In this document: one piece after another, positions 1-64,000 of the stretch | Numbering within the stretch: position 1 is the stretch's first letter | How the letters are laid out: each line of letters begins with the position of its first letter | DNA from: Escherichia phage UPWr_E4 | Sequence record: PP418987.1 | Length of the DNA: 64,000 nucleotides | Strand: one strand, 5' to 3' | Program-made: the position numbers and the translations under genes | The notes under the pieces: generated by a model | What the model saw: only the letters and a program-made list of their open reading frames with translations | Told to the model about the DNA's origin: nothing | Database searches by the model: none

Positions 1-2669
1 GCTTGCCCCCAATTATTAGGGACACGACGAATACCAAGATCGACGGCAGTTACAAACCCTTGATTGGTGATTACACTTTTTCCTTTAATAATTGGATAAT
101 AACAATCCTGTGAAACATAACCATGATCGACGAATAATGGAGCTTCTACTCGCCATTGGTTGCCCCAATCACCCGGTTGTCTAGCAATCCATCCAGAACC
201 GTTAATGTGTACACGATCGCGGTTAACGTTAACCATTGCGATATTTTGTGGATTTAGCGAAATCTCACCATTGTTTGTGATATGTACTGCCGCCTGAGTA
301 GCATAGCTATAAAATGCTAGCGAATTATCAGCACCACCCTTACCAATATACCAGTTACCACTCCCGTCTACGTCACCACGAATATGCAAAGCATTACCAG
401 CAGTTGTTGATAATACAATAGAATCACCCGGACGTTTAATAATCAATCTACCTTCGGATTCAACTTCACCAAAGAATTTAGTTTTAATTGCACCAGTCGC
501 TAAAGTACGTTCAGTGGAAAAATGAACGCCTTTGCTGTCTTCTAACTGAATAATGTTATCGCGCGCATTATTACTATCACCCCAATGGTTAAATTTAAAA
601 TAATCTCGTGATCCTAAACGTCCGGCATCAAAAGTCATCAAGCCTTTTATATTAATATCACCACCAAAAAATGCGGTGAGAGAATCGCGTTTTAATTTTA
701 AAACGTTAGCACCACTAGTACCACCCAAAGTAACATCACCAGTTCTTAATTCATAACGGAAAGGTCTATTTGTATTAAAGTTTCCATCTTGATCATTTTC
801 GTCGGTGGAAAGAATATAAAGACTCTCTCCATCATTACGGAAAATTGTACCAAATTTTCCGCCATACATACGGAATGCATTAGATGAGCGGAATTTAACT
901 TCTGTTTTAAATGTGGTAGTGTTATTAAGGTTAACAGTAGAGTTAAAATTGGTAGGAGCACCGAAGTTAACTGCGCCATTAAAATCTTGTTGAGCTGTCC
1001 ATGTGTGGCGACCATCTTCAAGAACAACACGGCGGACTGTGCAAGTTCTATTTCCAGAATTACCGAACACACGAACGACAAAATAACGGTAGTTTGTCTG
1101 GGATACAGTACCGCGCCAAACCTGAACAGTACGCCCTGTGCTAGTGTGTTCACTAGGACCAACGGAAAACATAACCAGGTTTCCGTCAATCGTCCCCCAA
1201 TCCATATTTGCTGGCATGTTCTTTATTTTGTTCAAAGGAACGCTAAACATACTACCAGGAACAAAATCAAAGGTTTGCCAATCTAACTCCGCTAATTGAG
1301 CTTTAATACCACCCATACCCAAAGTAATTGGAAGAGAATAAATCGTCCCCCAATCCATATTTGCTGGCATGTTCTTTATTTTGTTCAAAGGAACGCTAAA
1401 CATACTACCAGGAACAAAATCAAAGGTTTGCCAATCTAACTCCGCTAATTGAGCTTTAATACCACCCATACCCAAAGTAATTGGAAGAGAATAAGATGTA
1501 TATACTTCGTTCCATGCACCCCACGCACCACCAGTATATGCACGCTCAAAAATACGATCGCGAGTAGTTGCACCCGTTCCGGCAGTAGTAAATTTTTGGA
1601 AAATAGCACCACCAGAAGCACGCTGTTTAACTTCCAGCAAACCAACAATAACAGTCGGCAAACCTTCACCGGTAGGACAGTTAATAACGGCATCAGTGCC
1701 TAAAATATTATATAACCCAGGAGTTTTAAAATCATTCAGATCTCCGTCATAGAAAGTCGCCGGTGTGACATTACCGACTTGTTGCCAAGGTCCCCATTTA
1801 GGCGCAGAAGCATCCCACGCAGCAGTAAGACAACGAGTATAAACAACACCAAATCTGGTCGTATATCTCTGTGTGCGAGAATAGTTTCCACCTTCATATA
1901 CTTCTAAAAGTCCTTGAGCGGACGATCCTTCTTCTGGGAAATTTCTGTCAAAGGTAGCAATGGAACTTGAACTATTTCGCCACAAACCAAAGTGTTCAGC
2001 GCCTCCTAGATCATTAAGATCAATTGTTGTTGACAGTGGACGAGTACCAGATTGAATATTTCGCCACACACTCCACGGACCATTTACTCCGTTCCATGTA
2101 GCAGTCAAGGAACGAATATAAACATTTCCGTATCTAGTTGTATATCTCTGAGTACCAGCAAATTGACCGGCCACAAATACTTCTAGCACACCTACAGCAT
2201 TTTCTTCTGGAAATTTATTTGCTGGTTGAGCGTTGGTTGAAGTTGCTTTCGACCAAACTCCAAGACATTCTTCAACAGGCCCATACGTATCTAAATTAGC
2301 ATCAACAGGTAATTCGCCATTATTTTTTATAAACGTTGTGCTATTGACATTTATGTCAGATGGAGTTAGCGTGATATCTTTTGACCCATCAAAGGATATA
2401 CCATTAATTTTTCGTGCTGTTTTTAATTTCGTTGCAGTTGCAGCGTTACCTGTTAAATTTCCAATTATATTTCCATTAACAGTTAAAGAACCATCAATTG
2501 TTCCTCCATATTTTAAACCTAATTCTATAACACTACCTGAGTCATCTTTTGTGAAAATTGTTTTATCTTTTAAGTTTATAGCCAATTCACCTTCGGCTAA
2601 TACTGAAGCAGCAGGACGTTGACCTGCAGTTTTGCTTCTTTTAAATTGTATTTGTTTTAAAGTAGCCAT
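1..2669 (-). CDS. 37: long tail fibre distal subunit gp37, partial (start codon at 2669, 3' end beyond window start)
   Basis: Minus-strand frame open from ATG (revcomp of 2667-2669) to position 1; N-terminus translates [30 protein letters not shown], recognised as T4 gp37; follows 34-35-36 in order. Confidence 0.9.
1188..1493. repeat. perfect tandem duplication, 2 x 153 bp (1188-1340 and 1341-1493), in frame within gene 37
   Basis: The two 153-nt units are identical at every position when read from the sequence; 153 = 51 codons. Confidence 0.95.
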
Positions 2670-2677
2670 AAGTCCTC

Positions 2678-3328
2678 TTAATAATAGCCGAAATCTTGAA
2701 CAGAATCCTTAATTACGATTTGGTCAAATCGTGGAACGTGTGAAGGTTGAGATGCAGGATTCTGTGAAAAAAGGTTTGGCGCAGTTAAATTTCCTGTCAT
2801 AGTGTCTCCAGAGCGTAATACCCTAGAGTTTGCATTTGCTGTAACAGTATTTATTGCTCCATCAACATAATCTTTACGAGTAACATCAGATGCTGCGGAA
2901 GGAGTAGATGTAACAGTTACAGATGGAGCCGTTACAGCTTTGGTAAATGTTGTCAAACCTTCTGGCGTAATCGTAATTTGTCCAGTAGTGATTTCACTAC
3001 CTGCTGGTCTAAAACTAATACCGCCAGAAGAGCCACCAACTACAAGAGTATTACCAGTGCCGCCACCAGAACGAATTCGGATAGGGGTTTCATTATTACT
3101 TAATTGAAGATAACTATTTACCCCGTAATTAATAGTAATTGGACCGGCGTAAGTACCACCATTAGCTTTAGAAACGAAATCGTTATCAGCTGCCTGCGGT
3201 TTATTATATTCTGAATATATTTTAAATGATTTGTAGAGTACATCGTCACCGGCTGAATTCAATGGAAAATTTCCTTGATGCCAAATGACAGATCCACCCA
3301 CAGTTGAACCTACTTTTAAATCAGCCAT
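2678..3328 (-). CDS. 36: long tail fibre subunit gp36
   Basis: 216 aa ORF; N-terminus MADLKVGST and C-terminus [17 protein letters not shown] recognised as T4 gp36; synteny. Confidence 0.85.
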
Positions 3329-3351
3329 TATATGCCCCTTTATTTTAATAT

Positions 3352-3359
3352 TATTTATA
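3352..3359 (-). promoter_or_regulatory. late promoter (TATAAATA) upstream of gene 36, preceded by a hairpin after gene 35
   Basis: Plus-strand tatttata = TATAAATA on minus strand, about 25 nt upstream of the gene 36 ATG. Confidence 0.55.
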
Positions 3360-3390
3360 AAGAAAAAGGGAACCCGAAGGCTCCCTCAGT

Positions 3391-4506
3391 TTAAAATTCT
3401 CTAAATTCCTGTCCAAACACTTTGCCAGTTTTAGAAGAGGCTTGTGTAGGAAGTACCATTATATCTGGAGGTGAAGCCGATTCACAGACATAATTAACGC
3501 GAATACCGTTGACGCCAAATTCGGCAGGTTTTGAAATGCCGCCATTTCTTGATACTTCAGAAAAACTTAAATTTCTCATGCCGCCTTGACCTGCTTGAGC
3601 AGTTCTTTGTGCATATATCGTAAATCCTACGGCGTTTTCTGGAACAACTACATAGTCTTCTTTTAATTCCCAAGACCCAGCTTGCCCAGTAAACTCAGCT
3701 TGGGTCGAGGAAATATATCCATTTGATGCATCATAAAAACGAATGGATATGTTTGTAGTTCCAAGATCAAGTAAATCAGCATCAGCATATAACTGTGCTT
3801 TAAGATAAAGAACATCACCAGGAATTAAATTATAGTCAGAAAGTTTACTTATAGCAGCTGAAGTTGGCAATCGCGCAATTTCGTTATTAGTTCCACCAAC
3901 TGCTGACATGAATTGCTCGACACTTTCATAAGTTCTTTTTGGAAATCCTGTCGCTCCGACGTCTTCTAAACTATCAAATACAACATCTAAAATAGTTTGA
4001 TAATCATCTGTGCTTTTTCTATTACTTAGTTTAACATGCTCTAATGCAATAGCTCTTTTAGAAGAAGTATAAAAAGCAGCATATGATACGTCAAATCTTG
4101 ACAATACTGAATCTGATGGAAAAACTGAAGTTCCTGCTCCCCTTAACCAAGATACCACTTCAGGAGGAAAATTAACCTTTCCGCTAGTTAATATAGCAAC
4201 AAGTCTATTGTTTGACAAAGAATTCATGAAACTAACAAAAGCGGCAGATGTTGTATTGTTTGAAGCAGAAAAAGCATATGACTTACTATCAACTAATGCT
4301 CCCGTAGAAGGGTCAAAAACTCTTAAATGAAGACCTGCACTAAATGTTTGATTTCCAACGGGATTATCCTGAAATTTAACATATGGCCCCGCAGTAGAAA
4401 GCGGGCAAGAACCCGCTATGCTTATTTTATATCTTACTGAATTGCTTTCCGATAAAAATGGCGTTTGGACATATCCTTGTCCAAACTCTGCCATAAATTT
4501 TTCCAT
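3391..4506 (-). CDS. 35: long tail fibre hinge connector gp35
   Basis: 371 aa ORF between 34 and 36; size and position match T4 gp35. Confidence 0.85.
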   Translation of the reverse strand: MEKFMAEFGQGYVQTPFLSESNSVRYKISIAGSCPLSTAGPYVKFQDNPVGNQTFSAGLHLRVFDPSTGALVDSKSYAFSASNNTTSAAFVSFMNSLSNNRLVAILTSGKVNFPPEVVSWLRGAGTSVFPSDSVLSRFDVSYAAFYTSSKRAIALEHVKLSNRKSTDDYQTILDVVFDSLEDVGATGFPKRTYESVEQFMSAVGGTNNEIARLPTSAAISKLSDYNLIPGDVLYLKAQLYADADLLDLGTTNISIRFYDASNGYISSTQAEFTGQAGSWELKEDYVVVPENAVGFTIYAQRTAQAGQGGMRNLSFSEVSRNGGISKPAEFGVNGIRVNYVCESASPPDIMVLPTQASSKTGKVFGQEFREF

Positions 4507-4514
4507 AATACCTC

Positions 4515-7500
4515 TTATTCAATCCACTCAAATTTAACAGTTTTATTCACTGGGTCAGGAATAATGCGAACATTACCAATTCGCAAGAAATCGCGAATAG
4601 TAAGATTACCTATTATTCCATTATCAGATGGGATCGCTCCTATATCTGAAGGTTGAGGAGGGTTACCTCCGTCAAATACCTGAACAAAACTTGACCAAGA
4701 GTTTTTGGTTTTCTGCCATGTACGTGTCCAGCGAGTGGTACGTGCTTCTGGGGTCGTTGGATAAGTAATCCAATCTTGGTAAAGTGAATCAAGTGTGTTA
4801 CCAAACTGAGTCAATGTACCAGGAGATTTAACTTCTTCACCACGTTCTAAGTATGGAAGTCCAGTCACTTCATTAGTTTTTTCAACCATTTTAAAATAAC
4901 CCGGGAACTGGTTATAAGTGGCTGAATCATTAATATCGATTGACCAGAATCCTACTGTATCAGATGTTGGCGCACGGGTATATAAATCAGAGGTTTTAGT
5001 ACCCTGAGAACGAATTCTCGAGTTAACAGTCAAACCACCCGAACTTATAGTAGCACCTTTTGCAATGATTAAGCTTTCACCAATCGTTACTTGGCCAGAT
5101 GCATTATTAATAGCTAAAGGACGCAATCCATTAAATCCGCCAGTTTGATCACCCGATGCAGTAAGCATAAAATTCGTTACTGACCCGTCATTGCGAACAA
5201 TGAAACCATAATTTCCGCTAATAGCACGGAAAGCATTTGCGCTTCGAGAAATAATTTCACCAGTTGCAGTGACTGAATTACCAAATGTTGCTACACCATT
5301 TGCATTCAATGTTCCTGAAGCATTAACATTTATCGGTGTTACTGTACCGTTGATATTAAATGTTATATTTCCAGCTTTATTACGCTGAGAATAAAAATGA
5401 CTAGACGTTTCATCACTAACTTCAAATACGGTAGAACGTGTTGTGTCTGATTCCCCACTAAACTGATTTCCCCACACTCTGACTGTCATCGTTTGAGCTG
5501 GGTTTGTTCCAGTTTGAGGTCCTTTCTCAAAAATCAGACGAGTTGCCGTTCCAGTATTAGAAATAGTTAATGTACTATTTGCTGAAACTGATCCACCGAA
5601 TGTAGCAGTACTAGATGATACAAGAGGGGCACTCAGATTCGTTTGTTGGGTTAAGGTTAGTGAACCATTAACTGTTTGTGCAATGTCCCTACGAATGAAC
5701 TGGAGCGAATCTAGACCATCTAATAAATTACTATCTACAGCTTTTGCTTTTAATGGCAAATAATTTGCTAATACGCGATTTAATTCATATGGTGATACTG
5801 CATAACCATTTTTCTCATATGATTCTAATGGCTGTGTTGAACCTACCGTATCATTACCAACAAACGTTAATGAACCAGAAGAAGTTTTAACAAACCCTCT
5901 TATCAGAGTAGTTGCTGCCCAAGTTGGTTCACTCTGCACAATCCATTTTAAATTTTTTGGAGATACAGCAGTATTTGCTGACGTTCCAGTCACAGTTTCA
6001 GACTGAGTTGCAACTTTAATAACACCTTCTTGCGATTCGGTAGATTTAGTACCTAAAAGCTTTTTAGGAGTTATTAAAACATTATCTAATGTTCCTGCAG
6101 CAGCTTCAACTTGTGTAGCTACACGAAGTGTACCACGCTGTGTCTCATTTGCTTCAAGAATATTAAGGGTATAATGGTCCCAGAGAGTTCCTGATTCAAC
6201 TAATCCAGATAGAGCAACAACAGAAGTACGATCAGTACTATTAAATCTGGTTTTAATTTTTAATGGTGTAGAGATACGAGTATCGTCGACGCCTGCGTCG
6301 AATTCAACCTGTGTAGCAATTTCAGCTATACCACTTAAACTTTCAGTTGCTCTACGGTCATTTAAAGTTTTAGGAGTGACTGCACGAGTATAGTCAGTTC
6401 CTGTATTAACTTCACTTTGCGTAGCAATTTCAATTAAACCAATTCTTCCATCAGTTGATGTCTTTTTATGTAACGTTTCTGGCGTTACAACCGCATTTGC
6501 CCATCCTTCTTGGCTTTGTCCAGCAATTACTTCACTTTCAACTGCTAAAATTACTGCGCCTTGTTGCGTTGGAGTAGCTTTATACTGATCCAAAGCTTTA
6601 GGTGAAACAACTAAATTATTAGTGTTTTTATTATAAACATTCGTACCATTTAATTCACGACTAGAAGCTGGAGTAGCTCCTGCGGTAGATACAAAAGTTA
6701 CAATACCCGATAATGTTTCAGAACCTTGACGAGCTTGAAGCTTTTTAGGAGTGATGATTGTAGTATCATCAGTACCTGTATTAGTTTCCTGCTGCGTAGC
6801 AATTTCAGCGACACCTCTGCGAGTTTCTGTAGCAGTTCTTTCATTCAGCTTTTTAGGAGTGATGATAAGGTCATCTGCAAAAGAGAATGTGGTGTTCTGA
6901 TTCACTTGAGCAGTAGTTGCTATTCTTGCAATACCTCTGCGAGTTTCTGTAGCAGTACGATTAGCTAACGTTTCTGGAGTAATTGCCAATTCTTTTTGCG
7001 GAGAATTTTCTAAATCAGCATTTGCTTGAGCTTGTGTAGCTAAAGCAATTACGCCTAATCTTGCTCTAGTAGAATTATTTAAAGAATCGACTCTTTCAAC
7101 TGTTGGAACGTTTTGCTGTACAACCCAGTATTTTCCATCAGAATCTTCTATATAAGCAAGTTGCAAAACTGGTACATAATTAGTTTCACCGTTAAAAACT
7201 AATTCTTGAACTGTTACCCATTCAGCTTCAGGCGGATATTCTGAACGTTTTGGGAATTGCAGCAATTGAACTGAAGAAGCAATTTTATCTTCACCAGCAG
7301 CTTTGATTTTAACTGTTTGTCCTTTTCTCATGTAATTCATGGAAATTTTAACAGTATCACCAACAGAAATATCAGTCGGAAGCTGAAGTTCAATTGTTTG
7401 GGTTGTTCCATTATTCGCGCCAAATACCATGACTTCTTCATTTGGACGAATATTTGAATTAGTTGTTATAATGCGTAAACGTGCTTTACTATCCCCGTCA

Positions 7501-8384
7501 AACAATCTCCACAATTTCTCATTATCGTCAAACATCAAGAAACCGTCAATCGATGTACGGCCTTCAATGGAATGAGTTCCAACTTCTTGTACTGAAGTCG
7601 TTTCATCGTATGTAGTAACAATTGTATGATAAAGTGGATTCAGTTTATCTAAATCAACGAAATTAATAATATCGCCATGATTAGCAAATCTCGGAAGTTT
7701 AACATTAATTGGTGCAGCAGAAGTAAATCTACGTACGATAAAATCATTAGATTGTGCTTGATATGCAGTCGATGGAGTAACAATCGCAGCTTCTCTGCTA
7801 TAATCAGCAATATACATTTGCCACAAACGATTATTAAAAATGAATACCATCTGTGACTTTGGATGAGTCATTAAAACTGAACGTACCTGTTCACCTCTAA
7901 AATTGACAATACTCTGATTTGAAGAATTTATTTTAACCTGATTTATGCCAGGTTTTCCACCGATATCTTGAATTATTACGGTTTCTCCATCAAGCGGAGA
8001 AGGTGGTAAAGTAAACTCAATGTCATTGCCAACTGATGTATCTACTGAAATTGCTTCTCCGGATTTTAATTGATATGGTCCAGATGATACAGTTGTATAT
8101 ACGGCATCAGTACGTAATGCTTTCCAACGAATTCTATTAAAATTTCCAGCAGGTTTTGGAATATTATCCGTTGCTGCCCAAAAACGATTATTATAAATGA
8201 TTACAAAATCTTTTAAATATCCACGAGTTGGATCATATTGCTGAACTGTGTTTTCTTGAATTAAGTAATCAACGTTAACACCGTCAGTTCCTACGGTACG
8301 ATCAGCTAAAGCTACGTTGATTATTTTATCGCCACCTGCGTCCAGACCATCTTCTGCTCTGAACTTTCTTTTAATCTCGGCCAT
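4515..8384 (-). CDS. 34: long tail fibre proximal subunit gp34
   Basis: 1289 aa ORF (same length as T4 gp34) with repeated fibre motifs; synteny. Confidence 0.9.
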   Translation of the reverse strand: MAEIKRKFRAEDGLDAGGDKIINVALADRTVGTDGVNVDYLIQENTVQQYDPTRGYLKDFVIIYNNRFWAATDNIPKPAGNFNRIRWKALRTDAVYTTVSSGPYQLKSGEAISVDTSVGNDIEFTLPPSPLDGETVIIQDIGGKPGINQVKINSSNQSIVNFRGEQVRSVLMTHPKSQMVFIFNNRLWQMYIADYSREAAIVTPSTAYQAQSNDFIVRRFTSAAPINVKLPRFANHGDIINFVDLDKLNPLYHTIVTTYDETTSVQEVGTHSIEGRTSIDGFLMFDDNEKLWRLFDGDSKARLRIITTNSNIRPNEEVMVFGANNGTTQTIELQLPTDISVGDTVKISMNYMRKGQTVKIKAAGEDKIASSVQLLQFPKRSEYPPEAEWVTVQELVFNGETNYVPVLQLAYIEDSDGKYWVVQQNVPTVERVDSLNNSTRARLGVIALATQAQANADLENSPQKELAITPETLANRTATETRRGIARIATTAQVNQNTTFSFADDLIITPKKLNERTATETRRGVAEIATQQETNTGTDDTTIITPKKLQARQGSETLSGIVTFVSTAGATPASSRELNGTNVYNKNTNNLVVSPKALDQYKATPTQQGAVILAVESEVIAGQSQEGWANAVVTPETLHKKTSTDGRIGLIEIATQSEVNTGTDYTRAVTPKTLNDRRATESLSGIAEIATQVEFDAGVDDTRISTPLKIKTRFNSTDRTSVVALSGLVESGTLWDHYTLNILEANETQRGTLRVATQVEAAAGTLDNVLITPKKLLGTKSTESQEGVIKVATQSETVTGTSANTAVSPKNLKWIVQSEPTWAATTLIRGFVKTSSGSLTFVGNDTVGSTQPLESYEKNGYAVSPYELNRVLANYLPLKAKAVDSNLLDGLDSLQFIRRDIAQTVNGSLTLTQQTNLSAPLVSSSTATFGGSVSANSTLTISNTGTATRLIFEKGPQTGTNPAQTMTVRVWGNQFSGESDTTRSTVFEVSDETSSHFYSQRNKAGNITFNINGTVTPINVNASGTLNANGVATFGNSVTATGEIISRSANAFRAISGNYGFIVRNDGSVTNFMLTASGDQTGGFNGLRPLAINNASGQVTIGESLIIAKGATISSGGLTVNSRIRSQGTKTSDLYTRAPTSDTVGFWSIDINDSATYNQFPGYFKMVEKTNEVTGLPYLERGEEVKSPGTLTQFGNTLDSLYQDWITYPTTPEARTTRWTRTWQKTKNSWSSFVQVFDGGNPPQPSDIGAIPSDNGIIGNLTIRDFLRIGNVRIIPDPVNKTVKFEWIE

Positions 8385-8418
8385 TCTCCCGGGCTCCTAT
8401 TGTGTTTTCAATAATAAG

Positions 8419-8426
8419 TATTTATA
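8419..8426 (-). promoter_or_regulatory. late promoter (TATAAATA) for gene 34
   Basis: Plus-strand tatttata about 35 nt upstream of the gene 34 ATG. Confidence 0.6.
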
Positions 8427-8429
8427 CCT

Positions 8430-8459
8430 GTTTACTTTAAGATTTAGATAGTATATAAT
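8430..8459 (+). promoter_or_regulatory. early sigma70-type promoter for rnh (GTTTAC, 18 nt spacer, TATAAT)
   Basis: gtttac at 8430-8435 and tataat at 8454-8459; divergent from the gene 34 late promoter. Confidence 0.45.
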
Positions 8460-8488
8460 AGAAATCTCACTAATTGAACGAGGTTCAT

Positions 8489-9406
8489 ATGGATTTAGAA
8501 ATGATGCTGGATGAAGATTACAAAGAAGGAATTTGCTTTATTGACTTTAGTCAAATTGCTCTTTCAACTGCTCTGGTAAACTTCCCAGATAAAGAAAAAA
8601 TTAATTTATCAATGGTTCGTCATTTGATATTGAACTCAATTAAGTTTAATGTCAAAAAAGCAAAAACACTTGGATACACTAAAATTGTACTGTGTATTGA
8701 TAACGCGAAATCTGGATATTGGCGTCGTGATTTCGCGTATTATTACAAGAAAAACCGTGGAAAAGCACGAGAAGAATCTACTTGGGACTGGGAAGGTTAT
8801 TTTGAATCCAGCCATAAAGTTATAGATGAATTGAAAGCTTATATGCCATACATTGTTATGGATATTGATAAGTATGAAGCAGATGACCACATTGCTGTTC
8901 TTGTTAAAAAGTTCTCTTTAGAAGGACATAAGATTTTAATCATTTCATCGGATGGTGACTTTACACAGCTTCACAAATATCCAAATGTTAAGCAATGGTC
9001 ACCGATGCATAAGAAATGGGTTAAAATTAAAAGCGGTTCTGCTGAAATTGACTGTATGACTAAAATCCTTAAGGGCGACAAAAAGGATAACGTTGCTTCA
9101 GTTAAAGTACGATCTGACTTTTGGTTTACCAGAGTTGAAGGTGAACGAACTCCTTCAATGAAAACTTCAATCGTTGAAGCTATTGCTAATGACCGTGAGC
9201 AAGCTAAGGTGCTTCTCACAGAATCTGAATATAATCGTTATAAAGAAAATTTAGTTCTAATTGATTTTGATTATATTCCTGATAATATTGCTTCAAACAT
9301 TGTGAATTACTATAATTCATATAAATTACCACCGCGTGGCAAAATTTATTCATATTTTGTAAAAGCGGGTCTTTCTAAATTAACTAATAGCATTAATGAA
9401 TTTTGA
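8489..9406 (+). CDS. rnh: RNase H (5'-3' exonuclease / flap endonuclease)
   Basis: 305 aa from ATG at 8489 (MDLEMMLDEDYKEG...); the track start at 8474 is a TTG extension. Confidence 0.9.
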   Translation: MDLEMMLDEDYKEGICFIDFSQIALSTALVNFPDKEKINLSMVRHLILNSIKFNVKKAKTLGYTKIVLCIDNAKSGYWRRDFAYYYKKNRGKAREESTWDWEGYFESSHKVIDELKAYMPYIVMDIDKYEADDHIAVLVKKFSLEGHKILIISSDGDFTQLHKYPNVKQWSPMHKKWVKIKSGSAEIDCMTKILKGDKKDNVASVKVRSDFWFTRVEGERTPSMKTSIVEAIANDREQAKVLLTESEYNRYKENLVLIDFDYIPDNIASNIVNYYNSYKLPPRGKIYSYFVKAGLSKLTNSINEF

Positions 9407-9414
9407 GGTGAATA

Positions 9415-9684
9415 ATGGCTAAAAAAGAAATGGTTGAATTTGATGAAGCTATCCATGGCGAAGACTTGGCTAAATTTATTAAAGAAGCATCTGATCATAA
9501 ACTGAAAATTTCCGGTTATAATGAACTGATTAAAGATATTCGAATTCGTGCCAAAGATGAACTTGGCGTTGATGGTAAGATGTTTAATCGTCTATTAGCT
9601 TTGTATCATAAAGATAACCGTGATGTGTTTGAAGCTGAAACTGAAGAGGTAGTTGAACTTTATGACACAGTTTTCTCTAAATGA
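9415..9684 (+). CDS. dsbA: dsDNA-binding protein DsbA (late transcription factor)
   Basis: 89 aa ORF MAKKEMVEFDEAIHG..., same size and position as T4 DsbA. Confidence 0.8.
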   Translation: MAKKEMVEFDEAIHGEDLAKFIKEASDHKLKISGYNELIKDIRIRAKDELGVDGKMFNRLLALYHKDNRDVFEAETEEVVELYDTVFSK

Positions 9685-10000
9685 CATTCGTCCGGTCGAT
9701 GAGACCGGTCTTTCAGAAAAAGAACTTTCAATTAAGAAAGAAAAGGATGAAATAGCAAAGCTTCTTGATCGTCAAGAAAATGGATTTATTATTGAAAAAA
9801 TGGTAGAAGAGTTTGGAATGAGTTATCTTGAAGCTACGACAGCATTCTTGGAAGAAAACTCTATTCCTGAAACTCAATTTGCTAAATTTATTCCTTCGGG
9901 TATAATTGAAAAAATTCAGTCAGAAGCTATCGACGAAAATCTTTTGCGTCCTTCTGTTGTTCGTTGTGAAAAAACTAATACATTAGATTTTCTACTATGA
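9662..10000 (+). CDS. 33: late transcription co-activator gp33
   Basis: 112 aa from ATG at 9662 (MTQFSLNDIRPV...); overlaps the dsbA 3' end. Confidence 0.8.
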   Translation: MTQFSLNDIRPVDETGLSEKELSIKKEKDEIAKLLDRQENGFIIEKMVEEFGMSYLEATTAFLEENSIPETQFAKFIPSGIIEKIQSEAIDENLLRPSVVRCEKTNTLDFLL

Positions 10001-10650
10001 TTAAACTCCGCATGCCTGCTGGTGGTGAAAGATACATTGATGGTAAATCAGTTTATAAATTATACTTAATGATAAAACAACATATGAATGGAAAGTATGA
10101 TGTTATTAAGTATAATTGGTGCATGCGGGTGTCTGATGCCGCTTATCAAAAGCGAAGGGATAAGTATTTTTTCCAGAAGTTATCAGAAAAATATAAATTA
10201 AAGGAACTTGCTTTAATCTTTATAAGCAATCTTGTTGCTAACCAGGATGCTTGGATTGGCGACATCTCTGACGCTGATGCACTTGTGTTTTATCGTGAAT
10301 ATATCGGACGCTTAAAGCAAATTAAATTTAAGTTTGAAGAAGATATTCGCAACATTTATTATTTTAGTAAGAAAGTTGAAGTTTCTGCTTTTAAAGAAAT
10401 CTTTGAGTATAATCCAAAAGTTCAATCAAGTTATATTTTTAAACTACTTCAATCGAATATAATTTCGTTTGAAACGTTTATCTTGCTTGATTCGTTTTTA
10501 AATATAATTGATAAACACGATGAACAGACTGATAATTTAGTCTGGAATAATTATTCTATAAAGTTAAAGGCTTATAGAAAAATTTTAAATATTGATTCAC
10601 AGAAAGCTAAAAATGTTTTCATTGAAACTGTGAAATCTTGCAAGTATTGA
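9997..10650 (+). CDS. 59: helicase loader gp59
   Basis: 217 aa, same length as T4 gp59; position between 33 and 32. Confidence 0.85.
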   Translation: MIKLRMPAGGERYIDGKSVYKLYLMIKQHMNGKYDVIKYNWCMRVSDAAYQKRRDKYFFQKLSEKYKLKELALIFISNLVANQDAWIGDISDADALVFYREYIGRLKQIKFKFEEDIRNIYYFSKKVEVSAFKEIFEYNPKVQSSYIFKLLQSNIISFETFILLDSFLNIIDKHDEQTDNLVWNNYSIKLKAYRKILNIDSQKAKNVFIETVKSCKY

Positions 10651-10651
10651 T

Positions 10652-11284
10652 ATGAATATAGTATATTGGTTTACATTTGAAGACCGTGTCAAAAATAAGA
10701 CTCCGCCATACTATTATATCGGTAGTAAATTAAATTGCTCATTTGAGAACGGAATAATATATGACTCTTCCGGAAAGGAATACTGGAGCTCATGTAAACA
10801 AAAAAGATTTTTGAATGCGCTAATGCTTCAAAAACCGAGCGTTAAAATAATTCAAATTGATGATGACTTGGATGTTATTGAAGCAGAACGAAAATACCAA
10901 CTTGAAGTAAATGCCAGAGATAATCCAGACTATTTTAATCTGGTATATGCTGGTGGTGGATTTGGTGTGAGTGGTGAAACTCATCCAGCCAAAGACCCGG
11001 AAGTTAGAGAGCATATGAGATTGGCTAATTATATGAACCGTGACGATTTTAGACCTTGGAAAACATCACGAGCTAATATAGAGTCTTGGAAATTATCTCA
11101 TATTGCTTACGAGAATTATGTGTTATTATTATCCTCTAATCTGTACGGTAAAACTCCTGGATGGCGAAGAGTTAAAGGTAATATAAATATAACTGATACA
11201 ACTGCTAAATCGATGGTAAAGTATTTCAACTCAGGTTGGATACCTCTCGAAGACCCAGAGTATTGCGAATTATGCCAGCTATGA
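10652..11284 (+). CDS. segG: freestanding GIY-YIG homing endonuclease (SegG-like)
   Basis: N-terminal IVYWFTF...PPYYYIGSK resembles a GIY-YIG motif; sits between 59 and 32 where T4 segG lies. Confidence 0.65.
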   Translation: MNIVYWFTFEDRVKNKTPPYYYIGSKLNCSFENGIIYDSSGKEYWSSCKQKRFLNALMLQKPSVKIIQIDDDLDVIEAERKYQLEVNARDNPDYFNLVYAGGGFGVSGETHPAKDPEVREHMRLANYMNRDDFRPWKTSRANIESWKLSHIAYENYVLLLSSNLYGKTPGWRRVKGNINITDTTAKSMVKYFNSGWIPLEDPEYCELCQL

Positions 11285-11290
11285 GGTAAA

Positions 11291-11338
11291 GTGTCATAGC
11301 ACCAACTGTTAATTAAATTAAATTAAAAAGGAAATAAA
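11291..11338 (+). promoter_or_regulatory. gene 32 autoregulatory translational operator (AU-rich UUAAA repeats, upstream pseudoknot region)
   Basis: gtgtcatagcaccaactg followed by ttaattaaattaaattaaaaaggaaataaa immediately 5' of the gene 32 ATG. Confidence 0.6.
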
Positions 11339-12244
11339 ATGTTTAAACGTAAATCTACTGCTGAACTTGCTGCACAAATGGCTAAACTGAATGGCAATAA
11401 AGGTTTTTCTTCTGAAGATAAAGGCGAGTGGAAACTGAAACTCGATAATGCGGGTAACGGTCAAGCAGTAATTCGTTTTCTTCCGTCTAAAAATGATGAA
11501 CAAGCACCATTCGCAATTCTTGTAAATCACGGTTTCAAGAAAAATGGTAAATGGTATATTGAAACATGTTCATCTACCCATGGTGATTACGATTCTTGTC
11601 CAGTATGTCAGTACATCAGTAAAAATGATCTGTACAACACTGACAATAAAGAGTACAGTCTTGTTAAACGTAAAACTTCTTACTGGGCTAATATTCTTGT
11701 TGTAAAAGACCCAGCTGCTCCAGAAAATGAAGGTAAAGTATTTAAATATCGTTTCGGTAAGAAAATCTGGGATAAAATCAACGCGATGATTGCGGTTGAT
11801 GTTGAAATGGGTGAAACTCCGGTTGATGTAACTTGTCCGTGGGAAGGTGCTAACTTTGTACTGAAAGTTAAACAGGTTTCTGGATTTAGTAACTACGACG
11901 AATCTAAATTCCTGAATCAATCTGCGATTCCAAACATTGACGATGAATCTTTCCAGAAAGAACTGTTCGAACAAATGGTTGACCTTTCTGAAATGACTTC
12001 TAAAGATAAATTCAAATCGTTTGAAGAACTGAGCACTAAATTCGGTCAAGTTATGGGAACTGCTGCAATGGGTGGTGCCGCTGCAACTGCCGCTAAGAAA
12101 GCTGATAAAGTTGCTGATGATTTGGATGCATTCAATGTTGATGACTTCAAAACAAAAACTGAAGATGATTTTATGAGCTCAAGCTCTGGCAGTTCATCTA
12201 GTGCTGATGACACGGACCTGGATGACCTTTTGAATGACCTTTAA
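11339..12244 (+). CDS. 32: single-stranded DNA-binding protein gp32
   Basis: 301 aa; [19 protein letters not shown]..., zinc site [11 protein letters not shown], acidic C-terminus. Confidence 0.95.
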
Positions 12245-12266
12245 TAGATTATATTACTAATTAATT

Positions 12267-12296
12267 GGGGACCCTAGAGGTCCCCTTTTTTATTTT
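12267..12296 (+). terminator. rho-independent terminator after gene 32
   Basis: ggggacc-ctaga-ggtcccc hairpin followed by ttttttatttt. Confidence 0.7.
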
Positions 12297-12315
12297 AAAA
12301 ATTTTTCACAAAACT

Positions 12316-12345
12316 GTTTACATCCTTGTTCTTCCATGGTACTAT
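12316..12345 (+). promoter_or_regulatory. early promoter (GTTTACA, 17 nt spacer, TACTAT)
   Basis: Motifs read directly; immediately downstream of the gene 32 terminator. Confidence 0.5.
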
Positions 12346-12388
12346 ACAACTATCGGCAATACTGCTGATGATTAAAGAGGAAAACAAT

Positions 12389-12616
12389 ATGGCTAAAGTT
12401 GATATTGACATCGTTGATTTTGAATATATTGAAGAGATTATTCGTAATCGTTATCCTGAACTTAGTATCACAAGCGTGCAAGATTCTAAGTTTTGGAGTA
12501 TTCAAATCGTTATTGAAGGTCCTCTTGAAGACCTCACCCGCTTTATGGCTAATGAATATTGTGATGGTATGGATGCTGAAGACACAGAATTTTACATGGG
12601 AATGATTGAACAATAA
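12389..12616 (+). CDS. small early protein (frd.3-like), function unknown
   Basis: 75 aa from ATG at 12389 with AGAGGA RBS; the track start at 12326 is an upstream extension. Confidence 0.55.
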
Positions 12617-12661
12617 TTATCAAGGGGCTATTAAGCCCCTATTAAAATGAGGAAAATCAAA

Positions 12662-13048
12662 ATGGAAATCGGCAAAAAATACGAGTTAAATCCACACCGT
12701 ATTAAATCTTTCATTGATATTAGTTCATCAAATGCTAATATGGTCGGCATCATTCAAGAAAATGGTGGTTGGTTTGAAGTTAAATCAATATCAAGTTTAG
12801 ATGGCTTTGATTATGTAACCGAAATCATTTGTGCTAATGGTGAAATCTATAATGATGATGGTATGGGTGATGATTATTTTGAACTTAGTGAAGAAGAGTT
12901 TTATTGTTTCCGCGAATATAAAGAACCGACTTCTGAAGAAGATGAAGTCAAAGACAAGGTTTCTGGCGTAACAAAAATTCACTGCATTGTTGACGAAAAC
13001 AATGTAGATGAAATCATTGAACTTTTGCGAAAAACTTTCAAAAAGTAG
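12662..13048 (+). CDS. small acidic early protein (frd.2-like), function unknown
   Basis: ORF in track (12647..13048); ATG at 12662 has better GAGGA spacing. Confidence 0.55.
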   Translation: MEIGKKYELNPHRIKSFIDISSSNANMVGIIQENGGWFEVKSISSLDGFDYVTEIICANGEIYNDDGMGDDYFELSEEEFYCFREYKEPTSEEDEVKDKVSGVTKIHCIVDENNVDEIIELLRKTFKK

Positions 13049-13076
13049 TTTACATAGGGTTTTAGTTGTGATACTA
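13047..13076 (+). promoter_or_regulatory. early promoter (GTTTACA, 17 nt spacer, TACTAT)
   Basis: Motifs read directly, upstream of small ORFs. Confidence 0.45.
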
Positions 13077-13107
13077 TTACCCTATCAAAACTAATGGAGA
13101 AAAGAAA

Positions 13108-13176
13108 ATGTTAGCACCTTATATTATGGCAGCAGTTATGTTGGTTTGTTTATATCTTTTGATTAAAGCTTGCTAA
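13108..13176 (+). CDS. tiny hydrophobic peptide (22 aa, MLAPYIMAAVMLVCLYLLIKAC), putative single-pass membrane peptide
   Basis: GGAGAA RBS 7 nt upstream of the ATG; stop overlaps the RBS of the next ORF; below the 60 aa track cutoff. Confidence 0.3.
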   Translation: MLAPYIMAAVMLVCLYLLIKAC

Positions 13177-13186
13177 GGAGAATAAA

Positions 13187-13429
13187 ATGAGATTACAACG
13201 TCAGAGCATTAAAGATTCGGAAGTTAGAGGTAAATGGTATTTTAATATCATCGGTAAAGATTCTGAACTTGTTGAAAAAGCTGAACATCTTTTACGTGAC
13301 ATGGGATGGGAAGATGAATGTGATGGATGCCCTCTTTATGAGGATGGAGAAAGCGCAGGATTTTGGATTTACCATTCTGACGTCGAGCAGTTTAAAGCTG
13401 ATTGGAAAATTGTGAAAAAGTCTGTTTAA
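13187..13429 (+). CDS. small early protein, function unknown
   Basis: 80 aa ORF with GGAGA RBS. Confidence 0.55.
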   Translation: MRLQRQSIKDSEVRGKWYFNIIGKDSELVEKAEHLLRDMGWEDECDGCPLYEDGESAGFWIYHSDVEQFKADWKIVKKSV

Positions 13430-13439
13430 GGAAAATAAT

Positions 13440-13795
13440 ATGTCTGACATTCGTGTAGCTGGAATTGCTCGAGTAAGTATTCGTTGCCAACTTAAAACTG
13501 CACCTGGGACGGCTTATATTAATTTATCACACGACCTATGTTCTAGTGAAAGACAGTTAACAGGTGTAATTACATTTTACGCTGGATTTGGCGGAAACGA
13601 ATTTACTGTAGGCGAATTTGTTGGCTGTAAATTAAAAGTTCAGAAGAACGTATTAGAACTTTTTAATGACCTTTACGATGATAGTGATGAAGTTTTTGAT
13701 GAAATCGCACAAGCAGTTAACAGAGGAATGGTAACTTTAGTTAAAATGATTAAAGATAGCGGATTTGCTTCTGGCCCCTTTCAGTGGGAGGTAAT

Positions 13796-13799
<4 letters not shown>
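13440..13799 (+). CDS. small early protein, function unknown
   Basis: 119 aa ORF, ATG with RBS. Confidence 0.55.
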
Positions 13800-14824
<1,025 letters not shown>

Positions 14825-14825
<1 letters not shown>

Positions 14826-15373
14826 TGAAACAATACCAATTTTTAATTAAAGATATCCTGGAAAATGGCTACGAAACCGATGACCGAACAGGCACAGGAA
14901 CAATTGCTTTGTTCGGTACTAAATTACGCTGGGATTTAACTAAAGGTTTTCCTGCAGTAACAACTAAGAAGCTCGCCTGGAAAGCTTGCATTGCTGAGCT
15001 GCTTTGGTTTTTATCGGGAAGCACAAATGTCAATGATTTGCGATTAATTCAACATGATTCGTTAATCCAAGGCAAAACAGTTTGGGATGAAAATTACGAA
15101 AATCAAGCAAAAGATTTAGGATACCATAGCGGTGAACTTGGTCCAATTTATGGAAAACAGTGGCGTGATTTTGGTGGTGTAGACCAAATTATAGAAGTTA
15201 TTGATCGTATTAAAAAATTGCCAAATGATAGGCGTCAAATTGTTTCAGCATGGAATCCAGCTGAACTCAAGCAGATGGCATTACCGCCTTGTCATATGTT
15301 CTATCAGTTTAATGTGCGTAATGGCTATTTGGATTTGCAGTGGTATCAACGATCAGTAGATGTTTTCTTGGGT
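14825..15373 (+). CDS. td: thymidylate synthase, exon 1
   Basis: MKQYQFLIKDILENGYETDDRTGTGT...QRSVDVFLG; frame breaks at the known td intron 5' splice site (cttgggt|taattgagg). Confidence 0.9.
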
Positions 15374-16389
15374 TAATTGAGGCCTGAGTATAAGGTGACT
15401 TATACTTGTAATCTATCTAAACGGGGAACCTCTCTAGTAGACAATCCCGTGCTAAATTGTAGGACTGCCCTTTAATAAATACTTCTATATTTAAAGAGGT
15501 ATTTATGAAAAGCGGAATTTATCAGATTAAAAATACTTTAAACAATAAAGTATATGTAGGAAGTGCTAAAGATTTTGAAAAGAGATGGAAGAGGCATTTT
15601 AAAGATTTAGAAAAAGGATGCCATTCTTCTATAAAGCTTCAGAGGTCTTTTAACAAACATGGTAATGTGTTTGAATGTTCTATTTTGGAAGAAATTCCAT
15701 ATGAGAAAGATTTGATTATTGAACGAGAAAATTTTTGGATTAAAGAGCTTAATTCTAAAATTAATGGATACAATATTGCTGATGCAACGTTTGGTGATAC
15801 ATGTTCTACGCATCCATTAAAAGAAGAAATTATTAAGAAACGTTCTGAAACTGTTAAAGTTAAGATGCTTAAACTTGGACCTGATGGTCGGAAAGCTCTT
15901 TACAGTAAACCCGGAAGTAAAAACGGGCGTTGGAATCCAGAAACCCATAAGTTTTGTAAGTGCGGTGTTCGCATACAAACTTCTGCTTATACTTGTAGTA
16001 AATGCAGAAATCGTTCAGGTGAAAATAATTCATTCTTTAATCATAAGCATTCAGACATAACTAAATCTAAAATATCAGAAAAGATGAAAGGTAAAAAGCC
16101 TAGTAATATTAAAAAGATTTCATGTGATGGGGTTATTTTTGATTGTGCAGCAGATGCAGCTAGACATTTTAAAATTTCGTCTGGATTAGTTACTTATCGT
16201 GTAAAATCTGATAAATGGAATTGGTTCTACATAAATGCCTAACGACTATCCCTTTGGGGAGTAGGGTCAAGTGACTCGAAACGATAGACAACTTGCTTTA
16301 ACAAGTTGGAGATATAGTCTGATCTGCATGGTGACATGCAGCTGGATATAATTCCGGGGTAAGATTAACGACCTTATCTGAACATAATG
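15374..16389 (+). mobile_element. group I self-splicing intron in td (1016 nt) carrying the I-TevI ORF
   Basis: Intron 5' end taattgaggcctgagtataaggtgac... and 3' end ...ctgaacataatg recognised as the T4 td intron; flanking exons join in frame to a 286 aa thymidylate synthase. Confidence 0.9.
15505..16242 (+). CDS. I-TevI: intron-encoded GIY-YIG homing endonuclease I-TevI
   Basis: 245 aa; MKSGIYQIKNTLNNKVYVGSAKDFEKRWKRH... with zinc finger CKCG...CSKC. Confidence 0.9.
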   Translation: MKSGIYQIKNTLNNKVYVGSAKDFEKRWKRHFKDLEKGCHSSIKLQRSFNKHGNVFECSILEEIPYEKDLIIERENFWIKELNSKINGYNIADATFGDTCSTHPLKEEIIKKRSETVKVKMLKLGPDGRKALYSKPGSKNGRWNPETHKFCKCGVRIQTSAYTCSKCRNRSGENNSFFNHKHSDITKSKISEKMKGKKPSNIKKISCDGVIFDCAADAARHFKISSGLVTYRVKSDKWNWFYINA

Positions 16390-16701
16390 CTTCCATTTAA
16401 TATTGCATCATATGCTACGTTAGTTCATATTGTAGCTAAGATGTGTAATCTTATTCCGGGAGATTTGATATTTTCCGGTGGTAATACTCATATCTATATG
16501 AATCACGTAGAACAATGTAAAGAAATTTTACGTCGTGAACCTAAAGAGCTTTGTGAACTGGTAATAGGCGGATTGCCTTATAAATTCCGCTATCTTTCTA
16601 CTAAAGAACAATTGGAATACATTCTTAAACTCAGGCCTAAAGATTTCGTTCTCAAAGATTATCAGTCCCACGGCGTCTTGAAAGGAAAAATGGCGGTGTA
16701 A
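16390..16701 (+). CDS. td: thymidylate synthase, exon 2
   Basis: LPFNIASYATLVHIVAKMCNLIPGDLIFSGGNTHIYMNH... continues exon 1 in frame. Confidence 0.9.
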   Translation, partial: LPFNIASYATLVHIVAKMCNLIPGDLIFSGGNTHIYMNHVEQCKEILRREPKELCELVIGGLPYKFRYLSTKEQLEYILKLRPKDFVLKDYQSHGVLKGKMAV

Positions 16702-16724
16702 TTTTAATTTAATTGTGAGGATTT

Positions 16725-16988
16725 ATGATTTTACGATTTAAAGATACTTCTGGTGTAGTTCTTTTTACACTTCCTAACCCAAGTGAGTTAGAAGTTCCAG
16801 GACCAAATCAGCCTATTATCATTTATGGCAAAAAATATTATACTCATAAAATGACTCGTGAGTATTTTGATAATAAAATTTCCACAGTTAAAACTTCTTC
16901 TGACTGTTACTACGATATTACTGTTTTAACGGAAAAACAATATGCCGAATTATCACCGCGCGGGCCGTCTATGTCGGGTAGTGAATAA
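16725..16988 (+). CDS. small protein (nrdA.1-like), function unknown
   Basis: 87 aa ORF with GAGGA RBS. Confidence 0.55.
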
Positions 16989-17268
16989 ATACAAATCCGA
17001 CTTTGATGTGAATATTCACCGTGGTACATTTTGGGGAAATTACGTCGGTAAAGATGCTGGCAGCCGGGAGGCTGCCATTGAATTATTCAAAAAAGATTTT
17101 ATACGTCGAATTAAATCCGGAGAAATAACTAAAGCACATTTAGAGCCTTTACGTGGAATGAGGCTAGGATGCACATGTAAACCAAAGCCGTGTCATGGTG
17201 ATATAATAGCTCATATAGTTAACCGACTGTTTAAAGACGATTTTCAAGTTGAGGACTTATGCAATTAA
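16942..17268 (+). CDS. small protein (nrdA.2-like), function unknown
   Basis: 108 aa ORF overlapping its neighbours. Confidence 0.55.
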
Positions 17269-19523
17269 TTAATGTTATCAAAAGTAGTGGTGTTTCTCAG
17301 AGCTTTGACCCGCAAAAAATTATTAAAGTTTTATCTTGGGCATCTGAGGGAACATCAGTAGATCCTTATGAATTATATGAAAATATTAAATCATATCTCC
17401 GTGATGGAATGACAACTGATGACATTCAGACTATTGTCATTAAGGCTGCTGCGAATTCTATTTCGGTTGAAGAGCCTGATTATCAATATGTAGCTGCACG
17501 CTGTTTAATGTTCGCTCTTCGTAAGCATGTTTATGGGCAGTATGAACCACGTTCATTTATTGACCATATTTCTTACTGTGTAAATGAAGGTAAATACGAC
17601 CCTGAACTGTTGTCAAAATATTCAGCAGAAGAAATTACATTTTTAGAATCAAAAATTAAGCACGAACGGGATATGGAATTTACTTATTCCGGGGCGATGC
17701 AATTAAAAGAAAAATATCTAGTTAAAGATAAAACCACTGGTCAAATTTATGAAACTCCACAGTTTGCATTTATGACTATTGGAATGGCCTTGCATCAAGA
17801 TGAACCTGTTGATAGATTAAAACATGTTATCCGTTTTTATGAAGCGGTATCTACTCGACAGATTTCATTACCAACTCCTATTATGGCTGGTTGCCGTACT
17901 CCAACTCGGCAGTTTAGTTCATGCGTTGTTATTGAGGCAGGCGATTCACTGAAGTCTATCAATAAGGCTTCTGCTTCAATTGTTGAATATATCTCTAAAC
18001 GCGCTGGAATTGGTATTAACGTTGGTATGATTCGTGCTGAAGGTTCTAAGATTGGCATGGGTGAAGTACGCCATACTGGTGTTATTCCTTTTTGGAAACA
18101 TTTTCAGACTGCAGTTAAATCATGTTCACAGGGTGGAATTCGTGGCGGCGCTGCTACTGCTTATTATCCTATTTGGCATTTGGAAGTTGAAAATCTTCTC
18201 GTTTTGAAAAATAACAAAGGCGTAGAAGAAAACCGCATTCGTCATATGGATTATGGTGTTCAACTGAATGATTTGATGATGGAACGTTTTGGAAAGAACG
18301 ATTACATTACTTTGTTCAGTCCCCATGAAATGGGCGGAGAGCTTTATTATTCTTATTTTAAAGACCAAGACCGTTTCCGTGAATTATACGAAGCAGCAGA
18401 AAAAGACCCTAATATTCGTAAAAAGCGTATTAAAGCCCGTGAACTATTTGAATTGCTCATGACTGAACGCTCAGGAACAGCAAGAATTTATGTACAGTTC
18501 ATTGATAATACGAATAACTATACTCCGTTTATTCGTGAAAAGGCACCTATTCGTCAGAGTAACTTGTGCTGTGAAATTGCTATTCCAACAAATGATGTGA
18601 ATAGTCCTGATGCTGAAATTGGATTGTGTACTCTCTCTGCATTCGTACTAGATAATTTTGACTGGCAAGACCAAGATAAAATTAATGAATTGGCAGAAGT
18701 TCAAGTTCGTGCTCTTGATAATCTGTTGGATTACCAAGGATATCCAGTTCCTGAAGCAGAAAAAGCTAAAAAGCGTCGTAACCTCGGTGTAGGTGTTACC
18801 AACTATGCAGCTTGGCTGGCAAGTAACTTTGCTTCTTATGAAGATGCTAATGATTTAACACATGAACTATTTGAGAGATTACAGTATGGACTCATTAAAG
18901 CATCCATTAAGCTCGCCAAAGAAAAAGGACCTTGCGAATATTATTCAGACACTCGTTGGTCTCGAGGCGAATTACCTATCGACTGGTACAATAAAAAGAT
19001 TGACCAAATCGCAGCTCCAAAATACGTTTGTGACTGGTCGTCGCTGCGGGAAGACCTTAAGCTCTTTGGCATCCGTAATAGCACATTATCAGCACTTATG
19101 CCATGTGAGTCATCTTCCCAAGTTTCTAACAGTACAAACGGTATCGAGCCTCCACGTGGACCAGTCTCTGTTAAAGAATCAAAAGAGGGTTCCTTTAATC
19201 AAGTCGTGCCCAATATTGAGCATAACATAGACCTCTATGATTATACGTGGAAATTAGCTAAGAAAGGTAATAAACCTTATCTTACGCAAGTAGCTATTAT
19301 GCTTAAATGGGTATGTCAATCAGCTTCAGCAAATACATACTATGACCCGCAGATTTTTCCAAAAGGAAAGGTTCCAATGTCAATAATGATTGATGACATG
19401 CTATACGGATGGTATTATGGCATTAAAAATTTCTATTATCATAATACCCGTGATGGTTCTGGTACTGATGATTATGAAATAGAAACTCCAAAAGCTGAAG
19501 ATTGTTCATCCTGTAAATTATGA
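17259..19523 (+). CDS. nrdA: aerobic ribonucleotide reductase large subunit
   Basis: 754 aa; class Ia RNR motifs (NLCCEIAIP); same length as T4 NrdA. Confidence 0.95.
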   Translation: MQLINVIKSSGVSQSFDPQKIIKVLSWASEGTSVDPYELYENIKSYLRDGMTTDDIQTIVIKAAANSISVEEPDYQYVAARCLMFALRKHVYGQYEPRSFIDHISYCVNEGKYDPELLSKYSAEEITFLESKIKHERDMEFTYSGAMQLKEKYLVKDKTTGQIYETPQFAFMTIGMALHQDEPVDRLKHVIRFYEAVSTRQISLPTPIMAGCRTPTRQFSSCVVIEAGDSLKSINKASASIVEYISKRAGIGINVGMIRAEGSKIGMGEVRHTGVIPFWKHFQTAVKSCSQGGIRGGAATAYYPIWHLEVENLLVLKNNKGVEENRIRHMDYGVQLNDLMMERFGKNDYITLFSPHEMGGELYYSYFKDQDRFRELYEAAEKDPNIRKKRIKARELFELLMTERSGTARIYVQFIDNTNNYTPFIREKAPIRQSNLCCEIAIPTNDVNSPDAEIGLCTLSAFVLDNFDWQDQDKINELAEVQVRALDNLLDYQGYPVPEAEKAKKRRNLGVGVTNYAAWLASNFASYEDANDLTHELFERLQYGLIKASIKLAKEKGPCEYYSDTRWSRGELPIDWYNKKIDQIAAPKYVCDWSSLREDLKLFGIRNSTLSALMPCESSSQVSNSTNGIEPPRGPVSVKESKEGSFNQVVPNIEHNIDLYDYTWKLAKKGNKPYLTQVAIMLKWVCQSASANTYYDPQIFPKGKVPMSIMIDDMLYGWYYGIKNFYYHNTRDGSGTDDYEIETPKAEDCSSCKL

Positions 19524-19574
19524 TATAATTTGACTCACGGACGAGTCACCAACTATTAACTAAGCGGAAAATTT

Positions 19575-20753
19575 ATGAGCACAGTTTTTAATACAAACCC
19601 AGTTGATGTTTTAAAAGAACCTATGTTTTTTGGTTCAGGTCTTGGTATTGCGCGTTATGATATTCAACGTCATAAAGTTTTTGAAGATTTAACCGAAAAG
19701 CAGTTGTCATTTTTCTGGCGTCCTGAAGAAGTAAACTTAATGATGGATGCTGCACAGTTTAATAAGCTTCCTCAGTACCAGCAAAATATTTTTACTAACA
19801 ACCTGAAGTATCAATCACTTTTAGATAGCATTCAGGGTCGTGCGCCGTCTGCTGTACTTATGTCATTAATTTCAGACCCAAGTCTTGATACATGGGTTGC
19901 TACATGGACTTTTAGTGAAACTATTCACAGTCGTTCATATACTCATATCATGCGAAATCTTTATACTGATCCATCGAAGGTATTTGATGAGATTGTATTA
20001 GATGAAGCTATTATGAAACGTGCTGAATCCATTGGACGTTATTATGATGATGTTCTGATTAAAACTCGTTATTGGGAAAACGCTAAAGCTGATATCGAAT
20101 ACCAAAAAGAAATTAATGCAGACGAAGACGTTATTGAAGATGCTATTGAGCATGAGACATATTGGAAGCGTGAGTTAATGAAATCTCTTTACCTCTGTTT
20201 GCACGTTATTAATGCCTTAGAAGCTATTCGTTTTTATGTATCTTTCGCATGTACCTTTAACTTCCATAAGAACATGGAAATCATGGAAGGTAATGCCAAG
20301 ATTATGAAGTTCATTGCACGCGATGAACAGCTTCACCTTAAAGGCACCCAATATATTATTCGTCAACTTCAATCTGGTACTGATGGAGATCAATGGGTTA
20401 AAATTGCTCAAGAGTGTGAACAAGAAGCAGTTGATATTTTCATGGAAGTTAACCGCCAAGAAAAAGATTGGGCAGTTCATTTATTTAAAGATGGAGATGT
20501 TCCTGGATTAAATACAAATAGCATGTGGAGCTTTATTGATTACTTAACTGTATCTCGTATGAAGCAGTGTGGTCTTCCATGCCCAATTACCGATGCTCCG
20601 GTTAAACATCCATATCCTTGGATTCGTGAATATCTTAATTCTGATAATGTTCAATCTGCGCCACAAGAAGTAGAATTGTCATCTTATCTTGTTGCACAGA
20701 TTGATAATGATGTTGATGATAAAGTTATGATGAGTTTTAAAAAATACTTTTAA
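19575..20753 (+). CDS. nrdB: aerobic ribonucleotide reductase small subunit, uninterrupted (no intron)
   Basis: 392 aa continuous ORF following nrdA. Confidence 0.9.
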   Translation: MSTVFNTNPVDVLKEPMFFGSGLGIARYDIQRHKVFEDLTEKQLSFFWRPEEVNLMMDAAQFNKLPQYQQNIFTNNLKYQSLLDSIQGRAPSAVLMSLISDPSLDTWVATWTFSETIHSRSYTHIMRNLYTDPSKVFDEIVLDEAIMKRAESIGRYYDDVLIKTRYWENAKADIEYQKEINADEDVIEDAIEHETYWKRELMKSLYLCLHVINALEAIRFYVSFACTFNFHKNMEIMEGNAKIMKFIARDEQLHLKGTQYIIRQLQSGTDGDQWVKIAQECEQEAVDIFMEVNRQEKDWAVHLFKDGDVPGLNTNSMWSFIDYLTVSRMKQCGLPCPITDAPVKHPYPWIREYLNSDNVQSAPQEVELSSYLVAQIDNDVDDKVMMSFKKYF

Positions 20754-20757
20754 GGAG

Positions 20758-20773
20758 TGGGCCGCAAGGCCCA
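20758..20773 (+). promoter_or_regulatory. hairpin between a distal Shine-Dalgarno (AAGGAG 20752-20757) and the denA ATG; possible structure-bridged RBS and/or nrdB terminator
   Basis: tgggcc-gcaa-ggccca hairpin; no RBS adjacent to the ATG at 20781. Confidence 0.4.
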
Positions 20774-20780
20774 TTTTATT

Positions 20781-22368
<1,588 letters not shown>

Positions 22369-22371
22369 GCT

Positions 22372-22425
22372 GTTTACAAGTCCCTCGTGTTGTGTTATAG
22401 TAGTCTTACTGACATAACATGAGGA
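22372..22425 (+). promoter_or_regulatory. 54 bp promoter/stop/RBS cassette, copy 1 (identical to 38327-38380)
   Basis: GTTTACA, 17 nt, TATAGT, then stop codons in all three frames and a GAGGA RBS; exact second copy elsewhere in the window. Confidence 0.6.
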
Positions 22426-22432
22426 CTTTATG

Positions 22433-22936
22433 ATGGATTTGCAGCTTATTACTACTGAAATGGTCGTTGAAGCATACGGTGATACTACAGATGGGATTTC
22501 TGTATTTAAAGGAAATCGTCGAGTTGGATATATCACCGATCTTAAGAAAGATTTAGCTAAGCAAGTCAAGCGGAAAACGACCATTAAAGAATATCGAAAT
22601 CGTCGTCTTGAGCAAGCCCGTGATATGCTTCCTGATGCGGTTGAGGAGATGAAAGTCTTTTTAGAAAATCAGCTTGCGAAATATGATTGCGATGTGTTCA
22701 TTAATCAGACTCAACCTAATGTTCATATTAACAACTGTAAATGCTATATCATCGTTAATCCTTTAACGGGAAAACATCGTCTTGGAATTAGTAATCCAAA
22801 TCGTAGCGCATCGGATATGGCAGAAGATGTTGCGGCGTGCTTTAAAATTTCTAAATCTCCGGCTGAACATCATATTTTAATTAACGGTCTTTCTCAAGAC
22901 GATATTATAGAGGTTATTAAAACTTTATGCAATTAA
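22433..22936 (+). CDS. alc: Alc, inhibitor of host transcription
   Basis: MDLQLITTEMVVEAYGDTTDGISVFKGNRR...; 167 aa, size and position as T4 Alc. Confidence 0.85.
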   Translation: MDLQLITTEMVVEAYGDTTDGISVFKGNRRVGYITDLKKDLAKQVKRKTTIKEYRNRRLEQARDMLPDAVEEMKVFLENQLAKYDCDVFINQTQPNVHINNCKCYIIVNPLTGKHRLGISNPNRSASDMAEDVAACFKISKSPAEHHILINGLSQDDIIEVIKTLCN

Positions 22937-23280
22937 GTAATACGACAGCAGGTTTGCTATTAATTGTAATTGCATTAGGCGGAACTTCTTTAATTTTAAA
23001 AAATAAAATTGAAAGATTAGAAACGTCTGTTGTAGAAATTACAAAAACGGCCAATGAAAACGCCTTAGCATTAAATAATTTGCGAATTCAGTATAATTAT
23101 ATTGATGCGATGAATAATAAAAATCGTGAGGCGATTGCTGCTATTGAGCGTGAAAATGAAAAACTGCGCAAAGATGCAAAGAAGGCGGATGTGGTGGCTC
23201 GTAAGCCAGGATTGGTTGAAAAACAAATCAACAACTCCTTCAACAAGTTCGCAGAAGACATCCAGGACCTTTCTAAATGA
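22927..23280 (+). CDS. i-spanin (inner-membrane spanin, pseT.3-like)
   Basis: N-terminal transmembrane segment (TAGLLLIVIALGGTSLIL) followed by a coiled-coil-like region; paired with a downstream lipoprotein gene. Confidence 0.65.
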   Translation: MQLSNTTAGLLLIVIALGGTSLILKNKIERLETSVVEITKTANENALALNNLRIQYNYIDAMNNKNREAIAAIERENEKLRKDAKKADVVARKPGLVEKQINNSFNKFAEDIQDLSK

Positions 23281-23576
23281 TTAAACTATCAGCAGTAATA
23301 TTATCTATTGGTCTTCTAGTTGGTTGTTCGACAAAGCCTCTAGAAGTAAAGAAAGAAACAGTTCATCCTAATTGGCCTGTACAAATAAAGTCATATGACG
23401 AAGCTAAATTATCTTGGCAAGTTAAAGTTATTGATGGTAAAGCTTGGGTCGGTATGCCATTTGAAGATTCTCAGGAATTTCGTATTTGGCTTAATGATGT
23501 AAAACGATATGTACACGACCAGAAAACTATGATATGTTATTATCGTCAAGAGTTAAAAGAGGATAAATGTAAATGA
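23277..23576 (+). CDS. o-spanin (outer-membrane lipoprotein spanin, pseT.2-like)
   Basis: Lipoprotein signal peptide with lipobox LVGC (MIKLSAVILSIGLLVGC); start overlaps the i-spanin stop. Confidence 0.65.
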   Translation: MIKLSAVILSIGLLVGCSTKPLEVKKETVHPNWPVQIKSYDEAKLSWQVKVIDGKAWVGMPFEDSQEFRIWLNDVKRYVHDQKTMICYYRQELKEDKCK

Positions 23577-23799
23577 TTTCATGGCATCAATTTGAACATC
23601 TCAAAGGATTGATTTATGAATCCGAGATGGCTGCAATGATTTATGGACGTCAGATTCAGCGATTAGAATCTTTACCTCCAACTAATGATGTTTTATTAGC
23701 TCAATCACGTGCTAATCTTAAAAATGAATACCAAAATAAGTGGGGCAAAGCATCTAAAGACCTGCATGATTATATTCAATCATTGGTTGAGAAAAATAA

Positions 23800-23803
<4 letters not shown>
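23573..23803 (+). CDS. small protein, function unknown
   Basis: 76 aa ORF translationally coupled (ATGA overlap). Confidence 0.5.
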
Positions 23804-25021
<1,218 letters not shown>

Positions 25022-25022
<1 letters not shown>

Positions 25023-25219
25023 TGGCTTGGCACCATGAAACTTGGGCTATTGTTATTGTAAATAGCGGTTTAGTTGGTACTAGTAATGGGCAATTTTGTG
25101 TATTTACTAGTGAAAATAGAGCATGGGAGGAATGCCTTAAATTAAGAGAAAAGAATCCTGATGTTGAACTAGTAGTAAAGAAAACTAAACTGCCTTTACC
25201 ATGGAAAACGTATGAATAA
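25022..25219 (+). CDS. small protein, function unknown
   Basis: ATG overlapping the pseT stop (TAATG); the track start 24992 is an extension. Confidence 0.45.
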
Positions 25220-25412
25220 CCTAGAAAAGATTTATCGTCTTTGTGATAAAATTGAAAAAGAAAAGAAATATCTATTTTGTCTATGGCCTATTGTTGACGG
25301 AAGAGTAGGCCTAGATGTTCTTGATTATGAAACAGAAGACAAAGTAGATGGCGCAACTTTTGATAACGCTTTGGATGTTATTGATTGGCTTGAAGAAAAT
25401 TATGTGAGGTAA
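25212..25412 (+). CDS. small protein, function unknown
   Basis: 66 aa ORF. Confidence 0.45.
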   Translation: MNNLEKIYRLCDKIEKEKKYLFCLWPIVDGRVGLDVLDYETEDKVDGATFDNALDVIDWLEENYVR

Positions 25413-25414
25413 AT

Positions 25415-25690
25415 ATGTTTCCGACTTACTCTAAAATCGTAGAAGTAGTGTTTAGCCAAATTATCGCTAATAATATGTTTGAAAAACTTGATAACGCAGC
25501 TGAGCTTCGAATCCATGCTCAAGTGACTCATGTATTGAACACTTTGCTTCCAGACCAGGTGGATTCTGTTGCCATCACGTTGTATCCAGGTTCCGCGCAT
25601 ATCATTGTCGTATTCGGTCTTGATGCTGAGCTAGTCATCAAAGGCGATATTCGCTTTGAATCACAGACATCAGAATTCAAAGCAATTTAA
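25415..25690 (+). CDS. small protein, function unknown
   Basis: 91 aa ORF. Confidence 0.45.
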   Translation: MFPTYSKIVEVVFSQIIANNMFEKLDNAAELRIHAQVTHVLNTLLPDQVDSVAITLYPGSAHIIVVFGLDAELVIKGDIRFESQTSEFKAI

Positions 25691-25691
25691 A

Positions 25692-25721
25692 GTTTACTTT
25701 ACGGTAGAGTTGTGATATTAT
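25692..25721 (+). promoter_or_regulatory. early promoter (GTTTAC, 17-18 nt spacer, TATTAT)
   Basis: Motifs read directly upstream of the 25752 ORF. Confidence 0.4.
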
Positions 25722-25751
25722 AGCTCTACCAAAACAAACGAGGAAATTGAA

Positions 25752-26279
25752 ATGAGCGAATGGTTTGAAGAAGATAAGGTTTATCGCTTTAAAACTGGGT
25801 ATAAAGATATTTTTAATGAAACTTGCGGGGCTAATAAACGAATTGCCCAGTTTATTGGGGAAAATTCATTTAAAGTAAAAATAGATCCTGCGAAAAATGT
25901 TATTAGCATTAAACGCGAAATTGATGATTGTTGGTATAAAGCTGTTGATGTAATGGGTGAATCCTATAAAGTTAGCCCGTTATTTTCAATTGCTTATATG
26001 TTAGAATATTCTTTTTTCGAAGAAGTTCAAAAAGATGATTCTGTAAGTAAATTTGAAATTAAAACTGATAAAGAAATTAAGTGGAAAGTAGTAGGTATTA
26101 CTGGTTGCATGTTTTATATCTATGCTCAAACTGATACAAAGGAAGAAGCTAAAAAGAAAGCTCTAGAATATCTTGAAGAGTATGAAGAAGGCCCGGTAAT
26201 GATTACTCAAGATGCTGAATTAGTTTCTGTCAAATTAGTTAAAAACGTTGAAAGTAAGGAGCTGGGATCAACATGCTAA
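25752..26279 (+). CDS. protein of unknown function (175 aa)
   Basis: ORF with GAGGA RBS downstream of its own promoter. Confidence 0.55.
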   Translation: MSEWFEEDKVYRFKTGYKDIFNETCGANKRIAQFIGENSFKVKIDPAKNVISIKREIDDCWYKAVDVMGESYKVSPLFSIAYMLEYSFFEEVQKDDSVSKFEIKTDKEIKWKVVGITGCMFYIYAQTDTKEEAKKKALEYLEEYEEGPVMITQDAELVSVKLVKNVESKELGSTC

Positions 26280-26509
26280 GTGAAAAACCAATTACTGTTA
26301 AAGAATTCCAAGAAAAAGTTAAACTATTTGCGCAGGAATTAGTAAATAAGGTTTCTGAACGATTTCCCGAAACATCGGTTCGTGTTATTACCGAAACTCC
26401 TCGTTCAGTATTAGTAATTGTGAATCCAGGTGATGGCGATCAAATATCGCATCTTAAACTGGATTTTGATGGATTAGTTGAAGCACAAAGGGTGTATGGC
26501 GTACTATGA
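26273..26509 (+). CDS. small protein, function unknown
   Basis: 78 aa ORF. Confidence 0.5.
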   Translation: MLSEKPITVKEFQEKVKLFAQELVNKVSERFPETSVRVITETPRSVLVIVNPGDGDQISHLKLDFDGLVEAQRVYGVL

Positions 26510-26844
26510 TGAATTTAACTGATATAATTGATAATTGTCTTGAAAATGATACTGGCGATCATAGAGCGCTTGATTCTGAAACAGCACAGTTCATTAGAAT
26601 AACTTTAATGAATGATACTTTGGTGAATAGTATTCATCCTTCTGTGTATGATGCTATTATTGTGACGAAGTATCCAGTTGAGCTTCACAAAAAGATGGTT
26701 GGTGCAATTTTTATTGATAAGAAAAACCGCTTTAAAGATGGGCAGAATATAATTAGTTCTGTTATTAAAAGTATAACTAAACTTCGTCACGAAATTTATC
26801 GTGTTGAAACTGCTAAATCTGCTTATCTGGTGATTATGAAATGA
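26506..26844 (+). CDS. small protein, function unknown
   Basis: 112 aa ORF. Confidence 0.5.
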   Translation: MMNLTDIIDNCLENDTGDHRALDSETAQFIRITLMNDTLVNSIHPSVYDAIIVTKYPVELHKKMVGAIFIDKKNRFKDGQNIISSVIKSITKLRHEIYRVETAKSAYLVIMK

Positions 26845-27422
26845 AAGCGAGTACAGTACTTCAAATTGCATATTTAGTATCACAAGAATCAAAATGTTGC
26901 TCCTGGAAGGTAGGAGCAGTAATTGAAAAGAATGGACGTATTATTTCTACTGGGTATAATGGTTCACCTGCAGGGGGTGTGAACTGTTGTGATTATGCTG
27001 CTGAGCAAGGTTGGTTGCTGAATAAACCTAAACATACTATCATTCAAGGTCATAAGCCTGAATGTGTATCATTTGGTTCAACTGATCGTTTTGTCTTGGC
27101 GAAAGAACATCGTAGTGCTCACTCGGAATGGTCATCTAAAAATGAAATTCATGCTGAACTAAATGCGATTTTGTTTGCTGCACGAAATGGTTCTTCAATT
27201 GAAGGTGCTACTATGTATGTAACACTTTCTCCTTGTCCGGATTGCGCAAAAGCGATAGCTCAGTCTGGAATTAAAAAACTGGTTTATTGCGAAACATACG
27301 ATAAAAATAAACCTGGCTGGGATGATATTCTGCGAAATGCAGGTATTGAAGTGTTTAATGTTCCTAAGAAAAACTTGAATAAGTTAAACTGGGAAAATAT
27401 CAACGAATTCTGTGGTGAATAA
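26841..27422 (+). CDS. cd: dCMP deaminase
   Basis: 193 aa; cytidine/dCMP deaminase zinc motifs HAELNA and SPCPDCA. Confidence 0.9.
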   Translation: MKASTVLQIAYLVSQESKCCSWKVGAVIEKNGRIISTGYNGSPAGGVNCCDYAAEQGWLLNKPKHTIIQGHKPECVSFGSTDRFVLAKEHRSAHSEWSSKNEIHAELNAILFAARNGSSIEGATMYVTLSPCPDCAKAIAQSGIKKLVYCETYDKNKPGWDDILRNAGIEVFNVPKKNLNKLNWENINEFCGE

Positions 27423-27658
27423 TGAAATTTCGTTTGGTACAGCTCACAGCAATTAGTTCTTATTCTAATGAGAATATTTCATTTGCTGTAGAGTATAAGA
27501 AATATTTTTTCTCTAAATGGAAGCAGTATTATAAGTCAGAATGGGTTTGTATTGATAGACCATATAGTTGGAAATCTGATTTAGAAAAATGCCAAAAATT
27601 ACTTTCCACTCTTAAAGAACGTGGAACAACTCATATTAAAACTGTAATAGGTAAATAA
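27422..27658 (+). CDS. small protein (31.2-like), function unknown
   Basis: 78 aa ORF. Confidence 0.5.
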   Translation: MKFRLVQLTAISSYSNENISFAVEYKKYFFSKWKQYYKSEWVCIDRPYSWKSDLEKCQKLLSTLKERGTTHIKTVIGK

Positions 27659-27967
27659 ATGAAACTGACGACTGAACAAAAAGTAGCAATTCGTGAAATT
27701 TTGAAAACTAAATTGTCCATGGGTGTTTCAAACGTAGTTTTTGAAAAGTCTGACGGTACTATTCGTGTTATGAAAGGTACTCGCGACGCGGACTTTATGC
27801 CAACCATGCAAACTGGCAAATTGACTGAATCTACTCGGAAAGAATCTACTGACATGATTCCGGTATTTGATGTTGAGCTTGGTGCATGGCGAGGTTTTTC
27901 TATTGACAAATTGATTTCCGTTAATGGTATGAAAGTTGAGCATTTGCTCCAATTTATTGGTAAATAA
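27659..27967 (+). CDS. small protein (31.1-like), function unknown
   Basis: 102 aa ORF. Confidence 0.55.
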   Translation: MKLTTEQKVAIREILKTKLSMGVSNVVFEKSDGTIRVMKGTRDADFMPTMQTGKLTESTRKESTDMIPVFDVELGAWRGFSIDKLISVNGMKVEHLLQFIGK

Positions 27968-27968
27968 A

Positions 27969-27993
27969 TGCTTTAAGAATTATTTGTTATTAT
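27969..27993 (+). promoter_or_regulatory. MotA-dependent middle promoter candidate for gene 31 (TGCTTTA box, 12 nt, TATTAT)
   Basis: aaatgctttaag...tattat read directly. Confidence 0.4.
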
Positions 27994-28023
27994 TAATTCA
28001 TCTGTTAACAAAAAGGAAAAACG

Positions 28024-28359
28024 ATGTCTGAAGTACAACAGCTACCAATTCGTGCTGTCGGTGAATATGTTATTTTAGTTTCTGAACCTGCACAAGCCGG
28101 TGATGAAGAAGTTACAGAATCAGGACTTATTATCGGTAAACGTGTTCAAGGTGAAGTTCCTGAACTGTGTGTAGTTCACTCTGTCGGTCCTGATGTTCCT
28201 GAAGGTTTCTGCGAAGTTGGCGATTTGACTTCTCTTCCAGTTGGTCAAATTCGAAATGTTCCGCATCCTTTTGTAGCTCTGGGTCTTAAGCAGCCAAAAG
28301 AAATTAAACAAAAATTCGTTACCTGTCACTATAAAGCTATTCCGTGTCTTTATAAGTGA
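28024..28359 (+). CDS. 31: co-chaperonin (GroES analogue) gp31
   Basis: 111 aa; [30 protein letters not shown]... recognised as T4 gp31. Confidence 0.9.
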
Positions 28360-28367
28360 TATAAATA
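28360..28367 (+). promoter_or_regulatory. late promoter candidate (TATAAATA) downstream of gene 31
   Basis: Exact TATAAATA on the plus strand. Confidence 0.4.
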
Positions 28368-28506
28368 ATAATATGAATTGGGTGTCGGAATAATAAGTTA
28401 ACCGAACAATTCTATGTGGTAGTCTACAACTGAGAGATCTGTCGAAAGAAGATGAAATTCAGAAGAACGTGACTACCGAGTTTTAATCTCTAACGAGAAT
28501 TTTTAA

Positions 28507-28755
28507 ATGATTAAACAATTACAACACGCTCTTGAACTGCAACGAAACGCATGGAATAATGGTCACGAAAACTATGGCGCATCTATTGATGTTGAAGCCG
28601 AAGCTCTTGAAATCCTGCGTTATTTCAAACATCTGAATCCTGCTCAAACTGCATTAGCTGCTGAGCTTCAGGAAAAAGATGAACTTAAATATGCTAAGCC
28701 TCTGGCTTCTGCTGCACGAAAAGCAGTTCGTCACTTTGTGGTAACACTGAAGTAA
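28507..28755 (+). CDS. rIII: lysis inhibition accessory protein rIII
   Basis: 82 aa; MIKQLQHALELQRNAWNNGHENYGA...; size as T4 rIII. Confidence 0.85.
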   Translation: MIKQLQHALELQRNAWNNGHENYGASIDVEAEALEILRYFKHLNPAQTALAAELQEKDELKYAKPLASAARKAVRHFVVTLK

Positions 28756-29153
28756 TTTATTGGAGAGTCACTGCCTTAGTGTGAAGTTAAAACGAGGAGC
28801 CGTCGAACTGTCTGATTAATGATTTGCGAATCATTATAGTTTTAAGACCCCGGCAGTTTTACGGTGTACCTCTTGAATGTTATTCTTATAGCGGCAAGTG
28901 CATGCTACCCCGAGGTGATGGCCAATCGGGAGTACGCCTCAAGGCCTATATATCCATCAGTATATATCTTATCCTCGAGAAATCGAACCCGGAACCTTTA
29001 AGCTAACGGTGTGCAACAGATAAGAGCTATAAGGTATGATGACGGGTTTATGGTTATCCTGGTCGTTAAATATCAAAAAACCTATGTTCCCCTTGAGGGC
29101 TTGCGCAGGCAATGCCAATAAGTCCTGCATTTTCATTTAAAAGAGAATTTATA

Positions 29154-29330
29154 ATGGCAAAACAAGCTAAAGCAAAGAAAGCAGTTGAAAAGAAAGTTGG
29201 TGATTCTAAACGCGCTGGCTACAAGCGTGGGTCGAACTCTCGTATCAATCAAACTGTTGAGAAGATCATGCGCCGAGCACGTGCGGTTCTTCGAGATGAT
29301 GCTTCTCGTTTTGGTAAGCAGAAAGCATAA
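29154..29330 (+). CDS. small lysine/arginine-rich protein (30.9-like), function unknown
   Basis: MAKQAKAKKAVEKKVGDSKRAGYKRG...; ATG at 29154 (the track start 29112 is an extension); followed by a strong terminator. Confidence 0.5.
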   Translation: MAKQAKAKKAVEKKVGDSKRAGYKRGSNSRINQTVEKIMRRARAVLRDDASRFGKQKA

Positions 29331-29335
29331 GTTGA

Positions 29336-29365
29336 GGACTCCTTCGGGAGTCCTTTTTTATTTTC
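29336..29365 (+). terminator. rho-independent terminator
   Basis: ggactcc-ttcg-ggagtcc hairpin followed by ttttttatttt. Confidence 0.7.
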
Positions 29366-29383
29366 CAAAGATTGCATAAAGTT

Positions 29384-29416
29384 GTTTACAGTATGGTTCC
29401 TTTGTGATAGTATTAT
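29384..29416 (+). promoter_or_regulatory. early promoter (GTTTACA, 17 nt spacer, TAGTAT)
   Basis: Motifs read directly. Confidence 0.5.
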
Positions 29417-29440
29417 CTTACACAAACAAAGGAGAATAAA

Positions 29441-29773
29441 ATGAAAACGATTAATCTGAACGCTGCAGTTAAAACTAAATGCTTCAATGGTAAATATGAT
29501 GAAACTATGTGGTTCTTAATGGCAGTTGAAGGTGATATTATTGAAGTAGAAACAACAGAAGGTATGGGAACAGATTTCACCTTTACAATTCAAGTTCATA
29601 ATTTCTTTACTGGTTGGATTTATGAATTGAATACAGTAATCGTTGGAAAAATTGAACAAAATGAATTAGGTGAATGGTATTATGTTACAGCTCGCCAACG
29701 TGCCGAACGCTTAATTGAGAAGATGAAAAAAGTTGGTAAACTTGACATGCAGCATTGGAAAGTAGTAAAATAA
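29441..29773 (+). CDS. small protein (30.8-like), function unknown
   Basis: 110 aa ORF with GGAGA RBS. Confidence 0.55.
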   Translation: MKTINLNAAVKTKCFNGKYDETMWFLMAVEGDIIEVETTEGMGTDFTFTIQVHNFFTGWIYELNTVIVGKIEQNELGEWYYVTARQRAERLIEKMKKVGKLDMQHWKVVK

Positions 29774-29775
29774 TT

Positions 29776-29804
29776 GTTTACTTTGGTACAGGATATGATA
29801 TTAT
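29776..29804 (+). promoter_or_regulatory. early promoter (GTTTAC, 17 nt spacer, TATTAT) embedded in an inverted repeat
   Basis: Motifs read directly; ggtacagg ... cctgtacc flank the -10 element. Confidence 0.45.
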
Positions 29805-29828
29805 ATACCTGTACCGCAATTAAACATC

Positions 29829-30215
29829 TTGGAGAATAAAATGAACTACATCAACTTTGAACGTAAATATGTTTCTAATGTTTCTAACGGTATTACAGGT
29901 TCTATTGATACTATTTGCCTTTGGAAACATCAAAATGGATCAGTATGCGAAATTGAGCAGTATATGACTCCTAATTACGTTTATATGCGATTTGAAAACG
30001 GTATCACGGTTTCAATCACGATGGAAGGTTCCAACTTTAAAATCGCTCTGGATGATGATTTCCGTGAACGCGATTTAGGGACTCATCCTTGCTGGAATGG
30101 CGTTAATCGCAAGCTTTTGGTTAAAACTTGGATTCGTCATATTCTGAGTAACAGAGCTAAACCTGAGCATCTTGAAGCAATCTTTGATGTAGTTCTTAAC
30201 GAATTTGATATTTAA
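29829..30215 (+). CDS. small protein (30.7-like), function unknown
   Basis: 128 aa ORF. Confidence 0.55.
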   Translation: MENKMNYINFERKYVSNVSNGITGSIDTICLWKHQNGSVCEIEQYMTPNYVYMRFENGITVSITMEGSNFKIALDDDFRERDLGTHPCWNGVNRKLLVKTWIRHILSNRAKPEHLEAIFDVVLNEFDI

Positions 30216-30255
30216 AATAAATGAGGGGCTTTGGCCCCTTACTGAGGAAAATGTT

Positions 30256-30543
30256 ATGTTTATGACTACTTATTTTGATACCCGTAAAAACTTCTGCGAA
30301 GTAGTTTTCTCAAAGGCGCCTAAAGACCTTCCTGCACATTTGCAACCTACTAGCGAATCGATTAAAAACTACGTTAATGTAGTCTGCCCTTTAGAGTTTC
30401 GTACTGTAAATGGGCGCGATACTTTAGCTATCACTAAACTCAATCGCGAAATTGACATTGATCCCTCAATTGCGCGTGAAATTAATAGTTCTGATATTAA
30501 TGGCGGTAATGTTAAATCGCACGGTTTTCAGATGAGGTTTTAA
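30256..30543 (+). CDS. small protein (30.6-like), function unknown
   Basis: ATG at 30256 with GAGGA RBS; the track start 30205 is a TTG extension running through a hairpin. Confidence 0.5.
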   Translation: MFMTTYFDTRKNFCEVVFSKAPKDLPAHLQPTSESIKNYVNVVCPLEFRTVNGRDTLAITKLNREIDIDPSIAREINSSDINGGNVKSHGFQMRF

Positions 30544-30740
30544 TGAAATTCTTTTTAGGTCAAACTGTTGAATTAAAGGGAGTTGGTATACCTGGATTAA
30601 TTTCTAAGGTTCTACCTCCGTTTAAATGGAGTGGTATTCAAATAAAAGAGGCTTATATTGTTTTCTGGGTAGATGGAAATGAAGACCTTCGTATGGGTGA
30701 TGAATTATCTCCTATCTACGGATTAAAGGAAATAGTATGA
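30543..30740 (+). CDS. small protein, function unknown
   Basis: 65 aa ORF. Confidence 0.45.
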   Translation: MKFFLGQTVELKGVGIPGLISKVLPPFKWSGIQIKEAYIVFWVDGNEDLRMGDELSPIYGLKEIV

Positions 30741-30943
30741 ATATAATTAATAAGATTTTTGGAATTCAGTACATTAAGGTCACATATAAAGTAACAGATA
30801 AAAATCCGTATACTGATGAACATGAAGAACCGCAAGTTGAGTCTATTATATTAGAAAAGGACCCTAACTGGCCAGTTGAATTTCGTCTTCCTTGCTATGG
30901 TCATTGGGCTGATGTTGAAATTATAAGCATTGAAAATGTCTGA
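30737..30943 (+). CDS. small protein, function unknown
   Basis: 68 aa ORF. Confidence 0.45.
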   Translation: MNIINKIFGIQYIKVTYKVTDKNPYTDEHEEPQVESIILEKDPNWPVEFRLPCYGHWADVEIISIENV

Positions 30944-31394
30944 GTTAGAGATTAGAAGCAATTTTAGGTGGCCATCATGTGCATTAAGTAATTTCGCCCA
31001 TTGGCCTTTCGTTATGGATGGCATTCAATTTGGAGGTCTTGAAGGATTCCTCCAAGGATGCAAAGTGAAAAATGTTGAACAACAACGTCGTATATTTGGG
31101 TTATCCGGGCTTGCCGCCCAACAAGCTGGAAGGTCTTATGCAAGAGCTCAGGACCGTGGGACCCTCTTCTGGCTTGGAGTTCCATTTTCAAGATACTCCC
31201 CGGCGTGGAAAGAATTATACACAAATGCATATTTTGAAGCAGCGATCCAAAACAAGGGCTTCCGTGATGCATTACAAGCCTCGAAAGGAAAAGTTTTGAA
31301 GCACAGCATGGCTAGTGGTCTAACAAAAGATGATACAATACTAACCGAAGCTGAATTTATTGATGTGTTAAACCTATTAAGAGACTCTCTATGA
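30930..31394 (+). CDS. protein of unknown function (30.3-like)
   Basis: 154 aa ORF. Confidence 0.55.
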   Translation: MKMSELEIRSNFRWPSCALSNFAHWPFVMDGIQFGGLEGFLQGCKVKNVEQQRRIFGLSGLAAQQAGRSYARAQDRGTLFWLGVPFSRYSPAWKELYTNAYFEAAIQNKGFRDALQASKGKVLKHSMASGLTKDDTILTEAEFIDVLNLLRDSL

Positions 31395-32245
31395 AGCCTA
31401 CTATTTTAACTGATATTGATGGAGTATGTTTAAGCTGGCAATCAGGCCTTCCTTATTTTGCTCAGAAATATAATCTTCCGTTAGAACATATTTTAAAAAT
31501 GATCCAGGATGAGAAATTTATTTCTCCTGGTAAACTATTTAATTGCGATGAAGAACTTGGCGTTAAGCTAATTGAAAAATACAATCGTTCGGATTTTATT
31601 CGATACTTGTCTCCATATAAAGATGCCCTGTGTGTAATTAACAAATTAAAAGAAGATTATAATTTTGTAGCTGTTACAGCATTGGGTGATTCTATTGACG
31701 CTCTGCTGAATCGTCAATTTAATTTGAATGCTCTTTTTCCTGGTGCCTTCTCAGAAGTACTGATGTGTGGTCATGATTCTTCAAAAGAAGAGTTGTTCAA
31801 AAAGGCAAAAGAAAAATATAACGTAATTTGTTATATTGACGATCTCGCTCACCACTGCGATCACGCAAGTGAAATATTAAATGTTCCTGTTTATTGGATG
31901 GCTCGAGGGGAACGTGACAGTATTCCAAAAACTGCACAGCGAGTTTATACATGGAATGATGTAGAGAATAAGCTTTTTCCATCGAAGGAAAATAAAGAAA
32001 GTTTTGATAGTGAAAAAGTTATAAAAGATGTAATTGAGAAGATGATTAAAAACGATTCTTTTCGTTGGAACACTACTTGGAGAACTCCTGGATTTAATCC
32101 TTATAATCCATATCATCCATATTATACACACTCACATCAGATGCATCCATTCCATACGTGGAGTTATATTAAGCCTGGCGACGCAGGGTATTTTAATAGA
32201 CTTACTAGTGGTAGTGGTGATAATATTTTCCAAGGAGCATTCTAA
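31391..32245 (+). CDS. putative HAD-superfamily hydrolase (30.2-like)
   Basis: N-terminal ILTDIDGV resembles HAD motif I (DxDG); 284 aa. Confidence 0.55.
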   Translation: MKPTILTDIDGVCLSWQSGLPYFAQKYNLPLEHILKMIQDEKFISPGKLFNCDEELGVKLIEKYNRSDFIRYLSPYKDALCVINKLKEDYNFVAVTALGDSIDALLNRQFNLNALFPGAFSEVLMCGHDSSKEELFKKAKEKYNVICYIDDLAHHCDHASEILNVPVYWMARGERDSIPKTAQRVYTWNDVENKLFPSKENKESFDSEKVIKDVIEKMIKNDSFRWNTTWRTPGFNPYNPYHPYYTHSHQMHPFHTWSYIKPGDAGYFNRLTSGSGDNIFQGAF

Positions 32246-32514
32246 TGTTTGTTGTTCACACTATTTATGAAAATGAAGGTAATACTACACGTGATTACGG
32301 TCACGTAAATCAATTTTTTAGATGCAATCCAGAATTCCGAGCTCAAAAAGACGAACGAATTTTTAAAAAATGTGTAGAGCAAGGTTTCATTTACGTCAAG
32401 CACTGGATGCAAGGAAATAAAGTTAGAACCACGTACCACAGGTCTTTGACTGAGCTTAATGATGAATTGATTTATAATAGAGCTGTAAACCAAACTCTAA
32501 AGGATGAACAATGA
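32245..32514 (+). CDS. small protein (30.1-like), function unknown
   Basis: 89 aa ORF. Confidence 0.5.
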   Translation: MFVVHTIYENEGNTTRDYGHVNQFFRCNPEFRAQKDERIFKKCVEQGFIYVKHWMQGNKVRTTYHRSLTELNDELIYNRAVNQTLKDEQ

Positions 32515-33974
32515 TTCTTAAAATTCTGAACGAAATAGCATCTATTGGTTCAACTAAGCAGAAGCAAGCAATTCTTGAAAAGAATAAAGATAATGAATTG
32601 CTTAAACGAGTATATCGTCTGACTTATTCTCGTGGGTTACAGTATTATATCAAGAAATGGCCTAAACCTGGTATTGCTACCCAGAGTTTTGGAATGCTGA
32701 CTATTACCGATATGCTTGACTTCATTGAATTCACGTTAGCTACTCGGAAATTGACTGGAAATGCGGCAATTGAGGAATTAACTGGATATATTACTGACGG
32801 TAAAAAAGATGATGTTGAAGTTTTGCGTCGGGTGATGATGCGAGACCTTGAATGCGGTGCTTCAGTATCTATTGCAAACAAAGTTTGGCCAGGTTTAATT
32901 CCTGAACAACCTCAAATGCTTGCAAGTTCTTATGATGAAAAAGGCATTAATAAGAATATCAAATTTCCAGCCTTTGCCCAGTTAAAAGCTGATGGAGCTC
33001 GGTGTTTTGCTGAAGTTAGAGGTGATGAATTAGATGATGTTCGTCTTTTATCACGAGCTGGTAATGAATATCTAGGATTAGATCTTCTTAAGGAAGAGTT
33101 AATCAAAATGACTGCAGAAGCTCGCCAGATTCATCCAGAAGGTGTGTTAATTGATGGCGAATTGGTATACCATGAGCAAGTTGAAAAGGAGCCAGAAGGC
33201 CTAGATTTTCTTTTTGATGCTTATCCTGAAATTAGTAAAGCTAAAGAATTCGCCGAAGTAGCTGAATCACGTACTGCATCTAATGGCATCGCCAATAAAT
33301 CTTTAAAGGGAACCATTTCTGAAAAAGAAGCTCAATGCATGAAGTTTCAGGTCTGGGATTATGTCCCGTTGGTAGAAATATACGGTCTTCCTGCATTTCG
33401 TTTGAAATATGATGTACGTTTTTCTAAACTAGAACAAATGACATCAGGCTATGATAAAGTAATTTTAATTGAAAACCAGGTAGTAAATAACCTAGACGAA
33501 GCCAAGGTAATTTATAAAAAGTATATTGACCAAGGTCTTGAAGGTATTATTCTCAAAAATATCGATGGATTATGGGAAAATGCTCGTTCAAAAAATCTCT
33601 ATAAATTTAAAGAAGTAATTGATGTTGATTTAAAAATTGTAGGAATTTATCCTCACCGTAAAGACCCTACTAAAGCAGGTGGATTTATTCTTGAGTCAGA
33701 GTGTGGAAAAATTAAAGTAAATGCTGGTTCAGGCTTAAAAGATAAAGCCGGTGTAAAATCGCATGAACTTGACCGTACTCGCATTATGGAAAACCAAAAT
33801 TATTATATTGGAAAAATTCTAGAGTGCGAATGCAACGGTTGGTTAAAATCTGATGGCCGCACTGATTACGTTAAATTATTTCTTCCGATTGCGATTCGTT
33901 TGCGTGAAGATAAAACTAAAGCTAATACATTCGAGGATGTATTTGGTGATTTTCATGAGGTAACTGGTTTATGA
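32511..33974 (+). CDS. 30: ATP-dependent DNA ligase
   Basis: 487 aa; adenylation motif KADGAR; recognised as T4 DNA ligase. Confidence 0.95.
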   Translation: MILKILNEIASIGSTKQKQAILEKNKDNELLKRVYRLTYSRGLQYYIKKWPKPGIATQSFGMLTITDMLDFIEFTLATRKLTGNAAIEELTGYITDGKKDDVEVLRRVMMRDLECGASVSIANKVWPGLIPEQPQMLASSYDEKGINKNIKFPAFAQLKADGARCFAEVRGDELDDVRLLSRAGNEYLGLDLLKEELIKMTAEARQIHPEGVLIDGELVYHEQVEKEPEGLDFLFDAYPEISKAKEFAEVAESRTASNGIANKSLKGTISEKEAQCMKFQVWDYVPLVEIYGLPAFRLKYDVRFSKLEQMTSGYDKVILIENQVVNNLDEAKVIYKKYIDQGLEGIILKNIDGLWENARSKNLYKFKEVIDVDLKIVGIYPHRKDPTKAGGFILESECGKIKVNAGSGLKDKAGVKSHELDRTRIMENQNYYIGKILECECNGWLKSDGRTDYVKLFLPIAIRLREDKTKANTFEDVFGDFHEVTGL

Positions 33975-34159
33975 AAGCTTACTTAGAAACAATTGTCATT
34001 GCTCAAAAAGAAGGTGGAGATGTTTCTACTTCTGTATCACAAGTCATTCTCGAATTTGTAGATGCATACGCTTATAATAAATTCACAGAAACATTTGATG
34101 CCTATGAAAAAGGTCCAAAGTTTGAAATATACCGTACTCTCTTACCACTAGATTATTAA
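33971..34159 (+). CDS. small protein, function unknown
   Basis: 62 aa ORF overlapping the ligase stop; followed by an aaaggcc-ttcg-ggccttt hairpin. Confidence 0.45.
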   Translation: MKAYLETIVIAQKEGGDVSTSVSQVILEFVDAYAYNKFTETFDAYEKGPKFEIYRTLLPLDY

Positions 34160-34180
34160 AGGCCTTCGGGCCTTTAATTT

Positions 34181-34188
34181 TATAAATA
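34181..34188 (+). promoter_or_regulatory. late promoter (TATAAATA) upstream of alt
   Basis: Exact TATAAATA about 20 nt upstream of the alt ATG, downstream of a hairpin. Confidence 0.5.
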
Positions 34189-34208
34189 GAATAAACACTA
34201 GAGAGGCT

Positions 34209-36266
34209 ATGATGGAACTTATTACAGAATTATTTGACGAAGATACTACTCTTCCGATTACAAACTTAAATCCAAAGAAGAAAATACCGCAAATTTTTTC
34301 AGTTCATGTTGATGATGCAATTGAACAACCAGGCTTTCGTTTATGTACCTATACATCTGGAGGTGATACTAATCGCGATTTAAAGATGGGCGATAAAATG
34401 ATGCATATTGTTCCTTTTACATTAACTGCTAAAGGTTCAATTGCTAAATTAAAAGGTCTTGGTCCAAGCCCAATTAATTATATCAATTCAGTTTTTACTG
34501 TTGCGATGCAAACAATGCGTCAGTATAAAATTGATGCCTGTATGCTTCGTATTCTTAAGTCTAAAACCGCTGGTCAAGCTCGACAAATTCAAGTTATTGC
34601 TGATAGACTTATCCGTAGTCGTTCAGGTGGCAGATACGTCCTTCTTAAGGAACTCTGGGATTACGATAAAAAGTATGCATATATTCTTATACATCGCAAA
34701 AATGTATCACTAGAAGACATTCCGGGAGTTCCGGAAATTAGTACTGAGCTCTTTACTAAAGTTGAATCGAAGGTCGGTGATGTTTATATCAATAAAGATA
34801 CTGGAGCTCAAGTAACTAAAAATGAGGCAATTGCAGCATCTATTGCGCAAGAAAATGATAAACGTTCTGACCAAGCTGTAATCGTTAAAGTTAAAATTTC
34901 CCGTAGAGCAATTGCGCAAAGTCAATCATTGGAATCTTCTAGATTTGAAACGCCGATGTTTCAAAAATTTGAGGCTTCAGCAGCAGAATTAAATAAACCT
35001 GCTGACGCTCCTTTAATTTCTGACGCTAATGAATTAACTGTTATTTCTACTTCAGGATTTGCATTAGAGAATGCTCTTAGTAGTGTTACAGCTGGAATGG
35101 CATTCAGAGAAGCTTCTATAATTCCTGAAGATAAAGAATCTGATGTTAATGCAGAAATAAAAAATAAAGCTTTAGAAAGATTACGAAAAGAATCTATTAC
35201 TTCAATAAAAACTTTAGAAACTATTGCTTCTATAGTTGATGATACTTTAGAAAAATATAAAGGTGCTTGGTTAGAAAGAAACATTAACAAGCATTCGCAT
35301 TTAAATCAAGATGCTGCGAATGAGTTAGTACAAAATTCTTGGAATGCAATAAAAACAAAGATTATTCGAAGAGAATTGCGTGGATATGCTCTTACCGCTG
35401 GATGGTCACTACATCCTATAGTCGAAAATAAAGATTCATCTAAATACACACCGGCACAAAAACGCGGAATTCGTGAATACGTAAGTTCAGGATATGTAGA
35501 CATAAATAACGCTCTTTTGGGATTATATAATCCAGATGAGCGTACAAGTATTTTGACAGCATCTGATATAGAAAAAGCTATTGATAATTTAGATTCTGCC
35601 TTTAAAAATGGTGAACGATTACCAAAAGGTATTACTTTGTATCGTTCACAACGAATGTTACCTTCAATATATGAAGCACTGGTAAAAAATCGAGTTTTTT
35701 ATTTTAGAAATTTTGTGTCAACATCATTATATCCAAATATTTTTGGTACCTGGATGACTGATTCATCTGTGGGTGTTTTACCAGACGAAAAGCGTTTAAG
35801 TGTTTCTATTGATAAAACTGATGAAGGACTAGTAAATTCTAGCGATAATTTAGTTGGAATTGGATGGGTTATTACTGGGGCTGATAAAGTCAATGTTGTT
35901 TTACCAGGTGGAAGTTTAGCACCTTCAAATGAAATGGAAGTCATTTTGCCACGTGGATTAATGGTCAAAGTTAATAAAATAACCGATGCATCTTACAATG
36001 ATGGAACAGTTAAAACTAACAACAAGCTTATTCAAGCTGAAGTTATGACCACAGAAGAACTCACCGAATCGGTAATTTATGACGGTGACCGTCTAATGGA
36101 AACCGGCGAAGTAGTTACAATGACAGGTGATATTGAAATAGAAGACAGAGTTGATTTTGCATCATTTGTTTCATCAAATGTTAAACAGAAAGTAGAATCA
36201 TCTCTTGGAATTATTGCGTCTTGTATAGATATTGCAAACATGCCTTACAAGTTCGTTCAAGGATAA
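34209..36266 (+). CDS. alt: Alt ADP-ribosyltransferase (head-packaged), copy A
   Basis: About 685 aa; MELITELFDEDTTLPITNLNP...; ADP-ribosyltransferase R-S-E signature (LYRSQ, FVSTSL, EVILPRG). Confidence 0.85.
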   Translation: MMELITELFDEDTTLPITNLNPKKKIPQIFSVHVDDAIEQPGFRLCTYTSGGDTNRDLKMGDKMMHIVPFTLTAKGSIAKLKGLGPSPINYINSVFTVAMQTMRQYKIDACMLRILKSKTAGQARQIQVIADRLIRSRSGGRYVLLKELWDYDKKYAYILIHRKNVSLEDIPGVPEISTELFTKVESKVGDVYINKDTGAQVTKNEAIAASIAQENDKRSDQAVIVKVKISRRAIAQSQSLESSRFETPMFQKFEASAAELNKPADAPLISDANELTVISTSGFALENALSSVTAGMAFREASIIPEDKESDVNAEIKNKALERLRKESITSIKTLETIASIVDDTLEKYKGAWLERNINKHSHLNQDAANELVQNSWNAIKTKIIRRELRGYALTAGWSLHPIVENKDSSKYTPAQKRGIREYVSSGYVDINNALLGLYNPDERTSILTASDIEKAIDNLDSAFKNGERLPKGITLYRSQRMLPSIYEALVKNRVFYFRNFVSTSLYPNIFGTWMTDSSVGVLPDEKRLSVSIDKTDEGLVNSSDNLVGIGWVITGADKVNVVLPGGSLAPSNEMEVILPRGLMVKVNKITDASYNDGTVKTNNKLIQAEVMTTEELTESVIYDGDRLMETGEVVTMTGDIEIEDRVDFASFVSSNVKQKVESSLGIIASCIDIANMPYKFVQG

Positions 36267-36269
36267 ATC

Positions 36270-38327
36270 ATGGAACTTATTACAGAATTATTTGACGGCG
36301 CTTCGGCGCCGGTTGTTAACTTAAATCCTAAGCATAAAATACCACAAATTTTTGCTATTCAAGCCGGCGAAGAAAGCGTGCTTCCTGGATTTAGATTTTG
36401 TACATACACCTCTGGTGGTGATACGAATAAAAACGTTAAGCCAGGCGATAAAATGATGCATATCGTAATGATAGGTGTTAATGAGAAACTATCATTAGTT
36501 AAGCTTAAAAACTTGGGTGGAAATCCAATTGGTGTCATTAATGCCGTTTTTGATACTGCTCTTCAAACAATGAAACAGTATAAAATCGACGCATGCCTAT
36601 TCCGCGTACTAAAAAGTAAAACAAATGGCGCAGCTCGTCAAATGCAAGTTATTGCTGACCGTTTAGTACGTACTAAAGGAGCAGGTCGATATGTTCTTTT
36701 AAAGGAAATCTGGGACTATGATAAGAAATATGCATATATTATGGTTTACCGTAAAAATGCCAATTTAGAAGACATTCCAGGTGTACCTCCTATTTCAACT
36801 GAGTTATTCACAAAAGTTGAATCAAAGGTCGGTGATGTTTATGTAGACGTTAAAACAGGAAATGCTGTTCCTAAAGCTGTCGCTGTTGCTGCTTCTATTG
36901 CTTTAGAAAATGATAAGCGCACGGACCAAGCTGTTATTCAGAAAACTAAAATCAGTCGTCGATTAGCAGCACAAGCTCAATATTCTACTGTTGATGCTTC
37001 ACTTCAGGGTGATAGCTTTGCTGCCAAGAAATATCAAGAGTTTGAATCTAAAGTTCCGGTATATAAAGCAGAAGGACCAATGAACTCTGGCGTTATCCAG
37101 ATTGGTTCAAACTTCAGCAAAGGAGCTATCGGTGGTATGAGAAGTGCTTCTCGTTTTAAATCTAGCGATTATGAACTAGAAAGCTTCCGAAATCATATTG
37201 CATTGGCCCATGCACGTTTACGTGATCCATCTATCAAGTTGCAGAGCGATATAACATATCAAGGTTCTCAAGAATATTTAAAGAATAAAGAATTCTTTGA
37301 TTATAAAACTGATAAAATTTTAAGCGATCTTGCTGACATTAATATTTCTAATAGCTTTGATGTTATTAAGAAAATTATCAATGATTTGGTTAAAGGTTCT
37401 AAAGCCACGCCAGATGAAAAGACAGCTATTATTCAATTTGTAATGAATGGCATTTATAAATTGATTAATGAATCTGCTGCCCAGGCATATGAATACGCAA
37501 GCACCGAAGTAGCTCCAAAAGGACTGACTCAGGCTGAATCTGATGTAATTGAAGATTATTGTGCAGATTCATATGTTGAAATGAACTCGTTCCTTTTGGG
37601 TAAACCAGATTCTACCCGTGAAGAATACATGGAACGAGCTATTAAGCACATCGAGACGTTAGATTCTGCCTTTGCCAAAGGATCAGTTCTTCCTCCAGGA
37701 ACTACACTTTACCGTGGGCAAGAAGTTACCTTTAAAACTTTGCGTCATAACATTGAAAATAAAATGTTCTATTTCAAGAACTTCGTATCCACATCGCTTA
37801 AACCAAATATCTTCGGTGAGCATGGTAAAAACTATATGGCTCTAGATGATTCTGGCGCAGTATTTTCTGGCGAAGGAGAAGGTTCCGTTGATACAGAAGA
37901 TTTGATGCATATGGGTAGTCATTCTACATATGCTAATGAAGATGCTGAAACTAGCGTGGGTATGGTAATTAAAGGAGCTGAGCGAATCAAAGTTATCGTT
38001 CCAGGTCATTTATCAGGATTTCCATCAGAAGCTGAAGTTATTCTACCACGTGGAATTTTACTGAAGATTAATAAAGTAAGTACGTACTTTATGAAAGAAA
38101 CTGCTTATAACAAGTATCTAATCGAAGGTACAATCGTTCCTCCTTCTGAACAATTAGAAGAATCAGTATATGATGGAGACCATCTAATGGAAACTGGTGA
38201 AGTTCGTCCAATGGCTGGATTTAATCAATTCCTTGTAGAAGAATCAAAAGAAGAGGAAAATGAAGTTTCTCAAATCTTGGCTTCTTTGGTTAACATCAAC
38301 GGAATGTCTAAAAAGTTCAAAATGTAG
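36270..38327 (+). CDS. Alt-family ADP-ribosyltransferase paralog, copy B
   Basis: 685 aa; same N-terminus MELITELFD, roughly 60-65 percent identical to copy A over the first ~230 aa by eye, divergent middle, conserved R-S-E signature (LYRGQ, FVSTSL, EVILPRG). Confidence 0.8.
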   Translation: MELITELFDGASAPVVNLNPKHKIPQIFAIQAGEESVLPGFRFCTYTSGGDTNKNVKPGDKMMHIVMIGVNEKLSLVKLKNLGGNPIGVINAVFDTALQTMKQYKIDACLFRVLKSKTNGAARQMQVIADRLVRTKGAGRYVLLKEIWDYDKKYAYIMVYRKNANLEDIPGVPPISTELFTKVESKVGDVYVDVKTGNAVPKAVAVAASIALENDKRTDQAVIQKTKISRRLAAQAQYSTVDASLQGDSFAAKKYQEFESKVPVYKAEGPMNSGVIQIGSNFSKGAIGGMRSASRFKSSDYELESFRNHIALAHARLRDPSIKLQSDITYQGSQEYLKNKEFFDYKTDKILSDLADINISNSFDVIKKIINDLVKGSKATPDEKTAIIQFVMNGIYKLINESAAQAYEYASTEVAPKGLTQAESDVIEDYCADSYVEMNSFLLGKPDSTREEYMERAIKHIETLDSAFAKGSVLPPGTTLYRGQEVTFKTLRHNIENKMFYFKNFVSTSLKPNIFGEHGKNYMALDDSGAVFSGEGEGSVDTEDLMHMGSHSTYANEDAETSVGMVIKGAERIKVIVPGHLSGFPSEAEVILPRGILLKINKVSTYFMKETAYNKYLIEGTIVPPSEQLEESVYDGDHLMETGEVRPMAGFNQFLVEESKEEENEVSQILASLVNINGMSKKFKM

Positions 38328-38380
38328 TTTACAAGTCCCTCGTGTTGTGTTATAGTAGTCTTACTGACATAACATGAGGA
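38327..38380 (+). promoter_or_regulatory. 54 bp promoter/stop/RBS cassette, copy 2 (identical to 22372-22425)
   Basis: Exact 54/54 match to the cassette upstream of alc. Confidence 0.6.
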
Positions 38381-38387
38381 ACACAAA

Positions 38388-38678
38388 ATGAAATCTTCTT
38401 TGCGCTTTTTAGGTCAAGAACTTGTAGTTGAAGGAGTTATTCCTGCTGATAATGCTTTTAATGAAGCAGTTTACGATGAATTTATCAAAATTTTTGGAAC
38501 AGATAAAAAGTTCGGAATTTTTCCTTCTGAAAATTTTTCAAAGCCAGAACAGACTGAAAGTATTTTCCAAGGTGTAGTAACAGGTAAATTTGAGTCAGAA
38601 GCTCCGGTAAAAATTGAAGTTTATATTGAAGACAGTTTAGTTGCTTCAGTTTCTGCTTTCATTTCATTCCGTAAATAA
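38388..38678 (+). CDS. protein of unknown function (96 aa) expressed from the duplicated cassette
   Basis: ORF with GAGGA RBS 7 nt upstream; last plus-strand gene before the convergent gene 54. Confidence 0.55.
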   Translation: MKSSLRFLGQELVVEGVIPADNAFNEAVYDEFIKIFGTDKKFGIFPSENFSKPEQTESIFQGVVTGKFESEAPVKIEVYIEDSLVASVSAFISFRK

Positions 38679-38683
38679 AAATA

Positions 38684-38703
38684 TGGGGACCAAAAGGTCC
38701 CCA
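38684..38703. terminator. bidirectional hairpin between convergent transcription units
   Basis: tggggacc-aaaa-ggtcccca between the 96 aa ORF (+) and gene 54 (-). Confidence 0.55.
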
Positions 38704-38706
38704 TTG

Positions 38707-39672
38707 TTATATTGCTCCTAATATTTTACTCTGCGAATTGACAATTCCTGTCATAGTATTAATATTTGAAATGCTTCCTGCAGTTCCCCCTAATCTACTA
38801 AGTCGTGAAAGCGAATTAGATAGTCCAGTAACACCTCCACTATTTCCTAGAACGCTTTGAATACCATTTATAGTAGCAGATTCAAGCCATTCAAGGGCAG
38901 CTTGTCTATCAACTGCTCCAGCCTGCATCACTCTATACGCAAAAGTAACATCAAATGTAGTTATTTGGTTATCTCCATCATATGATAACTCAGGAGCGCT
39001 TACGGACACTGGAATGCATCCAGTGAACATCACCGCAGTATGTGGTAATCCATTGCGAGAATGAAGATTAACCTGAATATCTGCCTCGACATCTTGCGGC
39101 AAAGCACGCAATCCAGTTACTGGGTCTTGAACAGCGTTAACCCAGTCTTGCATTGCACGATAGTTACAAGCTTCTGAATCCATTCTGAATGAAATAACCA
39201 AAGGGTCTAATTCTCTCCCAGTTATACGAATATTAGGAGAATTATAGTTCCAGTCAGTTTCATAGGATAATCTATTCTCTGGCATTTTTACAGAGTATAT
39301 CATCAATCCAGATGAGTTATATGCCACGTTAAAGAAGTCAATTAAATATGTACCAACTGTAAATGAGCCTAATAAACTTTGAACTGTACGTTGACTCATG
39401 GCACCAATAAGATATTTACTAACCCCTGATTTTCTTATCAGTTTTTGTGTGCCAGCTGTAATTAGCGTAGTAATTCCCTGATTAATATCGCCTTGAGTTA
39501 ATCCTAACCAATCTGAATTTAGGCCCAAGTTATTATAAGAAAAGTTGCTAATTGAACTTATCAACGAAGAGCTTTTAGTTGATGGAGTTGTAGCAAAAAC
39601 ACAGCTGAACATATTATTACGTTGGAAATCTGCGTTTATTGCTTGATTATTAAATTCCTCTAAAGAATACAT
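38707..39672 (-). CDS. 54: baseplate tail tube initiator gp54
   Basis: 321 aa; size and position as T4 gp54. Confidence 0.85.
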   Translation of the reverse strand: MYSLEEFNNQAINADFQRNNMFSCVFATTPSTKSSSLISSISNFSYNNLGLNSDWLGLTQGDINQGITTLITAGTQKLIRKSGVSKYLIGAMSQRTVQSLLGSFTVGTYLIDFFNVAYNSSGLMIYSVKMPENRLSYETDWNYNSPNIRITGRELDPLVISFRMDSEACNYRAMQDWVNAVQDPVTGLRALPQDVEADIQVNLHSRNGLPHTAVMFTGCIPVSVSAPELSYDGDNQITTFDVTFAYRVMQAGAVDRQAALEWLESATINGIQSVLGNSGGVTGLSNSLSRLSRLGGTAGSISNINTMTGIVNSQSKILGAI

Positions 39673-40766
39673 TAAAAAGTCCCCGCATATAAAGAAGCAC
39701 GGTTTAACGTGATAATTTCTCTCATAGTAATCTCGAGAGTAAATGTACTAGGGAGATTTGGAGCAATAGCTAATCCGTTAAAGTTACCATTAGGTGTTTT
39801 ATCAAATCTGATACTCTGGATTTGACATGGACCGAATATTTCCGTTTTTCCATCAAACTTAGATGTTGCACCAAAGTTTTTCACCATCCAAATTGTCGGG
39901 TTTGAAACTACAAGAACGTTAGTTAAACTCGATGTCATTTTCTCAAATAACGTCTTATTTTTAACTGCATCTTCTGGAGTTAACGGCTCAATAAAAGTAG
40001 AACGGTACCACTCATCTAAATATCCTTTTATTTCAGCAGCATATTGAGATTTACCAGTTTCACCGTAAGAAAAATAGTTAAAATACTGATAGATATTAAT
40101 AATAGCCATTAAATCTTCTGTTGAGCGCGGAGTCAAATCCCAAGTGAACACTTTAGTTCTATTTTCAGCACCGCCGTACATGCTTCTGGCTGTCGTATAA
40201 ATCTGTTCATTATTATCAGCCATTATACCTTGTGTTATACTTTCCAGCGCTCCAAATACTGCGGTTGAAGCCATATTGCTTAGCACACCAGTAGCAGTAC
40301 CTCCACCTTTTGTAATAAGACTATCTTGAACATCATTAAATCTATGTGATGACGTATCGACGTCAGATTTAGATCTAGGTAAAAGAATATTTGCAACAGG
40401 AACTTTACTTATTGTTCCTGAATTATTATCTGATATTAGTCCATTTGATAGTTTTGATACTGTATTACTGATAGTGTTTCTGGCTGTACGTAAAATACTC
40501 GAAGATGAAGAAGAGTAGTTAGATCTCATCGTTCTAAGACTTCCAGAATCCCTAGATGACATATTGTATGCAGTAAATAATAATCCATTCTTATATAGAT
40601 CTGTTACCTGGAAGTCCCCTGTAGTGTCATTACCACTAGCACGCCCAGTTGGAAACTGGGCTGTGTATGTTTTAGTTCCTACTTCTGATTTAGTACTCTG
40701 TCCGGCTGAAATTGTTTCACCGGACTTTTTAATTAAATCAGCAGTTATTTCTTTAACAATTGCCAT
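39672..40766 (-). CDS. 48: baseplate tail tube cap gp48
   Basis: 364 aa, same length as T4 gp48; synteny. Confidence 0.85.
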   Translation of the reverse strand: MAIVKEITADLIKKSGETISAGQSTKSEVGTKTYTAQFPTGRASGNDTTGDFQVTDLYKNGLLFTAYNMSSRDSGSLRTMRSNYSSSSSSILRTARNTISNTVSKLSNGLISDNNSGTISKVPVANILLPRSKSDVDTSSHRFNDVQDSLITKGGGTATGVLSNMASTAVFGALESITQGIMADNNEQIYTTARSMYGGAENRTKVFTWDLTPRSTEDLMAIINIYQYFNYFSYGETGKSQYAAEIKGYLDEWYRSTFIEPLTPEDAVKNKTLFEKMTSSLTNVLVVSNPTIWMVKNFGATSKFDGKTEIFGPCQIQSIRFDKTPNGNFNGLAIAPNLPSTFTLEITMREIITLNRASLYAGTF

Positions 40767-40774
40767 ATTATTCC

Positions 40775-42547
40775 TTAATTAACTCCCGTCGCACCAAATA
40801 CACCAGGAGCAGTTGTGCTTGTGACAGGTGTCATATTATGAACGACAGTATTTTTCTTAATAACATTATTAGTATTATTGATTGAAGGAGATGCTTGTTG
40901 AACAGGAGCTTGTTGTGCTTTGTTCTTTTCAATCACCTGGACCTGTTTTGCTTCTGGTGATTTAGCAGAAGTTTCAGGTTTTGCTTCAGGTTGATTTTTC
41001 TTGAGCTCTTGATAAGTGGCATCAATTTTAGCAAATCTAGAAGCAAGTTCTTTTTTAACTGCTGGTGAATTATTTAAATCCGGATCATTCATTCGTTTTT
41101 TAAGGTCTTCATGAGCAGCTTCAATTGATTTAACTGTCGAGTCTTTGCTCATATCAGCTGAATCAGCGTATTTTTCAAAACGAATCATCGCAGCACGAGC
41201 TTCATTAGCTTTCATTAAAGCATTTTTTCTTTCTTCCGGTGAAAGTTGTTTTAATTTTTCTTCTTCTGCTGCACGTTCTTCGTCAGTAGTCAATGCTTCT
41301 TTATTATCTACACCACGAATCCAGTTAGATGCACGAGTTTTCCAGTTCGCAATTTTGTCTAATCCTTTTGCTATTGGGCCAAGATCATCATTCATTCGTT
41401 TATCTTGATAATTTGCTACTTTTTCTTGGTCTTCTTTATTAAGAGATGCTCCAGTAGAATTTTGGAAATTTTCTAATGCTCTTCCTTCTACTTCATCAGC
41501 AGTATCCTTCATGCCAGGAATGACTCGAAGAATTGCTGCAGATAATTTAGCCATACCTAATTGAATAAGCTCTCCTAAATTATAAAGAACACTTCCAAGC
41601 CCTTCAACAATAGCTACTGTTAATCCGCCCCAATCTCCAGCTTCCCAGAACTTTTTAATTTCATCAATAGATTCAAAGATGCTTTGTAATAAAGGGCCCC
41701 AAGTTCCTGTTTCGCTTGAGAAAGTTTTAAAATCAGTGCTAAATAAATCCCAGGCTTTTGAAAATTTATCTGACCAGTATTTAAAATGAACCATCAGCAG
41801 GTCTATTCCAATAACAACAGCCATTATCAATGCAACCATTTTAGCAGCTTCAATAGCAGCACTGACGGTATACTTAAATAGCATGCTAGATATTTTATCA
41901 GTAATTGAAATAGATTTCTTAAATCCGAAATCAACTGTCTTTGTTAATTTATCTAAAGCTTGAGATAATTTTAAGTTAAATGCGTCTCTTTTTTGCTTCT
42001 CTTCTGGAGACTCTTGTTTTGGTTCAATTGGCTGAGGAGTAGGGAAAAAATCAGCATCAGGATCATTATTAACTGCTTCAGGAGCCGGTAATAAAGGACC
42101 CACAGATTCAGCTGTATCATCCTCGACGACTTTAACAGGAATAGCATTTTCTACTACTGCTAAACTCGTTCCAGTCTGTTGAATTCCAGCTGTTTGAATT
42201 TTTTGTTCTAATAAACTCGTTAATTTATCTAATTTGCTTCCGAGTGATTCGCCTATTTCTTTATTGATATTATTGCCAATTTCAACAGTCTCGGCAATTA
42301 ACTCAGAACCGGCAGTAGTATCACTTACTGCGCTTTCAACGTTATCAATTGCTCCAACTATTTCATTTGATTTTTCTTCAACAGTCTGAGCTATTAATTC
42401 AGAGGCAGCTTGAGCATCATCTAATTTTGTAGAAATGTCATTAAGACCAGATAAAGTATTAGAAGCGGATTTAGCCGCTTCCTGTGTTGGTTTATTATCT
42501 GAAATAACTTTTCTACGCATCGTTTGCATTTCTTGTGGCTTTTTCAT
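40775..42547 (-). CDS. 29: tail length tape measure protein gp29
   Basis: 590 aa, same length as T4 gp29; synteny. Confidence 0.85.
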   Translation of the reverse strand: MKKPQEMQTMRRKVISDNKPTQEAAKSASNTLSGLNDISTKLDDAQAASELIAQTVEEKSNEIVGAIDNVESAVSDTTAGSELIAETVEIGNNINKEIGESLGSKLDKLTSLLEQKIQTAGIQQTGTSLAVVENAIPVKVVEDDTAESVGPLLPAPEAVNNDPDADFFPTPQPIEPKQESPEEKQKRDAFNLKLSQALDKLTKTVDFGFKKSISITDKISSMLFKYTVSAAIEAAKMVALIMAVVIGIDLLMVHFKYWSDKFSKAWDLFSTDFKTFSSETGTWGPLLQSIFESIDEIKKFWEAGDWGGLTVAIVEGLGSVLYNLGELIQLGMAKLSAAILRVIPGMKDTADEVEGRALENFQNSTGASLNKEDQEKVANYQDKRMNDDLGPIAKGLDKIANWKTRASNWIRGVDNKEALTTDEERAAEEEKLKQLSPEERKNALMKANEARAAMIRFEKYADSADMSKDSTVKSIEAAHEDLKKRMNDPDLNNSPAVKKELASRFAKIDATYQELKKNQPEAKPETSAKSPEAKQVQVIEKNKAQQAPVQQASPSINNTNNVIKKNTVVHNMTPVTSTTAPGVFGATGVN

Positions 42548-43077
42548 TCAAATAATCCAATAATATTGCCAATTCCGGTTATTGGACCATTAGGGCCAGG
42601 AATTGCTAAAGTTGTAGAAATATCATTTGCCCATTTTAAAACAAATGCTGGCATCTCAAGAAAATTAATTTCTTTAACTTCATCATTGACCTTAAGCAAG
42701 CATTTAGATAACATATCGCTCACCGTTAAAAATTGTTCAAATTTTCCAGGAGGTCTAAAATAAAATGTATTTCCTTGGTATTGAAATTCCAATCTTTGAC
42801 ATACATAAACGTCATTAATATCATAAGTATAACCATCTATTTCTTTACGAGATTTAATCTTTCCATTAAATTCCAATAAATGAATAGAAACGAAATCAAC
42901 TTCTGCCGGTGATAAATTCGGACAAATAGAATCAATAAGAAGTTTTAAATTTTCATCAGGACCTTTAACATCTTTTAAAATGTTATAATGTTTAAGACCC
43001 ATCTTAGGAATAGAAACTTCTTTATTACTTATTGGAAGAACTACTTTCTTCAGTGGTAGTATCAGATTTAAATTCAT
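42544..43077 (-). CDS. 28: baseplate hub distal subunit gp28
   Basis: 177 aa; overlaps the gene 27 3' end. Confidence 0.8.
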
Positions 43078-44197
43078 TTTTAACCTTAACTGGGTCTATT
43101 GTTTCCAGTTTCGTTGCATTAGTGAACATATATAGATGAGTTACTGAATTATTATTTGATAATTCATGGATAACTTCATCAACGTAAAATTCTGTTTTAA
43201 ATTGGTTTTTACTATCATTAAAAATAATTTTAACACCAGGAGTCAAGTTAAAATTACCGACAGTAGAACATTTAGCATAGCCATCATATTGCGCCATAGT
43301 TTGAAGACGAATAGCTTCTTCATAGCCATTCCTATAAGTCATTTCAGAATAAGCACCTGACCTTGACACTACAATAGAGTTTTCACCCTTTCCTGTAGTA
43401 ATCATTGGCAGTGAAGAATCTAAAAACGAATGAGCATAGATAGTAGCATTTTTCATTGGATCACGTTTATGCGGGTTTGATTTAGTCAACCAAACAAAAT
43501 CATATGCTAATGGATATTTCAATTCTTGGACGAATTGACCTATTAAAGTTGGCTCACCTACAATCATTGGATATGGTTCTTGATTTATCATCATATCATA
43601 GTCCATCATGTTAACTCCCATGATGTCTTGCCATACAAATACAAATTTGTCACTTCCTACAGCTAGAGCAACTTCTCTGACATATGACAAATAGTTTTCA
43701 AATGTGCTAGTCCATGGAATATCAGGAACATAAGCATTTATAGCATTTATTGCTGGAGTTAATAATGTGCGGTCTTGATAAATGACACCAAGCATTTCTT
43801 TTATAGATTCACCTGCATCAGGGAAAAATGGTCTACCAAATTTAAGATTTTCTATAGAATGAATAGTTCCCAATTCAATAGCAATGATGTTATCGCCTTT
43901 TGAATCTACTGACACGGAAAAATGCTTGCATCCATAAATTCGTGTTTTAACATTATTAATATCGTTTGCATTAGCTACAGAAATTTGAATTATTTCATTT
44001 CCATCCATTTTTGTGTGGATATTTTTAGAATCATAAAACTGCAGCATTCCTTCATTTCGACCATAAAGAGAGTCACGCATAGTTAATGTGGTAATAGTAG
44101 CAGCTAATTCAACAAATCTATTATTACTCCAAGCGTCATAACTCTCAAATAATTTAACGCTGAGATTTGGATATCCAGGACGTTGTAACATACTCAT
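43025..44197 (-). CDS. 27: baseplate hub subunit gp27
   Basis: 390 aa; [28 protein letters not shown]... recognised as T4 gp27. Confidence 0.9.
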
Positions 44198-44946
44198 TGA
44201 TGTTTATCCTTCTCAATCAGTTTTAATACGAATCCGCGCTCGGCAGGAATCATTTTCATTATTGAATTTAAGCTATAATTACTTTTTACAAGCGTGTGAT
44301 TAATTTGATAAAAAGTAAATATCTCATCTGGATTAACTAATAGCTTAAACACATCTACTATATCAGTGTATTTTTTAATGTACTTATCACAACACGACAT
44401 GTGCAATGTTAAATTAATAGGATTCATTGCATCGAGAATTTTTTCTAATGTTTCTATCTCGATGGCGTCAACAAGTTCTATTTGACTGGACTCGCTAATT
44501 TCCTTCCAATCATACCATATTTCATCTACTTGGACAGAATGAATATTTTCAGTAATCATCTTTGCTTTATTTTCATAAAACTCAGAAGGAAAATTTAATT
44601 TAATTTTAACATTAGCTACATCAAAAACAGGTTCCTTTAATTCTTTTTGATATATTTCAAATGGAACTGTCTTTTCTTTTTTACATTTTGGACATACAAA
44701 TGTGACCGGTACTTTAGTTTTACCTATTGAACCTACAAATACCTGCAAAAATATAAATGGTTGCCAAGTCTTTGGATAGTCTCCAAAATAATCATCAATT
44801 AAATCAGTAATTATTTCTTTTTGTTCTTGTGATGACCGATGTTCTATATCGTTTCGAACTAACAAAAAATCTCGATAATCTTCTACCGTAAATGGTTTAA
44901 AACGATGAACACCATCTGGTAATTTACAACGAATAATGTTTGCCAT
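44194..44946 (-). CDS. 51: baseplate hub assembly catalyst gp51
   Basis: 250 aa with CxxC...CPKC motif; synteny. Confidence 0.8.
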
Positions 44947-44963
44947 AGATGCTCCTTTTATTC

Positions 44964-44975
44964 TATTTATAAATA
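44964..44975. promoter_or_regulatory. overlapping divergent late promoters (TATAAATA on both strands) for gene 51 (-) and genes 26/25 (+)
   Basis: tatttataaata: tatttata at 44964-44971 (minus-strand TATAAATA) and tataaata at 44968-44975 (plus strand). Confidence 0.55.
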
Positions 44976-44996
44976 TGATAAATAAAGGAGCTAAAT

Positions 44997-45623
44997 ATGT
45001 ATGAATACAAATTTGATGTGAGAGTTGGTTCTAAAATAATCAACTGTCGCGCATTTACTCTTAAAGAATATCTAGAACTTATTACTGCTAAAAAGAATGG
45101 TTCAGTAGAAGAGATTGTTAAAAAGCTAATCAAAGACTGTACAAATGCAAAAGATTTAAACCGCCAAGAATCAGAACTATTACTGATTCATTTATGGGCG
45201 CATTCTCTTGGAGAAGTTAATCACGAAAACTCCTGGAAGTGCACCTGTGGAACTGAAATACCAACCCATATAAATCTATTACATACACAAATAGATGCAC
45301 CAGAAGACCTCTGGTATACACTGGGTGACATTAAAATTAAATTCCATTACCCTAAAATTTTTGATGATAAAAATATAGCCCACATGATAGTATCATGTAT
45401 AGAAACGATTCATGCTAACGGTGAAAGCATTCCAGTTGAAGACTTAAATGAAAAAGAACTGGAAGATTTATATTCTATCATCACAGAGTCAGATATTGTA
45501 GCTATAAAAGATATGCTTTTAAAGCCTACTGTTTATTTGGCTGTTCCAATTAAATGTCCAGAGTGTGGAAAAACTCACGCTCATGTAATAAGAGGACTCA
45601 AAGAATTCTTTGAGCTATTGTAA
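44997..45623 (+). CDS. 26: baseplate hub subunit gp26
   Basis: 208 aa, same length as T4 gp26. Confidence 0.8.
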
Positions 45624-46021
45624 TGGCAAATATTAATAAGCTTTATTCTGATATTGACCCAGAGATGAAAATGGATTGGAACAAAGACGTTTCAAGATCA
45701 CTTGGATTAAGGTCAATTAAAAATAGTCTTTTAGGAATTATTACAACAAGAAAAGGTTCAAGACCGTTTGACCCTGAATTTGGATGCGATTTATCTGACC
45801 AACTTTTTGAGAATATGACTCCTCTTACTGCTGACACGGTTGAGCGTAATATCGAAAGCGCAGTAAGAAACTATGAGCCACGTATTGATAAATTAGCAGT
45901 TAATGTAATACCGGTTTATGATGATTATACTTTGATAGTAGAAATACGCTTTTCAGTCATCGATAACCCTGATGATATTGAGCAAATAAAACTACAACTG
46001 GCTTCCAGTAATAGAGTATAA
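45623..46021 (+). CDS. 25: baseplate wedge subunit gp25
   Basis: 132 aa; [26 protein letters not shown]... recognised as T4 gp25. Confidence 0.85.
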   Translation: MANINKLYSDIDPEMKMDWNKDVSRSLGLRSIKNSLLGIITTRKGSRPFDPEFGCDLSDQLFENMTPLTADTVERNIESAVRNYEPRIDKLAVNVIPVYDDYTLIVEIRFSVIDNPDDIEQIKLQLASSNRV

Positions 46022-46047
46022 TGCTTCACGTATAAACGTGGTATAAT
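46022..46047 (+). promoter_or_regulatory. MotA-dependent middle promoter for uvsY (TGCTTCA box, 13 nt, TATAAT)
   Basis: atgcttcacgtataaacgtggtataat read directly. Confidence 0.55.
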
Positions 46048-46087
46048 GAATCTAAGTCCATCCAATAACAATTGAATAGAGAACAAT

Positions 46088-46501
46088 ATGAGATTAGAAG
46101 ATCTTCAAGAAGAATTGAAGAAAGATGTGTTTATAGATTCGACTAAATTACAGTATGAAGCAGCTAATAATGTGATGTTATATAGTAAATGGCTTAATAA
46201 GCATTCAAGTATTAAAAAGGAAATGCTTAGAATTGACGCCCAGAAAAAAGTTGCTCTTAAAGCTAAATTAGACTACTACTCGGGACGAGGAGATGGTGAT
46301 GAATTTAGTATGGATCGTTACGAGAAATCAGAAATGAAGACAGTTCTATCAGCTGATAAGGATGTTTTAAAGGTTGATACCTCGTTACAGTATTGGGGGA
46401 TTTTATTAGATTTCTGTAGCGGAGCTCTTGATGCTATTAAATCACGTGGATTTGCTATTAAGCATATTCAAGACATGCGAGCATTTGAGGCTGGAAAATA
46501 A
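46088..46501 (+). CDS. uvsY: recombination mediator UvsY
   Basis: 137 aa; MRLEDLQEELKKDVFIDSTKLQYEAANN... recognised as T4 UvsY. Confidence 0.9.
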   Translation: MRLEDLQEELKKDVFIDSTKLQYEAANNVMLYSKWLNKHSSIKKEMLRIDAQKKVALKAKLDYYSGRGDGDEFSMDRYEKSEMKTVLSADKDVLKVDTSLQYWGILLDFCSGALDAIKSRGFAIKHIQDMRAFEAGK

Positions 46502-46725
46502 TGAGATATAGCATTGATGATGCTTTTAATTATGAAGAAGAATTTGAAACGGAAATTCAATTCTTAATGAAAAAGCATAATCTTAAGCGTCAGGATATTC
46601 GTATCCTGGCCGATCACCCGTGTGGTGAAGATGTCCTTTATATTAAAGGAAAATTTGCCGGATATCTTGATGAATATTTTTATTCTAAAGATATGGGCAT
46701 TGATATGCATATGAGAGTTGTATAA
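46501..46725 (+). CDS. small protein (uvsY.-1-like), function unknown
   Basis: 74 aa ORF translationally coupled to uvsY. Confidence 0.55.
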   Translation: MRYSIDDAFNYEEEFETEIQFLMKKHNLKRQDIRILADHPCGEDVLYIKGKFAGYLDEYFYSKDMGIDMHMRVV

Positions 46726-46753
46726 ATAGATATATAATTCAGAGGAGACAATC

Positions 46754-46921
46754 ATGTCAGATAAGATTTGTGTTGTCTGTAAAACTCCAATCGATTCTGC
46801 ATTGGTTGTTGAAACAGACAAAGGTCCTGTACATCCTGGGCCTTGCTATAATTACATTAAAGAACTACCAGTTTCAGAAAGTTCGGAAGAACAATTAAAT
46901 GAAACGCAACTTTTGCTATAG
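46754..46921 (+). CDS. small cysteine-containing protein (55 aa, uvsY.-2-like), putative zinc-binding
   Basis: GAGGAG RBS, ATG at 46754; MSDKICVVCKTP...HPGPCYNY; TATAAATA at 46721-46728 upstream; below the track cutoff. Confidence 0.45.
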   Translation: MSDKICVVCKTPIDSALVVETDKGPVHPGPCYNYIKELPVSESSEEQLNETQLLL

Positions 46922-46976
46922 TGTGACCTTTAGTCTATAGTTTTGGCCCTTCCTTTTTGGTTGGGCCTTTTTTAAT

Positions 46977-47207
46977 TTAAAAGCTTTCTTCTACTTCATC
47001 GTCTGAATCTTCTAATTCAGCTCTTTTTCCTGCCAAAGCATCTCTCACAGAGATGTCATCAGTATCTTTTAATTCAGTTTCTTTAACTCTTTTCTTATAA
47101 TAAGCTTCAAGCTCTTCTAAACCTTCTAATGTTTGACAAGAGGCAATTTTACCCATAAATTCATCAATAGAAGCTTCATAAAGAAATTGTTTAAATTCTA
47201 GTAACAT
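46977..47207 (-). CDS. uvsW.1: UvsW.1 small protein
   Basis: 76 aa from the ATG at 47207 (minus) with GGAGA RBS; the track start 47219 is a TTG extension. Confidence 0.7.
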   Translation of the reverse strand: MLLEFKQFLYEASIDEFMGKIASCQTLEGLEELEAYYKKRVKETELKDTDDISVRDALAGKRAELEDSDDEVEESF

Positions 47208-47232
47208 CTTTTTCTCCAAAGGGCCGAAGCCC

Positions 47233-48744
47233 TTATAAATTAACTGTTTTCATTACGTAATTAAATTTTTCATCTGCGTAGCGCTGAATACGATCAATGC
47301 CGTGTTTTAAAAGATAGTTCAAGTGAACATATTTCTTTTTAGTATTAGCAGATTTTGGCTTGACACCACAGTCATCTATGAGGTCCCAGACTGTTGCGAT
47401 TGTTTTAGAACCATGCTTACGTAATACACGACCGATTGTTTGTAATACAATGATTTTTGATTTAACACCGTGCGCTAAAACAACGTGATGCAGATTTTTA
47501 ACTGAAATACCAGTAGAAAATACACCATAACTAGCTACTATAATTATTCCTTTACCATTTTCAGCTAAGGTTTTCATTACGTTGCGGGTTTCGGTATCAA
47601 CTTCCCCTGATACGTAATAAACTTTATCGTATTCATTTTTAATTAAATCGAAAATAGCTTTACCGTGCGATACGTGTTTAAACATGACAAAAGCGTTTTC
47701 ATCTTTTTGTGCAAGCTTAATAGCTAATTTAGCGATCCATTTATTTCTTTTACTAAGCCCAGTAATAATTTTTATTTCTTCTTGGTAAGTTTTTCCCTTT
47801 AATTTAGTAGTGAACTCATCGGGATAGCGAAGAAAAATACTATTAATTTTTAACTCAGTTACTTGTCCATCTTCCATTAATTTAGAGGTCGTTACTGGCT
47901 TAAATATTTCACCGAACATTCCAACATACTGCATGATATTGGCTTTGCCATCACGTAATGAACCAGACAAACCGAATTTGAACATGCAGTTATTTAAACC
48001 TGATATGATAGATGAAATACTTTTTCCTGTAGCAAGATGACATTCATCATTCATCATCATTCCAAACTGTGAGAACCATTCTTTCGGTTGTTTTACTACA
48101 GTTTGCCATGTACCAACAACGACCGGTGCATCATTTTTATATTTATCATCTTTTGATGCTCCACCACCGATTTTCTTTATCATTGCATGACTGAATAAAC
48201 GATAGTCAACAAAGTCATCAGCCATCTGAGTTGTCAGAGCAGTTGTTGGAACAATGATAAGAATTTTACCTTCATAATTTTCCAAATAATATCGCGCAAG
48301 CAAAGCTTGAATTAACGATTTACCAGCGGATGTTGGAAGATTAAGAATTCTACGACGATTAACTAATCCTTCGAACACTGCATCTTTTTGATACCAGTGT
48401 GGTTCAATTCTTTTATTTCCTGAATAGATTTCTAATTTAGAAAGCCATTCATCAAAATCTTTTCTTGATAATTCTTCTTTTTCGTTAATTTGTGGGTCAA
48501 TCCAGGCTTTATAGCCAAAGTTATCACAGAACTTTTTAATTTGCCCGACTAAGCCGAATGGAAGAAGACGATTATAATCTAACAGACGGATTCGTCCATC
48601 CCAGTGGCCATATCTGTACTTCGGATTAAAACGATACCCATCAGCTTCAAAGCTAAAGAAATCACGGAGTTCATGAAATGTACTTTCTTCACAATCAATT
48701 CTCACGTGACTAAAATCATAAAAATGTACTTTAATGTCAGTCAT
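47233..48744 (-). CDS. uvsW: DNA/RNA helicase UvsW (SF2)
   Basis: 503 aa; Walker A PTSAGKS and DECH box. Confidence 0.9.
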   Translation of the reverse strand: MTDIKVHFYDFSHVRIDCEESTFHELRDFFSFEADGYRFNPKYRYGHWDGRIRLLDYNRLLPFGLVGQIKKFCDNFGYKAWIDPQINEKEELSRKDFDEWLSKLEIYSGNKRIEPHWYQKDAVFEGLVNRRRILNLPTSAGKSLIQALLARYYLENYEGKILIIVPTTALTTQMADDFVDYRLFSHAMIKKIGGGASKDDKYKNDAPVVVGTWQTVVKQPKEWFSQFGMMMNDECHLATGKSISSIISGLNNCMFKFGLSGSLRDGKANIMQYVGMFGEIFKPVTTSKLMEDGQVTELKINSIFLRYPDEFTTKLKGKTYQEEIKIITGLSKRNKWIAKLAIKLAQKDENAFVMFKHVSHGKAIFDLIKNEYDKVYYVSGEVDTETRNVMKTLAENGKGIIIVASYGVFSTGISVKNLHHVVLAHGVKSKIIVLQTIGRVLRKHGSKTIATVWDLIDDCGVKPKSANTKKKYVHLNYLLKHGIDRIQRYADEKFNYVMKTVNL

Positions 48745-48769
48745 GTCTAAATACCATGTAATAAATATA

Positions 48770-48777
48770 TCTATATT
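48770..48777 (-). promoter_or_regulatory. late promoter (TATAAATA) for uvsW
   Basis: Plus-strand tatttata 26 nt upstream of the uvsW ATG. Confidence 0.5.
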
Positions 48778-48794
48778 TATACTGAGGAAATATT

Positions 48795-49475
48795 ATGATA
48801 GATAAAGATTATATTGCAGAGCTGAAGGCTCTTGATGATAACAAAGAAGCTAAAGCTAAATTAGCTGAATATGCTGAACAGTTTGGTATAAAGGTCAAAA
48901 AGAATAAATCTTTTGATAATATCGTTGTTGATATTGAAGAAGCCCTCCAGAAGCTCGCTAGTGAACCTATGCCGGAGACTGATGGGTTATCTATTAAAGA
49001 CTTAATTGATGCTGCTGATGCTGCAGAGGGGTTAAAATATGACGATGAAGAAGTCAATCCAGAAGCAGCACTTTTGATTGATTCTCCGGTTAAATCTGAC
49101 ATTAAAATTGAAGTAGTAGAAACAGATAAAATTCCTGAAAATACCACTGTTTTAATTGAAGATACTCCTTTTGTTGAAGAAAAATTCGAACAGGCTGTAG
49201 CTGAGATTATTGAATCTGAAAAGCCGTCTGTATTTACTCTTCCGGAAAACTTTAGCCCGAATCTTCAGTTGATTGGAAAAAATCCAGGATTCTGTACTGT
49301 TCCTTGGTGGATTTATCAATGGATTGCTGAAACTCCTGATTGGAAATCTCACCCAACTAGTTTTGAACATGCGTCAGCACACCAAACTTTATTTAGCTTA
49401 ATTTATTACATTAACCGTGACGGATCAGTTTTAATTCGTGAAACACGCAACTCTTCTTTCGTAACATTAAAATAA
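48795..49475 (+). CDS. inh: Inh, inhibitor of prohead protease
   Basis: 226 aa ORF at the T4 inh position next to hoc. Confidence 0.75.
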   Translation: MIDKDYIAELKALDDNKEAKAKLAEYAEQFGIKVKKNKSFDNIVVDIEEALQKLASEPMPETDGLSIKDLIDAADAAEGLKYDDEEVNPEAALLIDSPVKSDIKIEVVETDKIPENTTVLIEDTPFVEEKFEQAVAEIIESEKPSVFTLPENFSPNLQLIGKNPGFCTVPWWIYQWIAETPDWKSHPTSFEHASAHQTLFSLIYYINRDGSVLIRETRNSSFVTLK

Positions 49476-49484
49476 GGATAACTT

Positions 49485-50903
49485 ATGACTTTTACAGTTG
49501 ATATAACTCCTAAAACACCGACAGGGGTTATTGATGAAACTAAGCAGTTTACTGCTACACCCAGTGGTGAAACTGGAGGCGGAACTATTACATATGCTTG
49601 GACTGTAGATGATGCTCCACAAGATGGAGCTGAAGCAACTTTTGATTATGTATTAAAAGGACCTGCTGGACAAAAGACTATTAAAGTAGTTGCAACAAAT
49701 ACAGTTCCAGATACTGATGCTGAAACAGCAGAAGCTACTACAACTATCACAGTTCAAAATAAGACACAAACAACTACTTTAGCTGTAACTCCTGGTAGCC
49801 CTGATGCTGGAGTGATTGGAACTCCAATTGAATTTACCGCTGCCTTAGCTTCACAGCCATCAGGTGCAAACGCTACGTATCAATGGCACGTTGACGGTTC
49901 TCCTGTAGACGAAGCAACTGACGCTACATTCAATTACACTCCTGACACAAGCGGAGTTAAAAAAATCAAGTGTGTAGCTCAAGTAACTGCGGCAGATTAT
50001 GATGCACTAAGCGTTACTTCTAATGAAGTATCATTGACTGTTAATAAAAAGACGCAGACGACTACCTTGGCAGTAACTCCTGATAGTCCTCCAGCTGGAG
50101 TGATTGGAACAGCCGTTGAATTTACTGCTGCCTTAGCTTCTCAACCTGATGGGGCATCTGCTACGTATCAGTGGTATGTAGATGATTCACAAGTTGGTGG
50201 AGAAACTAACTCTACATTTAGCTATACTCCAACTACAAGTGGAGTAAAAAGAATTAAATGCGTAGCCCAAGTAACTGCTGAAAATTACAATGAAAAGGAA
50301 GTTACTTCTAATGAAGTATCATTGACAGTTAATAAGAAGACAATGAATCCACAGGTTACATTGACTCCTCCTTCTATTAATGTTCAGCAAGATGCTTCGG
50401 CTACATTTACGGCTAATGTTACGGGTGCTCCAGAAGAAGCACAAATTACTTACTCATGGAAGAAAGATTCTTCTCCTGTAGAAGGGTCAACTAACGTATA
50501 TACTGTCGATACCTCATCTGTTGGAAGTCAAACTATTGAAGTTACTGCTGTCGTTACTGCAACTGATTACGATAGCAAAACTATTACAGCAGAAGGTCAA
50601 GTTCAGGTAACTGATAAAGTTGCTCCAGAACCAGAAGGTGAATTGCCTTATGTTCATCCTCTTCCACATCGTACTTCAGCTTATATCTGGTGCGGTTGGT
50701 GGGTTATGGATGAAATCCAAAAAATGACCGAAGAAGGTAAAGATTGGAAAACTGAAGATCCAGACAGTAAATACTACCTGCATCGTTACACTCTTCAGAA
50801 GATGATGAAAGACTATCCAGAAGTTGATGTTCAAGAATCACGCAATGGATACATCATTCATAAAACTGCTTTAGAAACTGGTATCATCTATACCTATCCA
50901 TAA
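49485..50903 (+). CDS. hoc: Hoc, outer capsid decoration protein with Ig-like domains (472 aa)
   Basis: MTFTVDITPKTPTGVIDETKQF..., tandem Ig-like modules and conserved capsid-binding C-terminus ...YIWCGWWVMDEIQKM.... Confidence 0.85.
   Translation: MTFTVDITPKTPTGVIDETKQFTATPSGETGGGTITYAWTVDDAPQDGAEATFDYVLKGPAGQKTIKVVATNTVPDTDAETAEATTTITVQNKTQTTTLAVTPGSPDAGVIGTPIEFTAALASQPSGANATYQWHVDGSPVDEATDATFNYTPDTSGVKKIKCVAQVTAADYDALSVTSNEVSLTVNKKTQTTTLAVTPDSPPAGVIGTAVEFTAALASQPDGASATYQWYVDDSQVGGETNSTFSYTPTTSGVKRIKCVAQVTAENYNEKEVTSNEVSLTVNKKTMNPQVTLTPPSINVQQDASATFTANVTGAPEEAQITYSWKKDSSPVEGSTNVYTVDTSSVGSQTIEVTAVVTATDYDSKTITAEGQVQVTDKVAPEPEGELPYVHPLPHRTSAYIWCGWWVMDEIQKMTEEGKDWKTEDPDSKYYLHRYTLQKMMKDYPEVDVQESRNGYIIHKTALETGIIYTYP
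49770..50342 (+). repeat. tandem diverged repeat (2 x about 288 bp) encoding two closely related Ig-like domains of Hoc
   Basis: TTTLAVTPGSPDAGVIGTPIEFTAALASQP... versus TTTLAVTPDSPPAGVIGTAVEFTAALASQP..., about 75 percent amino acid identity by eye. Confidence 0.6.
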
Positions 50904-50998
50904 TCATAATCATAAGGGGCTTCGGCCCCTTTCTTCATTTTGAAAGCACACAAAACATACTCAGAAAATGATGTATATAATGGCATCAACTCGATAAC

Positions 50999-51196
50999 AT
51001 GAGATTGATTATGAGAACTGAGGTTGTGGTGTTTACTCTTCATGAGTCTGGAAAGTCATTCATTGAAATTGCTCGTGAATTAAACTTACAGGCGAAAGAA
51101 GTGGCTGTATTATGGGCTCGAGCTATGACTGCTAAGAATAAATTTGAAACTCGAGAAAAAGTTGTCTATAGAAAAAGACATATTAATAAAAGGTGA
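50999..51196 (+). CDS. small putative helix-turn-helix protein (24.3-like)
   Basis: 65 aa; segment GKSFIEIARELNLQAKEVAVLWAR looks like an HTH. Confidence 0.45.
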   Translation: MRLIMRTEVVVFTLHESGKSFIEIARELNLQAKEVAVLWARAMTAKNKFETREKVVYRKRHINKR

Positions 51197-51199
51197 AAA

Positions 51200-51478
51200 A
51201 TGGAACAGTATGATCTTTATGAAAATGAATCTTTTGCTAATCAATTACGCGAAAAAGCATTCAAAAGTAAACAGTTTAAGCTAGAGTGTTTTATTAAAGA
51301 TTTTTCGGAACTTGCTAATAAAGCAGCTGAACAAGGTAAAACACATTTTAATTATTATTGTATTGCTCGTGATAAATTGATTACTGAAGAAATTGGTGAT
51401 TGGCTGAGAAAAGAAGGATTCAGCTTTAAAGTTAATAGTGATCAGCGTGATGGTGATTGGTTAGAAATTACATTTTGA
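51200..51478 (+). CDS. small protein (24.2-like), function unknown
   Basis: 92 aa ORF. Confidence 0.5.
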   Translation: MEQYDLYENESFANQLREKAFKSKQFKLECFIKDFSELANKAAEQGKTHFNYYCIARDKLITEEIGDWLRKEGFSFKVNSDQRDGDWLEITF

Positions 51479-51487
51479 GGATTAATT

Positions 51488-52492
51488 ATGTTTAAAAAGT
51501 ATAGCAGTCTTGAAAATCATTACAACTCTAAATTTATTGAAAAACTTTATAGCTTGGGATTGACTGGTGGGGAGTGGGTAGCTCGTGAAAAGATTCACGG
51601 CACAAATTTCTCGTTGATTATTGAGCGTGATAAAGTAACTTGCGCTAAACGCACTGGTCCTATTCTTCCTGCTGAAGATTTCTTTGGGTATGAAATTATT
51701 TTGAAGAATTACTCTGATTCCATTAAAGCAGTACAAGATATTATGGAAACTTCAGCGGTTGTATCTTATCAAGTTTTTGGCGAATTCGCTGGACCTGGCA
51801 TTCAGAAGAATGTCGATTATGGCGATAAAGATTTTTATGTATTTGACATTATTGTTACTACAGAAAGTGGTGATGTGACTTATGTCGATGATTATATGAT
51901 GGAATCATTCTGCAATACATTTAAATTTAAAATGGCTCCACTTTTAGGTCGCGGTAAATTTGAAGAACTTATTAAATTGCCAAATGATTTAGATTCTGTC
52001 GTCCAGGATTATAATTTTACGGTAGACCATGCTGGATTAGTTGATGCAAATAAATGCGTTTGGAATGCTGAAGTAAAAGGCGAAGTATTTACCGCTGAAG
52101 GATATGTATTGAAACCTTGTTATCCTTCTTGGATGCCTAATGGCAATCGCGTAGCTATCAAATGCAAGAACTCTAAATTTAGTGAAAAGAAAAAGTCTGA
52201 TAAGCCTATTAAAGCTAAAGTTGAACTGTCAGAAGCTGATAACAAATTGGTTGGAATTTTAGCTTGTTACGTTACACTGAACCGAGTAAATAACGTTATT
52301 TCTAAAATTGGTGAAATTGGTCCAAAAGATTTTGGAAAGGTGATGGGGCTAACTGTTCAAGATATTTTGGAAGAAACTTCTCGTGAAGGTATTACTCTAA
52401 CTCAAGCGGATAATCCTTCTTTGATTAAGAAGGAATTAGTTAAAATGGTACAAGATGTACTTCGTCCGGCTTGGATTGAATTGGTAAGTTAA
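51488..52492 (+). CDS. rnlB: RNA ligase 2
   Basis: 334 aa; [24 protein letters not shown]..., motif I KIHGTN. Confidence 0.9.
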
Positions 52493-52498
52493 ATAAAA

Positions 52499-52516
52499 AG
52501 GGACCTTTCGGTCCCT
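52499..52516. terminator. bidirectional hairpin between convergent rnlB (+) and gene 24 (-)
   Basis: agggacc-tttc-ggtccct followed by a T-run. Confidence 0.6.
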
Positions 52517-52521
52517 TTGTT

Positions 52522-53805
52522 TTATTCATCAATGATAATTTTTGGTAGCTTAACACCTAATAAAACAGACAAATCTGAACGACCCGCCATTTTATCCATA
52601 TCTCCACCATCAATTACTCTTGCTTCTTTTTCATCTTTTGCTACAGTGTAAGGATTTGCAGATAAAGCATATCTAACTAATAAACCGATAGATGGCTGCA
52701 AACTTTCTGGATCAACTACAACTTTAAATGCACCTACATGTTCAGGGTCATCTAAGTCAAGACCTTCTGTATACGGAGCATAGAAAATTGATCCAACAAT
52801 TTCTTTTTCACCAATATTTTCTACTACGCCAACGATTACATAATCTAATGGACTGTTGGTATCGCAATAAAGCGGTAAACCATTAGCTAAGAACCCGTAG
52901 GCATTTTGTGAAAGATATTTGTCATCTTCTGGTTTATGTTTTAACCAACCTGATGCAGCAAGAATCGCAGCGGCACGAGCTGAAGCAACACAGAACGTTG
53001 CTGTATAAGTTGATTCTTTCTGGATATGTGAAACCATTTCACATACCATTCGGTATAATGAACGACCAGCTTCAGGTGCAGATGCATAACTCAAATCAAT
53101 GAATCCAGTATCAGTAATTCCTGTAACTTTATAGCGTTTTGATACTGTAATCAAAGACTGCAGAATATCTTTATTGATTTCATCCGCCATTTCAGTTGCA
53201 AGCAAATCTTCCAAGAAATTAGGAGCATCGAATCCGTTTGCTTCTAAATCTTGTGCTAATTCAACTGTGATGCCAGTTTTAAGTTTACGAGATTTAACTG
53301 CGGTTTGCCATTTATTAATCTGGAATCTAGCATCCGCAATTTCGCTATCAGAGTTTTCAAATTTGCTTGTTACTGCAGCATCAGAAAATAGACGAATCTT
53401 TAAAAGAACGATTGCAATCTGAAGAGCTAATTCTAAATCGCTTTCTTCAATATCAGCAAATGGTGTATCTTCTAATACTTTATAAACGATATTATTATAT
53501 TTGAATAAATCGCCTTTATTGAGAGTTAATTTAGACTCTTCTGTTAATTCTGTGATTTGTTCTCGGTCTACATACCCAGCTTCTCCAGCGTAAGTAGCAC
53601 CAGTTTTAAATGTAAATTCGTTATCCGGGTTAAGGTATTTGATACCATAAAAAGCAGCAACAGGTTGATTAGTTCTTTGCGTTGCTACAATGTCAGAATA
53701 TATTAATTTAGTGGTAGCGCGAGTCAAAGCAACGAGATTTGGGCGACCGATTGAGTTGCTATTCGTTGTGGTTGATTCGCGCAGAAGTTCGTTGATTTTA
53801 GCCAT
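52522..53805 (-). CDS. 24: capsid vertex protein gp24
   Basis: 427 aa, same length as T4 gp24; paralogous to gp23. Confidence 0.9.
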   Translation of the reverse strand: MAKINELLRESTTTNSNSIGRPNLVALTRATTKLIYSDIVATQRTNQPVAAFYGIKYLNPDNEFTFKTGATYAGEAGYVDREQITELTEESKLTLNKGDLFKYNNIVYKVLEDTPFADIEESDLELALQIAIVLLKIRLFSDAAVTSKFENSDSEIADARFQINKWQTAVKSRKLKTGITVELAQDLEANGFDAPNFLEDLLATEMADEINKDILQSLITVSKRYKVTGITDTGFIDLSYASAPEAGRSLYRMVCEMVSHIQKESTYTATFCVASARAAAILAASGWLKHKPEDDKYLSQNAYGFLANGLPLYCDTNSPLDYVIVGVVENIGEKEIVGSIFYAPYTEGLDLDDPEHVGAFKVVVDPESLQPSIGLLVRYALSANPYTVAKDEKEARVIDGGDMDKMAGRSDLSVLLGVKLPKIIIDE

Positions 53806-53832
53806 TGCGCTTTCCTTTTGGTTTATATGATT

Positions 53833-53840
53833 TATTTATA
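53833..53840 (-). promoter_or_regulatory. late promoter (TATAAATA) for gene 24, preceded by a gggacc-ttcg-ggtccc hairpin after gene 23
   Basis: Plus-strand tatttata 28 nt upstream of the gene 24 ATG. Confidence 0.55.
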
Positions 53841-53888
53841 CCATAAAAACAACTAAAGGGACCCGAAGGTCCCTTAAATCGTCAAAGA

Positions 53889-55454
53889 TTAGATACCTTT
53901 AACATATACACGTCTAAAGTAAGCGTTTTTACCAAGGCTATTCAGAATAGAAGGCATACCGCTCTGGATGCGAGAAGCCGGAGCCTGAGCAGCGGATTCT
54001 GCAAATGGGTTGATACCGATACCGTAACGAGTTTTGAATCCCATTACCGGTTGGAAGTTCTTCGGATCAGAACCACGCAGCGGAGTCAGAGCTACATATG
54101 GAGCATAGTAAATACCAGCATCCATTTCGTTCGGACCTTTATAACCTACGGTGAAATAATCCTGTTTAGCATACTGGTCGATATATACACGGTATTTACC
54201 ACCCAGAACACCAGCAAATACTGACTTGGTAGTATCAGTGTTAAAGCCAGTAGCCAGACCTTGTGCAGCATAAGAAATGCCGGTATCAACTGAAGCCAGA
54301 ACGTTAACTACGTTACGGGAAGCGATAATGAAGTTACCTTCGCCGCGACCAGTCTGACGAGCAATTTCAACTGCTTCTTTGTCAATCTGGAACAACAGAG
54401 CTTTAAAGGATTCACCTGCCCAGCGAGCACCACGAATATCGATTGGGTCCTGGAAGTCAAATACACCAGCTTTAGAACCCGGAGTCAGGGTCATACCAGA
54501 TTTACCAACCTGAGCGGAGTAGTTAATCCAATCAACAACTTCACGGTTGATTTCCAGCATAATTTCTGTAGCCAGAATACCAGACAGTTCAGCATCAGCA
54601 TCCATACCGTGAACAGCGCGGAGGTCTTGTGCTAATTCAATAGAGTAAGCAGCTTTCAGCTGACGAGATTTAGCTTCGATAACTTGTTTATCGATACGGA
54701 AGCCCATTTCATTCCACGGGTTATCGGTAGAACCGTTAAAACCTTCTTGAAGTTCAGCGATAGAAGTAGCCATACCTTCAGCGATTTCTACCAGTACACC
54801 AGCTTCCATTTGTTTCTTAATTTCAGCATCTAATTTGTCTGCGTCAGATGCGCCTGAATCAATTTGTTTAGCTGCTGTAGCTTGCAGATATACTGTACCA
54901 GTTTCCTGGAAGAAGTGAGTGTAAATAGTTCCGACTTCAAGAGTATCACTTGCTTTCAAAGCAGCGAATTTCTTAGCAGCACCCTGACCAGAGAACATTG
55001 CATCTGGACCATACATTGGGTGGAATGCTTCTTTAGCACCGGAAGCGATTGGGTCTTTACCATATACTGCGCGCAGTGCGAATACCTGGCCAGTCGGGCT
55101 GTTCATTGGCTGAACACCACAAATATCGAAAGCAATCAGGTTAGGAATAGCACGACGTACCATACCCATAACAGCTGGGCCAATCTGAGTTACTGCTCCA
55201 GAAGTCTGACCTGCAGCGATGTTGGTAGCATTGTAACCGTGGTCACCACCGATTTCAGCTTCTGTTAAGAAAGAACCGAATGCCTGAGCAATTTTTTCGT
55301 CTTTATATTCCGGAGCTGTCTGGAAATCTTTTTCCTGGTTTTCAAAGATTTTAGCGATAATCGCTTGTTTGCTATTAGCAATTTCCGGTAAACCTTCACC
55401 TTCCAGTAATGGCTTCCATTTGTTCAAAAGTTCAGCTTTAGTTTTGATAGTCAT
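53889..55454 (-). CDS. 23: major capsid protein gp23
   Basis: 521 aa; MTIKTKAELLNKWKPLLEGEGLPEIANSKQ... recognised as T4 gp23. Confidence 0.95.
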   Translation of the reverse strand: MTIKTKAELLNKWKPLLEGEGLPEIANSKQAIIAKIFENQEKDFQTAPEYKDEKIAQAFGSFLTEAEIGGDHGYNATNIAAGQTSGAVTQIGPAVMGMVRRAIPNLIAFDICGVQPMNSPTGQVFALRAVYGKDPIASGAKEAFHPMYGPDAMFSGQGAAKKFAALKASDTLEVGTIYTHFFQETGTVYLQATAAKQIDSGASDADKLDAEIKKQMEAGVLVEIAEGMATSIAELQEGFNGSTDNPWNEMGFRIDKQVIEAKSRQLKAAYSIELAQDLRAVHGMDADAELSGILATEIMLEINREVVDWINYSAQVGKSGMTLTPGSKAGVFDFQDPIDIRGARWAGESFKALLFQIDKEAVEIARQTGRGEGNFIIASRNVVNVLASVDTGISYAAQGLATGFNTDTTKSVFAGVLGGKYRVYIDQYAKQDYFTVGYKGPNEMDAGIYYAPYVALTPLRGSDPKNFQPVMGFKTRYGIGINPFAESAAQAPASRIQSGMPSILNSLGKNAYFRRVYVKGI

Positions 55455-55472
55455 TTGTGTTAACCTTTAAAA

Positions 55473-56282
55473 TTAGAAACGAGATGCGACTTTCGCATAT
55501 ACACTTACAATATCTTCTGCACCTTGTGCAGATTTATCTTCTACAGCTTCAGTGACGAAATTCAGTCCGGCTGCTTCAGTATCAGGAGTATTTATACTCT
55601 CAGTAATAGTGCTTTCATCTTTATTAGATTTCTTCACCATTTCTACGATTGCACTCAATTTACTTGAGAATGCATCTGAATAATCCATACCTTCGACCAG
55701 AGCAGAGACTTTTTCTTTTTGAGACTCAGTCAGATCTTTAGTACTTTCGCTCAATGCCACTTCACGCTGCACATAATTGATATATGCGTCACGCTTATTG
55801 AGTTCTTCGAACAGACGAGCTGATTCTTCTTTATGTTCTTGCAGTTCTTCTTCCATTTCAGCTACAACATCAACTGATTCTTCTGGAACAACAACGTTGT
55901 GTTCAACGAAGAGCTCTTTCAATCCACCAAGCATGGATTCAAACAGTTCGGCTTTGATACCTTTATCTACTGCTAATTTATTTTCAGTGAGCCATTCTTT
56001 TGCAAGATGGTCAAGGAATTTAGAAGCTTGCTCAGCGATTTTCTTCTCAGCTTTTTCTTCTGCTTCTTCTTTATTTTTTTCTACTTCTTCTTCTGCTTTT
56101 TCAGCAATTTTAGCGATATGAGATTCAGCTAATTTAACGGCGTGCTGCTTGACGGTAGCTTCGAATACAGTGCCGAAAGTTTCTTTTGCTTCCGGAGAAA
56201 TATTAACTGATTCGAAAATACTATCAAGAGCAACGGAAGCATCAATTTTCTGCGCTTCGGCAATCAGTTGTTCTTTAAGCAT
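55473..56282 (-). CDS. 22: prohead core scaffolding protein gp22
   Basis: 269 aa, same length as T4 gp22. Confidence 0.85.
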   Translation of the reverse strand: MLKEQLIAEAQKIDASVALDSIFESVNISPEAKETFGTVFEATVKQHAVKLAESHIAKIAEKAEEEVEKNKEEAEEKAEKKIAEQASKFLDHLAKEWLTENKLAVDKGIKAELFESMLGGLKELFVEHNVVVPEESVDVVAEMEEELQEHKEESARLFEELNKRDAYINYVQREVALSESTKDLTESQKEKVSALVEGMDYSDAFSSKLSAIVEMVKKSNKDESTITESINTPDTEAAGLNFVTEAVEDKSAQGAEDIVSVYAKVASRF

Positions 56283-56309
56283 TTTGTAGTCCTGTTGTTT
56301 AGATAATAA

Positions 56310-56317
56310 TATTTATA
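56310..56317 (-). promoter_or_regulatory. late promoter (TATAAATA) for gene 22
   Basis: Plus-strand tatttata about 28 nt upstream of the gene 22 ATG. Confidence 0.55.
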
Positions 56318-56951
56318 ACGCTTTTTTCATGGCCTCTGCGAGAGCCATATAGGCGTCATCGGCACTTGTATCGGCTTCCGCCGTCTGTGATTCGGTAATT
56401 TCCTTAGGAGTTACCCATGCATCTGGAGCACTTGGACCCCATACTGCATCAACACCTACAGTTAATTTGAATCCTTCGTTTACGATACGATAACCTTTAT
56501 TTGTGTCAGTCAATGAACCTAATCCACGAGAAGAAACTCCTGGAATCCATCCGGCACGAATATTAGCTGCTAATTTATCTCCAGGACCATGGTCACCTTC
56601 AATAACACGAGCTCGTCCGTATACGTCATTTCCTTTCCACCACATATCTTCTATAATGATAGCGGCTTGCATCGGGTCAACATTAGCGCGTGGAGGATGA
56701 TTTAATTCTCCGAGAGCTTGTTTAGTTAAAACTTGCTCATTAATATAGTCTTTTACCGCTTTTTCTAATATACGTTTTGGATAAAGACGTTTATTTCTAT
56801 TGACGACTTCCGCTTGCATGAATATTCCTTCGATGTATAAACCCGGTTTTAAACCTAAGTCTTTTCCATCGTGAGATTCAAGCATTGGCACGCCATCAAT
56901 AATTTCGCCAGGTTGACCCCAAGTTTCAATTAGTAATTGGGGTTCATTCAT
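56313..56951 (-). CDS. 21: prohead core protease gp21
   Basis: 212 aa, same length as T4 gp21. Confidence 0.85.
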   Translation of the reverse strand: MNEPQLLIETWGQPGEIIDGVPMLESHDGKDLGLKPGLYIEGIFMQAEVVNRNKRLYPKRILEKAVKDYINEQVLTKQALGELNHPPRANVDPMQAAIIIEDMWWKGNDVYGRARVIEGDHGPGDKLAANIRAGWIPGVSSRGLGSLTDTNKGYRIVNEGFKLTVGVDAVWGPSAPDAWVTPKEITESQTAEADTSADDAYMALAEAMKKAL

Positions 56952-57376
56952 TAGCTTAATCCTAATGCTTTACGGCGTTTAAGAGCTTTTTTACGCTTAC
57001 GCTGAGCACGAGATTGACCTGCTGGATTGGCAATCTTCGTTTTGGTAGCTTTACGAGCAATTTGTCTACGTTTTGCTTTAGACAGCCCAGTGGTTTGAAA
57101 TGCATTACGTTCACGCGTTTTGCGGTCTTTAGTGCGAGTAATTTCACCACGGGCGGAAACATGTTTAACGATAAATTCATTTAACGGCATATTTTCATTA
57201 ATAGAAGCTAATGCAACCGCTAAATCAGTTTCATCATCAAGCATATTCTCGACAATTGTATTTATATCGTCTTTATTTAAAGCAGAAGACAATTCGTCAA
57301 AGCGACCCTGTGCTTCAGGAATAAGTGCTTCGACATTCTCGAGAACTAATTCATGAGTTTCAGGGATCAGAAGCAT
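56951..57376 (-). CDS. 68: prohead core protein gp68
   Basis: 141 aa; basic C-terminus; synteny. Confidence 0.7.
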
Positions 57377-57614
57377 TATTCATCATCCTCGTCTTCGTCA
57401 GAGTCTTTGTCTTTTTTGTCGTCTTTATCATCACTATCTTCGTCTTCGTCATCATCCTCGTCATCAGGTTCTTCACCTTCGATTAAGAAATTACGAGCGA
57501 TAGCGATTTTTTCTTCTTTAATTAAATCAGTCGTTCTTGCAGCCATGGCTTCAGCAAATAATTTACGAGCGGCTACGAGGTCGTTTGATTTAATAGCTTC
57601 AATTAAACCTTCCA

Positions 57615-57615
<1 letters not shown>
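57376..57615 (-). CDS. 67: prohead core protein gp67 with poly-acidic C-terminus
   Basis: 79 aa ending [32 protein letters not shown]. Confidence 0.75.
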
Positions 57616-59240
<1,625 letters not shown>

Positions 59241-59272
59241 TTAAGCAGGATGGGGATTTCTCCCCATTCATT

Positions 59273-59764
59273 TTATTCCCAATAATCGAGAGCAAGAGTT
59301 ACTTCAAAGGTTTGGATTTCATTGTTTGAATCCCAATCTAATTGAAGTTCACCCACGTTAGTAGGCCACAGACCTTTAATTTCAATTTCTTTTGTTACTG
59401 TTTTAGCATCACGAGCATATTGACGAACAATAGCGCTCTTTTTATACTCTGCAGGTTTTCCACCAGTAATTTCGTTTCCTTGACCAGCAGCAATGCTTTG
59501 CCAATCAACAAACTTCTGGCGAGCATCATGAGCTTCATCGTTCATTACTGTAACAGTCCAGTCATCGAATGTACGATCGCCTGCTACGTTAATTTTACGG
59601 TTCATAAATCCGACTGGAATTTTTTCTACAATACCAGCTGGTAAAGCAGTGGCTTTACATTGGAATGTAAAATTTTGTCCAAGATAAGAAATTTCTACTT
59701 GGAATAAGTTAGGTCGAGCAAAATCACCAGATTCAAACGCTCGTGTTACATCATCTACAAACAT
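59273..59764 (-). CDS. 19: tail tube protein gp19
   Basis: 163 aa, same length as T4 gp19. Confidence 0.85.
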   Translation of the reverse strand: MFVDDVTRAFESGDFARPNLFQVEISYLGQNFTFQCKATALPAGIVEKIPVGFMNRKINVAGDRTFDDWTVTVMNDEAHDARQKFVDWQSIAAGQGNEITGGKPAEYKKSAIVRQYARDAKTVTKEIEIKGLWPTNVGELQLDWDSNNEIQTFEVTLALDYWE

Positions 59765-59837
59765 ATTAGCCTCTGTAGTATTTATATCCCTATGTTTAAC
59801 CTAGGGCATATAGAATTAAAGAATTAAGGATATAGTG

Positions 59838-59845
59838 TATTTATA
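59838..59845 (-). promoter_or_regulatory. late promoter (TATAAATA) for gene 19, adjacent to a ggcctg...caggcc hairpin (59847-59864)
   Basis: Plus-strand tatttata; a second copy at 59778-59785 is very close to the start codon. Confidence 0.5.
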
Positions 59846-59880
59846 TGGCCTGCCGAAACAGGCCTTTAGAATGCACCGTA

Positions 59881-61860
59881 TTAACCAGCAAGACCAGTTA
59901 ACTCATCGAAATCTGCACCAGTAGCAGTTGCGACGAAATTCAAAGTAATATAATTTATACTGCGCGCCGGTTGAATGTAGAATGTTGCAACAAACTCATT
60001 TCTATCAATTACTGACGGAGTGTTATTTGTTGTATCGCAAACTACACGATATTCATAAATTCCACCGAGAGCTTTAATTCCCTGTAAGTATTGGGCAGTT
60101 TCTGTGCGGAATGATGAACGAGTAAACGCGTTGTTTAATTCGAACAAACGATATTTTGAACTACGTCCGATATTCGTTTTCAACATATTAAACAGACGAC
60201 GAACGTTAATACGATCAAATGGAGAAGGAACAGAAGTAGCTGTTTTATCACCATACAATACGTAACCATCACCACCTGTACCAGTTACTGGGTTGATAGC
60301 TTCTTGATATAAACGGTCGCGCTGAGCTTGGCGAGTTTCAATAGCAAGTTTAATAACGTTAAGAATCTGACCACGATTATAACCAGCTGGAGACATCCAA
60401 GTCTGAGAAACGTTATCAGTTCTCGCGCATAAACCGGCAATATCAGCTGCTAATGGAACCCAACGATTCACATCATTATATTTGTCATACTGATATTTGT
60501 AGTTGCCGTCGATTGCTGCATAGGTTGAACTGATATTAAAGTTATTATCAGTGTATGAACCTGCCGCAGTTCTCCAGTTAACTAAATTATCTACTGCACG
60601 AGTTACAGGAATTCCAACTACAGTTTCACGCGGAGGAGAGCACAATACTAAGCAATCTTGGCGAGCATCTCCAATTGAAACGACGTGTTTTTGGACAGTA
60701 GATGCTGTTTCTAAAGATTCACCGGCACAAGAACCCGCAATAAACAGTTGAACATCAACAGATTCACGGTCAGCAAAGAAGTCCCAAGCTTCCATTAAAT
60801 CTCCTGCTGTTACTTCAGCATTTGATGATAATCCACCAGACAGAGTTAAAATTCCAGAGAAGCCTTCTGGCCAGTTTTGTGCAGTTGCAAAAATATATTC
60901 TGAACCACCTTTTGCGAAAAAGTCATCGATATAGATGTTACTATCGTAAATATCTTTTTCACCACGCTTAGTTGAAAGAACAACGCTTTGAACAATAGCA
61001 TCATTTCGACGAACTATAATAGCGTACTGTGAGTCAGTCTGCGGCCCATATCCAAATACTGCCTTGGCAGTAGATGCACGAGTACCACCACCTGGATAAA
61101 TTGGCAGTAATGCAGAAGCGCCTTTCGCATAGTCAGCTTTAGATACGATTTCAATTTCAATTTTATCGCCTAATTCGCCTGGATAGAGAGCTACTACTCC
61201 TGGAATTCCATATTTTTCAAGATTTGCTTGAAAGTCAACCGCTGTCATAGCAGCTTCAGCATTTTCAATTTCAGCTAATAAAATACCAGAATCAGTAATA
61301 ATTTTTCCAAGAGTTATTACTGCAGCTAAACCGGAAGAAGATGAAGAAATTTCTGCAGTCCAGTTAGAACCTAATGTTGGGTATTCGCCAACTTCTTTAG
61401 CTTTAGCAATAATTTTTGCAGTAGGAATATTAATTTTCTTAATTTTTCCATCAGCATCTACTTCGGTAATTTTACCTTCTGTTTCAACATCTTCTGAAAC
61501 ATATTTGACCGTGATTTTATCTCCAACCGCGTAGTTACTACCTGGGGTAGAAATTGTGTATTCAATATTACCAGCAATCGGAGATGAGTTTTTAGCGGTA
61601 TCTCTATCGACAGCGCGCACAACTCGCAAATCATTTCCATATTGTAAGAAATTCATTGCAGACATAAAATAGTCAGCAGTTTCAGCTGTAGGTTGACCAA
61701 AAGTATTAACTAAATCTACTTCGTTTGTAACCTGTTTAATCTGAAAAGCAGGACCCCACTGGAATTTACCGGCCAAAGCTGCTGTACCAGTAGAGTTATT
61801 AACCACGGTGCTTTGAACCGTAGTTTCTTTGAGCTCAATGCCCGGAGATAATAAAGTCAT
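59881..61860 (-). CDS. 18: tail sheath protein gp18
   Basis: 659 aa, same length as T4 gp18. Confidence 0.9.
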   Translation of the reverse strand: MTLLSPGIELKETTVQSTVVNNSTGTAALAGKFQWGPAFQIKQVTNEVDLVNTFGQPTAETADYFMSAMNFLQYGNDLRVVRAVDRDTAKNSSPIAGNIEYTISTPGSNYAVGDKITVKYVSEDVETEGKITEVDADGKIKKINIPTAKIIAKAKEVGEYPTLGSNWTAEISSSSSGLAAVITLGKIITDSGILLAEIENAEAAMTAVDFQANLEKYGIPGVVALYPGELGDKIEIEIVSKADYAKGASALLPIYPGGGTRASTAKAVFGYGPQTDSQYAIIVRRNDAIVQSVVLSTKRGEKDIYDSNIYIDDFFAKGGSEYIFATAQNWPEGFSGILTLSGGLSSNAEVTAGDLMEAWDFFADRESVDVQLFIAGSCAGESLETASTVQKHVVSIGDARQDCLVLCSPPRETVVGIPVTRAVDNLVNWRTAAGSYTDNNFNISSTYAAIDGNYKYQYDKYNDVNRWVPLAADIAGLCARTDNVSQTWMSPAGYNRGQILNVIKLAIETRQAQRDRLYQEAINPVTGTGGDGYVLYGDKTATSVPSPFDRINVRRLFNMLKTNIGRSSKYRLFELNNAFTRSSFRTETAQYLQGIKALGGIYEYRVVCDTTNNTPSVIDRNEFVATFYIQPARSINYITLNFVATATGADFDELTGLAG

Positions 61861-61888
61861 TTTTAATCCTCTTTAATATGCTTTAATA

Positions 61889-64000
<2,112 letters not shown>

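Follow-up and report, generated by a model that had tools for sequence, protein, structure and literature searches.

[quoted passage not shown] The question was raised by a preliminary description of a stretch of 64,000 nucleotides from record PP418987.1 (hereafter the window), in which two identical consecutive units were located within the gp37 reading frame and read as a possible adaptive adhesin variant or, alternatively, as an assembly artefact. UPWr_E4 is described as a Tequatrovirus (PMC12427302).

The repeated unit

Positions 1188-1340 and 1341-1493 of the window match at all 153 bases by direct string comparison, and Tandem Repeats Finder returned a single array (1188-1494, period 153, 2.0 copies, 100% matches, no indels, score 614); besides 1188-1493, a second perfect tandem duplication was not found within the 64-kb window. 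An exact repeat of 153 bases cannot have originated by chance. Identity continues for one base past the units (A at 1494), so that the ends of the repeat are essentially without microhomology. On the minus strand, 889 codons are open from the ATG at 2669 to beyond the window start; gene 37 occupies positions 1-2669 with these 5' codons, and ≈ 469 bp of its 3' end lie outside the window. Translation places the 51-residue peptide at gp37 residues 393-443 and again at 444-494. The coordinates, frame, peptide and residue numbers of the preliminary description were thus borne out, and its argument that perfect identity points to a very recent event is accepted, provided that the duplication is real.

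The copy translated second (1188-1340, minus strand, residues 444-494) adjoins the C-terminal half of the domain to which it belongs, and the single copy of the relatives aligns here in MAFFT. The copy translated first (1341-1493, minus strand, residues 393-443), an extra orphan half-domain with its linker, constitutes a 51-residue insertion with respect to every homologue aligned. The novel junction lies between 1340 and 1341, where the unit end GAGAATA is joined to the unit start AATCGTCC; the junction sequence, with unit end GGAAGAGAATA followed by unit start AATCGTCCCCC, is the sole sequence that tells two copies from one.

Gene 37 and its surroundings

The identity of the repeat-bearing gene as gene 37 is indicated by the genes for gp36 (2678-3328), gp35 (3391-4506) and gp34 (4515-8384), which come next to it on the minus strand; all three are intact, and the exact proteins gp36 and gp34 were found in other phage genomes. 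The gp37 region agrees at 99.6-99.8% of its positions with that of phage fFiEco06, where a gp37 of 994 aa, annotated as long tail fibre distal subunit, is followed by the gp38 adhesin. Relatives at 99% identity carry PF13884 (Peptidase_S74) at the C-terminus of gp37 and an adjoining gene of the GP38 family, and NCBI names the close homologues 'pyocin knob domain-containing S74 family peptidase'. Judged by sequence, the gp37 of the window is predicted to be of the T6 type, with an S74 peptidase C-terminus, and to be capped by a separate gp38 adhesin. Internal repeat alignment revealed three clear pyocin-knob-like repeats (k1-k3), the third of which (1494-1772, minus strand, ≈ residues 300-392) ends in ...AWNEVYTS directly before the duplicated unit. 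Residues 493-650 are homologous to T4 gp34 928-1103, with a Pfam Gp34_trimer match at residues 573-638. The duplication, at residues 393-494 of ≈ 1045, is therefore situated in the middle of the shaft, upstream of the gp34-like part and well away from the receptor-binding region.

Several other features of the window were recorded. An ORF of 119 aa at 13440-13799 falls in a segment of ≈ 350 bp that is missing from phage CHD2BS1; at the matching position phage PYPS2T has a gene of 119 aa with PF23905 (DUF7247), and by sequence comparison a small early gene with an ordinary presence/absence polymorphism best describes this difference. A perfect direct repeat of 54 nt, GTTTACAAGTCCCTCGTGTTGTGTTATAGTAGTCTTACTGACATAACATGAGGA, occurs at 22372-22425 and, 16 kb away, at 38327-38380; each copy ends in a Shine-Dalgarno-like AGGA directly upstream of an ATG, and the repeat has the appearance of a T4-type early promoter with its leader, duplicated so as to precede two different genes. 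A diverged tandem repeat (288-bp period, 2.1 copies, 76% identity) at 49749-50342 presumably codes for repeated Ig-like domains of a hoc-like head decoration protein. The window differs in length from CHD2BS1 by one base at 17089, a position that coordinate arithmetic assigns to a small hypothetical CDS of CHD2BS1 (locus L002 19285-19500); either a natural frameshift or an error in base calling could account for this difference.

The 51 residues correspond to half of a knob-like domain

A HMMER search of 1.84 billion representatives yielded 150 diverse fibre proteins, which were searched again by phmmer and jackhmmer with two separate queries, the repeated unit (N-half) and the following 62 residues (C-half). 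In the window the C-terminal half of the domain is present once (1023-1187, minus strand, residues 495-549, DGNLVMFSV...RTCTVRRVV). In 51 diverse fibre proteins, the C-half directly followed the N-half at all occurrences but one in the jackhmmer search, the single exception being one N-half in P0169 behind which a C-half was not detected, and an arrangement with the N-half directly repeated (N-N-C) was never encountered in these 51 proteins. Natural repeats comprise the whole N+C block, with a period of ≈ 115-130 aa and diverged copies; P0137 and P0154 have three copies of the module, and two are present in each of P0129, P0132, P0135, P0139, P0168, P0170, P0173, P0181 and P0267. When 32 modules were aligned, both halves proved to be conserved, and the right end of the duplication fell in the most length-variable stretch.

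In the AlphaFold model, N-half and C-half together form one compact domain (pLDDT 87-96); a prediction for residues 290-640, based on a shallow set of homologues of 88-98% identity, was uninformative (pLDDT 45). The strict coupling of the two halves, together with the single modelled domain, shows that the 51 aa comprise a linker and the initial ≈ 38 aa of a compact knob-like domain of ≈ 92-105 aa, and that they do not represent a structural module that simply lengthens the fibre. The left end of the repeat coincides exactly with the boundary between knob 3 and this domain, and the right end lies in a variable surface loop. A PDB alignment starting at residue 493, the gp34 structure paper and some representative matches starting near the end of the unit had suggested an independent connector between knob 3 and a gp34-like triple β-helix; this reading of the unit was rejected on the N-C coupling seen by jackhmmer and the single domain seen by AlphaFold.

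As a side result, a widespread knob-like fibre module of ≈ 105 aa without a Pfam model was delineated. It corresponds to window positions 1023-1340 (gp37 residues 444-549) and is found in proteins within the series P0125-P0267, with the consensus LG.GIG...(14 residues)...NMTN.P.G...NYR.Y.VR..G..GSRTF.VRQ; at least 51 diverse representative tail-fibre proteins contain one to three diverged tandem copies. Its confident AlphaFold model resembles domains of receptor-binding proteins of staphylococcal phages and of pyocin fibres.

Relatives carry a single copy

Window positions 900-1800 were matched by 188 phage records. Their spans, checked on the best 40 rows plus 60 rows spread over the ranking, fall short of the query by 153 bp, or by 171 bp in records with an additional deletion of 18 bp. 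With a query of 80 nt centred on the junction, no phage record gave a coverage above 51%, and neither the junction 33-mer nor the 24-mer was found in IMG/VR, JGI metagenome contigs or GTDB genomes. The 120 closest protein clusters (NCBI, ENA, JGI, Logan) have lengths of 986-995 aa and contain exactly one unit motif apiece, and the complete genomes of E. coli contain distant single-copy prophage versions only. Homology searches with short protein queries gave 3 matches in one case and 1 in another. An indel of 6 aa distinguishes relatives with a gp37 of 988 aa from those with 994 aa; the possibility that it maps to the loop at the junction was dismissed, as it sits at residues 578-583.

The closest sequence found is the Logan contig ERR11594214_1778 (50 kb), which comes from an independent public read set, is 99.95% identical and encodes a single-copy gp37 of 994 aa. 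It aligns without gaps to the window collapsed to one copy and differs from it at 3 positions over 6 kb and at 7 over 12 kb; the collapsed window is likewise gap-free against fFiEco06 (99.2-99.8% identity), and gp37 returns to its canonical 994 aa. Alignment to gene 37 of reference phages had been proposed in the preliminary description as a means of deciding whether a single copy is ancestral, and all relatives examined were found to have one. In the phage records, protein clusters and contig collections searched, the two-copy arrangement was found in no other sequence, and no report of a 153-bp or tandem gp37 duplication was found in the literature.

Sibling records with perfect duplications

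An exact-protein look-up showed that the gp34 protein of phage UPWr_E2 (PP418986.1) is identical to that of the window. The two closely related genomes are 98.7% identical, and that of UPWr_E2 too has a repeat in gp37, a perfect tandem duplication of 349 bp at record positions 64387-65084 (equivalent to window 422-768), ≈ 420 bp from the position of the window's repeat, with the identity likewise running on for one base. The length of 349 bp is not a multiple of 3; there is a stop codon at the junction, the gp37 annotation is split into two CDS (699 aa and 406 aa), and removal of one copy gives a gp37 of 995 aa. UPWr_E2 lyses 46% of 142 APEC strains (PMC12427302). Since the phage is infective and yet the duplication breaks the frame of gp37, the duplication in its deposited 'complete genome' is almost certainly an assembly error. 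The whole genome of 168 kb contains exactly one perfect tandem duplication, and the record begins at a CDS start and must therefore have been rotated; a terminal overlap was not found in the rebuilt UPWr_E2 genome.

Similarly, UPWr_E1 (PP418985.1) contains exactly one perfect tandem duplication in its whole genome, 273 bp long and located at the tail tube/tail sheath junction (record 124408-124953), and this record also begins at a CDS start. Here the duplication creates a spurious CDS (record 124512-124619) for a 35-aa fragment of the 'tail sheath protein'. No perfect tandem duplication was present in the tail-fibre regions (≈ 20 kb each) of 12 other genomes. Position 1 of the window corresponds to UPWr_E2 base 63966, and the window fits bases 64001-128000 of a record laid out like that of UPWr_E2, within 35 bp. 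The taxids of UPWr_E1, E2 and E4 follow directly upon one another, as do the accessions of E1 and E2; from the layout, the identical gp34 and the taxids we infer that the window comes from the same GenBank submission batch as UPWr_E1 and UPWr_E2.

Origin of the repeat

T-even genomes are circularly permuted, so that an assembler gives a linear contig with both ends repeating the same stretch. With a probability of roughly 0.7, the two copies in the window are one copy written twice, as an end overlap left untrimmed after such a genome had been closed and rotated. The linear contig of the permuted genome would have ended in the same stretch at both termini; on rotation to the conventional start, with the overlap untrimmed, this stretch would have come to stand twice in succession, as a perfect tandem repeat inside the record at the point where the contig ends had been. 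The phage would then possess an ordinary T6-type gp37 of 994 aa, and the 51-aa repeat would be absent from the virion. The occurrence of one perfect duplication, of variable length and internal in a rotated record, in each of the whole genomes of UPWr_E2 and UPWr_E1, as in the 64 kb of the window, resembles an untrimmed end overlap; the exact step at which the error was produced is inferred.

The artefact, which the preliminary description had mentioned as its alternative, is favoured by the single-copy relatives and by UPWr_E2 and UPWr_E1, records apparently of the same batch, each of which has one lone perfect duplication. The copies in the window are 100% identical with a microhomology of 1 bp, and their collapse restores both perfect colinearity with the nearest relatives and the canonical length of gp37. 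On the other hand, the length of the repeat is a multiple of three, for which the chance under an artefact is 1 in 3, and k-mer overlaps do not usually measure 153 bp. Its ends coincide with a domain boundary and a variable surface loop, where a real insertion would be tolerable, and gp37 is a gene with known real host-range duplications. Moreover, gp37 accounts for ≈ 2% of the genome, such that a closure point there is unexpected unless breaks are biased to this gene. That both related genomes have their repeat in gp37 suggests that the contig break is non-random, and it may be conjectured that its position follows a heterogeneity of the sequence or a coverage feature in the hypervariable gp37. 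Of two further assembly scenarios, a chimera joining two gp37 variants that had been assembled together was rejected, as the relatedness to the closest genomes is unchanged across the unit, and a generally error-prone (long-read) assembly found no support, as the window differs from CHD2BS1 by only a handful of small indels over 36 kb.

A real and very recent duplication is, taken overall, doubtful. If the repeat were physically present, which is rather unlikely, a distal fibre of the T6 type would assemble and work with an orphan half-domain (51 aa per chain, 153 aa per trimer) between knob 3 and the next domain, as a fresh, undiverged variant that recombination has yet to eliminate and that was possibly selected for the reach or flexibility of the fibre. 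It is unlikely that homology-free illegitimate recombination or replication slippage doubled the 153 bp in gene 37 very recently and that the result is tolerated. The C-half would then pair with one N-half, and in each of the three chains the other 51 aa would remain as a floppy linker or as an insert in a surface loop, with a small effect on infection and with a repeat that homologous recombination has yet to remove. In favour of such an event, the repeat is in frame in an essential gene, its left boundary lies between knob 3 and the domain, and its right boundary falls in the most length-variable loop of the latter. The window is otherwise a clean assembly with few indels relative to its relatives and has no mosaic junction at the site, and T-even phages are known for tandem duplications in gene 37 (Tetart 1996, as reported in citing papers). 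Yet an orphan half-domain is without precedent among 51 diverse homologues, the 99.95% identical relative and all others have a single copy, and two records, apparently of the same batch, contain similar perfect duplications, one of which is incompatible with viability.

Still less can be said for a duplication that is both real and adaptive, with the additional 51 aa per chain altering how long or how flexible the distal half-fibre is and hence adsorption or host range, for example by reaching through O-antigen or capsule, and with selection keeping an unstable repeat. This would be very improbable. [quoted passage not shown] However, receptor recognition in this type of phage resides in gp38 and not in this part of gp37, half a domain adds no folded module, and in the collections searched no other isolate or metagenome carries the duplication; the evidence for an artefact counts here too. 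The adaptive-adhesin interpretation of the preliminary description thus fares poorly, as the analogy with T4 fails for a half-domain in the middle of the shaft of a T6-type gp37 and the relatives have one copy.

Should the favoured reading, an untrimmed end overlap, be correct, the deposited genome and at least the UPWr_E2 and UPWr_E1 records probably need correction, failing which a spurious gp37 variant of 1045 aa would find its way into protein databases and into the sets used to predict host range. Should the duplication be real, a trimeric tail fibre would tolerate the insertion of half a domain in its shaft, and the window would show, as is rarely possible, a duplication that has only just arisen in a recombination-proficient phage, with a bearing on the origin of fibre modules and on the engineering of fibre length.

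Comparison with known systems

The duplications in gene 37 of T4 are the obvious precedent. The statement of the preliminary description that they alter or expand host range is borne out by several papers, in which Tetart et al. 1996 (J Mol Biol 258:726) is cited as the source for an extension of the host range of T4 to Yersinia by duplications in gene 37. From its title and the citing papers, the work of Tetart, Repoila, Monod & Krisch (1996) concerns a small domain duplicated in the C-terminal adhesin of T4-type gp37; according to citing papers, the adhesin function of T4 resides in a C-terminal extension of gp37, while phages of the T2/T6 type cap gp37 with gp38. [quoted passage not shown] The T4 duplications are located in the C-terminal adhesin, whereas that of the window is found mid-shaft at residues 393-494, with a separate gp38 adhesin; the former copy a small domain, as far as the 1996 title and the citing papers tell, and the latter a half-domain. 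A T6-type gp37 with a separate gp38 and a mid-shaft site mean that the host-range analogy with T4 does not transfer. The end points of the T4 duplications are reportedly placed in short conserved motifs that give homology for recombination, unlike those of the window's repeat with its microhomology of 1 bp only. As far as sequence features go, the repeat would fall outside the class of T4 host-range duplications on every feature testable here.

The natural tandem arrays of the ≈ 105-aa fibre module in tail fibres of phages and prophages, such as P0129, P0137, P0154 and P0173, have the module in common with the window, but in these arrays the whole module is repeated in diverged copies, whereas in the window only its first 51 aa are repeated, in identical copies. 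An untrimmed terminal overlap differs from the window's repeat in that 153 bp is unusual as a k-mer size and in that the repeat keeps the frame and is located within gp37; the likeness consists in the identical copies, the presence of one repeat in the available sequence, and a collapse that restores both the gene and the colinearity.

Follow-up and report, generated by a model that had tools for sequence, protein, structure and literature searches.

In the 64,000-nt stretch of Escherichia phage UPWr_E4 DNA (PP418987.1) that we analysed, referred to here as the window, a spacer at 28756-29153 is flanked by rIII and gene 30.9. The upstream flank, rIII (28507..28755, + strand), encodes the lysis-inhibition accessory protein; it matched PHROG 1457 (E 4.7e-44) and aligned with rIII of four genera. 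The downstream flank, also on the + strand (29154..29330, ATG at 29154), is a homologue of gene 30.9 that encodes a very basic protein of 58 aa. This protein matched PHROG 1427, a family of unknown function (E 2e-31), and had no match in Pfam, NCBIfam, or the PDB. When the first ~2.3 kb of the window is set aside, just two stretches of at least 150 nt lack an ATG-initiated open reading frame (ORF) of at least 60 aa, and the spacer is one of them. A sequence-only reading of this DNA had called the spacer poor in ORFs and relatively GC-rich. The latter claim held: the GC content is 0.420 compared to a window mean of 0.362 (94th percentile among segments of the same size), a genuine departure that is modest and has its source in a 149-nt core with a GC content of 0.47 (98th percentile). 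The remaining spacer has a GC content of 0.39.

The lack of a convincing ORF was borne out. Both candidates named in the sequence-only reading are present as described, one of 60 aa that starts with TTG (28824-29006) and one of 34 aa (29036-29140), and neither has a Pfam or PHROG match. The ORF that begins at a conserved AUGAUG is 34 codons long here and 3-13 codons long in relatives, and is unrelated between lineages; no conserved ORF was found in 28756-29153. Homologues of the spacer element carry indels that break the frame (+4/-2/+7 in EcS1 and -1/-2 in a PS49-like copy) and, since the ORFs also lack a family match, we conclude that the element is not coding. The substitution pattern fits paired RNA and not codons. 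The same observations argue against a decayed insertion or homing-endonuclease remnant, another option that had been raised from the sequence.

GenBank records annotate the element variously as a "terminator" (SA21RB) or, elsewhere, as hypothetical proteins, "protein rIII", or "glycogen branching enzyme". We find it scarcely credible that the element is an ordinary intrinsic terminator or a set of small protein-coding genes, as some of these records have it. Short CDSs are annotated across it in several records and a WebGeSTer terminator call falls on one of its hairpins (P2, described below) in OL960580. However, the ORFs fail on conservation, frame, and family match, CCUCAAGGCC follows P2 with no U tract, and a terminator scan found no intrinsic terminator inside the spacer and placed terminators only after 30.9.

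One of these, GAGGACUCC-UUCG-GGAGUCCUU followed by a U tract (29334..29365, + strand), closes the rIII-30.9 transcription unit, and its hairpin accounts for sub-threshold Rfam matches to Atu_C8 and Phe_leader. No sigma-70 or T4-early promoter-like site was found in 28756-29153; the nearest lies at 29385-29413, downstream of 30.9. Because the spacer has no promoter-like site and the terminator follows 30.9, the core is expected to be transcribed within the rIII-to-30.9 message. Expression of rIII and 30.9 is the topic of a 2003 paper by Driukas and Nivinskas in Biologija, as cited in PMC9409239. The PeSL-type mobile cassette of T4-type phages combines an early promoter with a stem-loop, and the spacer has no such promoter.

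Several hairpins surround the core on the + strand. Module A (28794..28872), common to T4 and relatives, is a long irregular stem-loop in the minimum free energy (MFE) fold (GAGG...CCUC, AGCCGU/ACGGU, AACUGUC/GGCAGUU). A compensatory change in this module, GCCGUC..ACGG to GCCAUC..AUGG in L009/L010, was identified by eye. Its apical hairpin, UAAUGAUU-UGCG-AAUCAUUA (28817-28836), corresponds to the one quoted in the sequence-only reading (ttaatgatt-tgcg-aatcatta, 28816-28836); the stretch quoted alongside it, ccccgaggtgatggccaatcgggagtacgcctcaaggcc, is present at 28909-28947. Module C (29036..29071), the hairpin AUGAUGACG-GGUUUAUGGUUAUCC-UGGUCGUUAAAU, overlaps the 34-codon ORF. The spacers of other genera have this unit too, with AUGAUG on the 5' side, GGUUAUC in the loop, and CGUUAAAU on the 3' side. 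Its stems covary (GAC/GUC, GUGG/CCAC, GUCGUAG/CUAGAC), its placement relative to the core varies, and within the 64-kb window it occurs at this site only. A pairing between its loop GGUUAUC and the 30.9 start region was rejected as inconsistent between genera.

Module D (29086..29128), kept in all genera including T4, consists of a small hairpin formed by CCCCUUGAGGG and CUUGCG (29086-29105), a second hairpin GCAGG...CCUGC (29105-29128), and then a U-rich tract; the first hairpin covaries (CCCUUCGAGGG, CCUCUUAGAGG), as does the second (GCAGG/CCUGC vs ACUGG/CCAGU vs GGGAGC/GCUCCC). A long-range pairing between CCUCAAGG of the core and CCUUGAGG of module D showed no covariation and was discarded. 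Finally, a hairpin at the 30.9 translation start (29130..29153) pairs UUUUC (29130-34) with the Shine-Dalgarno-like GAGAA (29143-47). The equivalent strands in other genera are UCUCC and GGAAGA, a covariation that keeps the Shine-Dalgarno (SD) element paired, and we infer that the hairpin sequesters the 30.9 SD sequence. It is plausible that the spacer is a regulatory region, a leader of gene 30.9 that ends in an SD-sequestering hairpin. The covariation seen by eye in these modules favors the proposal, made from the sequence, of a structured non-coding RNA.

The core (28885..29033, + strand) is a 149-nt domain supported by a covariance model (R1), by the block missing at the T4 junction, and by structure comparisons. 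Model R1 found one copy in the window, at 28880-29039 (194 bits, E 3e-43). In the predicted architecture, a closing helix, P0, leads into a four-way junction (P0/P1-P2/P3/P4) with zero unpaired linker nucleotides. The 5' strand of P0, CUUAUAGC (28885..28892), pairs with GCUAUAAG (29026-29033). The P1-P2 arm (28893..28946) contains P1 (GGC 28893-95 / GCC 28944-46), a conserved 8x6 internal loop (AAGUGCAU 28896-28903 / CUCAAG 28938-28943), and P2 (28904-13 / 28926-37), which has two bulges and a 2-bp extension that closes loop L2. The six nucleotides of L2, UGAUGG (28916..28921), are complementary to loop L3, CCAUCA (28954-28959), in the neighboring P3 hairpin (28947..28966; 7 bp, UAUAUAU / GUAUAUA), and would form a kissing loop. 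The P4 arm (28967..29025) is made up of P4 (UCUUAUC 28967-73 / GAUAAGA 29019-25) and, enclosed by it, a sub-junction with P5 (UCGA-GAAA-UCGA, 28975-28986) and a candidate helix P6 (ACCCG 28987-91 / CGGUGU 29007-12), together with the invariant strands GGAMCC, GCUAA, and GCAACA (29013-18 for the last). This architecture was also obtained when the window copy and the EcS1 copy (73% identical) were each folded as single sequences by MFE.

Covariation was assessed in 25 distinct variants, mostly >90% identical and thus limited in diversity. The 31 core pairs were 98.8% paired and 13 of them had changed on both sides, compared to 2.8+-1.3 in shuffles (0/500) and 0-3 in slid controls. With P0 and P6 added, 20 of 44 pairs were compensatory, a count that was reached in none of 500 shuffles. 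RNAalifold, run independently, recovered the same helices with 17 compensatory pairs. The five inner pairs of P0 vary (AU13/GC11/GU1, AU18/UA6/UG1, UA13/AU7, and so on) and the P0 sequence is lineage-specific (UAAAC/GUUUA, ACAC/GUGU, CAUAUUAC/GUAGUAUG). Compensatory changes were similarly found in five of the ten P2 pairs, three P4 pairs, and three of the four P5 pairs (CG9/UA8/UG8 and others), and the P3 pairs varied in the same manner (AU21/UA3/GC1, CG19/UA6; closing pair U.G23/CG1). The GG/CC extension of P2 was predicted by RNAalifold (GC15/GU10). The L2-L3 contact was paired in 98.7% of cells (CG15/UA9, GC22/UA2) and exists in four co-varying sequence versions, including a register-shifted one, CAAUGA/UCAUUG, in Escherichia phage EcS1. 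P1 and P6 had no compensatory support among the 25 variants: P1 has C-G to U.G changes only, and P6 is invariant in all 25, so its support comes from energy prediction only. Approximately 50 unpaired core nucleotides (AAGUGCAU, CUCAAG, ACCCGGA, GCUAACGGUGUGCAACA) are likewise invariant, whereas P0 is free to change.

G.U pairs occupy 40 cells on the + strand and 2 on the - strand, an asymmetry that assigns the RNA to the + strand. Folding energies were z = -1.0 (+ strand) and -0.4 (- strand) for the whole spacer and z = -1.96 for the core alone; folding energy by itself is weak evidence, and the case beyond chance is a comparative one. These comparisons showed that 28885-29033 encodes a discrete 149-nt RNA domain on the + strand, predicted to fold independently. 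The structured non-coding RNA proposed in the sequence-only reading is thus strongly supported for the core, with compensatory substitutions in four stem-loop helices, the closing helix, and the loop-loop helix. The kissing arms are unequal (~16 bp plus an internal loop vs 7 bp), a gap in length large enough that the L2-L3 pairing could be intermolecular. Two further candidates in the core were rejected. The loop of P5 is GAAA, GUAA, UAAA, or UAAU, and no 11-nt receptor for a GNRA tetraloop was found; a RegB GGAG site in P2 is not kept in the Serratia-phage or EcS1 variants.

The core is present in ~400 phage records from at least eight Tevenvirinae genera, always at the rIII-30.9 locus, and as a single copy. 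Core-bearing types are Tequatro-, Dhaka-, Gapriver-, Jiaoda-, Karam-, Moon-, Kanagawa-, and Winklervirus; the hosts on record are mainly Enterobacterales, and one Karamvirus record, PS49, lists Aeromonas. Comparison with T4, which the sequence-only reading had suggested, proved informative: the T4 spacer is 244 bp long and, at its junction between GAATGT and GAATGATG, precisely the P0-closed block is missing. At this one site between conserved flanking modules the core can be present, absent, or swapped for another hairpin. It sits 5' or 3' of modules C/D depending on the genus, and the sequence after P0 is module C or module D according to lineage. The variable position and neighbors suggest that the core is a self-contained unit and not part of a single integrated switch. 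Since T4 and many relatives without the core retain the same 30.9 protein and leader, the core appears dispensable for basic 30.9 control. In six lineages the core is 92-100% identical, compared to 74-84% for rIII and 69-89% for 30.9. The UPWr_E4 and JS98 cores are 100% identical while their flanks are just 84% and 69.5% identical, which indicates lateral exchange and fits transfer as a unit.

Such polymorphism, and an identical core between lineages with diverged flanks, would also be expected of a DNA-level or neutral element that has no RNA function, such as junk, a cassette for recombination, or the target or remnant of a homing endonuclease. We consider this explanation very improbable, given compensatory double substitutions in six helices, the strong G.U strand asymmetry, and the invariance of ~50 unpaired positions next to a freely changing P0. 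Furthermore, the element is single copy and is accompanied by no endonuclease gene or ORF remnant.

Homologues were not found beyond this group in the collections searched. Model R1 found nothing in core-less spacers of RB49-like, CC31-like, and Aeromonas phages, and degenerate pattern scans of IMG/VR yielded 61 new loci that, when screened with the model, contained no new member. A pattern scan for bacterial homologues, which covered 185,579 species genomes and JGI metagenomes, recovered the standard spacing in T4-like contigs only; matches in metagenome-assembled genomes with other spacings were dismissed as high-GC coding DNA in near chance number. By blastn, 5,426 E. coli genomes contained no match to the element.

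The covariance-model search proposed in the sequence-only reading identified no known family. A search of 1.2 kb against Rfam 15 (4227 covariance models, including riboswitches, ribozymes, RNase P, tRNA-like, and phage motifs) returned no match within the spacer at E<=10; the 163-nt element alone gave none at this cutoff either, and nothing reached gathering score over the whole window. ARAGORN reported 0 tRNA/tmRNA genes in 64 kb and this, together with the G.U asymmetry, ruled out a tRNA T-arm, for which a GGUUCGAUU-like string on the minus strand was the candidate. Comparison with E. coli 16S, 23S, 5S, and tRNAs by k-mers and Smith-Waterman alignment was not significant (p 0.17-0.85), and a resemblance to 16S h26-h27 (GGGAGUACG.., CCGGAGCUAACG) therefore counts as chance. 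A full-text literature search found no description of an rIII-30.9 RNA element. Fremin et al. (2023) compiled 10,006 unnamed viral candidate structured RNAs from IMG/VR (PMC10690425); the core may be among them, and the main text of that article makes no mention of rIII, T4-like phages, or Tequatrovirus. The orphan phage-associated RNAs GOLLD and ROOL are, like the core, conserved, intricately folded, and without an assigned function, but the core is much smaller and unrelated in sequence. With an intricate fold, no match to a described family, and conservation among T4-like phages of at least eight genera, the core is probably a new functional RNA. We hold with high confidence that it is a functional structured RNA from a family outside Rfam.

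Among the closest architectural parallels are riboswitch aptamers. Lysine and purine aptamers also have a closing helix, a multi-way junction, and neighboring arms joined by a Watson-Crick L2-L3 kissing loop; further likenesses are a longer arm with an internal loop, numerous unpaired nucleotides that do not vary, and placement in a 5' leader ahead of one particular gene. The core has a fold backed by covariation and a constant place in the leader of the same gene, although synteny is conserved here anyway. It differs from lysine and purine riboswitches in its linker-free four-way junction, in the lack of sequence or covariance-model similarity, in a closing helix with no apparent link to an expression platform, and in that close relatives can lack it. 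We found no alternative pairing of the P0 3' strand that is conserved, and the SD hairpin is at least 100 nt away. Translational operators of T4 offer a second parallel. The gene 32 pseudoknot, the gene 43 hairpin, and RegA sites regulate how the cistron behind them is translated; the leader of 30.9 resembles them as a leader structure of a T4-type phage and is predicted to sequester its SD. However, each of these operators is short and has a known protein that binds it, whereas the core is a 149-nt autonomous fold that is absent from T4.

At less than even confidence, we lean toward the core being a cis-acting, partner-binding module of the rIII-30.9 mRNA, either riboswitch-like or a protein-binding leader. 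In such a model, the core would fold co-transcriptionally, with P0 insulating it from neighboring hairpins. The loop-loop contact, the invariant internal loop, and the junction strands would together form a pocket or surface specific for some partner, be it a small molecule, a protein, or a further RNA. Once bound, the partner would alter the fate of the mRNA: either the 30.9 cistron downstream or rIII upstream would be translated differently or change in stability. The failure to link an expression platform to P0 and the absence of the core in T4 and many relatives count against a cis module.

Another reading, which we regard as rather unlikely, is that the core is cut from the rIII-30.9 transcript and acts in trans as a processed stable RNA or as a decoy that binds a host or phage factor. 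Polycistronic precursors are likewise the source of T4 stable RNAs. The core would suit such a role as an autonomous fold, insulated and closed by a helix, that varies in position among the spacer modules; an optional cassette that is swapped or missing at one site, the UPWr_E4/JS98 identity that fits exchange as a unit, and a restriction to phages with mainly Enterobacterales hosts (Aeromonas for PS49) would suit it as well. Against this, the core lacks its own promoter and terminator, as well as recognizable processing signals, and its invariant strands have no complementary target elsewhere in the 64-kb window. As possible variants, the RNA could dock onto the tRNA elbow through a double T-loop-like module or could form dimers or multimers through L2/L3.

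The docking variant draws on a resemblance of GCUAACG and GUGCAACAGA in the core to J11/12 (GGUAACG) and J12/13 (GUGCAACAGAGA) of E. coli RNase P RNA, which in the bacterial specificity domain form an interleaved T-loop module that docks the tRNA elbow. The core and the E. coli RNA have one 10-mer in common and share 12 7-mers vs 3.1 expected (8/2000 shuffles). The likeness consists of invariant unpaired strands that flank a helix, but in the core these are a hairpin loop and a junction strand, whereas in RNase P they are two strands flanking P12. The core has no P4, CR-I, or CR-V context, and its overall similarity is not significant. Identity with RNase P RNA or a fragment of it was rejected: 42 of 500 shuffles equaled the local alignment, model R1 missed E. 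coli rnpB, and the Rfam RNase P models missed the element. The resemblance, which was noticed post hoc, is best treated as a lead only.

A self-cleaving ribozyme of a new class that cuts the rIII-30.9 transcript, and so separates or destabilizes its cistrons, appears improbable. A compact fold, a perfect four-way junction, a conserved internal loop in one arm beside a conserved junction in another, and a stabilizing loop-loop contact are design principles shared with natural hairpin and hammerhead ribozymes, and many invariant unpaired nucleotides would likewise be consistent with catalysis. The sporadic, optional occurrence of the core in intergenic phage DNA would also fit and is typical of small ribozymes. 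The natural hairpin ribozyme has a similar perfect four-way junction, conserved internal loops in its arms that could dock side by side, and a sporadic presence in a small mobile or viral genome. The core, by comparison, is ~3x larger, has unrelated loops, adds both a sub-junction and a kissing loop, and is not matched by the Rfam hairpin model. Covariance models of known ribozymes give no match, even with the cutoff relaxed to E<=10, no candidate cleavage site is identifiable, and 149 nt exceeds the size of most self-cleaving classes.

Few genomes in biology have been studied as thoroughly as those of the T-even phages, and the rIII-30.9 RNA most plausibly escaped notice because the reference phage, T4, lost the core. 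With its linker-free four-way junction, co-varying six-bp loop-loop contact, and ~50 invariant unpaired nucleotides, the RNA has features characteristic of riboswitch aptamers, ribozymes, and RNP scaffolds. Possibly, although on balance we doubt it, the element is the founding member of a new functional-RNA class of enterobacterial T4-type phages: a new riboswitch or ribozyme class, an RNase-P-like T-loop RNA that docks onto tRNA or a host machine, or an RNA that self-assembles through its complementary 6-nt loops. If one of the exotic readings, docking or self-assembly, were true, the core would be an accessory RNA, possibly one with a counter-defence role, and would pass from phage to phage as a cassette. 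The system is experimentally tractable, with natural alleles that have or lack the core (UPWr_E4 or JS98 vs T4), hosts that are E. coli and relatives, and an element short enough for probing, crystallography, or cryo-EM. A binding partner, once found, could reveal a new regulatory ligand, a catalytic RNA, or an RNA-based interaction between host and phage. The function of gene 30.9, and that of the 244-400-nt structured rIII-30.9 leader common to these phages, would also become approachable for the first time.

The window is a segment of a Tequatrovirus (T4-like) genome, on the strand opposite to the T4 map, and the spacer at 28756-29153 lies between rIII (28507-28755; PHROG 1457) and a homologue of T4 gene 30.9 (29154-29330; PHROG 1427, of unknown function). 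The spacer is 100% identical in Yersinia phage PYPS2T and several Escherichia phages. A terminator scan placed a strong intrinsic terminator 3' of 30.9, at about 29334-29365, and no sigma-70-like promoter site was found within the spacer, indicating that it is the intercistronic part of a rIII-30.9 transcript. Beyond the terminator, at 29385-29413, lies a T4-early-type promoter (TTTACA..TAGTAT, with TG). The sub-threshold Rfam matches Atu_C8 and Phe_leader were produced by this terminator; at threshold, the whole 64-kb window contained no tRNA genes or Rfam families (e.g. group I introns). At the window start, a crude scan of 1-2352 gave three stretches lacking ATG-ORFs of at least 60 aa, with a GC content of 0.40-0.42, and an internal direct repeat, the same 34-residue peptide being present in ORFs 987-1286 and 1296-1439; this region presumably encodes a tail fibre on the minus strand and is cut off by the window start.

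The sequence-only reading had described the spacer as rich in G+C and as a possible structured RNA, decayed insertion or regulatory region. The features it listed, a TTG ORF (28824-29006), a 34-codon ORF (29036-29140), a GC-rich stretch and a ttaatgatt/aatcatta hairpin, are all present, and its impression of composition was borne out: GC content is 0.42 where the window averages 0.362, which ranks the spacer at the 94th percentile among windows of the same size. What raises it is a 149-nt element at 28885-29033, hereafter the core, with a GC content of 0.47 (98th percentile); the remainder of the spacer is at 0.39. It is for this sharply defined element that a structured non-coding RNA proved to be the right description, on the basis of compensatory pairs and the strand asymmetry of G.U pairs. 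Fold energy by itself was not convincing, with z-scores of -1.0 (+ strand) and -0.4 (- strand) for the whole spacer and -1.96 for the core.

We drew an initial structure model by eye and compared pair counts with 500 shuffles and six slid controls. In an alignment of 22 distinct variants, the 31 pairs of helices P1-P5 were 98.8% paired and 13 had changed on both sides, compared to 2.8±1.3 in shuffles (0/500) and 0-3 in slid controls. Bases flanking this P1-P5 part form a closing helix, P0, with sequences that are unrelated between lineages: CUUAUAGC/GCUAUAAG in this phage, UAAAC/GUUUA in Klebsiella phages, ACAC/GUGU in a Karamvirus and CAUAUUAC/GUAGUAUG in EcS1. With P0 and a candidate P6 included, the 44 pairs were 95.4% paired and 20 were compensatory (shuffles 9.0±1.4; 0/500). 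An independent RNAalifold run recovered P0-P6, counted 17 compensatory pairs and lengthened P2 by 2 bp, so that its loop is 6 nt. The same architecture emerged when the window copy and the EcS1 copy (73% identical) were each folded as single sequences, by MFE or centroid. P1 and P6 had no compensatory support: changes in P1 were limited to C-G to U.G, and P6 was invariant. P0, P1, P3 and P4 are contiguous with zero unpaired linker nucleotides and thus form a perfect four-way junction. The 6-nt loops of P2 (UGAUGG, 28916-28921) and P3 (CCAUCA, 28954-28959) are exactly complementary, and this complementarity is retained as CGAUGG/CCAUCG, CUAUGG/CCAUAG and, in a shifted register, CAAUGA/UCAUUG (98.7% of cells paired; CG15/UA9 and GC22/UA2). 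In a second alignment, of 25 variants with flanks, about 50 unpaired core positions were invariant, among them AAGUGCAU and CUCAAG in the P1/P2 internal loop and ACCCGGA, GCUAA and GCAACA around P6.

Read on the + strand, the model has 40 G.U cells, compared to 2 when read on the - strand, indicating that the RNA is the + strand, in the same sense as the flanking genes. We reject coding, including the decayed homing-endonuclease gene that had been suggested, because indels in homologues break every reading frame (+4/-2/+7 in EcS1; -1/-2 in PS49-like phages), the ORF from the conserved AUGAUG of hairpin module C ranges in length from 3 to 34 codons across relatives and its products are unrelated, and spacer ORFs had no Pfam or PHROG match. 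A decayed insertion, one of the options of the earlier reading, thus finds no support. Automatic annotations over the equivalent region in OK274152, OL362041, OL964735, PP889492 and OL960580 are spurious, with CDS names such as "lysis inhibition accessory protein", "protein rIII", "glycogen branching enzyme" and "hypothetical protein". One GenBank label (OL960580) marks the P2 hairpin as a terminator; it lacks a U tract. We consider a coding sequence, a terminator and a DNA-level or neutral cassette each very improbable.

An rIII alignment was used to retrieve 39 rIII loci from IMG/VR, which gave 37 distinct spacers (123-419 nt). The spacer is pieced together from hairpin modules, and genera differ in which modules are present and in what order. 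In the window these are module A, a long stem-loop (28794-28872); the core; module C, a recurrent hairpin (29036-29071) of the form AUGAUG-stem-loop GGUUAUC-stem-CGUUAAAU; module D, a small hairpin with CUUGCG (29086-29105); and an additional hairpin followed by a U-rich tract (29105-29128). In the last spacer hairpin an anti-Shine-Dalgarno strand, UUUUC here and UCUCC elsewhere, pairs with the 30.9 Shine-Dalgarno sequence, GAGAA here and GGAAGA elsewhere; on the evidence of these pairings, the leader sequesters the 30.9 ribosome-binding site. A regulatory role for the whole spacer is therefore a plausible part of the earlier reading. Comparison with T4 and relatives, which that reading had proposed, revealed a 244-bp T4 spacer (NC_000866, 130541-130784; unannotated in RefSeq) that matches in two pieces, meeting at ...CTTGAATGT|GAATGATGACGGG..., where the window has a middle block of about 150 extra bases. 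The core-less spacer (window 28756-28884 and 29034-29153) is still a conserved hairpin chain in T4-type phages. Close relatives carry three alleles at this site: nothing (T4), the core, or a hairpin of about 55 nt (JS98-like phages and others). The latter cassette (..CACGCGUCAGAAAAAGGUUAUCUGUCUAAG..), found in six IMG/VR loci from JS98-/VR-like contigs (L012-L014, L017, L019 and L021), occupies exactly the core's site (equivalent to window ~28882-29035), and its loop shares the GGUUAUC motif with module C.

Among 50,697 phage records, blastn matched part of the spacer in 1,010 and at least 80% of it in 179; about 400 contain the core. The block absent from T4 (query 137-271) is 91-96% identical in T4-like phages of Klebsiella, Enterobacter, Citrobacter, Edwardsiella and Kosakonia, whose remaining spacer gave no blastn alignment to that of the window. 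All core copies lie at the rIII-30.9 locus, in Tequatro-, Dhaka-, Gapriver-, Jiaoda-, Karam-, Moon-, Kanagawa- and Winklervirus-type phages and EcS1, and recorded hosts are nearly all Enterobacterales, the exception being the Karamvirus record PS49 (Aeromonas hydrophila). When IMG/VR, JGI metagenomes and 185,579 species genomes were scanned with sequence patterns, the only matches beyond T4-like contigs were chance ones. Over the 133 nt from P1 to P4 (28893-29025), identity to the window was 100% in JS98 (rIII 84%; 30.9 69.5%), 96% in a Klebsiella phage (76%; 89%), 93% in PEi26 (75.5%; 79%) and 73% in EcS1 (75%; 79%). The freedom of P0 to vary while junction strands stay constant points to strong purifying selection on the RNA fold. 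On top of selection, the cassette seems to be exchanged laterally among co-infecting phages via the conserved flanking modules; identity of the core between this Tequatrovirus and the Dhakavirus JS98 (L015; IMG/VR 641509422), with diverged flanks, suggests a recent inter-genus exchange of the cassette or spacer.

The covariance-model search that had also been proposed was silent with Rfam 15, even for the isolated element at E≤10, whereas our purpose-built model of the core (R1) matched the window once, with 194 bits, and had no match in core-less spacers, including those of RB49-like and Aeromonas phages. ARAGORN found nothing, E. coli genomes gave no match, and neither similarity nor complementarity to the rRNA operon was significant. 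The element is outside every described family tested. The invariant strands GCUAACG and GUGCAACAGA are reminiscent of two strands in E. coli RNase P RNA, J11/12 and J12/13, the module that docks the tRNA elbow, and the two RNAs have one 10-mer and 12 7-mers in common (3.1 expected). However, local alignment was not significant and the helix topology is unlike that of RNase P RNA, and we therefore treat the resemblance as a lead, not a finding. Full-text search found no description of the element. The core could be among the 10,006 unnamed structured RNAs of viruses that a survey predicted from IMG/VR (Fremin et al. 2023, PMC10690425); rIII, T4-like phages and Tequatrovirus go unmentioned in the main text of that paper.

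In sum, the core folds as an insulated, independent RNA domain and is under strong selection inside an mRNA leader. Its loop-loop contact and invariant loop and junction strands would create a surface or pocket to which a partner could bind specifically. When a 5' leader contains a complex invariant fold, it is usually a partner-binding cis module. Because of this, and because the leader is evidently organized for translational control, we tentatively favor a partner-binding module, riboswitch-like or protein-binding, that may act in cis on the rIII-30.9 message. The downstream product, gp30.9 (58 aa), is rich in Lys and Arg and highly basic; it is conserved throughout Tevenvirinae and has no relatives in Pfam, NCBIfam or the PDB. 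Such a composition would be apt for RNA binding and, given the position of 30.9 directly behind the structured leader, autoregulation is conceivable. A processed trans-acting or decoy RNA is an unlikelier reading; it would fit the autonomy and optional presence of the cassette, its variable position among the other modules, the lack of an expression platform coupled to P0, and the large length mismatch of the two kissing arms, with intermolecular pairing (dimers) possible. That the core is a new self-cleaving ribozyme seems quite doubtful. The favored cis-acting role and its rivals concern an element that is readily testable, since natural isogenic alleles with and without the core exist.

Follow-up and report, generated by a model that had tools for sequence, protein, structure and literature searches.

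The window, a stretch of 64,000 nucleotides from the Tequatrovirus (T4-like phage) UPWr_E4 (PP418987.1), contains an alt locus in its complete, two-gene form. Two genes of the Alt family, here called copy A and copy B, lie adjacent and head-to-tail on the + strand (Table 1). A preliminary description of this DNA gave both as open reading frames of 685 aa starting MELITELFD; both are present with that start, but copy A is more likely to be 684 aa long. An in-frame ATG at 34209 (MMELITE, 685 aa), the choice of the ORF finder, is also possible, with the start at 34212 (MELITE) favoured because a GAGG Shine-Dalgarno sequence at 34203-34206 lies 5 nt from this second ATG, which is the annotated start of alt in T4.

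The late promoter that had been placed ahead of the first copy was found as a single TATAAATA motif for the pair, being the only + strand copy within 28367-44968 in a motif scan, and the same motif lies upstream of alt in T4. The hairpin preceding it overlaps the alt.1 stop codon (34157-34159), is identical in T4 and probably marks the end of an upstream early/middle transcript; it was not flagged by a consensus terminator scan. Only 3 nt separate the copy A stop from the copy B start, with the ribosome-binding site of copy B (AAGGA) sitting inside the end of copy A. Motif and terminator scans of the + strand between the two genes detected neither a further late promoter nor any terminator-like site, which together with the short gap argues for co-expression of A and B. 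The first + strand terminator-like site downstream of the late promoter is the hairpin between alt.-3 and gene 54. The alt pair is bounded downstream by a sigma-70-like promoter, and the alt.-3 homologue behind it is a neighbour outside the pair.

Table 1. Features of the alt locus in the window
Feature	Position	Strand	Remarks
Hairpin AAAGGCC-TTCG-GGCCTTT, then AATTTT	34158..34175	+	read directly from sequence; G+C-rich
T4-type late promoter motif TATAAATA	34181..34188	+	23 nt upstream of copy A start codon
Copy A, T4 alt orthologue, 684 aa plus stop	34212..36266	+	98.2% aa identity to T4 Alt
Copy A N-terminal alpha/beta domain, aa 1-238	34212..34925	+	68% identical to B
Copy A gp21 cleavage motif ITE-6, E6 codon	34227-34229	+	within N-domain
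Copy A variable all-helical middle region, aa 239-420	34926..35471	+	13% identity to B
Copy A catalytic region, aa 421-619	35472..36068	+	R478, S503-T-S505, E574, E576
Copy A key codons	R478 35643-35645; S503-T-S505 35718-35726; E574 and E576 35931-35939	+	
Copy A gp21 site LTE-619	36066-36068	+	end of catalytic region
Copy A C-terminal propeptide, aa 620-684	36069..36263	+	removed in T4 by prohead protease (PMC5694885)
Copy B, intact second Alt paralogue, 685 aa plus stop	36270..38327	+	
Copy B N-terminal domain, aa 1-239	36270..36986	+	dN/dS 0.012
Copy B ITE-6, E6 codon	36285-36287	+	
Left copy, 9-bp direct repeat CTAAAAAGT	36609..36617	+	left end of T4 deletion
Copy B variable all-helical middle region, aa 240-427	36987..37550	+	dN/dS 0.079
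Copy B catalytic region, aa 428-631	37551..38162	+	
Copy B key codons	R482 37713-37715; S507-T-S509 37788-37796; F584 38019-38021; E587 and E589 38028-38036	+	
Copy B candidate gp21 site LEE-631	38160-38162	+	end of catalytic region
Copy B candidate C-terminal propeptide, aa 632-685	38163..38324	+	aligns with T4 Alt propeptide
Right copy, 9-bp direct repeat CTAAAAAGT	38308..38316	+	right end of T4 deletion
Sigma-70-like promoter (TTTACA, 17 nt, TATAGT, with TG), ahead of alt.-3	38328..38356	+	10/12 matches; consensus match only
alt.-3 homologue, 96 aa, DUF5498	38388..38678	+	PF17602 5.4e-64; 99% identical to T4 Alt.-3
Bidirectional terminator-like hairpin, alt.-3 / gene 54 interval	38683..38704	.	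terminator scan

Copy A is the same protein (98.2%) as T4 Alt (gpAlt, NP_049811), the head-packaged NAD+:arginine mono-ADP-ribosyltransferase. Copy B aligns to copy A with 41% identity over 719 columns (BLASTP, E 6e-159), far beyond chance, and both match PHROG 802 'Alt-like RNA polymerase ADP-ribosyltransferase' over their whole length as well as PF03496 ADPrib_exo_Tox (Pfam, 5.6e-35 for A and 4.9e-20 for B). A and B follow the same plan: each begins with an alpha/beta domain of roughly 238 aa, continues with a variable middle of roughly 180 aa made up of helices only, and then has a C3/VIP2-type ADP-ribosyltransferase domain (Arg, Ser-Thr-Ser, Glu-x-Glu), with a tail of some 55-65 aa at the C-terminus. 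Within this plan the proteins are modular, having a conserved N-domain, an unrelated helical middle and a diverged catalytic domain. The similarity noted earlier over roughly the first 230 aa amounts to 68% identity over residues 1-238, falling to 13% in the middle (A 239-420 / B 240-427), with 40% in the catalytic region (A 421-619) and 42% in the tail. The regions said to differ substantially are indeed unrelated at the sequence level, and the structure prediction proposed for them gave all-helical middles in both proteins (AlphaFold, pLDDT of the whole model 84.5 for A and 84.6 for B), the helices of copy A being predicted at high confidence. Synonymous divergence between A and B is saturated (dS 1.2-1.5), with DNA identity of only about 65-70% even in the N-domain.

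The R-S-E signature reported for both copies was located in each, as LYR478S, FVS503TS505 and E574-M-E576-VILPRG in A and as LYR482G, FVS507TS509 and E587-A-E589-VILPRG in B. When 67 family sequences were aligned, only Y430, D465, R482, S507, E587, E589, R594 and G595 (B numbering) proved invariant beyond Met1, and all are present in both A and B, such that the concern that B might lack catalytic residues on careful alignment was not borne out. An E577A mutant of T4 Alt is without activity (PMC11404850), and this residue would be E576 here if numbered from the upstream ATG. As B keeps every invariant residue, and mutation of the second Glu kills activity in T4 Alt, B is likely to be catalytically competent, with its Glu-x-Glu predicting specificity for arginine by analogy with other toxins. 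T4 Alt and B are alike in length, domain order, the MELITELFD start, catalytic residues, protease-site motifs, genomic position and late promoter. Apart from their low overall and middle identity, they differ in the longer acidic insert of B between Ser-Thr-Ser and Glu-x-Glu, and in Phe584, three residues ahead of the first catalytic Glu, where T4-type Alt has Pro and 42/67 family members have Tyr or Phe.

Beyond the phages, C3 / VIP2 / iota / Vis-type R-S-E toxins (PF03496) have the catalytic fold, Arg, Ser-Thr-Ser and Glu-x-Glu in common with the Alt proteins, although sequence identity is only 14-26%. What sets Alt proteins apart from the bacterial toxins is an N-domain specific to phages (Pfam PF26846 Tevenvirinae_ADPRT), together with a sizeable helical middle and termini removed by protease, and delivery is by the phage head in place of a toxin translocon. 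T4 ModA and ModB belong to the same broad R-S-E clade as the Alts (PMC9503650) but are proteins of about 200 aa, encoded by early genes and not packaged, and pairwise alignment with copy B detected no similarity (E 0.44 and 2.2).

In T4, Alt belongs to the scaffold core, where it is present in about 40 copies, and it is ejected into the host (PMC9958956, PMC9026906). Its cleavage at ITE-6 and LTE-619 has been mapped experimentally (PMC5694885), and the mature mass computed here for residues 7-619, 68.2 kDa, agrees with that study. The N-terminus of B, MELITELFD, is identical to that of A and includes ITE-6, while L-E-E631 aligns with LTE-619, E631 being shared by at least 90% of family members; from this alignment cleavage of B at LEE-631 would be expected, in a stretch (628-631) that the AlphaFold model gives with low confidence. 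Known capsid-targeting sequences in T4 take the form of short propeptides at the N-terminus; what the two propeptides of Alt do has been stated to be open (PMC5694885). That the N-terminal 230 or so residues are the head-targeting part, as first suggested, is plausible, a packaging role for the N-domain being assumed. The N-domain is interchangeable, since phage ECML-134 has a single natural A/B hybrid gene, A-type up to about codon 150 and B-type from there on.

T4 had been described as having a single alt gene. It does have one intact alt, the equivalent of copy A, but is not simply single-copy, as alt.-1 and alt.-2 (NP_049810, NP_049809) are the broken remnant of a full-length copy B gene. 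These occupy the position of B downstream of alt and match residues 1-56 and 62-116 of B at 95-98% aa identity; the T4 record calls them 'an old duplication of the first part of gene alt'. Between two CTAAAAAGT repeats T4 has lost 1,699 bp, and a 1-nt deletion adds a frameshift, such that reference T4 does not have two full-length alt paralogues. The deletion junction of T4 is common to 91 phage records, and phage sutha has lost B independently. B is an old intact paralogue that has been deleted from T4 and from roughly one in five of its sequenced relatives. T4 without B grows well and assembles normally. In keeping with this growth, the 91 records and the loss in sutha, B is dispensable in nature.

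The presence of a second paralogue proved ordinary among the relatives of T4, with at least 80% of a B-specific probe (36640-38300) covered in 401 of the 406 matching phage records, all at 90% DNA identity or more, against 91 with the T4 deletion. The second alt genes of T6 (BBF63615), RB32 (ORF194c, 'alt.-2'), RB5, RB68, wV7 and about 400 other Tequatrovirus records are orthologues of B, with 90-99.8% DNA identity, the same tandem arrangement and no real difference from B. B is already known at the annotation level, though functionally uncharacterised: many of the GenBank records annotate two "Alt-like" genes, RefSeq calls both 'Alt-like RNA polymerase ADP-ribosyltransferase', and the RB32 gene has carried the annotation 'alt.-2 ... 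similar to alt' since 2006. In most B-carrying Tequatrovirus the first-position gene is the RB32-type allele of 697 aa, whereas this window has the T4-type allele, whose N-domain is 100% and middle region 36% identical to that of the RB32-type.

Eight B genes were translated and all are intact 685-aa ORFs. Across these eight phages (dS 0.12-0.25 versus the window) B has a dN/dS of 0.04 overall and below 0.08 in every segment, the N-domain being the most constrained part and the catalytic segment having a value of 0.039; B is under strong purifying selection. A tandem pair of Alt genes, both full-length in JS10, lies at the same position in phage JS10 (EU863409), which we take to be of a different genus, and in a divergent metagenomic contig, with the second gene being the B-related one. 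The second JS10 gene has 43% identity to B in the middle and 60% in the catalytic region, compared with 19% and 43% to A, and the middle of B is only 22% identical to that of the first JS10 gene. The N-domains group by phage and not by position (A/B 68%, JS10 first/second 66%, between phages 44-46%). Nolan et al. 2006 (PMC1524935) reported alt duplications for 44RR and RB49 as well.

Taken with the conserved position and cleavage motifs, these findings make it probable that B is a second head-packaged and injected arginine ADP-ribosyltransferase with targets of its own, the earlier suggestions of injection, by analogy with T4 Alt, and of different targets, from sequence divergence, being plausible. 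Both genes would be transcribed late from the single promoter at 34181, and both proteins would enter the prohead scaffolding core, where the gp21 prohead protease would trim them after ITE-6 and after LTE-619 (A) or LEE-631 (B). Ejected with the DNA into the next host cell, each would then mono-ADP-ribosylate arginine residues of host proteins using NAD+. The 13% identity of the middle regions and Phe584 in place of Pro suggest different targets, with unrelated middles and different substrate-recognition loops possibly giving A and B different target sets.

B could instead be packaged and active yet redundant with A, acting on RNA polymerase alpha and the other host proteins that A modifies, as an extra dose or back-up. 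T4 Alt is reportedly promiscuous in vitro, the two copies have the same catalytic residues and arginine-type motif, and either gene has been lost in nature, with T4 and sutha keeping the A-type effector and ECML-134 the B-type. We regard redundancy as unlikely, however, as A and B are kept side by side despite saturated synonymous divergence, a pairing seen also in JS10, and purifying selection is strong even on the middle of B that is unrelated to A; conservation of two different middle domains and substrate-loop sequences is not expected of purely redundant enzymes.

Somewhat less likely is an active but unpackaged B acting late in the producing cell on host or phage proteins. The gene sits behind a late promoter, and a literature search found no virion proteomics on B, no paper on its expression, packaging, cleavage, injection or activity and no study of the target of the enzyme. 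Against this, B keeps MELITELFD with ITE-6, the aligned C-terminal L-x-E site and the conserved tail, and these protease sites and tail make sense only for a protein entering the prohead; the N-domain is moreover 68% identical to that of the packaged Alt. A mainly structural, scaffold-core B with a vestigial or regulatory catalytic domain would fit the N-domain being most constrained, but is very unlikely given the intact invariant residues and the constraint on the catalytic segment. Phages without B, such as T4, also assemble normally. Head assembly in T4 does not need gpAlt at all (PMC9958956). That B is a decaying duplicate, as the wreck of B in T4 and the RB32 annotators' reading 'apparent insertion in alt.-2' might suggest, or that the two copies are an assembly artefact, is refuted for practical purposes by the 401 independent full-length records, the eight intact ORFs and the low dN/dS, and an assembler could not have duplicated one copy into the other given their DNA divergence even in the N-domain.

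The preferred reading of B as a second injected enzyme has a parallel in the T-even internal proteins, which combine a conserved delivery part with diverse effector parts varying among related phages (PMC3012670). IPI, IPII and IPIII, or polymorphic-toxin architecture, can be likened to the alt locus as an analogy and not as membership, since the internal proteins are small and have a 10-20-residue propeptide as targeting signal, unlike the Alts, in which targeting by the N-domain is putative. Conservation at the alt locus is seen in the N-domain and tail, the middle and catalytic parts forming swappable cassettes.

The preliminary description placed two adjacent Alt-family open reading frames at this locus, and both are present on the + strand, their products 41% identical (E 6e-159), with the motifs it had quoted in each copy and a late promoter, TATAAATA, ahead of the first. 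The finding is real and the identification correct in its essentials; the finding is not new, since most of the genus has the two genes and both are already annotated. What is added here is the exact nature of the deletion in T4, the constraint on and catalytic integrity of the second gene (copy B), the retention of both protease sites in copy B and the modular behaviour of the locus.

The pair lies between gene 30/alt.1 and alt.-3/gene 54, an order shared by T4, RB32, T6 and JS10, and is transcribed in the direction opposite to the baseplate genes. The alt region is 99.9% identical to that of Escherichia phage vB_EcoM_JB75, and hundreds of Tequatrovirus genomes are close, which identifies the source of the window as a T4-like phage. 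The start of the first gene (copy A) is most likely the second ATG at 34212 rather than that at 34209, since the second ATG has a GAGG ribosome-binding site at a distance of 5 nt and is also the annotated start in T4, where the same ATGATGG is found. Among the neighbouring features, the 62-residue alt.1 homologue matches the Pfam family 'Phage blade protein' (PF24647, 1.9e-29), and a GGCC-TTCG-GGCC hairpin, the same in T4, overlaps the alt.1 stop and abuts the late promoter. The alt.-3 homologue, with a sigma-70-like promoter just 5′ of it, encodes a DUF5498 protein of 96 aa with 99% identity to T4 Alt.-3; in T4, mutants that escape CmdTAC defence carry C-terminal extensions of this protein (PMC11618068). 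Elsewhere in the window two TATAAATA motifs overlap on opposite strands and may be back-to-back late promoters.

Features of the alt locus and related sites (window coordinates)
Feature	Position	Strand	Remark
DNA ligase (gene 30)	32511-33974		upstream flank of the alt pair
alt.1 homologue	33971-34159	+	62 aa, between gene 30 and the alt pair
GGCC-TTCG-GGCC hairpin	34158-34175
Late promoter TATAAATA	34181-34188		precedes copy A
Copy A	34209/34212-36266	+	head-to-tail with copy B
Copy B	36270-38327	+	starts 3 nt after the copy A stop
CTAAAAAGT, first occurrence	36609-36617		9 bp, in copy B
CTAAAAAGT, second occurrence	38308-38316		9 bp, in copy B
Sigma-70-like promoter	38328-38356
alt.-3 homologue	38388-38678	+	96 aa
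Baseplate genes 54, 48, 29		opposite to alt pair
TATAAATA motif	44964-44971	-	overlaps the next
TATAAATA motif	44968-44975	+

Both products belong to the R-S-E clade of the ADP-ribosyltransferase fold (C3/VIP2/Alt type), matching the PF03496 profile (copy A 5.6e-35, copy B 4.9e-20) above its curated cut-off of 23.4 bits, and PHROG 802, 'Alt-like RNA polymerase ADP-ribosyltransferase', spans residues 1-683 of copy A and 1-685 of copy B with the N-terminal domain included. Support from PF26846 (Tevenvirinae_ADPRT) comes from the precomputed annotation of a 99%-identical cluster representative, P0001, and its relatives, the Pfam scan of the two copies themselves having reported no PF26846. A sequence search of solved structures gave no match for copy B and only a marginal match to CdtA for copy A. 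The catalytic motifs have the correct order and spacing in copy A (R478, S503-T-S505, E574-x-E576) and in copy B (R482, S507-T-S509, E587-x-E589). Relatives of copy B numbered 112 among the 1.84 billion cluster representatives searched, 57 of them with E <= 1e-30, and in an alignment of 67 sequences the only positions invariant after Met1 were, in copy B numbering, Y430, D465, R482, S507, E587, E589, R594 and G595, equivalent to Y423, D461, R478, S503, E574, E576, R581 and G582 in copy A. This set covers the arginine, the first serine of Ser-Thr-Ser and both glutamates of Glu-x-Glu, and all of it is kept in both copies; the loss of catalytic residues from the second copy that the preliminary description had allowed for was thus not found in this alignment. 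ADP-ribosylation activity is absent from the T4 'Alt E577A' mutant (PMC11404850), and this residue would correspond to E576 in copy A and E589 in copy B if counted from the upstream ATG. In the literature, NAD+-dependent transfer of ADP-ribose to protein arginine has been demonstrated for T4 Alt only.

Confident AlphaFold models were obtained for copy B and copy A (mean pLDDT 84.6 and 84.5, respectively), and they share a common plan, in which an alpha/beta N-domain to residue ~240 is followed by an all-helical part to ~470, a beta-rich catalytic core, a low-confidence linker and a C-terminal helix. The middle segments (residues 239-420 of copy A and 240-427 of copy B) are both helical despite their low identity of 13%. 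Three residues before the first catalytic glutamate, a position that by comparison with C3 and iota toxins would lie in the substrate-recognition turn, copy B has Phe584; Tyr or Phe occurs here in 42 of the 67 family members and Pro in T4-type Alt.

T4 is the reference for phage host take-over, and Alt, whose classical and defining function is ADP-ribosylation of the RNA polymerase alpha subunit, is usually taken with ModA and ModB to make up its full ADP-ribosyltransferase set. Copy B, a fourth, is carried by about four in five sequenced relatives. It is not a member of the ModA/ModB family, BLASTP giving E 0.44 against T4 ModA and 2.2 against ModB; those are proteins of ~200 aa from early genes, whereas the 685-aa copy B is encoded downstream of a late promoter.

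At 98.2% amino acid identity copy A can be taken as the orthologue of T4 Alt, to which copy B is 41% identical. The statement in the preliminary description that T4 has one alt gene holds for intact genes, but a stump of copy B persists there as alt.-1, with 94.6% identity to copy B residues 1-56, and alt.-2, with 98.2% identity to residues 62-116. At the DNA level the window matches T4 over 36270-36617 and again from 38308 on, and the two matching segments overlap by the 9-bp CTAAAAAGT, indicating that 1,699 bp of copy B was lost in T4 by a deletion between short direct repeats; the stump is split into alt.-1 and alt.-2 by a 1-nt deletion. That T4 retains a stump of the second gene was pointed out as early as the T4 genome paper, and the T4 record describes alt.-1/alt.-2 as 'an old duplication of the first part of gene alt'. 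By these alignments they are what is left of a deleted full-length paralogue, not a partial duplication of alt, which amounts to a correction of the T4 record.

Copy B is neither a pseudogene nor an assembly artefact, being an intact 685-aa reading frame in all eight phages translated, with a dN/dS of 0.04 overall and a DNA identity to copy A too low for mis-assembly. Across these phages, which differ from the window by a synonymous divergence of 0.12-0.25, dN/dS was 0.012 in the N-domain, 0.079 in the middle, 0.039 in the catalytic region and 0.039 in the tail. The evidence from sequence comparison points to a gene that is strongly constrained and a product that is predicted to be catalytically intact.

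The frequency of the two-gene state was estimated from database records, counting as full-length those with at least 80% probe coverage. The part of copy B absent from T4 (probe 36640-38300) matched 406 records, 401 full-length and all of these with at least 90% DNA identity, among them T6, RB32, RB5, RB68 and wV7. A 150-nt probe over the T4 deletion junction matched 498 records, 91 full-length; these carriers comprise T4 strains and natural isolates such as RB55, RB59, HY03 and ACG-C40, indicating that the deletion allele circulates in nature and is no laboratory accident. The equivalent part of copy A (probe 34580-36240) matched 521 records, 174 full-length; in ~290 records only 45% of the probe is covered, and these have another allele in first position, the RB32/T6 type of 697 aa. 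Single-gene states arose independently in phage sutha, where the end of an A-type gene is joined to the last ~38 codons of copy B, and in ECML-134, whose hybrid gene (4133-6193 of locus L017) is A-type over the first ~450 nt (~98% identity) and B-type thereafter, showing that the effector part of copy B can be joined to an A-type N-terminus. The latter type was seen only in ECML-134 (two records) and vB_EcoM_SCS4. In Shigella phage sb3 the first-position gene (2633-4687 of locus L018) is annotated as the fragments alt_3 and alt_2, which could be real decay or sequencing error, and copy B is intact. Both genes are annotated publicly as 'Alt-like RNA polymerase ADP-ribosyltransferase', the 2006 record of RB32 has 'alt.-2 ... 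similar to alt', and alt paralogues in T4, RB49 and 44RR were mentioned by Nolan et al., 2006 (PMC1524935), beyond which a literature search that left most subscription journals outside its scope found nothing on the function, packaging or targets of a second Alt, nor any virion proteomics for copy B.

The TATAAATA motif occurs once, upstream of copy A, and between the two genes there is neither a late-promoter motif nor a terminator-like site on the + strand. The simplest reading is a single late transcript, from which copy B, with an AAGGA ribosome-binding site, is presumably co-transcribed. In T4, ~40 copies of Alt enter the prohead scaffolding core and are ejected into the host (PMC9958956; PMC9026906), and virion mass spectrometry has shown that gp21 cuts at ITE-6 and LTE-619 to leave a 68.2-kDa mature protein (PMC5694885). 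The mass computed for T4 Alt residues 7-619 is likewise 68.2 kDa, confirming the mapping of the cleavage sites. Both motifs are aligned in the two copies, as ITE-6 and LTE-619 in copy A and as ITE-6 and L-E-E631 in copy B, in which the N-terminus MELITELFD is identical to that of Alt, the glutamate at 631 is shared by at least 90% of family members and the AlphaFold model is disordered at 628-631. By analogy with Alt, these features argue that copy B would enter the prohead and be processed in the same way, the predicted mature form having 625 aa and 69.1 kDa. Copy B is strongly conserved and, judged by its sequence, has all the hallmarks of a head-packaged, injected enzyme.

Comparison loci were taken from GenBank phage records, a scan of IMG/VR for relatives of copy B having given 5 loci only. 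A tandem alt pair occurs at the same locus in JS10, which we take to be a Dhakavirus, and in a divergent metagenomic contig.

Pairwise amino acid identity between alt genes by segment ('catalytic + tail' is the last 265 aa)
Comparison	N-domain	Middle	Catalytic + tail
Copy B vs JS10 second gene	45%	43%	60%
Copy B vs JS10 first gene	44%	22%	36%
RB32-type first gene vs JS10 first gene	46%	69%	83%
Copy A vs copy B	68%	17%	39%
JS10 first gene vs JS10 second gene	66%	17%	42%

A three-way alignment gives slightly different values for copy A against copy B (middle 13%, catalytic 40%). By identity the N-domains group by phage and the middle and catalytic parts by position, the latter indicating that the two effector types are old. 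Recent gene conversion does not account for the N-domain similarity of the two copies, as synonymous divergence between them is saturated throughout (dS 1.2-1.5 by segment; N-domain 1.47), and the 68% identity reflects constraint. The grouping of N-domains by phage possibly arose by older conversion, by independent duplications with import of a cassette onto a lineage-specific N-domain, or by co-evolution with the head. The first-position gene has at least two alleles in Tequatrovirus, the T4 type (682-684 aa) and the RB32/T6 type (697 aa), which are identical over residues 1-238 and 94% identical in the tail; over the remainder (34926-36068 in the window) identity falls to 36% for the middle and 65% for the catalytic region. 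The RB32-type effector is closer to the JS10 first gene than to T4 Alt, suggesting that cassettes have been exchanged between phage lineages. Taken with these alleles, the natural ECML-134 hybrid and the grouping pattern, the alt locus resembles a conserved delivery module fitted with exchangeable effector cassettes, a description close to that given in the literature for the T-even internal proteins (PMC3012670).

It is possible rather than probable that the locus offers two slots for injected, polymorphic effectors, with a delivery module, interchangeable cassettes and a second-slot enzyme with its own host target. In such a system the delivery module may consist of the lineage-specific N-domain and the termini removed by protease, with the middle and ADP-ribosyltransferase parts as the cassette; the first slot is allelically variable (at least 2 alleles) and the second highly conserved; and the second-slot target may differ from the classical Alt target, possibly being a host defence component. 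If this two-slot reading is true, the second-slot enzyme was missed by fifty years of T4 work because T4 is without it. Neither gene is unusual in itself, and both have names in public records already; the value of the result is a well-defined, easily testable question rather than a new kind of system. Three other proteins, P0199, P0217 and P0226 (cluster representatives of 485, 541 and 1142 aa), have similarity to Alt in its N-domain only, over copy B residues ~11-167 (E 2e-11, 5e-6 and 3e-4, respectively), and gave no ADP-ribosyltransferase match in Pfam, suggesting that the Alt N-domain may also be fused to modules other than ADP-ribosyltransferases.

Follow-up and report, generated by a model that had tools for sequence, protein, structure and literature searches.

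Composite intergenic units that combine an early sigma-70-type promoter, a stable stem-loop and the Shine-Dalgarno (SD) sequence and start of the next gene were described in T4-like phages as promoter-early stem-loops (PeSLs) (Arbiol et al. 2010, PMC2839356; Comeau et al. 2014, PMC4122927). PeSLs are numerous and located in hyperplastic regions by ORFans, and short-homology recombination between the copies has been proposed for them. In the account given in PMC2839356, a stem overlapping the -10 box is among the commonest placements in phages phi1 and RB49, and the published stems of PST and T4 lie just upstream of the promoter (AGNA-loop-TCNT). The same account refers to conserved promoter-based sequences at the internal-protein loci of T-even phages (Repoila et al. 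1994, as cited in PMC2839356), which are built on T4 early promoters, contain AT-rich stems, flank highly variable genes, are tied to replacements and were proposed as guides of recombinational shuffling. A further arrangement is known from the T4 genes e, soc, 49 and I-TevI, where hairpins with an internal promoter sequester the ribosome binding site (RBS): in long transcripts that start upstream, the SD sequence or the AUG is masked by folding, and a late promoter (TATAAATA) in the 5' half of the hairpin gives rise to a translated RNA without the 5' arm, which postpones translation to the late period (Uzan and Miller 2010, PMC3014915).

Here, the window, i.e. the complete 64,000-nucleotide stretch of Escherichia phage UPWr_E4 (PP418987.1), which is a Tequatrovirus, was analysed with respect to a 54-nt non-coding sequence present in two identical copies. 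An earlier sequence-only reading had interpreted this sequence as a mobile or recombinogenic regulatory cassette which may have mediated gene shuffling at the alt-54 boundary. The reading that we favour, and consider reasonably likely, is that the cassette is an immediate-early unit of the PeSL kind that is gated by a hairpin, was ancestral at alc and was brought onto alt.-3 by gene conversion.

Copies, borders and genomic context of the cassette

A search of the window for the 54-mer GTTTACAAGTCCCTCGTGTTGTGTTATAGTAGTCTTACTGACATAACATGAGGA returned two exact copies on the plus strand (Table 1), and the 54/54 identity reported earlier for these distant loci was confirmed. A third copy was not present in the window with up to 3 mismatches allowed, no match occurred in any of 100 shuffled sequences, and repeat finding gave the 54-mer as the sole long exact non-coding repeat of the window. 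The borders are sharp (aagct before and ctttatg after copy A, atgta before and acacaaa after copy B), and the flanks diverge from the first base on both sides. Since BLAST of the copy A region against the copy B region gave similarity over 54-57 nt only, the 54-mer is not a piece of a longer repeat; since the pair is present in approximately 499 independent phage records, an assembly artefact is ruled out as well.

In 50,697 phage records searched by BLAST, the 54-mer was found at 997-998 places in 499-500 records, nearly always twice per record, and the carriers of the pair include T4, T6, PST and RB33. The search for further copies that had been proposed for the genome and its relatives thus led to the same two loci: T4 and approximately 499 sequenced relatives have two copies each, located between rnlA and alc and between alt and alt.-3 wherever the sequence was read, and in approximately 499 genomes the pair is kept at 94-100% identity. 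Scans of the IMG/VR and JGI metagenomes yielded few additional loci (5 + 5 and 6), and Rfam covariance models run against positions 38200-38750 gave nothing beyond sub-threshold noise.

Each copy directly follows a stop codon and precedes a gene (rnlA TAA and alc for copy A, alt TAG and the 96-aa ORF for copy B), and stop codons in all three frames as well as GAGGA as SD sequence are contained in the cassette, in agreement with the sequence-only reading. T4 copy B differs from that of the window by one change, G40A. The last 20 nt of the second alt paralog are A-rich, lie at the position of an UP element and are kept in T4 despite the deletion of most of the gene; they may act as an UP element for copy B.

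Table 1. Positions of the cassette copies and of the associated genes and signals in the window.
Feature	Position	Strand	Remarks
rnlA (T4 gene 63), upstream of copy A	21208..22368	+	TAA stop 3 nt upstream of cassette
Cassette copy A, rnlA-alc interval, putative donor	22372..22425	+	exact 54-mer; same locus in T4
Early sigma-70-type promoter, copy A	22373..22401	+	-35 box 22373-22378, -10 box 22396-22401; start predicted near A 22408
Hairpin, copy A	22378..22428	+	18-bp stem 22383-22424, 6 further pairs, -24 to -31 kcal/mol; SD GAGGA 22421-22425
alc (inhibitor of host transcription), served by copy A	22430..22936	+	ATG 22430; 97% identical to T4 Alc
Late promoter core TATAAATA	34181..34188	+	upstream of tandem alt genes
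Second alt paralog	36270..38327	+	TAG stop overlaps cassette position 1
Cassette copy B, second alt paralog-alt.-3 interval, putative recipient	38327..38380	+	exact 54-mer
Early promoter, copy B	38328..38356	+	-35 box 38328-38333, -10 box 38351-38356; start predicted near 38363
Hairpin, copy B	38338..38379	+	-22 kcal/mol, z -5.4; SD GAGGA 38376-38380 in 3' arm
alt.-3 (96 aa), served by copy B	38388..38678	+	ATG 38388; 99% identical to T4 Alt.-3
Bidirectional intrinsic terminator, alt.-3/gene 54 interval	38683..38704	.	terminator scan; ends early and late transcripts

Promoter and expression of the downstream genes

The early-promoter-like sequence noticed before consists of the -35 box TTTACA (within GTTTACA), a spacer of 17 nt, a TG extended -10 and the -10 box TATAGT at cassette positions 25-30, with 10/12 matches to the consensus. 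Judged by this sequence, the cassette would be a strong T4-type early promoter with a start predicted at approximately A37. The elements of T4 early promoters (UP, -35, TGn, -10; Hinton 2010, PMC2988021) are represented by A-rich upstream sequence, GTTTACA, a 17-nt spacer, TG and TAnnnT, but the -10 box is TATAGT and not TATAAT, and pairing with the 5'-UTR places a constraint on the spacer. With regard to the PST/T4 consensus of PeSLs (TTTACW-N17-TAYWAT), the -35 box is exact and the -10 box agrees at 5/6 positions; in some genomes, the -10 alleles TATAAT or TACAGT are found. The layout in which the promoter abuts the upstream stop codon is present at both loci in all other genera sampled, with the exception of the alc site of Gaprivervirus; for the promoter of copy A, the arrangement of boxes was recorded in 12 genera.

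For T4, both RNA and protein data class alc and alt.-3 as early (PMC9697503 supplements), while the RnlA protein appears late and alt, which is located directly upstream of alt.-3, is a late gene (PMC9697503). The early expression of alt.-3 downstream of a late gene requires an early promoter between alt and alt.-3. The DksA paper does not mention alc; alt.-3 is known from CmdTAC escape mutants (PMC11618068). Between rnlA and alc no terminator was called in the terminator scan, and rnlA transcripts should read through copy A, while the TATAAATA core upstream of the tandem alt genes is the likely source of late read-through RNA crossing copy B.

Hairpin and predicted gating of the ribosome binding site

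The main feature of the cassette had been left out of the earlier description, namely a long hairpin that extends across the -10 box and pairs with the SD sequence. Cassette positions 12-53 form an 18-bp hairpin (14 + 4 bp, a 2-nt internal loop and a 4-nt apical loop) of -22 kcal/mol with a z-score of -5.4, and none of 200 shuffled sequences was equally stable. The promoter spacer provides the 5' arm, the stem spans the -10 box, the apex falls at the predicted transcription start and the SD sequence is part of the 3' arm. At copy A, six additional pairs (AAGUCC/GGACUU) draw on the A-specific 3' flank and are absent at copy B.

Due to the location of the SD sequence inside the 3' arm, the ribosome site is predicted to be hidden in read-through RNA, where the predicted probability of the SD sequence being paired amounts to 0.99-1.00. 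The energy for opening the RBS region (-14 to +3) was 17.6 kcal/mol in read-through RNA versus 3.7 kcal/mol in own-promoter RNA for copy A, and 14.5 versus 2.4 kcal/mol for copy B. RNA derived from upstream, i.e. rnlA read-through RNA at copy A and late alt mRNA from the TATAAATA promoter at copy B, would hold both arms, fold and hide the SD sequence, whereas RNA started by the cassette promoter at the apex would hold the 3' arm alone and be translated. Synthesis of Alc and Alt.-3 would then be limited to the period in which early promoters fire, despite later transcription crossing both genes. According to these calculations, the downstream gene is probably translated only from its own-promoter transcript, and we infer that the RBS is occluded in this manner in vivo. 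Against the gate, there is no known reason for Alc or Alt.-3 synthesis to be detrimental late in infection. RegB cleavage of the cassette was also considered and was dropped because the cassette is without GGAG.

The predicted mode of action resembles that of the e, soc, 49 and I-TevI hairpins with respect to the folding of long upstream transcripts and the placement of the promoter in the 5' half of the hairpin. In contrast to the late promoters of those genes, the cassette promoter is an immediate-early sigma-70 promoter without TATAAATA, and translation is predicted to be confined to early times instead of being delayed. Neither alc nor alt.-3 is among the hairpin cases listed in the review of Uzan and Miller (PMC3014915).

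Alternatively, the hairpin might mainly serve transcription or RNA stability as a terminator, an attenuator, a 3'-end or an RNase III processing structure, and its pairing with the SD sequence would be incidental. A stem of approximately 20 bp is sufficiently long for an RNase III substrate. Additionally, a stem straddling the -10 box is found at 6 of the 8 early promoters in the window and involves the SD sequence in only 3 of those; the stems at the other early promoters are unrelated to the cassette in sequence. Terminator and processing roles have been proposed for PeSL stem-loops, and PMC2839356 reports for one phi1 PeSL that its stem-loop lowered expression of a downstream lacZ like a good terminator, but such a reporter confounds termination with a translational block. 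The cassette lacks a terminator U-tract, in which it differs from PeSLs: no U-run follows the stem, copy B being flanked by AACACAAAA, and the reading as an intrinsic terminator was rejected for this reason. Moreover, the terminator scan passed over the cassette yet called the terminator at 38683, and across genera the 3' arm tracks the SD sequence with compensatory change (see below). Taking both sides into account, we regard a role mainly in termination or processing as unlikely, and the gating of the RBS is retained as the preferred function of the hairpin.

Conservation and covariation across genera

Upstream of alc, a hairpin between spacer and SD sequence is formed by differing sequences in 10/12 genera, with a read-through penalty of 5.7-14.1 kcal/mol; occlusion of the SD sequence is absent in Kanagawavirus and in Gaprivervirus (rearranged locus) and weak in Mosigvirus. 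When pairs in the alc leaders of 9 genera were indexed by a script over 14 spacer positions, 88% of the cells were paired, a value biased toward pairing because the predicted fold of each sequence set its own register, and double-sided changes occurred in 12/14 columns. In the controls, slid sequences reached 40-46% and column shuffles 61±3%, with 0/2000 shuffles at the observed value. Indexing by spacer position was used since a MAFFT alignment of the alc leaders across genera was structurally inconsistent; indexing from the helix base was dropped after spurious outer pairs had formed. Within Tequatrovirus, a compensatory series from C15:G50 via U:G to U:A is present and 97.9% of the cells are paired, a proportion equalled by 193 of 500 shuffles, the variation being too sparse for a test of the fold. 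Five Tequatrovirus cells break a pair, two of them through G29A, which improves the -10 box.

At the alt.-3 site, the SD-occluding type was found in 2/9 genera sampled, and the hairpin of the other 7 genera (8/10 genomes) is short and confined to the spacer. The Tequatrovirus alt.-3 site thereby differs in structural class from 7/8 of the other genera sampled. In total, an early-promoter hairpin that hides the RBS is predicted for alc in at least 10 genera and, in the window, also for alt.-3 and the homolog of gene 30.8.

Covariation of this kind fits an RNA fold and a DNA fold alike. The inverted repeat could also act as DNA, either as a cruciform or as a palindrome across the -10 box to which a protein binds, and the early promoter would thereby be modulated or switched off. 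Most early promoters have repeats on both sides of the -10 box, and the shut-off of T4 early promoters is unexplained (PMC2988021). Against such a role, the arm sequences vary among promoters and genera, which excludes a common operator, and the 3' arm coincides with the SD sequence and not with a promoter element. Furthermore, the sense strand of copy B folds better than the antisense strand (-23.0 versus -17.2 kcal/mol) and the antisense fold is weaker by 6-9 kcal/mol in Tequatrovirus, due to three G.U pairs. In a cruciform, these pairs would turn into mismatches (G.T and A.C). Across genera the advantage of the sense strand is inconsistent, with the antisense strand folding better in 3/10. 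A function at the DNA level is judged very improbable.

Mobility and relation to PeSLs

The cassette agrees with the known class of PeSLs and is similar to the hairpins of e, soc, 49 and I-TevI, with an early promoter in place of a late one. The resemblance to PeSLs that had been noted in the sequence-only reading is thus real, although under the name 'promoter-early-stop-promoter' instead of the correct 'promoter-early stem-loop' (PMC2839356, PMC4122927). Common to both are the composite intergenic anatomy with the upstream stop codon at the 5' end and the downstream SD sequence and start codon at the 3' end, and the overlap between stem and -10 box known from phi1 and RB49. In comparison with the many PeSLs beside ORFans, the cassette occurs in two copies at fixed loci between conserved genes; its stem spans the -10 box and extends into the SD sequence, unlike the published PST/T4 stems upstream of the promoter; and in two genome comparisons no indel or replacement ends at the cassette, the cassette sequence alone being exchanged. 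The repeats of the internal-protein loci, as far as they are summarized in PMC2839356, are distinguished in the same way, since they accompany variable genes and gene replacements, whereas the cassette pair flanks conserved genes and replacement at its loci is confined to the cassette.

A mobile or recombinogenic PeSL linker could have shaped the gene arrangement between alt and gene 54 through crossing-over between the copies or through excision and insertion of mini-circles. The PeSL-like anatomy, variants common to both loci (see below) and the variable alt copy number beside copy B are in line with this, and 54 bp is approximately the minimum homology for T4 recombination according to the discussion of PMC2839356. 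The copies are, however, restricted to two per genome in the approximately 499 genomes, at these loci wherever the sequence was read, and gene order at both loci is conserved in the 9-12 genera sampled with an extra alc-like ORF in Gaprivervirus as the sole exception; the order alt, alt.-3, gene 54 was identical in 10/10 genomes of nine genera. In T4, alt copy B is mostly lost by a deletion between two 9-nt repeats (CTAAAAAGT) outside the cassette, and the mosaic patch that separates the window from phage JB75 (21772-23171) runs across the cassette with both breakpoints away from it, so that in these two comparisons the boundaries of modules do not coincide with the cassette. Transposition or module breakpoints at the cassette were not found, and neither an endonuclease nor a transposase adjoins it. 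In addition, 16 kb including ligase and gene 31 would be lost upon crossing-over at the direct repeats, which should be lethal. A linker role in gene arrangement is accordingly considered improbable. Of the interpretation given in the sequence-only reading, the early-promoter/SD regulatory cassette, its PeSL-like class and the exchange of sequence are supported; mobility and gene shuffling are not.

Probable exchange between the two loci

In favour of the term 'recombinogenic', sequence appears to pass between the two copies. At locus B, 29 records among the matches listed, including PST, HP3 and ECML-134, have the exact variant C11T/C15T/G16A; JB75 has this variant at locus A, as do U115, OE5505 and UTI-E4 on the basis of identity. 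C27 is present at both loci of GBLB0003. Variants common to both loci suggest continuing gene conversion, and this sharing of alleles fits the short-homology recombination proposed for PeSLs.

Raw identity is uninformative on the direction of copying because it amounts to 57-74% in every comparison and does not separate A-type from B-type sequences; the direction therefore rests on the structural class and on the complementarity to the flank. The SD-occluding type in 10/12 genera at alc versus 2/9 at alt.-3 indicates copying from alc to alt.-3, and complementarity running 6 bp past the repeat into the locus-specific flank is found at copy A only. From these observations we infer the direction and the following mechanism of copying. 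The design would be ancestral upstream of alc, and in an ancestor of Tequatrovirus the alc version would have overwritten the alt.-3 promoter by short-patch ectopic gene conversion, for which the -35 box and the ATGAGGA SD motif, already common to both sites, would have provided the anchors of the patch. The two resulting 54-bp copies would still exchange variants occasionally. A neutral duplication without duplication-specific function would instead explain the identical early promoters by chance convergence or recent copying. The strong consensus shared by T4 early promoters and the similarity of 57-74% between unrelated A and B sites could be cited for it, but the chance expectation of 54/54 identity is effectively zero, the pair has been kept nearly identical in the carrier genomes and the structural class of the alt.-3 site has changed relative to most other genera sampled. 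Its probability is considered next to negligible.

Implications for T4-like phages

Early-promoter-centred hairpins that hide the RBS might be a conserved device of T4-like phages which confines the translation of certain immediate-early genes to transcripts of their own promoters, in units that could also be copied between loci by short-patch gene conversion. This generalization, which relies on predicted folds, is put forward tentatively. If true, early proteins would be subject to a built-in post-transcriptional shut-off after the early promoters stop, as a mirror image of the late gates of e, soc, 49 and I-TevI. If the gate works, it would explain the strictly early Alc and Alt.-3 of T4-type phages despite middle and late transcription through their genes, and it would provide the early-promoter counterpart to the classic late-promoter hairpin gates. 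In the copying reading, -35 and SD motifs common to the sites would serve as anchors for short-patch gene conversion, and the cassette would be a clean natural example of a regulatory unit that replaced its counterpart at another locus, with gene conversion keeping the copies alike afterwards. For PeSL-type homology, overwriting and conversion would be a more modest role than gene shuffling and one with better documentation. For the engineering of alc, alt or alt.-3, of which alt.-3 is relevant to CmdTAC escape, the 54-bp repeats have to be considered as recombination partners, and edits of the promoter spacer may also affect translation.

Repeat and genomic context

The 54-mer occurs exactly twice in the window, once at the rnlA-alc junction (copy A, locus A) and once at the alt-alt.-3 junction (copy B, locus B), and is its sole long exact non-coding repeat. 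The 54/54 identity, the placement of each copy between a stop codon and a gene, the early-type promoter (TTTACA-17-TATAGT), the stop codons in all three frames and the GAGGA SD, all described in the sequence-only reading, were recovered. The promoter also has a TG extension, and the 96-aa ORF behind copy B is T4 alt.-3. Mismatches between the copies begin at the first flanking base on both sides and a BLAST alignment of the two regions was restricted to 54-57 nt, so no longer duplication surrounds the 54-mer. A third copy was absent from the window at up to 3 mismatches, and shuffled sequence was also without a copy.

Features of the window (positions in nt)
Feature	Position	Strand	Description
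Copy A	22372-22425	+	between rnlA stop and alc
Copy B	38327-38380	+	overlaps TAG stop of second alt paralog; alt.-3 next
Late promoter core TATAAATA	34181		just upstream of tandem alt genes
Bidirectional terminator	38683-38704		consensus scan
Tandem full-length alt paralogs	34209-38327		~69% identical over first 680 nt
9-nt repeats CTAAAAAGT	36612, 38309		bounds of a deletion in T4
Patch diverged from JB75	21772-23171		~5% divergence; rnlA 3' part, cassette, alc, pseT.3 start
Promoter of gene 30.8 homolog	29385-29443		TTTACA-17-TAGTAT; stem UCCUUUG/CAAAGGA pairs SD
Terminator tail, then early promoter	12284-12345, 29352-29413		71% alike (CCTTTTTTATTTT...GTTTACA)
alt.-3 5' end	38405-38438		74% identical over 34 nt to small early ORF start (30551-30584)
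Perfect tandem duplication	1188-1493		153 nt, two copies, 100% identical
288-nt unit, twice in tandem	49749-50324		75% identity; possibly repeated protein domains
68-nt unit, four times	6007-6983		63-72% identity; irregular spacing

The similarity between the starts of alt.-3 and the small early ORF at 30551 hints at a common N-terminal motif (..FLGQ..).

Predicted hairpin and ribosome binding site accessibility

A hairpin in which the promoter spacer pairs with the SD region had been overlooked in the sequence-only reading. Cassette positions 12-53 are predicted to form 18 bp (14 + 4 bp, with a 2-nt internal loop and a 4-nt apical loop) at -22 kcal/mol (z -5.4; 0 of 200 shuffles equally stable). 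The promoter spacer forms the 5' arm and the 3' arm terminates in the SD, while the -10 box lies near the stem top and the predicted start, about A37 (7 bases past TATAGT), at the apex. RNA reading through from upstream would therefore carry both arms, and RNA from the cassette's own promoter the 3' arm alone. The cost of opening the RBS, computed over -14 to +3, was 17.6 kcal/mol in read-through RNA and 3.7 kcal/mol in own-promoter RNA for copy A, and 14.5 and 2.4 kcal/mol, respectively, for copy B. Because the stem includes 3 G.U pairs, folding is 6-9 kcal/mol weaker for the antisense than for the sense strand, which, for Tequatrovirus, speaks for an RNA structure rather than a DNA cruciform. 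A role of the cassette as intrinsic terminator was also considered; a U-run 3' of the stem is missing, and the consensus scan, which did detect the terminator downstream of alt.-3, did not call it.

The same scan called no terminator between the late promoter core upstream of alt and position 38683, and none between rnlA and alc. Late alt mRNA should therefore cross copy B into alt.-3. In the published T4 time-course (PMC9697503 and supplements) alt is late (RNA 7 min, protein 8 min), for alt.-3 and alc both RNA and protein are early, and rnlA has early RNA and late protein. Since alt.-3 is early though directly 3' of late alt, an early promoter is needed at the position of copy B, and the time-course fits, as indirect evidence, both the predicted copy B promoter and read-through.

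Distribution in T4 and relatives

The window belongs to Tequatrovirus and is 99.8% identical to phage vB_EcoM_JB75 over the 3-kb stretch 37000-40000. A total of 499 phage records, T4, T6, PST and RB33 among them, match the 54-mer with 94-100% identity at 997 places, two in nearly every record. T4 (NC_000866) has a copy A at its rnlA-alc junction that matches the window's base for base, and its copy B, upstream of alt.-3, carries one change (G40A). Presence of the same pair in T4 and the other records means that it is neither genome-specific nor an assembly artefact.

Conservation of the alc leader across genera

The rnlA-alc junction was compared in 12 genera (Tequatro-, Dhaka-, Mosig-, Gapriver-, Marfa-, Gelderland-, Karam-, Roskilde-, Jiaoda-, Braga-, Kanagawa- and Winklervirus). 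In 11 of these, GTTTACA (GTGTACA in Roskildevirus) directly follows the rnlA stop, with a spacer of ~17 nt and a TAnnnT -10 box; the exception is Gaprivervirus, whose alc locus is rearranged. In Gaprivervirus VR25 (L015 3790-4110) the stretch from rnlA to alc holds an additional alc-like ORF (77 aa); ahead of it, a GGGG...CCCC stem-loop with a T-run overlaps a TGTACA -35-like box.

In 10/12 genera spacer and SD region are complementary to each other, with sequences that differ widely between genera, e.g. UCUCCUCAU / AUGAGGAGA in Dhakavirus, CCUCGUUUGUU / AACAAACGAGG in Marfavirus, UCUCCGUUUAGUU / AACUAAACGGAGA in Gelderlandvirus and ACCUCUCAUUUUU / GAAAAUGAGAGGU in Bragavirus. Across these genera the computed energy needed to open the alc RBS is 8.5-17.6 kcal/mol for read-through RNA versus 0.6-4.2 kcal/mol for own-promoter RNA. 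For the covariation analysis pairs were indexed by spacer position (9 genera, 14 positions); 88% of cells were paired, in a register drawn from each sequence's own predicted fold (a choice that favours pairing), and 12 of 14 columns changed on both sides. Slid registers gave 40-46% pairing, and partner shuffles among genera 61±3% (0/2000 reaching the observed value). Within Tequatrovirus variation is too little for a test of the fold: five cells break a pair, and one compensatory series (C15:G50 to U:G to U:A) is seen.

Proposed direction of copying and probable exchange between the loci

The alt-alt.-3 junction was compared in ten genomes from nine genera, all with the promoter and an ATGAGGA-type SD. 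In eight of them, from seven other genera, the hairpin has only 4-6 bp wholly within the -35/-10 spacer (e.g. CCACAU-GG-AUGUGG, CACAC-GGA-GUGUG) and the penalty for read-through RNA does not exceed 4.8 kcal/mol; the SD is hidden only in Tequatrovirus and one Kanagawavirus. By parsimony, the predicted long SD-hiding version would be native to the alc site and have replaced the alt.-3 promoter in a Tequatrovirus ancestor. Six extra pairs of the copy A stem (AAGUCC/GGACUU) reach into locus-A-specific sequence and are partnerless at locus B, which agrees with copying from A to B. The repeat borders, the -35 box and ACATGAGGA, are motifs already common to both sites, at which a short conversion tract could naturally be anchored; this agrees with such copying as well. 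Cross-site identity was 57%-74% in all comparisons, a range from which alone the direction is not decidable.

The spacer hairpins ~60 nt before the alt.-3 ATG (L013, L014, L015, L016, L025-L028, from other genera) show compensatory changes (CCACAU/AUGUGG, CACAC/GUGUG, GCAC/GUGC, UCCAC/GUGGA) and lie upstream of the transcription start. In Kanagawavirus (L022 and L024) the pattern is seemingly reversed, with sites from different phages: the alc site of KLB31 leaves the SD unhidden, and the alt.-3 site of IME523 hides it (14.8 versus 1.7 kcal/mol).

The linked substitutions C11T/C15T/G16A are matched exactly at locus B by 29 records among the matches listed, including PST, HP3 and ECML-134; locus A has them in JB75 and, judged by identity, in U115, OE5505 and UTI-E4. 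C27 is found at both loci of a single genome, and in other genomes only at A. As three linked substitutions are unlikely to have arisen twice independently, the most economical explanation of these sequences is ectopic gene conversion between the two 54-bp copies. The repeat length fits the roughly 50-bp homology needed for T4 recombination, as cited in PMC2839356. Crossing-over between the two direct copies would delete 16 kb carrying gene 31 and the ligase gene, and survival should therefore be limited to non-crossover events.

Of the proposed mobile or recombinogenic cassette, the recombinogenic part thus gains from the variant set common to A and B, whereas mobility finds no sign, since nearly all genomes hold two copies and the loci are constant wherever sequence was read. 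Nor did the suggested gene shuffling at the alt-54 boundary appear: gene order is constant at both loci in the sampled genera, except at the Gaprivervirus alc locus. T4 lost most of the second alt paralog, which persists as the remnants alt.-1 and alt.-2, by a 1.7-kb deletion between the 9-nt repeats that spares the A-rich 20 nt preceding the -35 box. The patch in which the window differs from JB75 spans the cassette, ends elsewhere and has surroundings with 0-5 differences per 200 nt; it is ordinary mosaic recombination between Tequatroviruses.

Relation to known elements

The T4-type class proposed in the sequence-only reading holds for anatomy and fails for ecology. Like the promoter-early stem-loop (PeSL) elements of T4-like phages (PMC2839356, PMC4122927), the cassette combines an early promoter and a stem-loop, followed by SD and start codon, but it lacks many copies in hyperplastic regions and, in the comparisons with T4 and JB75, indel endpoints at the element, and its stem straddles the -10 box, whereas published PST/T4 PeSL stems are described as lying upstream of the promoter. 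The two units with a terminator tail before an early promoter resemble the PST type in this respect.

A stem straddles the -10 box in 6/8 early promoters of the window, and the SD is also hidden at just three, copies A and B and the promoter of the gene 30.8 homolog (RBS opening 10.0 kcal/mol in read-through versus 0.3 kcal/mol in own-promoter RNA). In predicted function the cassette comes closest to the hairpins of T4 e, soc, 49 and I-TevI, where an internal late promoter makes the ribosome site accessible (PMC3014915); the internal promoter of the cassette is early, reversing the timing logic. alc is unmentioned in that review, and no Rfam family matched the cassette.

The most likely overall account is that an immediate-early promoter is joined to a translational gate, which would be ancestral upstream of alc, that gene conversion placed a copy of the alc-site unit over the alt.-3 promoter, and that the two loci may still occasionally be homogenised. 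The predicted function rests on structure prediction and covariation. The cassette belongs among known kinds of element rather than being a new one, and the pair is an old, fixed property of Tequatrovirus, the best-studied phage genus.

Follow-up and report, generated by a model that had tools for sequence, protein, structure and literature searches.

The early gene alt.-3 of a Tequatrovirus phage and a predicted translational gate in the leader it has in common with alc

In phage T4 the ribosome sites of the genes e, soc, 49 and I-TevI are hidden in a helix of the long RNA initiated upstream, and a promoter located inside the same helix gives rise to a short RNA that can be translated (PMC3014915). 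Another arrangement described in T4-like phages is the PeSL cassette, composed of an early promoter (TTTACW-N17-TAYWAT), a stem-loop, a Shine-Dalgarno sequence and a start codon (PMC2839356, PMC4122927). The locus examined here, that of gene alt.-3, has features of both arrangements.

Among the many conserved early genes of T4 that have no assigned function is alt.-3. Time-resolved omics data on T4 class its RNA and its protein, and likewise those of alc, as early, and assign middle RNA and late protein to alt (PMC9697503 supplements). Deletion of alt.-3 from T4 yields a viable phage (PMC11618068), and knock-down of the gene by CRISPRi-ART (dCas13d) left fitness unaffected (score -0.72, p = 0.80, class "Not Fit"; PMC11879866 supplement). 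Among the full texts searched, the gene is mentioned only in Vassallo et al. 2024 and the preprint of that study.

This report describes alt.-3 in Escherichia phage UPWr_E4 (record PP418987.1), of which a stretch of 64,000 nucleotides, referred to as the window and belonging to Tequatrovirus, was analyzed. The reading put forward, which is regarded as reasonably probable when its two parts are taken jointly, is that a leader derived from alc acts as an early-only gate and that Alt.-3 is a stoichiometric binder of an enterobacterial target.

The alt.-3 gene, its neighbors and its family

A preliminary description made from the letters of the window and a list of its open reading frames had placed a 96-residue gene at the end of the early region, after two alt paralogs and last before the convergent gene 54; the frame, its translation and its position all stand (Table 1). 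Counterparts of the T4 baseplate genes 54, 48 and 29 occupy the opposite strand 3' of alt.-3, and GAGGA is located 7 nt 5' of its ATG. The alt.-3 region is 100% identical to phage vB_EcoM-101112UKE3-1 and 95–99% identical to most other matching T4-like genomes (499 records in all).

Table 1. Coordinates of alt.-3, alc and the associated features in the window.
Feature	Position	Strand	Remarks
Cassette copy 1	22372..22425	+	5' of alc; same sequence and hairpin as copy 2
alc	22430..22936	+	168 aa; Pfam ALC, E = 2.7e-90; start annotated one codon later in T4
Terminator-like hairpin AAGGCCTTCGGGCCTT, then late-promoter motif TATAAATA (34181-34188)	34160..34188	+	20 nt before alt; terminator annotated there in JB75
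alt paralog 1	34209..36266	+	685 aa; ADPrib_exo_Tox domain; ADP-ribosyltransferase
alt paralog 2	36270..38327	+	685 aa; ADPrib_exo_Tox domain; T4 counterpart is the remnants alt.-1 and alt.-2
Cassette copy 2	38327..38380	+	-35 TTTACA 38328-38333; -10 TATAGT 38351-38356; GAGGA 38376-38380
RNA hairpin	38335..38382	+	14-bp stem and 4-bp apical stem; CCUCGUGUUGUGUU (promoter spacer) pairs with GACAUAACAUGAGG (with Shine-Dalgarno)
Predicted early transcript start	38363	+	7 nt after the -10, deduced from the promoter; inside the hairpin; about 123,057 in T4
alt.-3	38388..38678	+	ATG start; 96 aa and stop; DUF5498 match; phrog_1739; purifying selection; T4 ortholog early
A-rich run CGTAAATAAAAAT around the alt.-3 stop codon	38670..38682	+	Single-base changes here give extended Alt.-3 variants (T4 on CmdTAC)
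Terminator-like hairpin ATGGGGACCAAAAGGTCCCCAT	38683..38704	bidirectional	9 bp, GC-rich; parts alt.-3 from gene 54; annotated terminator in related phages
Gene 54	38707..39672	-	Baseplate tail-tube initiator; corresponds to T4 gene 54

On the evidence of its sequence the 96-codon gene is the ortholog of T4 alt.-3, an already known, genuine, conserved and dispensable early gene of the T-even phages. The DUF5498 profile (PF17602) is matched over its full length, residues 1-96 aligning to profile positions 1-96 (E = 5e-64; 213.2 bits against a cut-off of 27), and phrog_1739 is matched as well; NCBIfam gave no match, and the literature search found no paper that mentions DUF5498. Identity with T4 Alt.-3 (NP_049808, UniProt P39493, encoded at T4 122742-123032) amounts to 99%, a single residue being different (S90 here, A in T4). 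The two genes also have in common the location between alt and gene 54, the promoter cassette and the A-rich context of the stop codon. They differ in the adjacent alt paralog, which is whole in this phage and degenerate in T4 (alt.-1, alt.-2), where the last bases of the paralog and the cassette have been kept. With a Pfam family, a T4 ortholog and homologs in 836 phage records (tblastn), the gene does not deserve the name of orphan that it had been given at first; the accompanying remark that it contains no recognizable feature was accurate in that no domain of known function is recognized.

The identities obtained by tblastn are at least 92% in Tequatrovirus, 56–58% in Dhakavirus, about 52% in Mosigvirus, 48% in Marfavirus, 40–45% in Enterobacter phages of Kanagawa-/Karamvirus type, 37% in Gelderlandvirus and 34% in Kagamiyamavirus. 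A 92-aa protein encoded at the same position in Jiaodavirus is a divergent member of the family (hhalign probability 95%). In each of the eight genera inspected for position (Tequatro-, Dhaka-, Mosig-, Marfa-, Gelderland-, Kagamiyama-, Kanagawa- and Jiaodavirus) alt.-3 is found between alt and gene 54, and the gene order in the genera that have it is ligase, alt.1, alt, alt.-3 and then the convergent 54-48-29. Scanned exhaustively with HMMER, 1.84 billion representative proteins yielded only 15 relatives, and the source names in the 90%-identity cluster of Alt.-3 are all "hypothetical" or "phage protein". The phages concerned infect Escherichia, Shigella, Salmonella, Klebsiella, Enterobacter, Yersinia and Citrobacter, the family being confined to phages of Enterobacterales; alt.-3 is absent from Acinetobacter, Aeromonas and Krischvirus phages although alt is present there. 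ORF182 of the Krischvirus Phi1, encoded at the position of alt.-3, is not a homolog. Paralogy with gene 30.5, suggested by a 34-nt repeat that might have reflected a shared N-terminus, was ruled out (hhalign probability 0.2%).

The leader of alc and alt.-3

The duplicated promoter/RBS cassette announced in the preliminary description is real, as is the dedicated early promoter that it attributed to both alc and alt.-3. The two copies are identical at 54/54 positions, with no matches of this kind expected by chance, and their promoter (TTTACA-17-TATAGT with a TG extension) agrees with the consensus at 10 of 12 positions. Copy 1 lies between the RNA ligase 1 gene (rnlA) and alc, which follows it, and copy 2 begins with the G of TAG, the stop codon of alt. 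Both copies also occur in T4, with one mismatch in that of alt.-3, and the 54-mer is present in 448 phage records, in many of them at two places. Since the copies are separated by about 16 kb and flank essential genes, they cannot serve as an excision cassette.

Transcribed from upstream, the alt.-3 leader folds into a hairpin of -23 kcal/mol (z = -4.7) whose stability was equaled by none of 200 shuffled sequences; the copy at alc reaches -24.4 kcal/mol. An Rfam search of positions 38200-38800 returned nothing near the gathering scores. Because the -10 element and the predicted start both lie inside the hairpin, RNA started near 38363 would be devoid of the 5' arm, and when folded from this position it adopts no significant structure. 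The computed cost of opening the segment from the Shine-Dalgarno sequence to the AUG of alt.-3 is 17.6 kcal/mol in the read-through RNA vs 2.2 kcal/mol in RNA from its own start, the latter being deduced from the -10, and for alc the corresponding in silico values are 18.5 and 3.5 kcal/mol. Among the seven sites of the window at which an early promoter precedes an open reading frame, only alc and alt.-3 show a difference of more than 1.4 kcal/mol.

The closed form would matter if transcripts from upstream enter alt.-3. To judge by its motif, the late promoter TATAAATA preceding alt is the likely source of late RNA reading into alt.-3, and no terminator was found between alt and alt.-3. With the late promoter upstream and no terminator in between, late alt mRNA should thus pass through alt.-3 with the ribosome site closed, and this predicted closure agrees with the early class of the Alt.-3 protein in T4.

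The mechanism proposed would consist of a strong early promoter of sigma-70 type set inside an RNA hairpin, the whole being copied from alc, in which the promoter spacer doubles as the 5' arm and the 3' arm holds the Shine-Dalgarno sequence. RNA from the internal promoter, having no 5' arm, would be translatable, and read-through RNA from the late-transcribed alt genes, carrying both arms, would be translationally silent, so that synthesis of Alt.-3 would be limited to the first minutes of infection. RNase processing, or the helicase action of ribosomes that terminate at the alt stop codon, could alter the outcome of such a gate.

The variation of the hairpin among phages bears on its function. 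Within Tequatrovirus, all stem variants found keep the pairing (G·U to A-U, C-G to U·G, U·G to U-A), and the remaining changes in the leader fall in the loop or improve the -10; because of its three G·U pairs the stem is a structure of the sense RNA alone. In Dhaka-, Gelderland-, Karam-, Jiaoda- and Winklervirus the alc leaders differ in sequence and follow the same design: the bases directly 3' of the -35 are the pairing partners of the Shine-Dalgarno sequence, and from there the stem extends over 9-18 pairs. Across six genera, 9 of the 13 pairs of the alc stem have changed on both sides and 89.7% of the cells are paired, a pattern reached in none of 500 shuffles, with the arms extracted by hand and anchored on the -35 and the Shine-Dalgarno sequence (for T4, in the register of the fold), a procedure that favors structure somewhat. 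The covariation score is 0.65 and falls to 0.21 or less when the partner is slid by 1-3 columns. Extraction by position was adopted after MAFFT and RNAalifold, applied to the raw alc leaders, had misaligned the 3' arms and predicted no pairs. In Mosigvirus the stem is absent from the alc leader.

This pattern is also what separates a translational gate from another reading of the cassette hairpin, namely an element for RNA processing or stability (a site of RNase III type or a 3' stabilizer of the upstream mRNA) or a device for translational coupling with the upstream gene. The length of the stem (18 bp in total) and its location directly 3' of the alt and rnlA stop codons would suit such a role, as would the situation in other genera, in which the alt.-3 promoter spacer contains a different, short hairpin that does not occlude the ribosome site. 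It is nevertheless rather unlikely: over the six genera the alc hairpin is conserved and covaries in its portion paired to the Shine-Dalgarno sequence, it always encloses the -10 together with the start site, and its geometry is the one established in T4 for e, soc, 49 and I-TevI (PMC3014915). An intrinsic terminator is not at issue, the stem having no U-tract behind it, and the partner nucleotides of the Shine-Dalgarno sequence, situated 11-14 nt 3' of the stop codon, probably cannot be reached by a terminating ribosome.

Returning to the gate, the long hairpin at alt.-3 is restricted to Tequatrovirus. The alt.-3 promoter is kept in other genera, with GTTTACA overlapping the alt stop codon, and the short hairpin of the spacer varies there with compensation (CCACAT/ATGTGG, ACATCC/GGATGT, TATCAC/GTGATA). 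Occlusion of the alt.-3 ribosome site amounts to a difference of 1-4 kcal/mol in five of these genera and is missing in Jiaodavirus (-2.0); Kanagawavirus stands apart with 12.5 kcal/mol, its spacer pairing with the region of the start codon. As strong occlusion is not universal, the Alt.-3 family is not defined by a need for early-only translation. The restriction of the long hairpin at alt.-3 to Tequatrovirus also indicates that it is ancestral to alc, and comparison of the leaders suggests that duplication or gene conversion within the Tequatrovirus lineage most probably carried a copy of it from alc to alt.-3, which would account for the 54/54 identity of the cassettes. Recurrent conversion between the two leaders outside Tequatrovirus was considered and rejected, their similarity within genera (0.76-0.79 vs a promoter background of 0.56-0.81) being only slightly above background and too weak for this purpose.

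The Alt.-3 protein and its possible role

Alt.-3 is a small, mildly acidic alpha/beta protein. Its AlphaFold2 model, built from a shallow alignment, has a pLDDT of 91.6 and a pTM of 0.79, with elements in the order strand-strand-helix-strand-helix-strand-strand. The only BFVD matches of the model are uncharacterized orthologs from T4-like phages (TM up to 0.92), and the family profile found nothing below E = 0.67 among PDB sequences; relatives of known function or structure were not detectable. In an alignment of 19 sequences from at least eight genera, eleven residues are invariant (M1, R6, E11, F24, P46, F50, G66, E71, F91, F94 and R95), and the termini MKS..R..G.E and F..FRK are both present in the protein of this phage. 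The C-terminal end is F-x-x-F-R-K, with F-R-K terminal in almost every homolog. The conserved N-terminal hairpin and this C-terminal sequence are probably part of a functional surface.

The junction between alt and gene 54, which had been called recombination-prone, varies at alt, whose copy number differs among phages, and not at alt.-3. Within Tequatrovirus the dN/dS of alt.-3 is 0.04-0.09, which denotes strong purifying selection, and phages with an Alt only about 71% identical to that of the present phage still have an Alt.-3 with 99% identity. Deletion and knock-down are both without phenotype in laboratory E. coli, as would be the case if the frame had no function and persisted as a spacer or the end of a transcription unit between alt and gene 54. 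Such a view is hardly tenable and is effectively refuted by the pattern of conservation, as length, invariant residues and termini are maintained down to about 35% identity across genera under the selection just mentioned, the predicted fold is confident, and the protein is detected during T4 infection (PMC9697503).

A proposal that Alt.-3 interferes with host proteolysis derives from the CmdTAC defense system. In T4 populations selected by Vassallo et al. 2024 for escape from CmdTAC, Alt.-3 was extended in five of five cases, to 110 or 117 aa; the extended proteins block the ClpP-dependent degradation of the antitoxin CmdA, and stabilize CmdA against ClpP even when no phage is present (PMC11618068). 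Wild-type Alt.-3 neither triggers nor inhibits CmdTAC and does not stabilize CmdA, and the defense is the same after deletion of alt.-3 (PMC11618068). The wild-type protein is, then, not an anti-CmdTAC protein, inhibition being a property of C-terminally extended gain-of-function mutants only (PMC11618068).

Both extensions can be reconstructed from the sequence around the stop codon. An extra A in CGTAAATAAAAAT yields exactly 110 aa with the tail IKIWTFRSPLLYCS, and loss of the T of the stop codon yields 117 aa with the tail KNMDLSVPIVILLLIFYSAN; the two tails are read in different frames and are unrelated hydrophobic sequences. For this reason their effect is best taken for a nonspecific gain of function by a protein that is early, abundant and stable. 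Single-base changes in the A-rich run are presumably frequent, and the escape mutants would say little about the role of wild-type Alt.-3. In the present phage the same slips would produce tails other than those of T4, because the stem of the terminator is 2 nt longer.

These data define what can be said of a wild-type Alt.-3 that acts on ClpXP-dependent proteolysis of the host as a substrate, adaptor or modulator. This would account for the ease with which small C-terminal extensions turn the protein into an inhibitor of CmdA degradation, as seen in every escape population and without phage, and the F-R-K ending suggests that a free C-terminus matters. The conserved N-terminal S-L-R-F, which we take to resemble a ClpX N-terminal recognition motif, provides a further lead. 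The idea is still distinctly unlikely, considering that the wild-type protein left CmdA unstabilized and that its deletion did not change the defense (PMC11618068). Unrelated tails in different frames fit a generic sticky-tail effect on an abundant, stable early protein, and the location of the stop in the A-rich run could alone explain the repeated hits.

The proximity of alt invites a different proposal, that Alt.-3 is a dedicated partner of Alt (an immunity-like inhibitor, a specificity factor or a chaperone) comparable to the small genes beside toxin ADP-ribosyltransferases. In every genus that has it alt.-3 lies directly 3' of alt, and the -35 of the alt.-3 promoter and the stop codon of alt overlap. 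Beyond this arrangement the two genes are uncoupled: Alt occurs in 1219 records vs 836 for Alt.-3 and is found alone in Lazarusvirus, Tulanevirus and Krischvirus; the T4 proteins are made at different times, early for Alt.-3 and late for Alt (PMC9697503); and the leader described above is predicted to block translation of Alt.-3 from alt mRNA. Alt.-3 has not followed the divergence of Alt between phages (99% as against about 71% identity), and its gene is whole both beside the frameshifted, split alt of Melville and beside the remnant paralog of T4. The two proteins have no sequence relation, and derivation of Alt.-3 from a piece of Alt was ruled out (hhalign probability 0.15%). With neither strict co-occurrence nor co-expression, both expected of a partner or immunity protein, the proposal is quite improbable.

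Thus Alt.-3 is probably neither an enzyme nor an obligatory partner of Alt. In the reading preferred here it would work by stoichiometric binding to a target particular to enterobacterial hosts, for the purpose of host take-over or of countering a strain-specific defense, a role suggested solely by the size, timing, dispensability and host distribution of the protein. Confinement of the family to phages of Enterobacterales is the pattern to be expected of a factor aimed at a host-specific target. The preliminary description had likewise thought of a small host-interaction or anti-defense factor and had made this depend on expression, which is documented for the 99%-identical T4 ortholog (PMC9697503); such a role would fit the early timing and the dispensability and is plausible. 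Given that one mutational step turned the protein into a counter-defense factor, identifying the target of wild-type Alt.-3 would be useful for the study of phage-host conflict.

A bolder version may be formulated in which Alt.-3 founds a structurally new T-even early family that binds a component of enterobacterial proteolysis or toxin-antitoxin immunity, its fold being a ready-made anti-defense scaffold that a single frameshift converts into an inhibitor of CmdTAC, and in which the alc/alt.-3 leader is an undescribed early-only gate that moves between genes by gene conversion. In this complete form it is considered unlikely.

Relation to described phage systems

Alt.-3 resembles the T4 proteins PinA, Arn and Dmd in being small, early, dispensable in laboratory hosts and limited to phages of related hosts. 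It differs from them in having no assigned target, and no similarity to them in sequence or fold was found. The regulatory result, a leader common to alc and alt.-3, is a more concrete gain than the role of the protein. If the gate operates as proposed, it would explain why production of Alc, and in T4-like phages also of Alt.-3, does not extend past the first minutes of infection, in the case of Alt.-3 even with its gene located downstream of late-transcribed genes.

With the PeSL cassettes the alc/alt.-3 cassette has in common an early promoter, a Shine-Dalgarno sequence and a start codon, as well as occurrence at several places of the genome and exchangeability by recombination. The stem-loop of PeSL, interpreted as a terminator, stands however just 5' of the promoter (PMC4122927), whereas the stem of the alc/alt.-3 cassette begins after the -35 and spans the -10, the start site and the Shine-Dalgarno sequence.

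The closest relation is to e, soc, 49 and I-TevI. Neither alc nor alt.-3 is named as such an example in the searchable literature, and an older description of the alc leader hairpin may exist, the T4 genome review (PMC150520) being outside this search. As in those genes, the Shine-Dalgarno sequence of alt.-3 is paired, in silico, in a stable helix of the upstream-initiated RNA, the promoter is placed inside the helix so that its predicted transcript is without the 5' arm, and the helix is maintained in evolution, by compensatory changes at the alc copy and in the stem variants of Tequatrovirus. The difference concerns timing: those four genes combine a late internal promoter with silencing of early RNA, whereas in the alt.-3 leader the internal promoter is early and the silenced RNA would be the later read-through. 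The leader of alc and alt.-3 is accordingly predicted to be a new instance, with reversed timing, of a known regulatory principle of T4.

Promoter hairpins in the leaders of alt.-3 and alc

A short hairpin located between the -35 and -10 elements of the alt.-3 promoter is conserved, with compensatory changes, in six genera (comparison loci listed in the table); at this position the structure would fall in the 3' end of the alt mRNA. In Mosigvirus the alc leader has no stem that pairs away the Shine-Dalgarno sequence; in its place is a short hairpin in the spacer (ACACC..GGTGT), of the kind seen in alt.-3 promoters, and the alc and alt.-3 leaders of the genus show 79% similarity. The Mosigvirus pair may represent a second instance of leader exchange between both genes.

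In the alt.-3 leader of the Kanagawavirus phage IME523, the AUG and first codons form a helix with the spacer of the promoter (GAAUGAACGUGUU; -30 kcal/mol by folding), and the computed cost of opening this region is 15.1 kcal/mol in the read-through RNA, which is started upstream, versus 2.6 kcal/mol in the RNA started at the internal promoter. This occlusion looks like a separate, independent solution to the problem that the leader hairpin in Tequatrovirus would solve.

The alt.-3 leader of Dhakavirus has a second match elsewhere in most records of the genus (e.g., NC_014260). In IME08 this second match lies outside the 126-146 kb region, and it is distinct from the alc leader.

Limits of the alt.-3 reading frame

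The conserved start of alt.-3 is at MKS. The gene of phage IME08, annotated as encoding 106 aa, begins 10 codons 5' of this point, as does the metagenomic protein P0003; both starts are probably over-extended, because the position falls within the promoter.

At the other end of the gene the stop codon lies within an A3-T-A5 run, with an equivalent in T4, and the terminator that follows is 2 nt longer in the window than in T4. When the T4 frameshifts selected by the defence system CmdTAC are transferred to the window alt.-3, the predicted products are either 110 aa with a different tail or 157 aa. A frameshift that splits the neighbouring alt gene in Salmonella phage Melville was confirmed by the depositors' resequencing, and alt.-3 is intact downstream of it.

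Coordinates of leaders, reading frames and repeats in the window and in comparison loci
Feature	Position	Sequence
Mosigvirus alc leader	140-205	L036 (LF82-35)
Mosigvirus alt.-3 leader	3442-3500	L005
Short alt.-3 promoter hairpin	30-60 nt upstream of alt.-3	L004, L005, L006, L007, L008, L010
Kanagawavirus IME523 alt.-3 leader	3426-3515	L009
IME08 alt.-3 as annotated	3471-3791	L004
A3-T-A5 run at alt.-3 stop	38670-38682	window (equivalent in T4, L002)
Melville split alt	1333-3440	L007
Ig-like repeat ORF	49485-50903 (+)	window
288-nt tandem duplication (D1)	49749-50324	window
153-nt tandem pair (D3)	1188-1493	window
62-nt repeat (D6)	12284-12345; 29352-29413	window

Other repeats in the window

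An ORF of 472 aa composed of Ig-like repeats contains a tandem 288-nt duplication with 75% identity; its product resembles a head decoration protein of the Hoc type that would have one domain more than its T4 counterpart. The two copies of the 153-nt tandem pair are 100% identical; among the ORFs listed, no complete one of at least 80 aa spans both copies, and the duplication is therefore probably part of a long gene running off the window start. The two copies of the 62-nt repeat share 71% identity; in them a T-rich run is found together with GTTTACA and with TA(C/G)TAT, which resembles a -10 element, an arrangement that looks like a terminator-promoter unit of the PeSL type.
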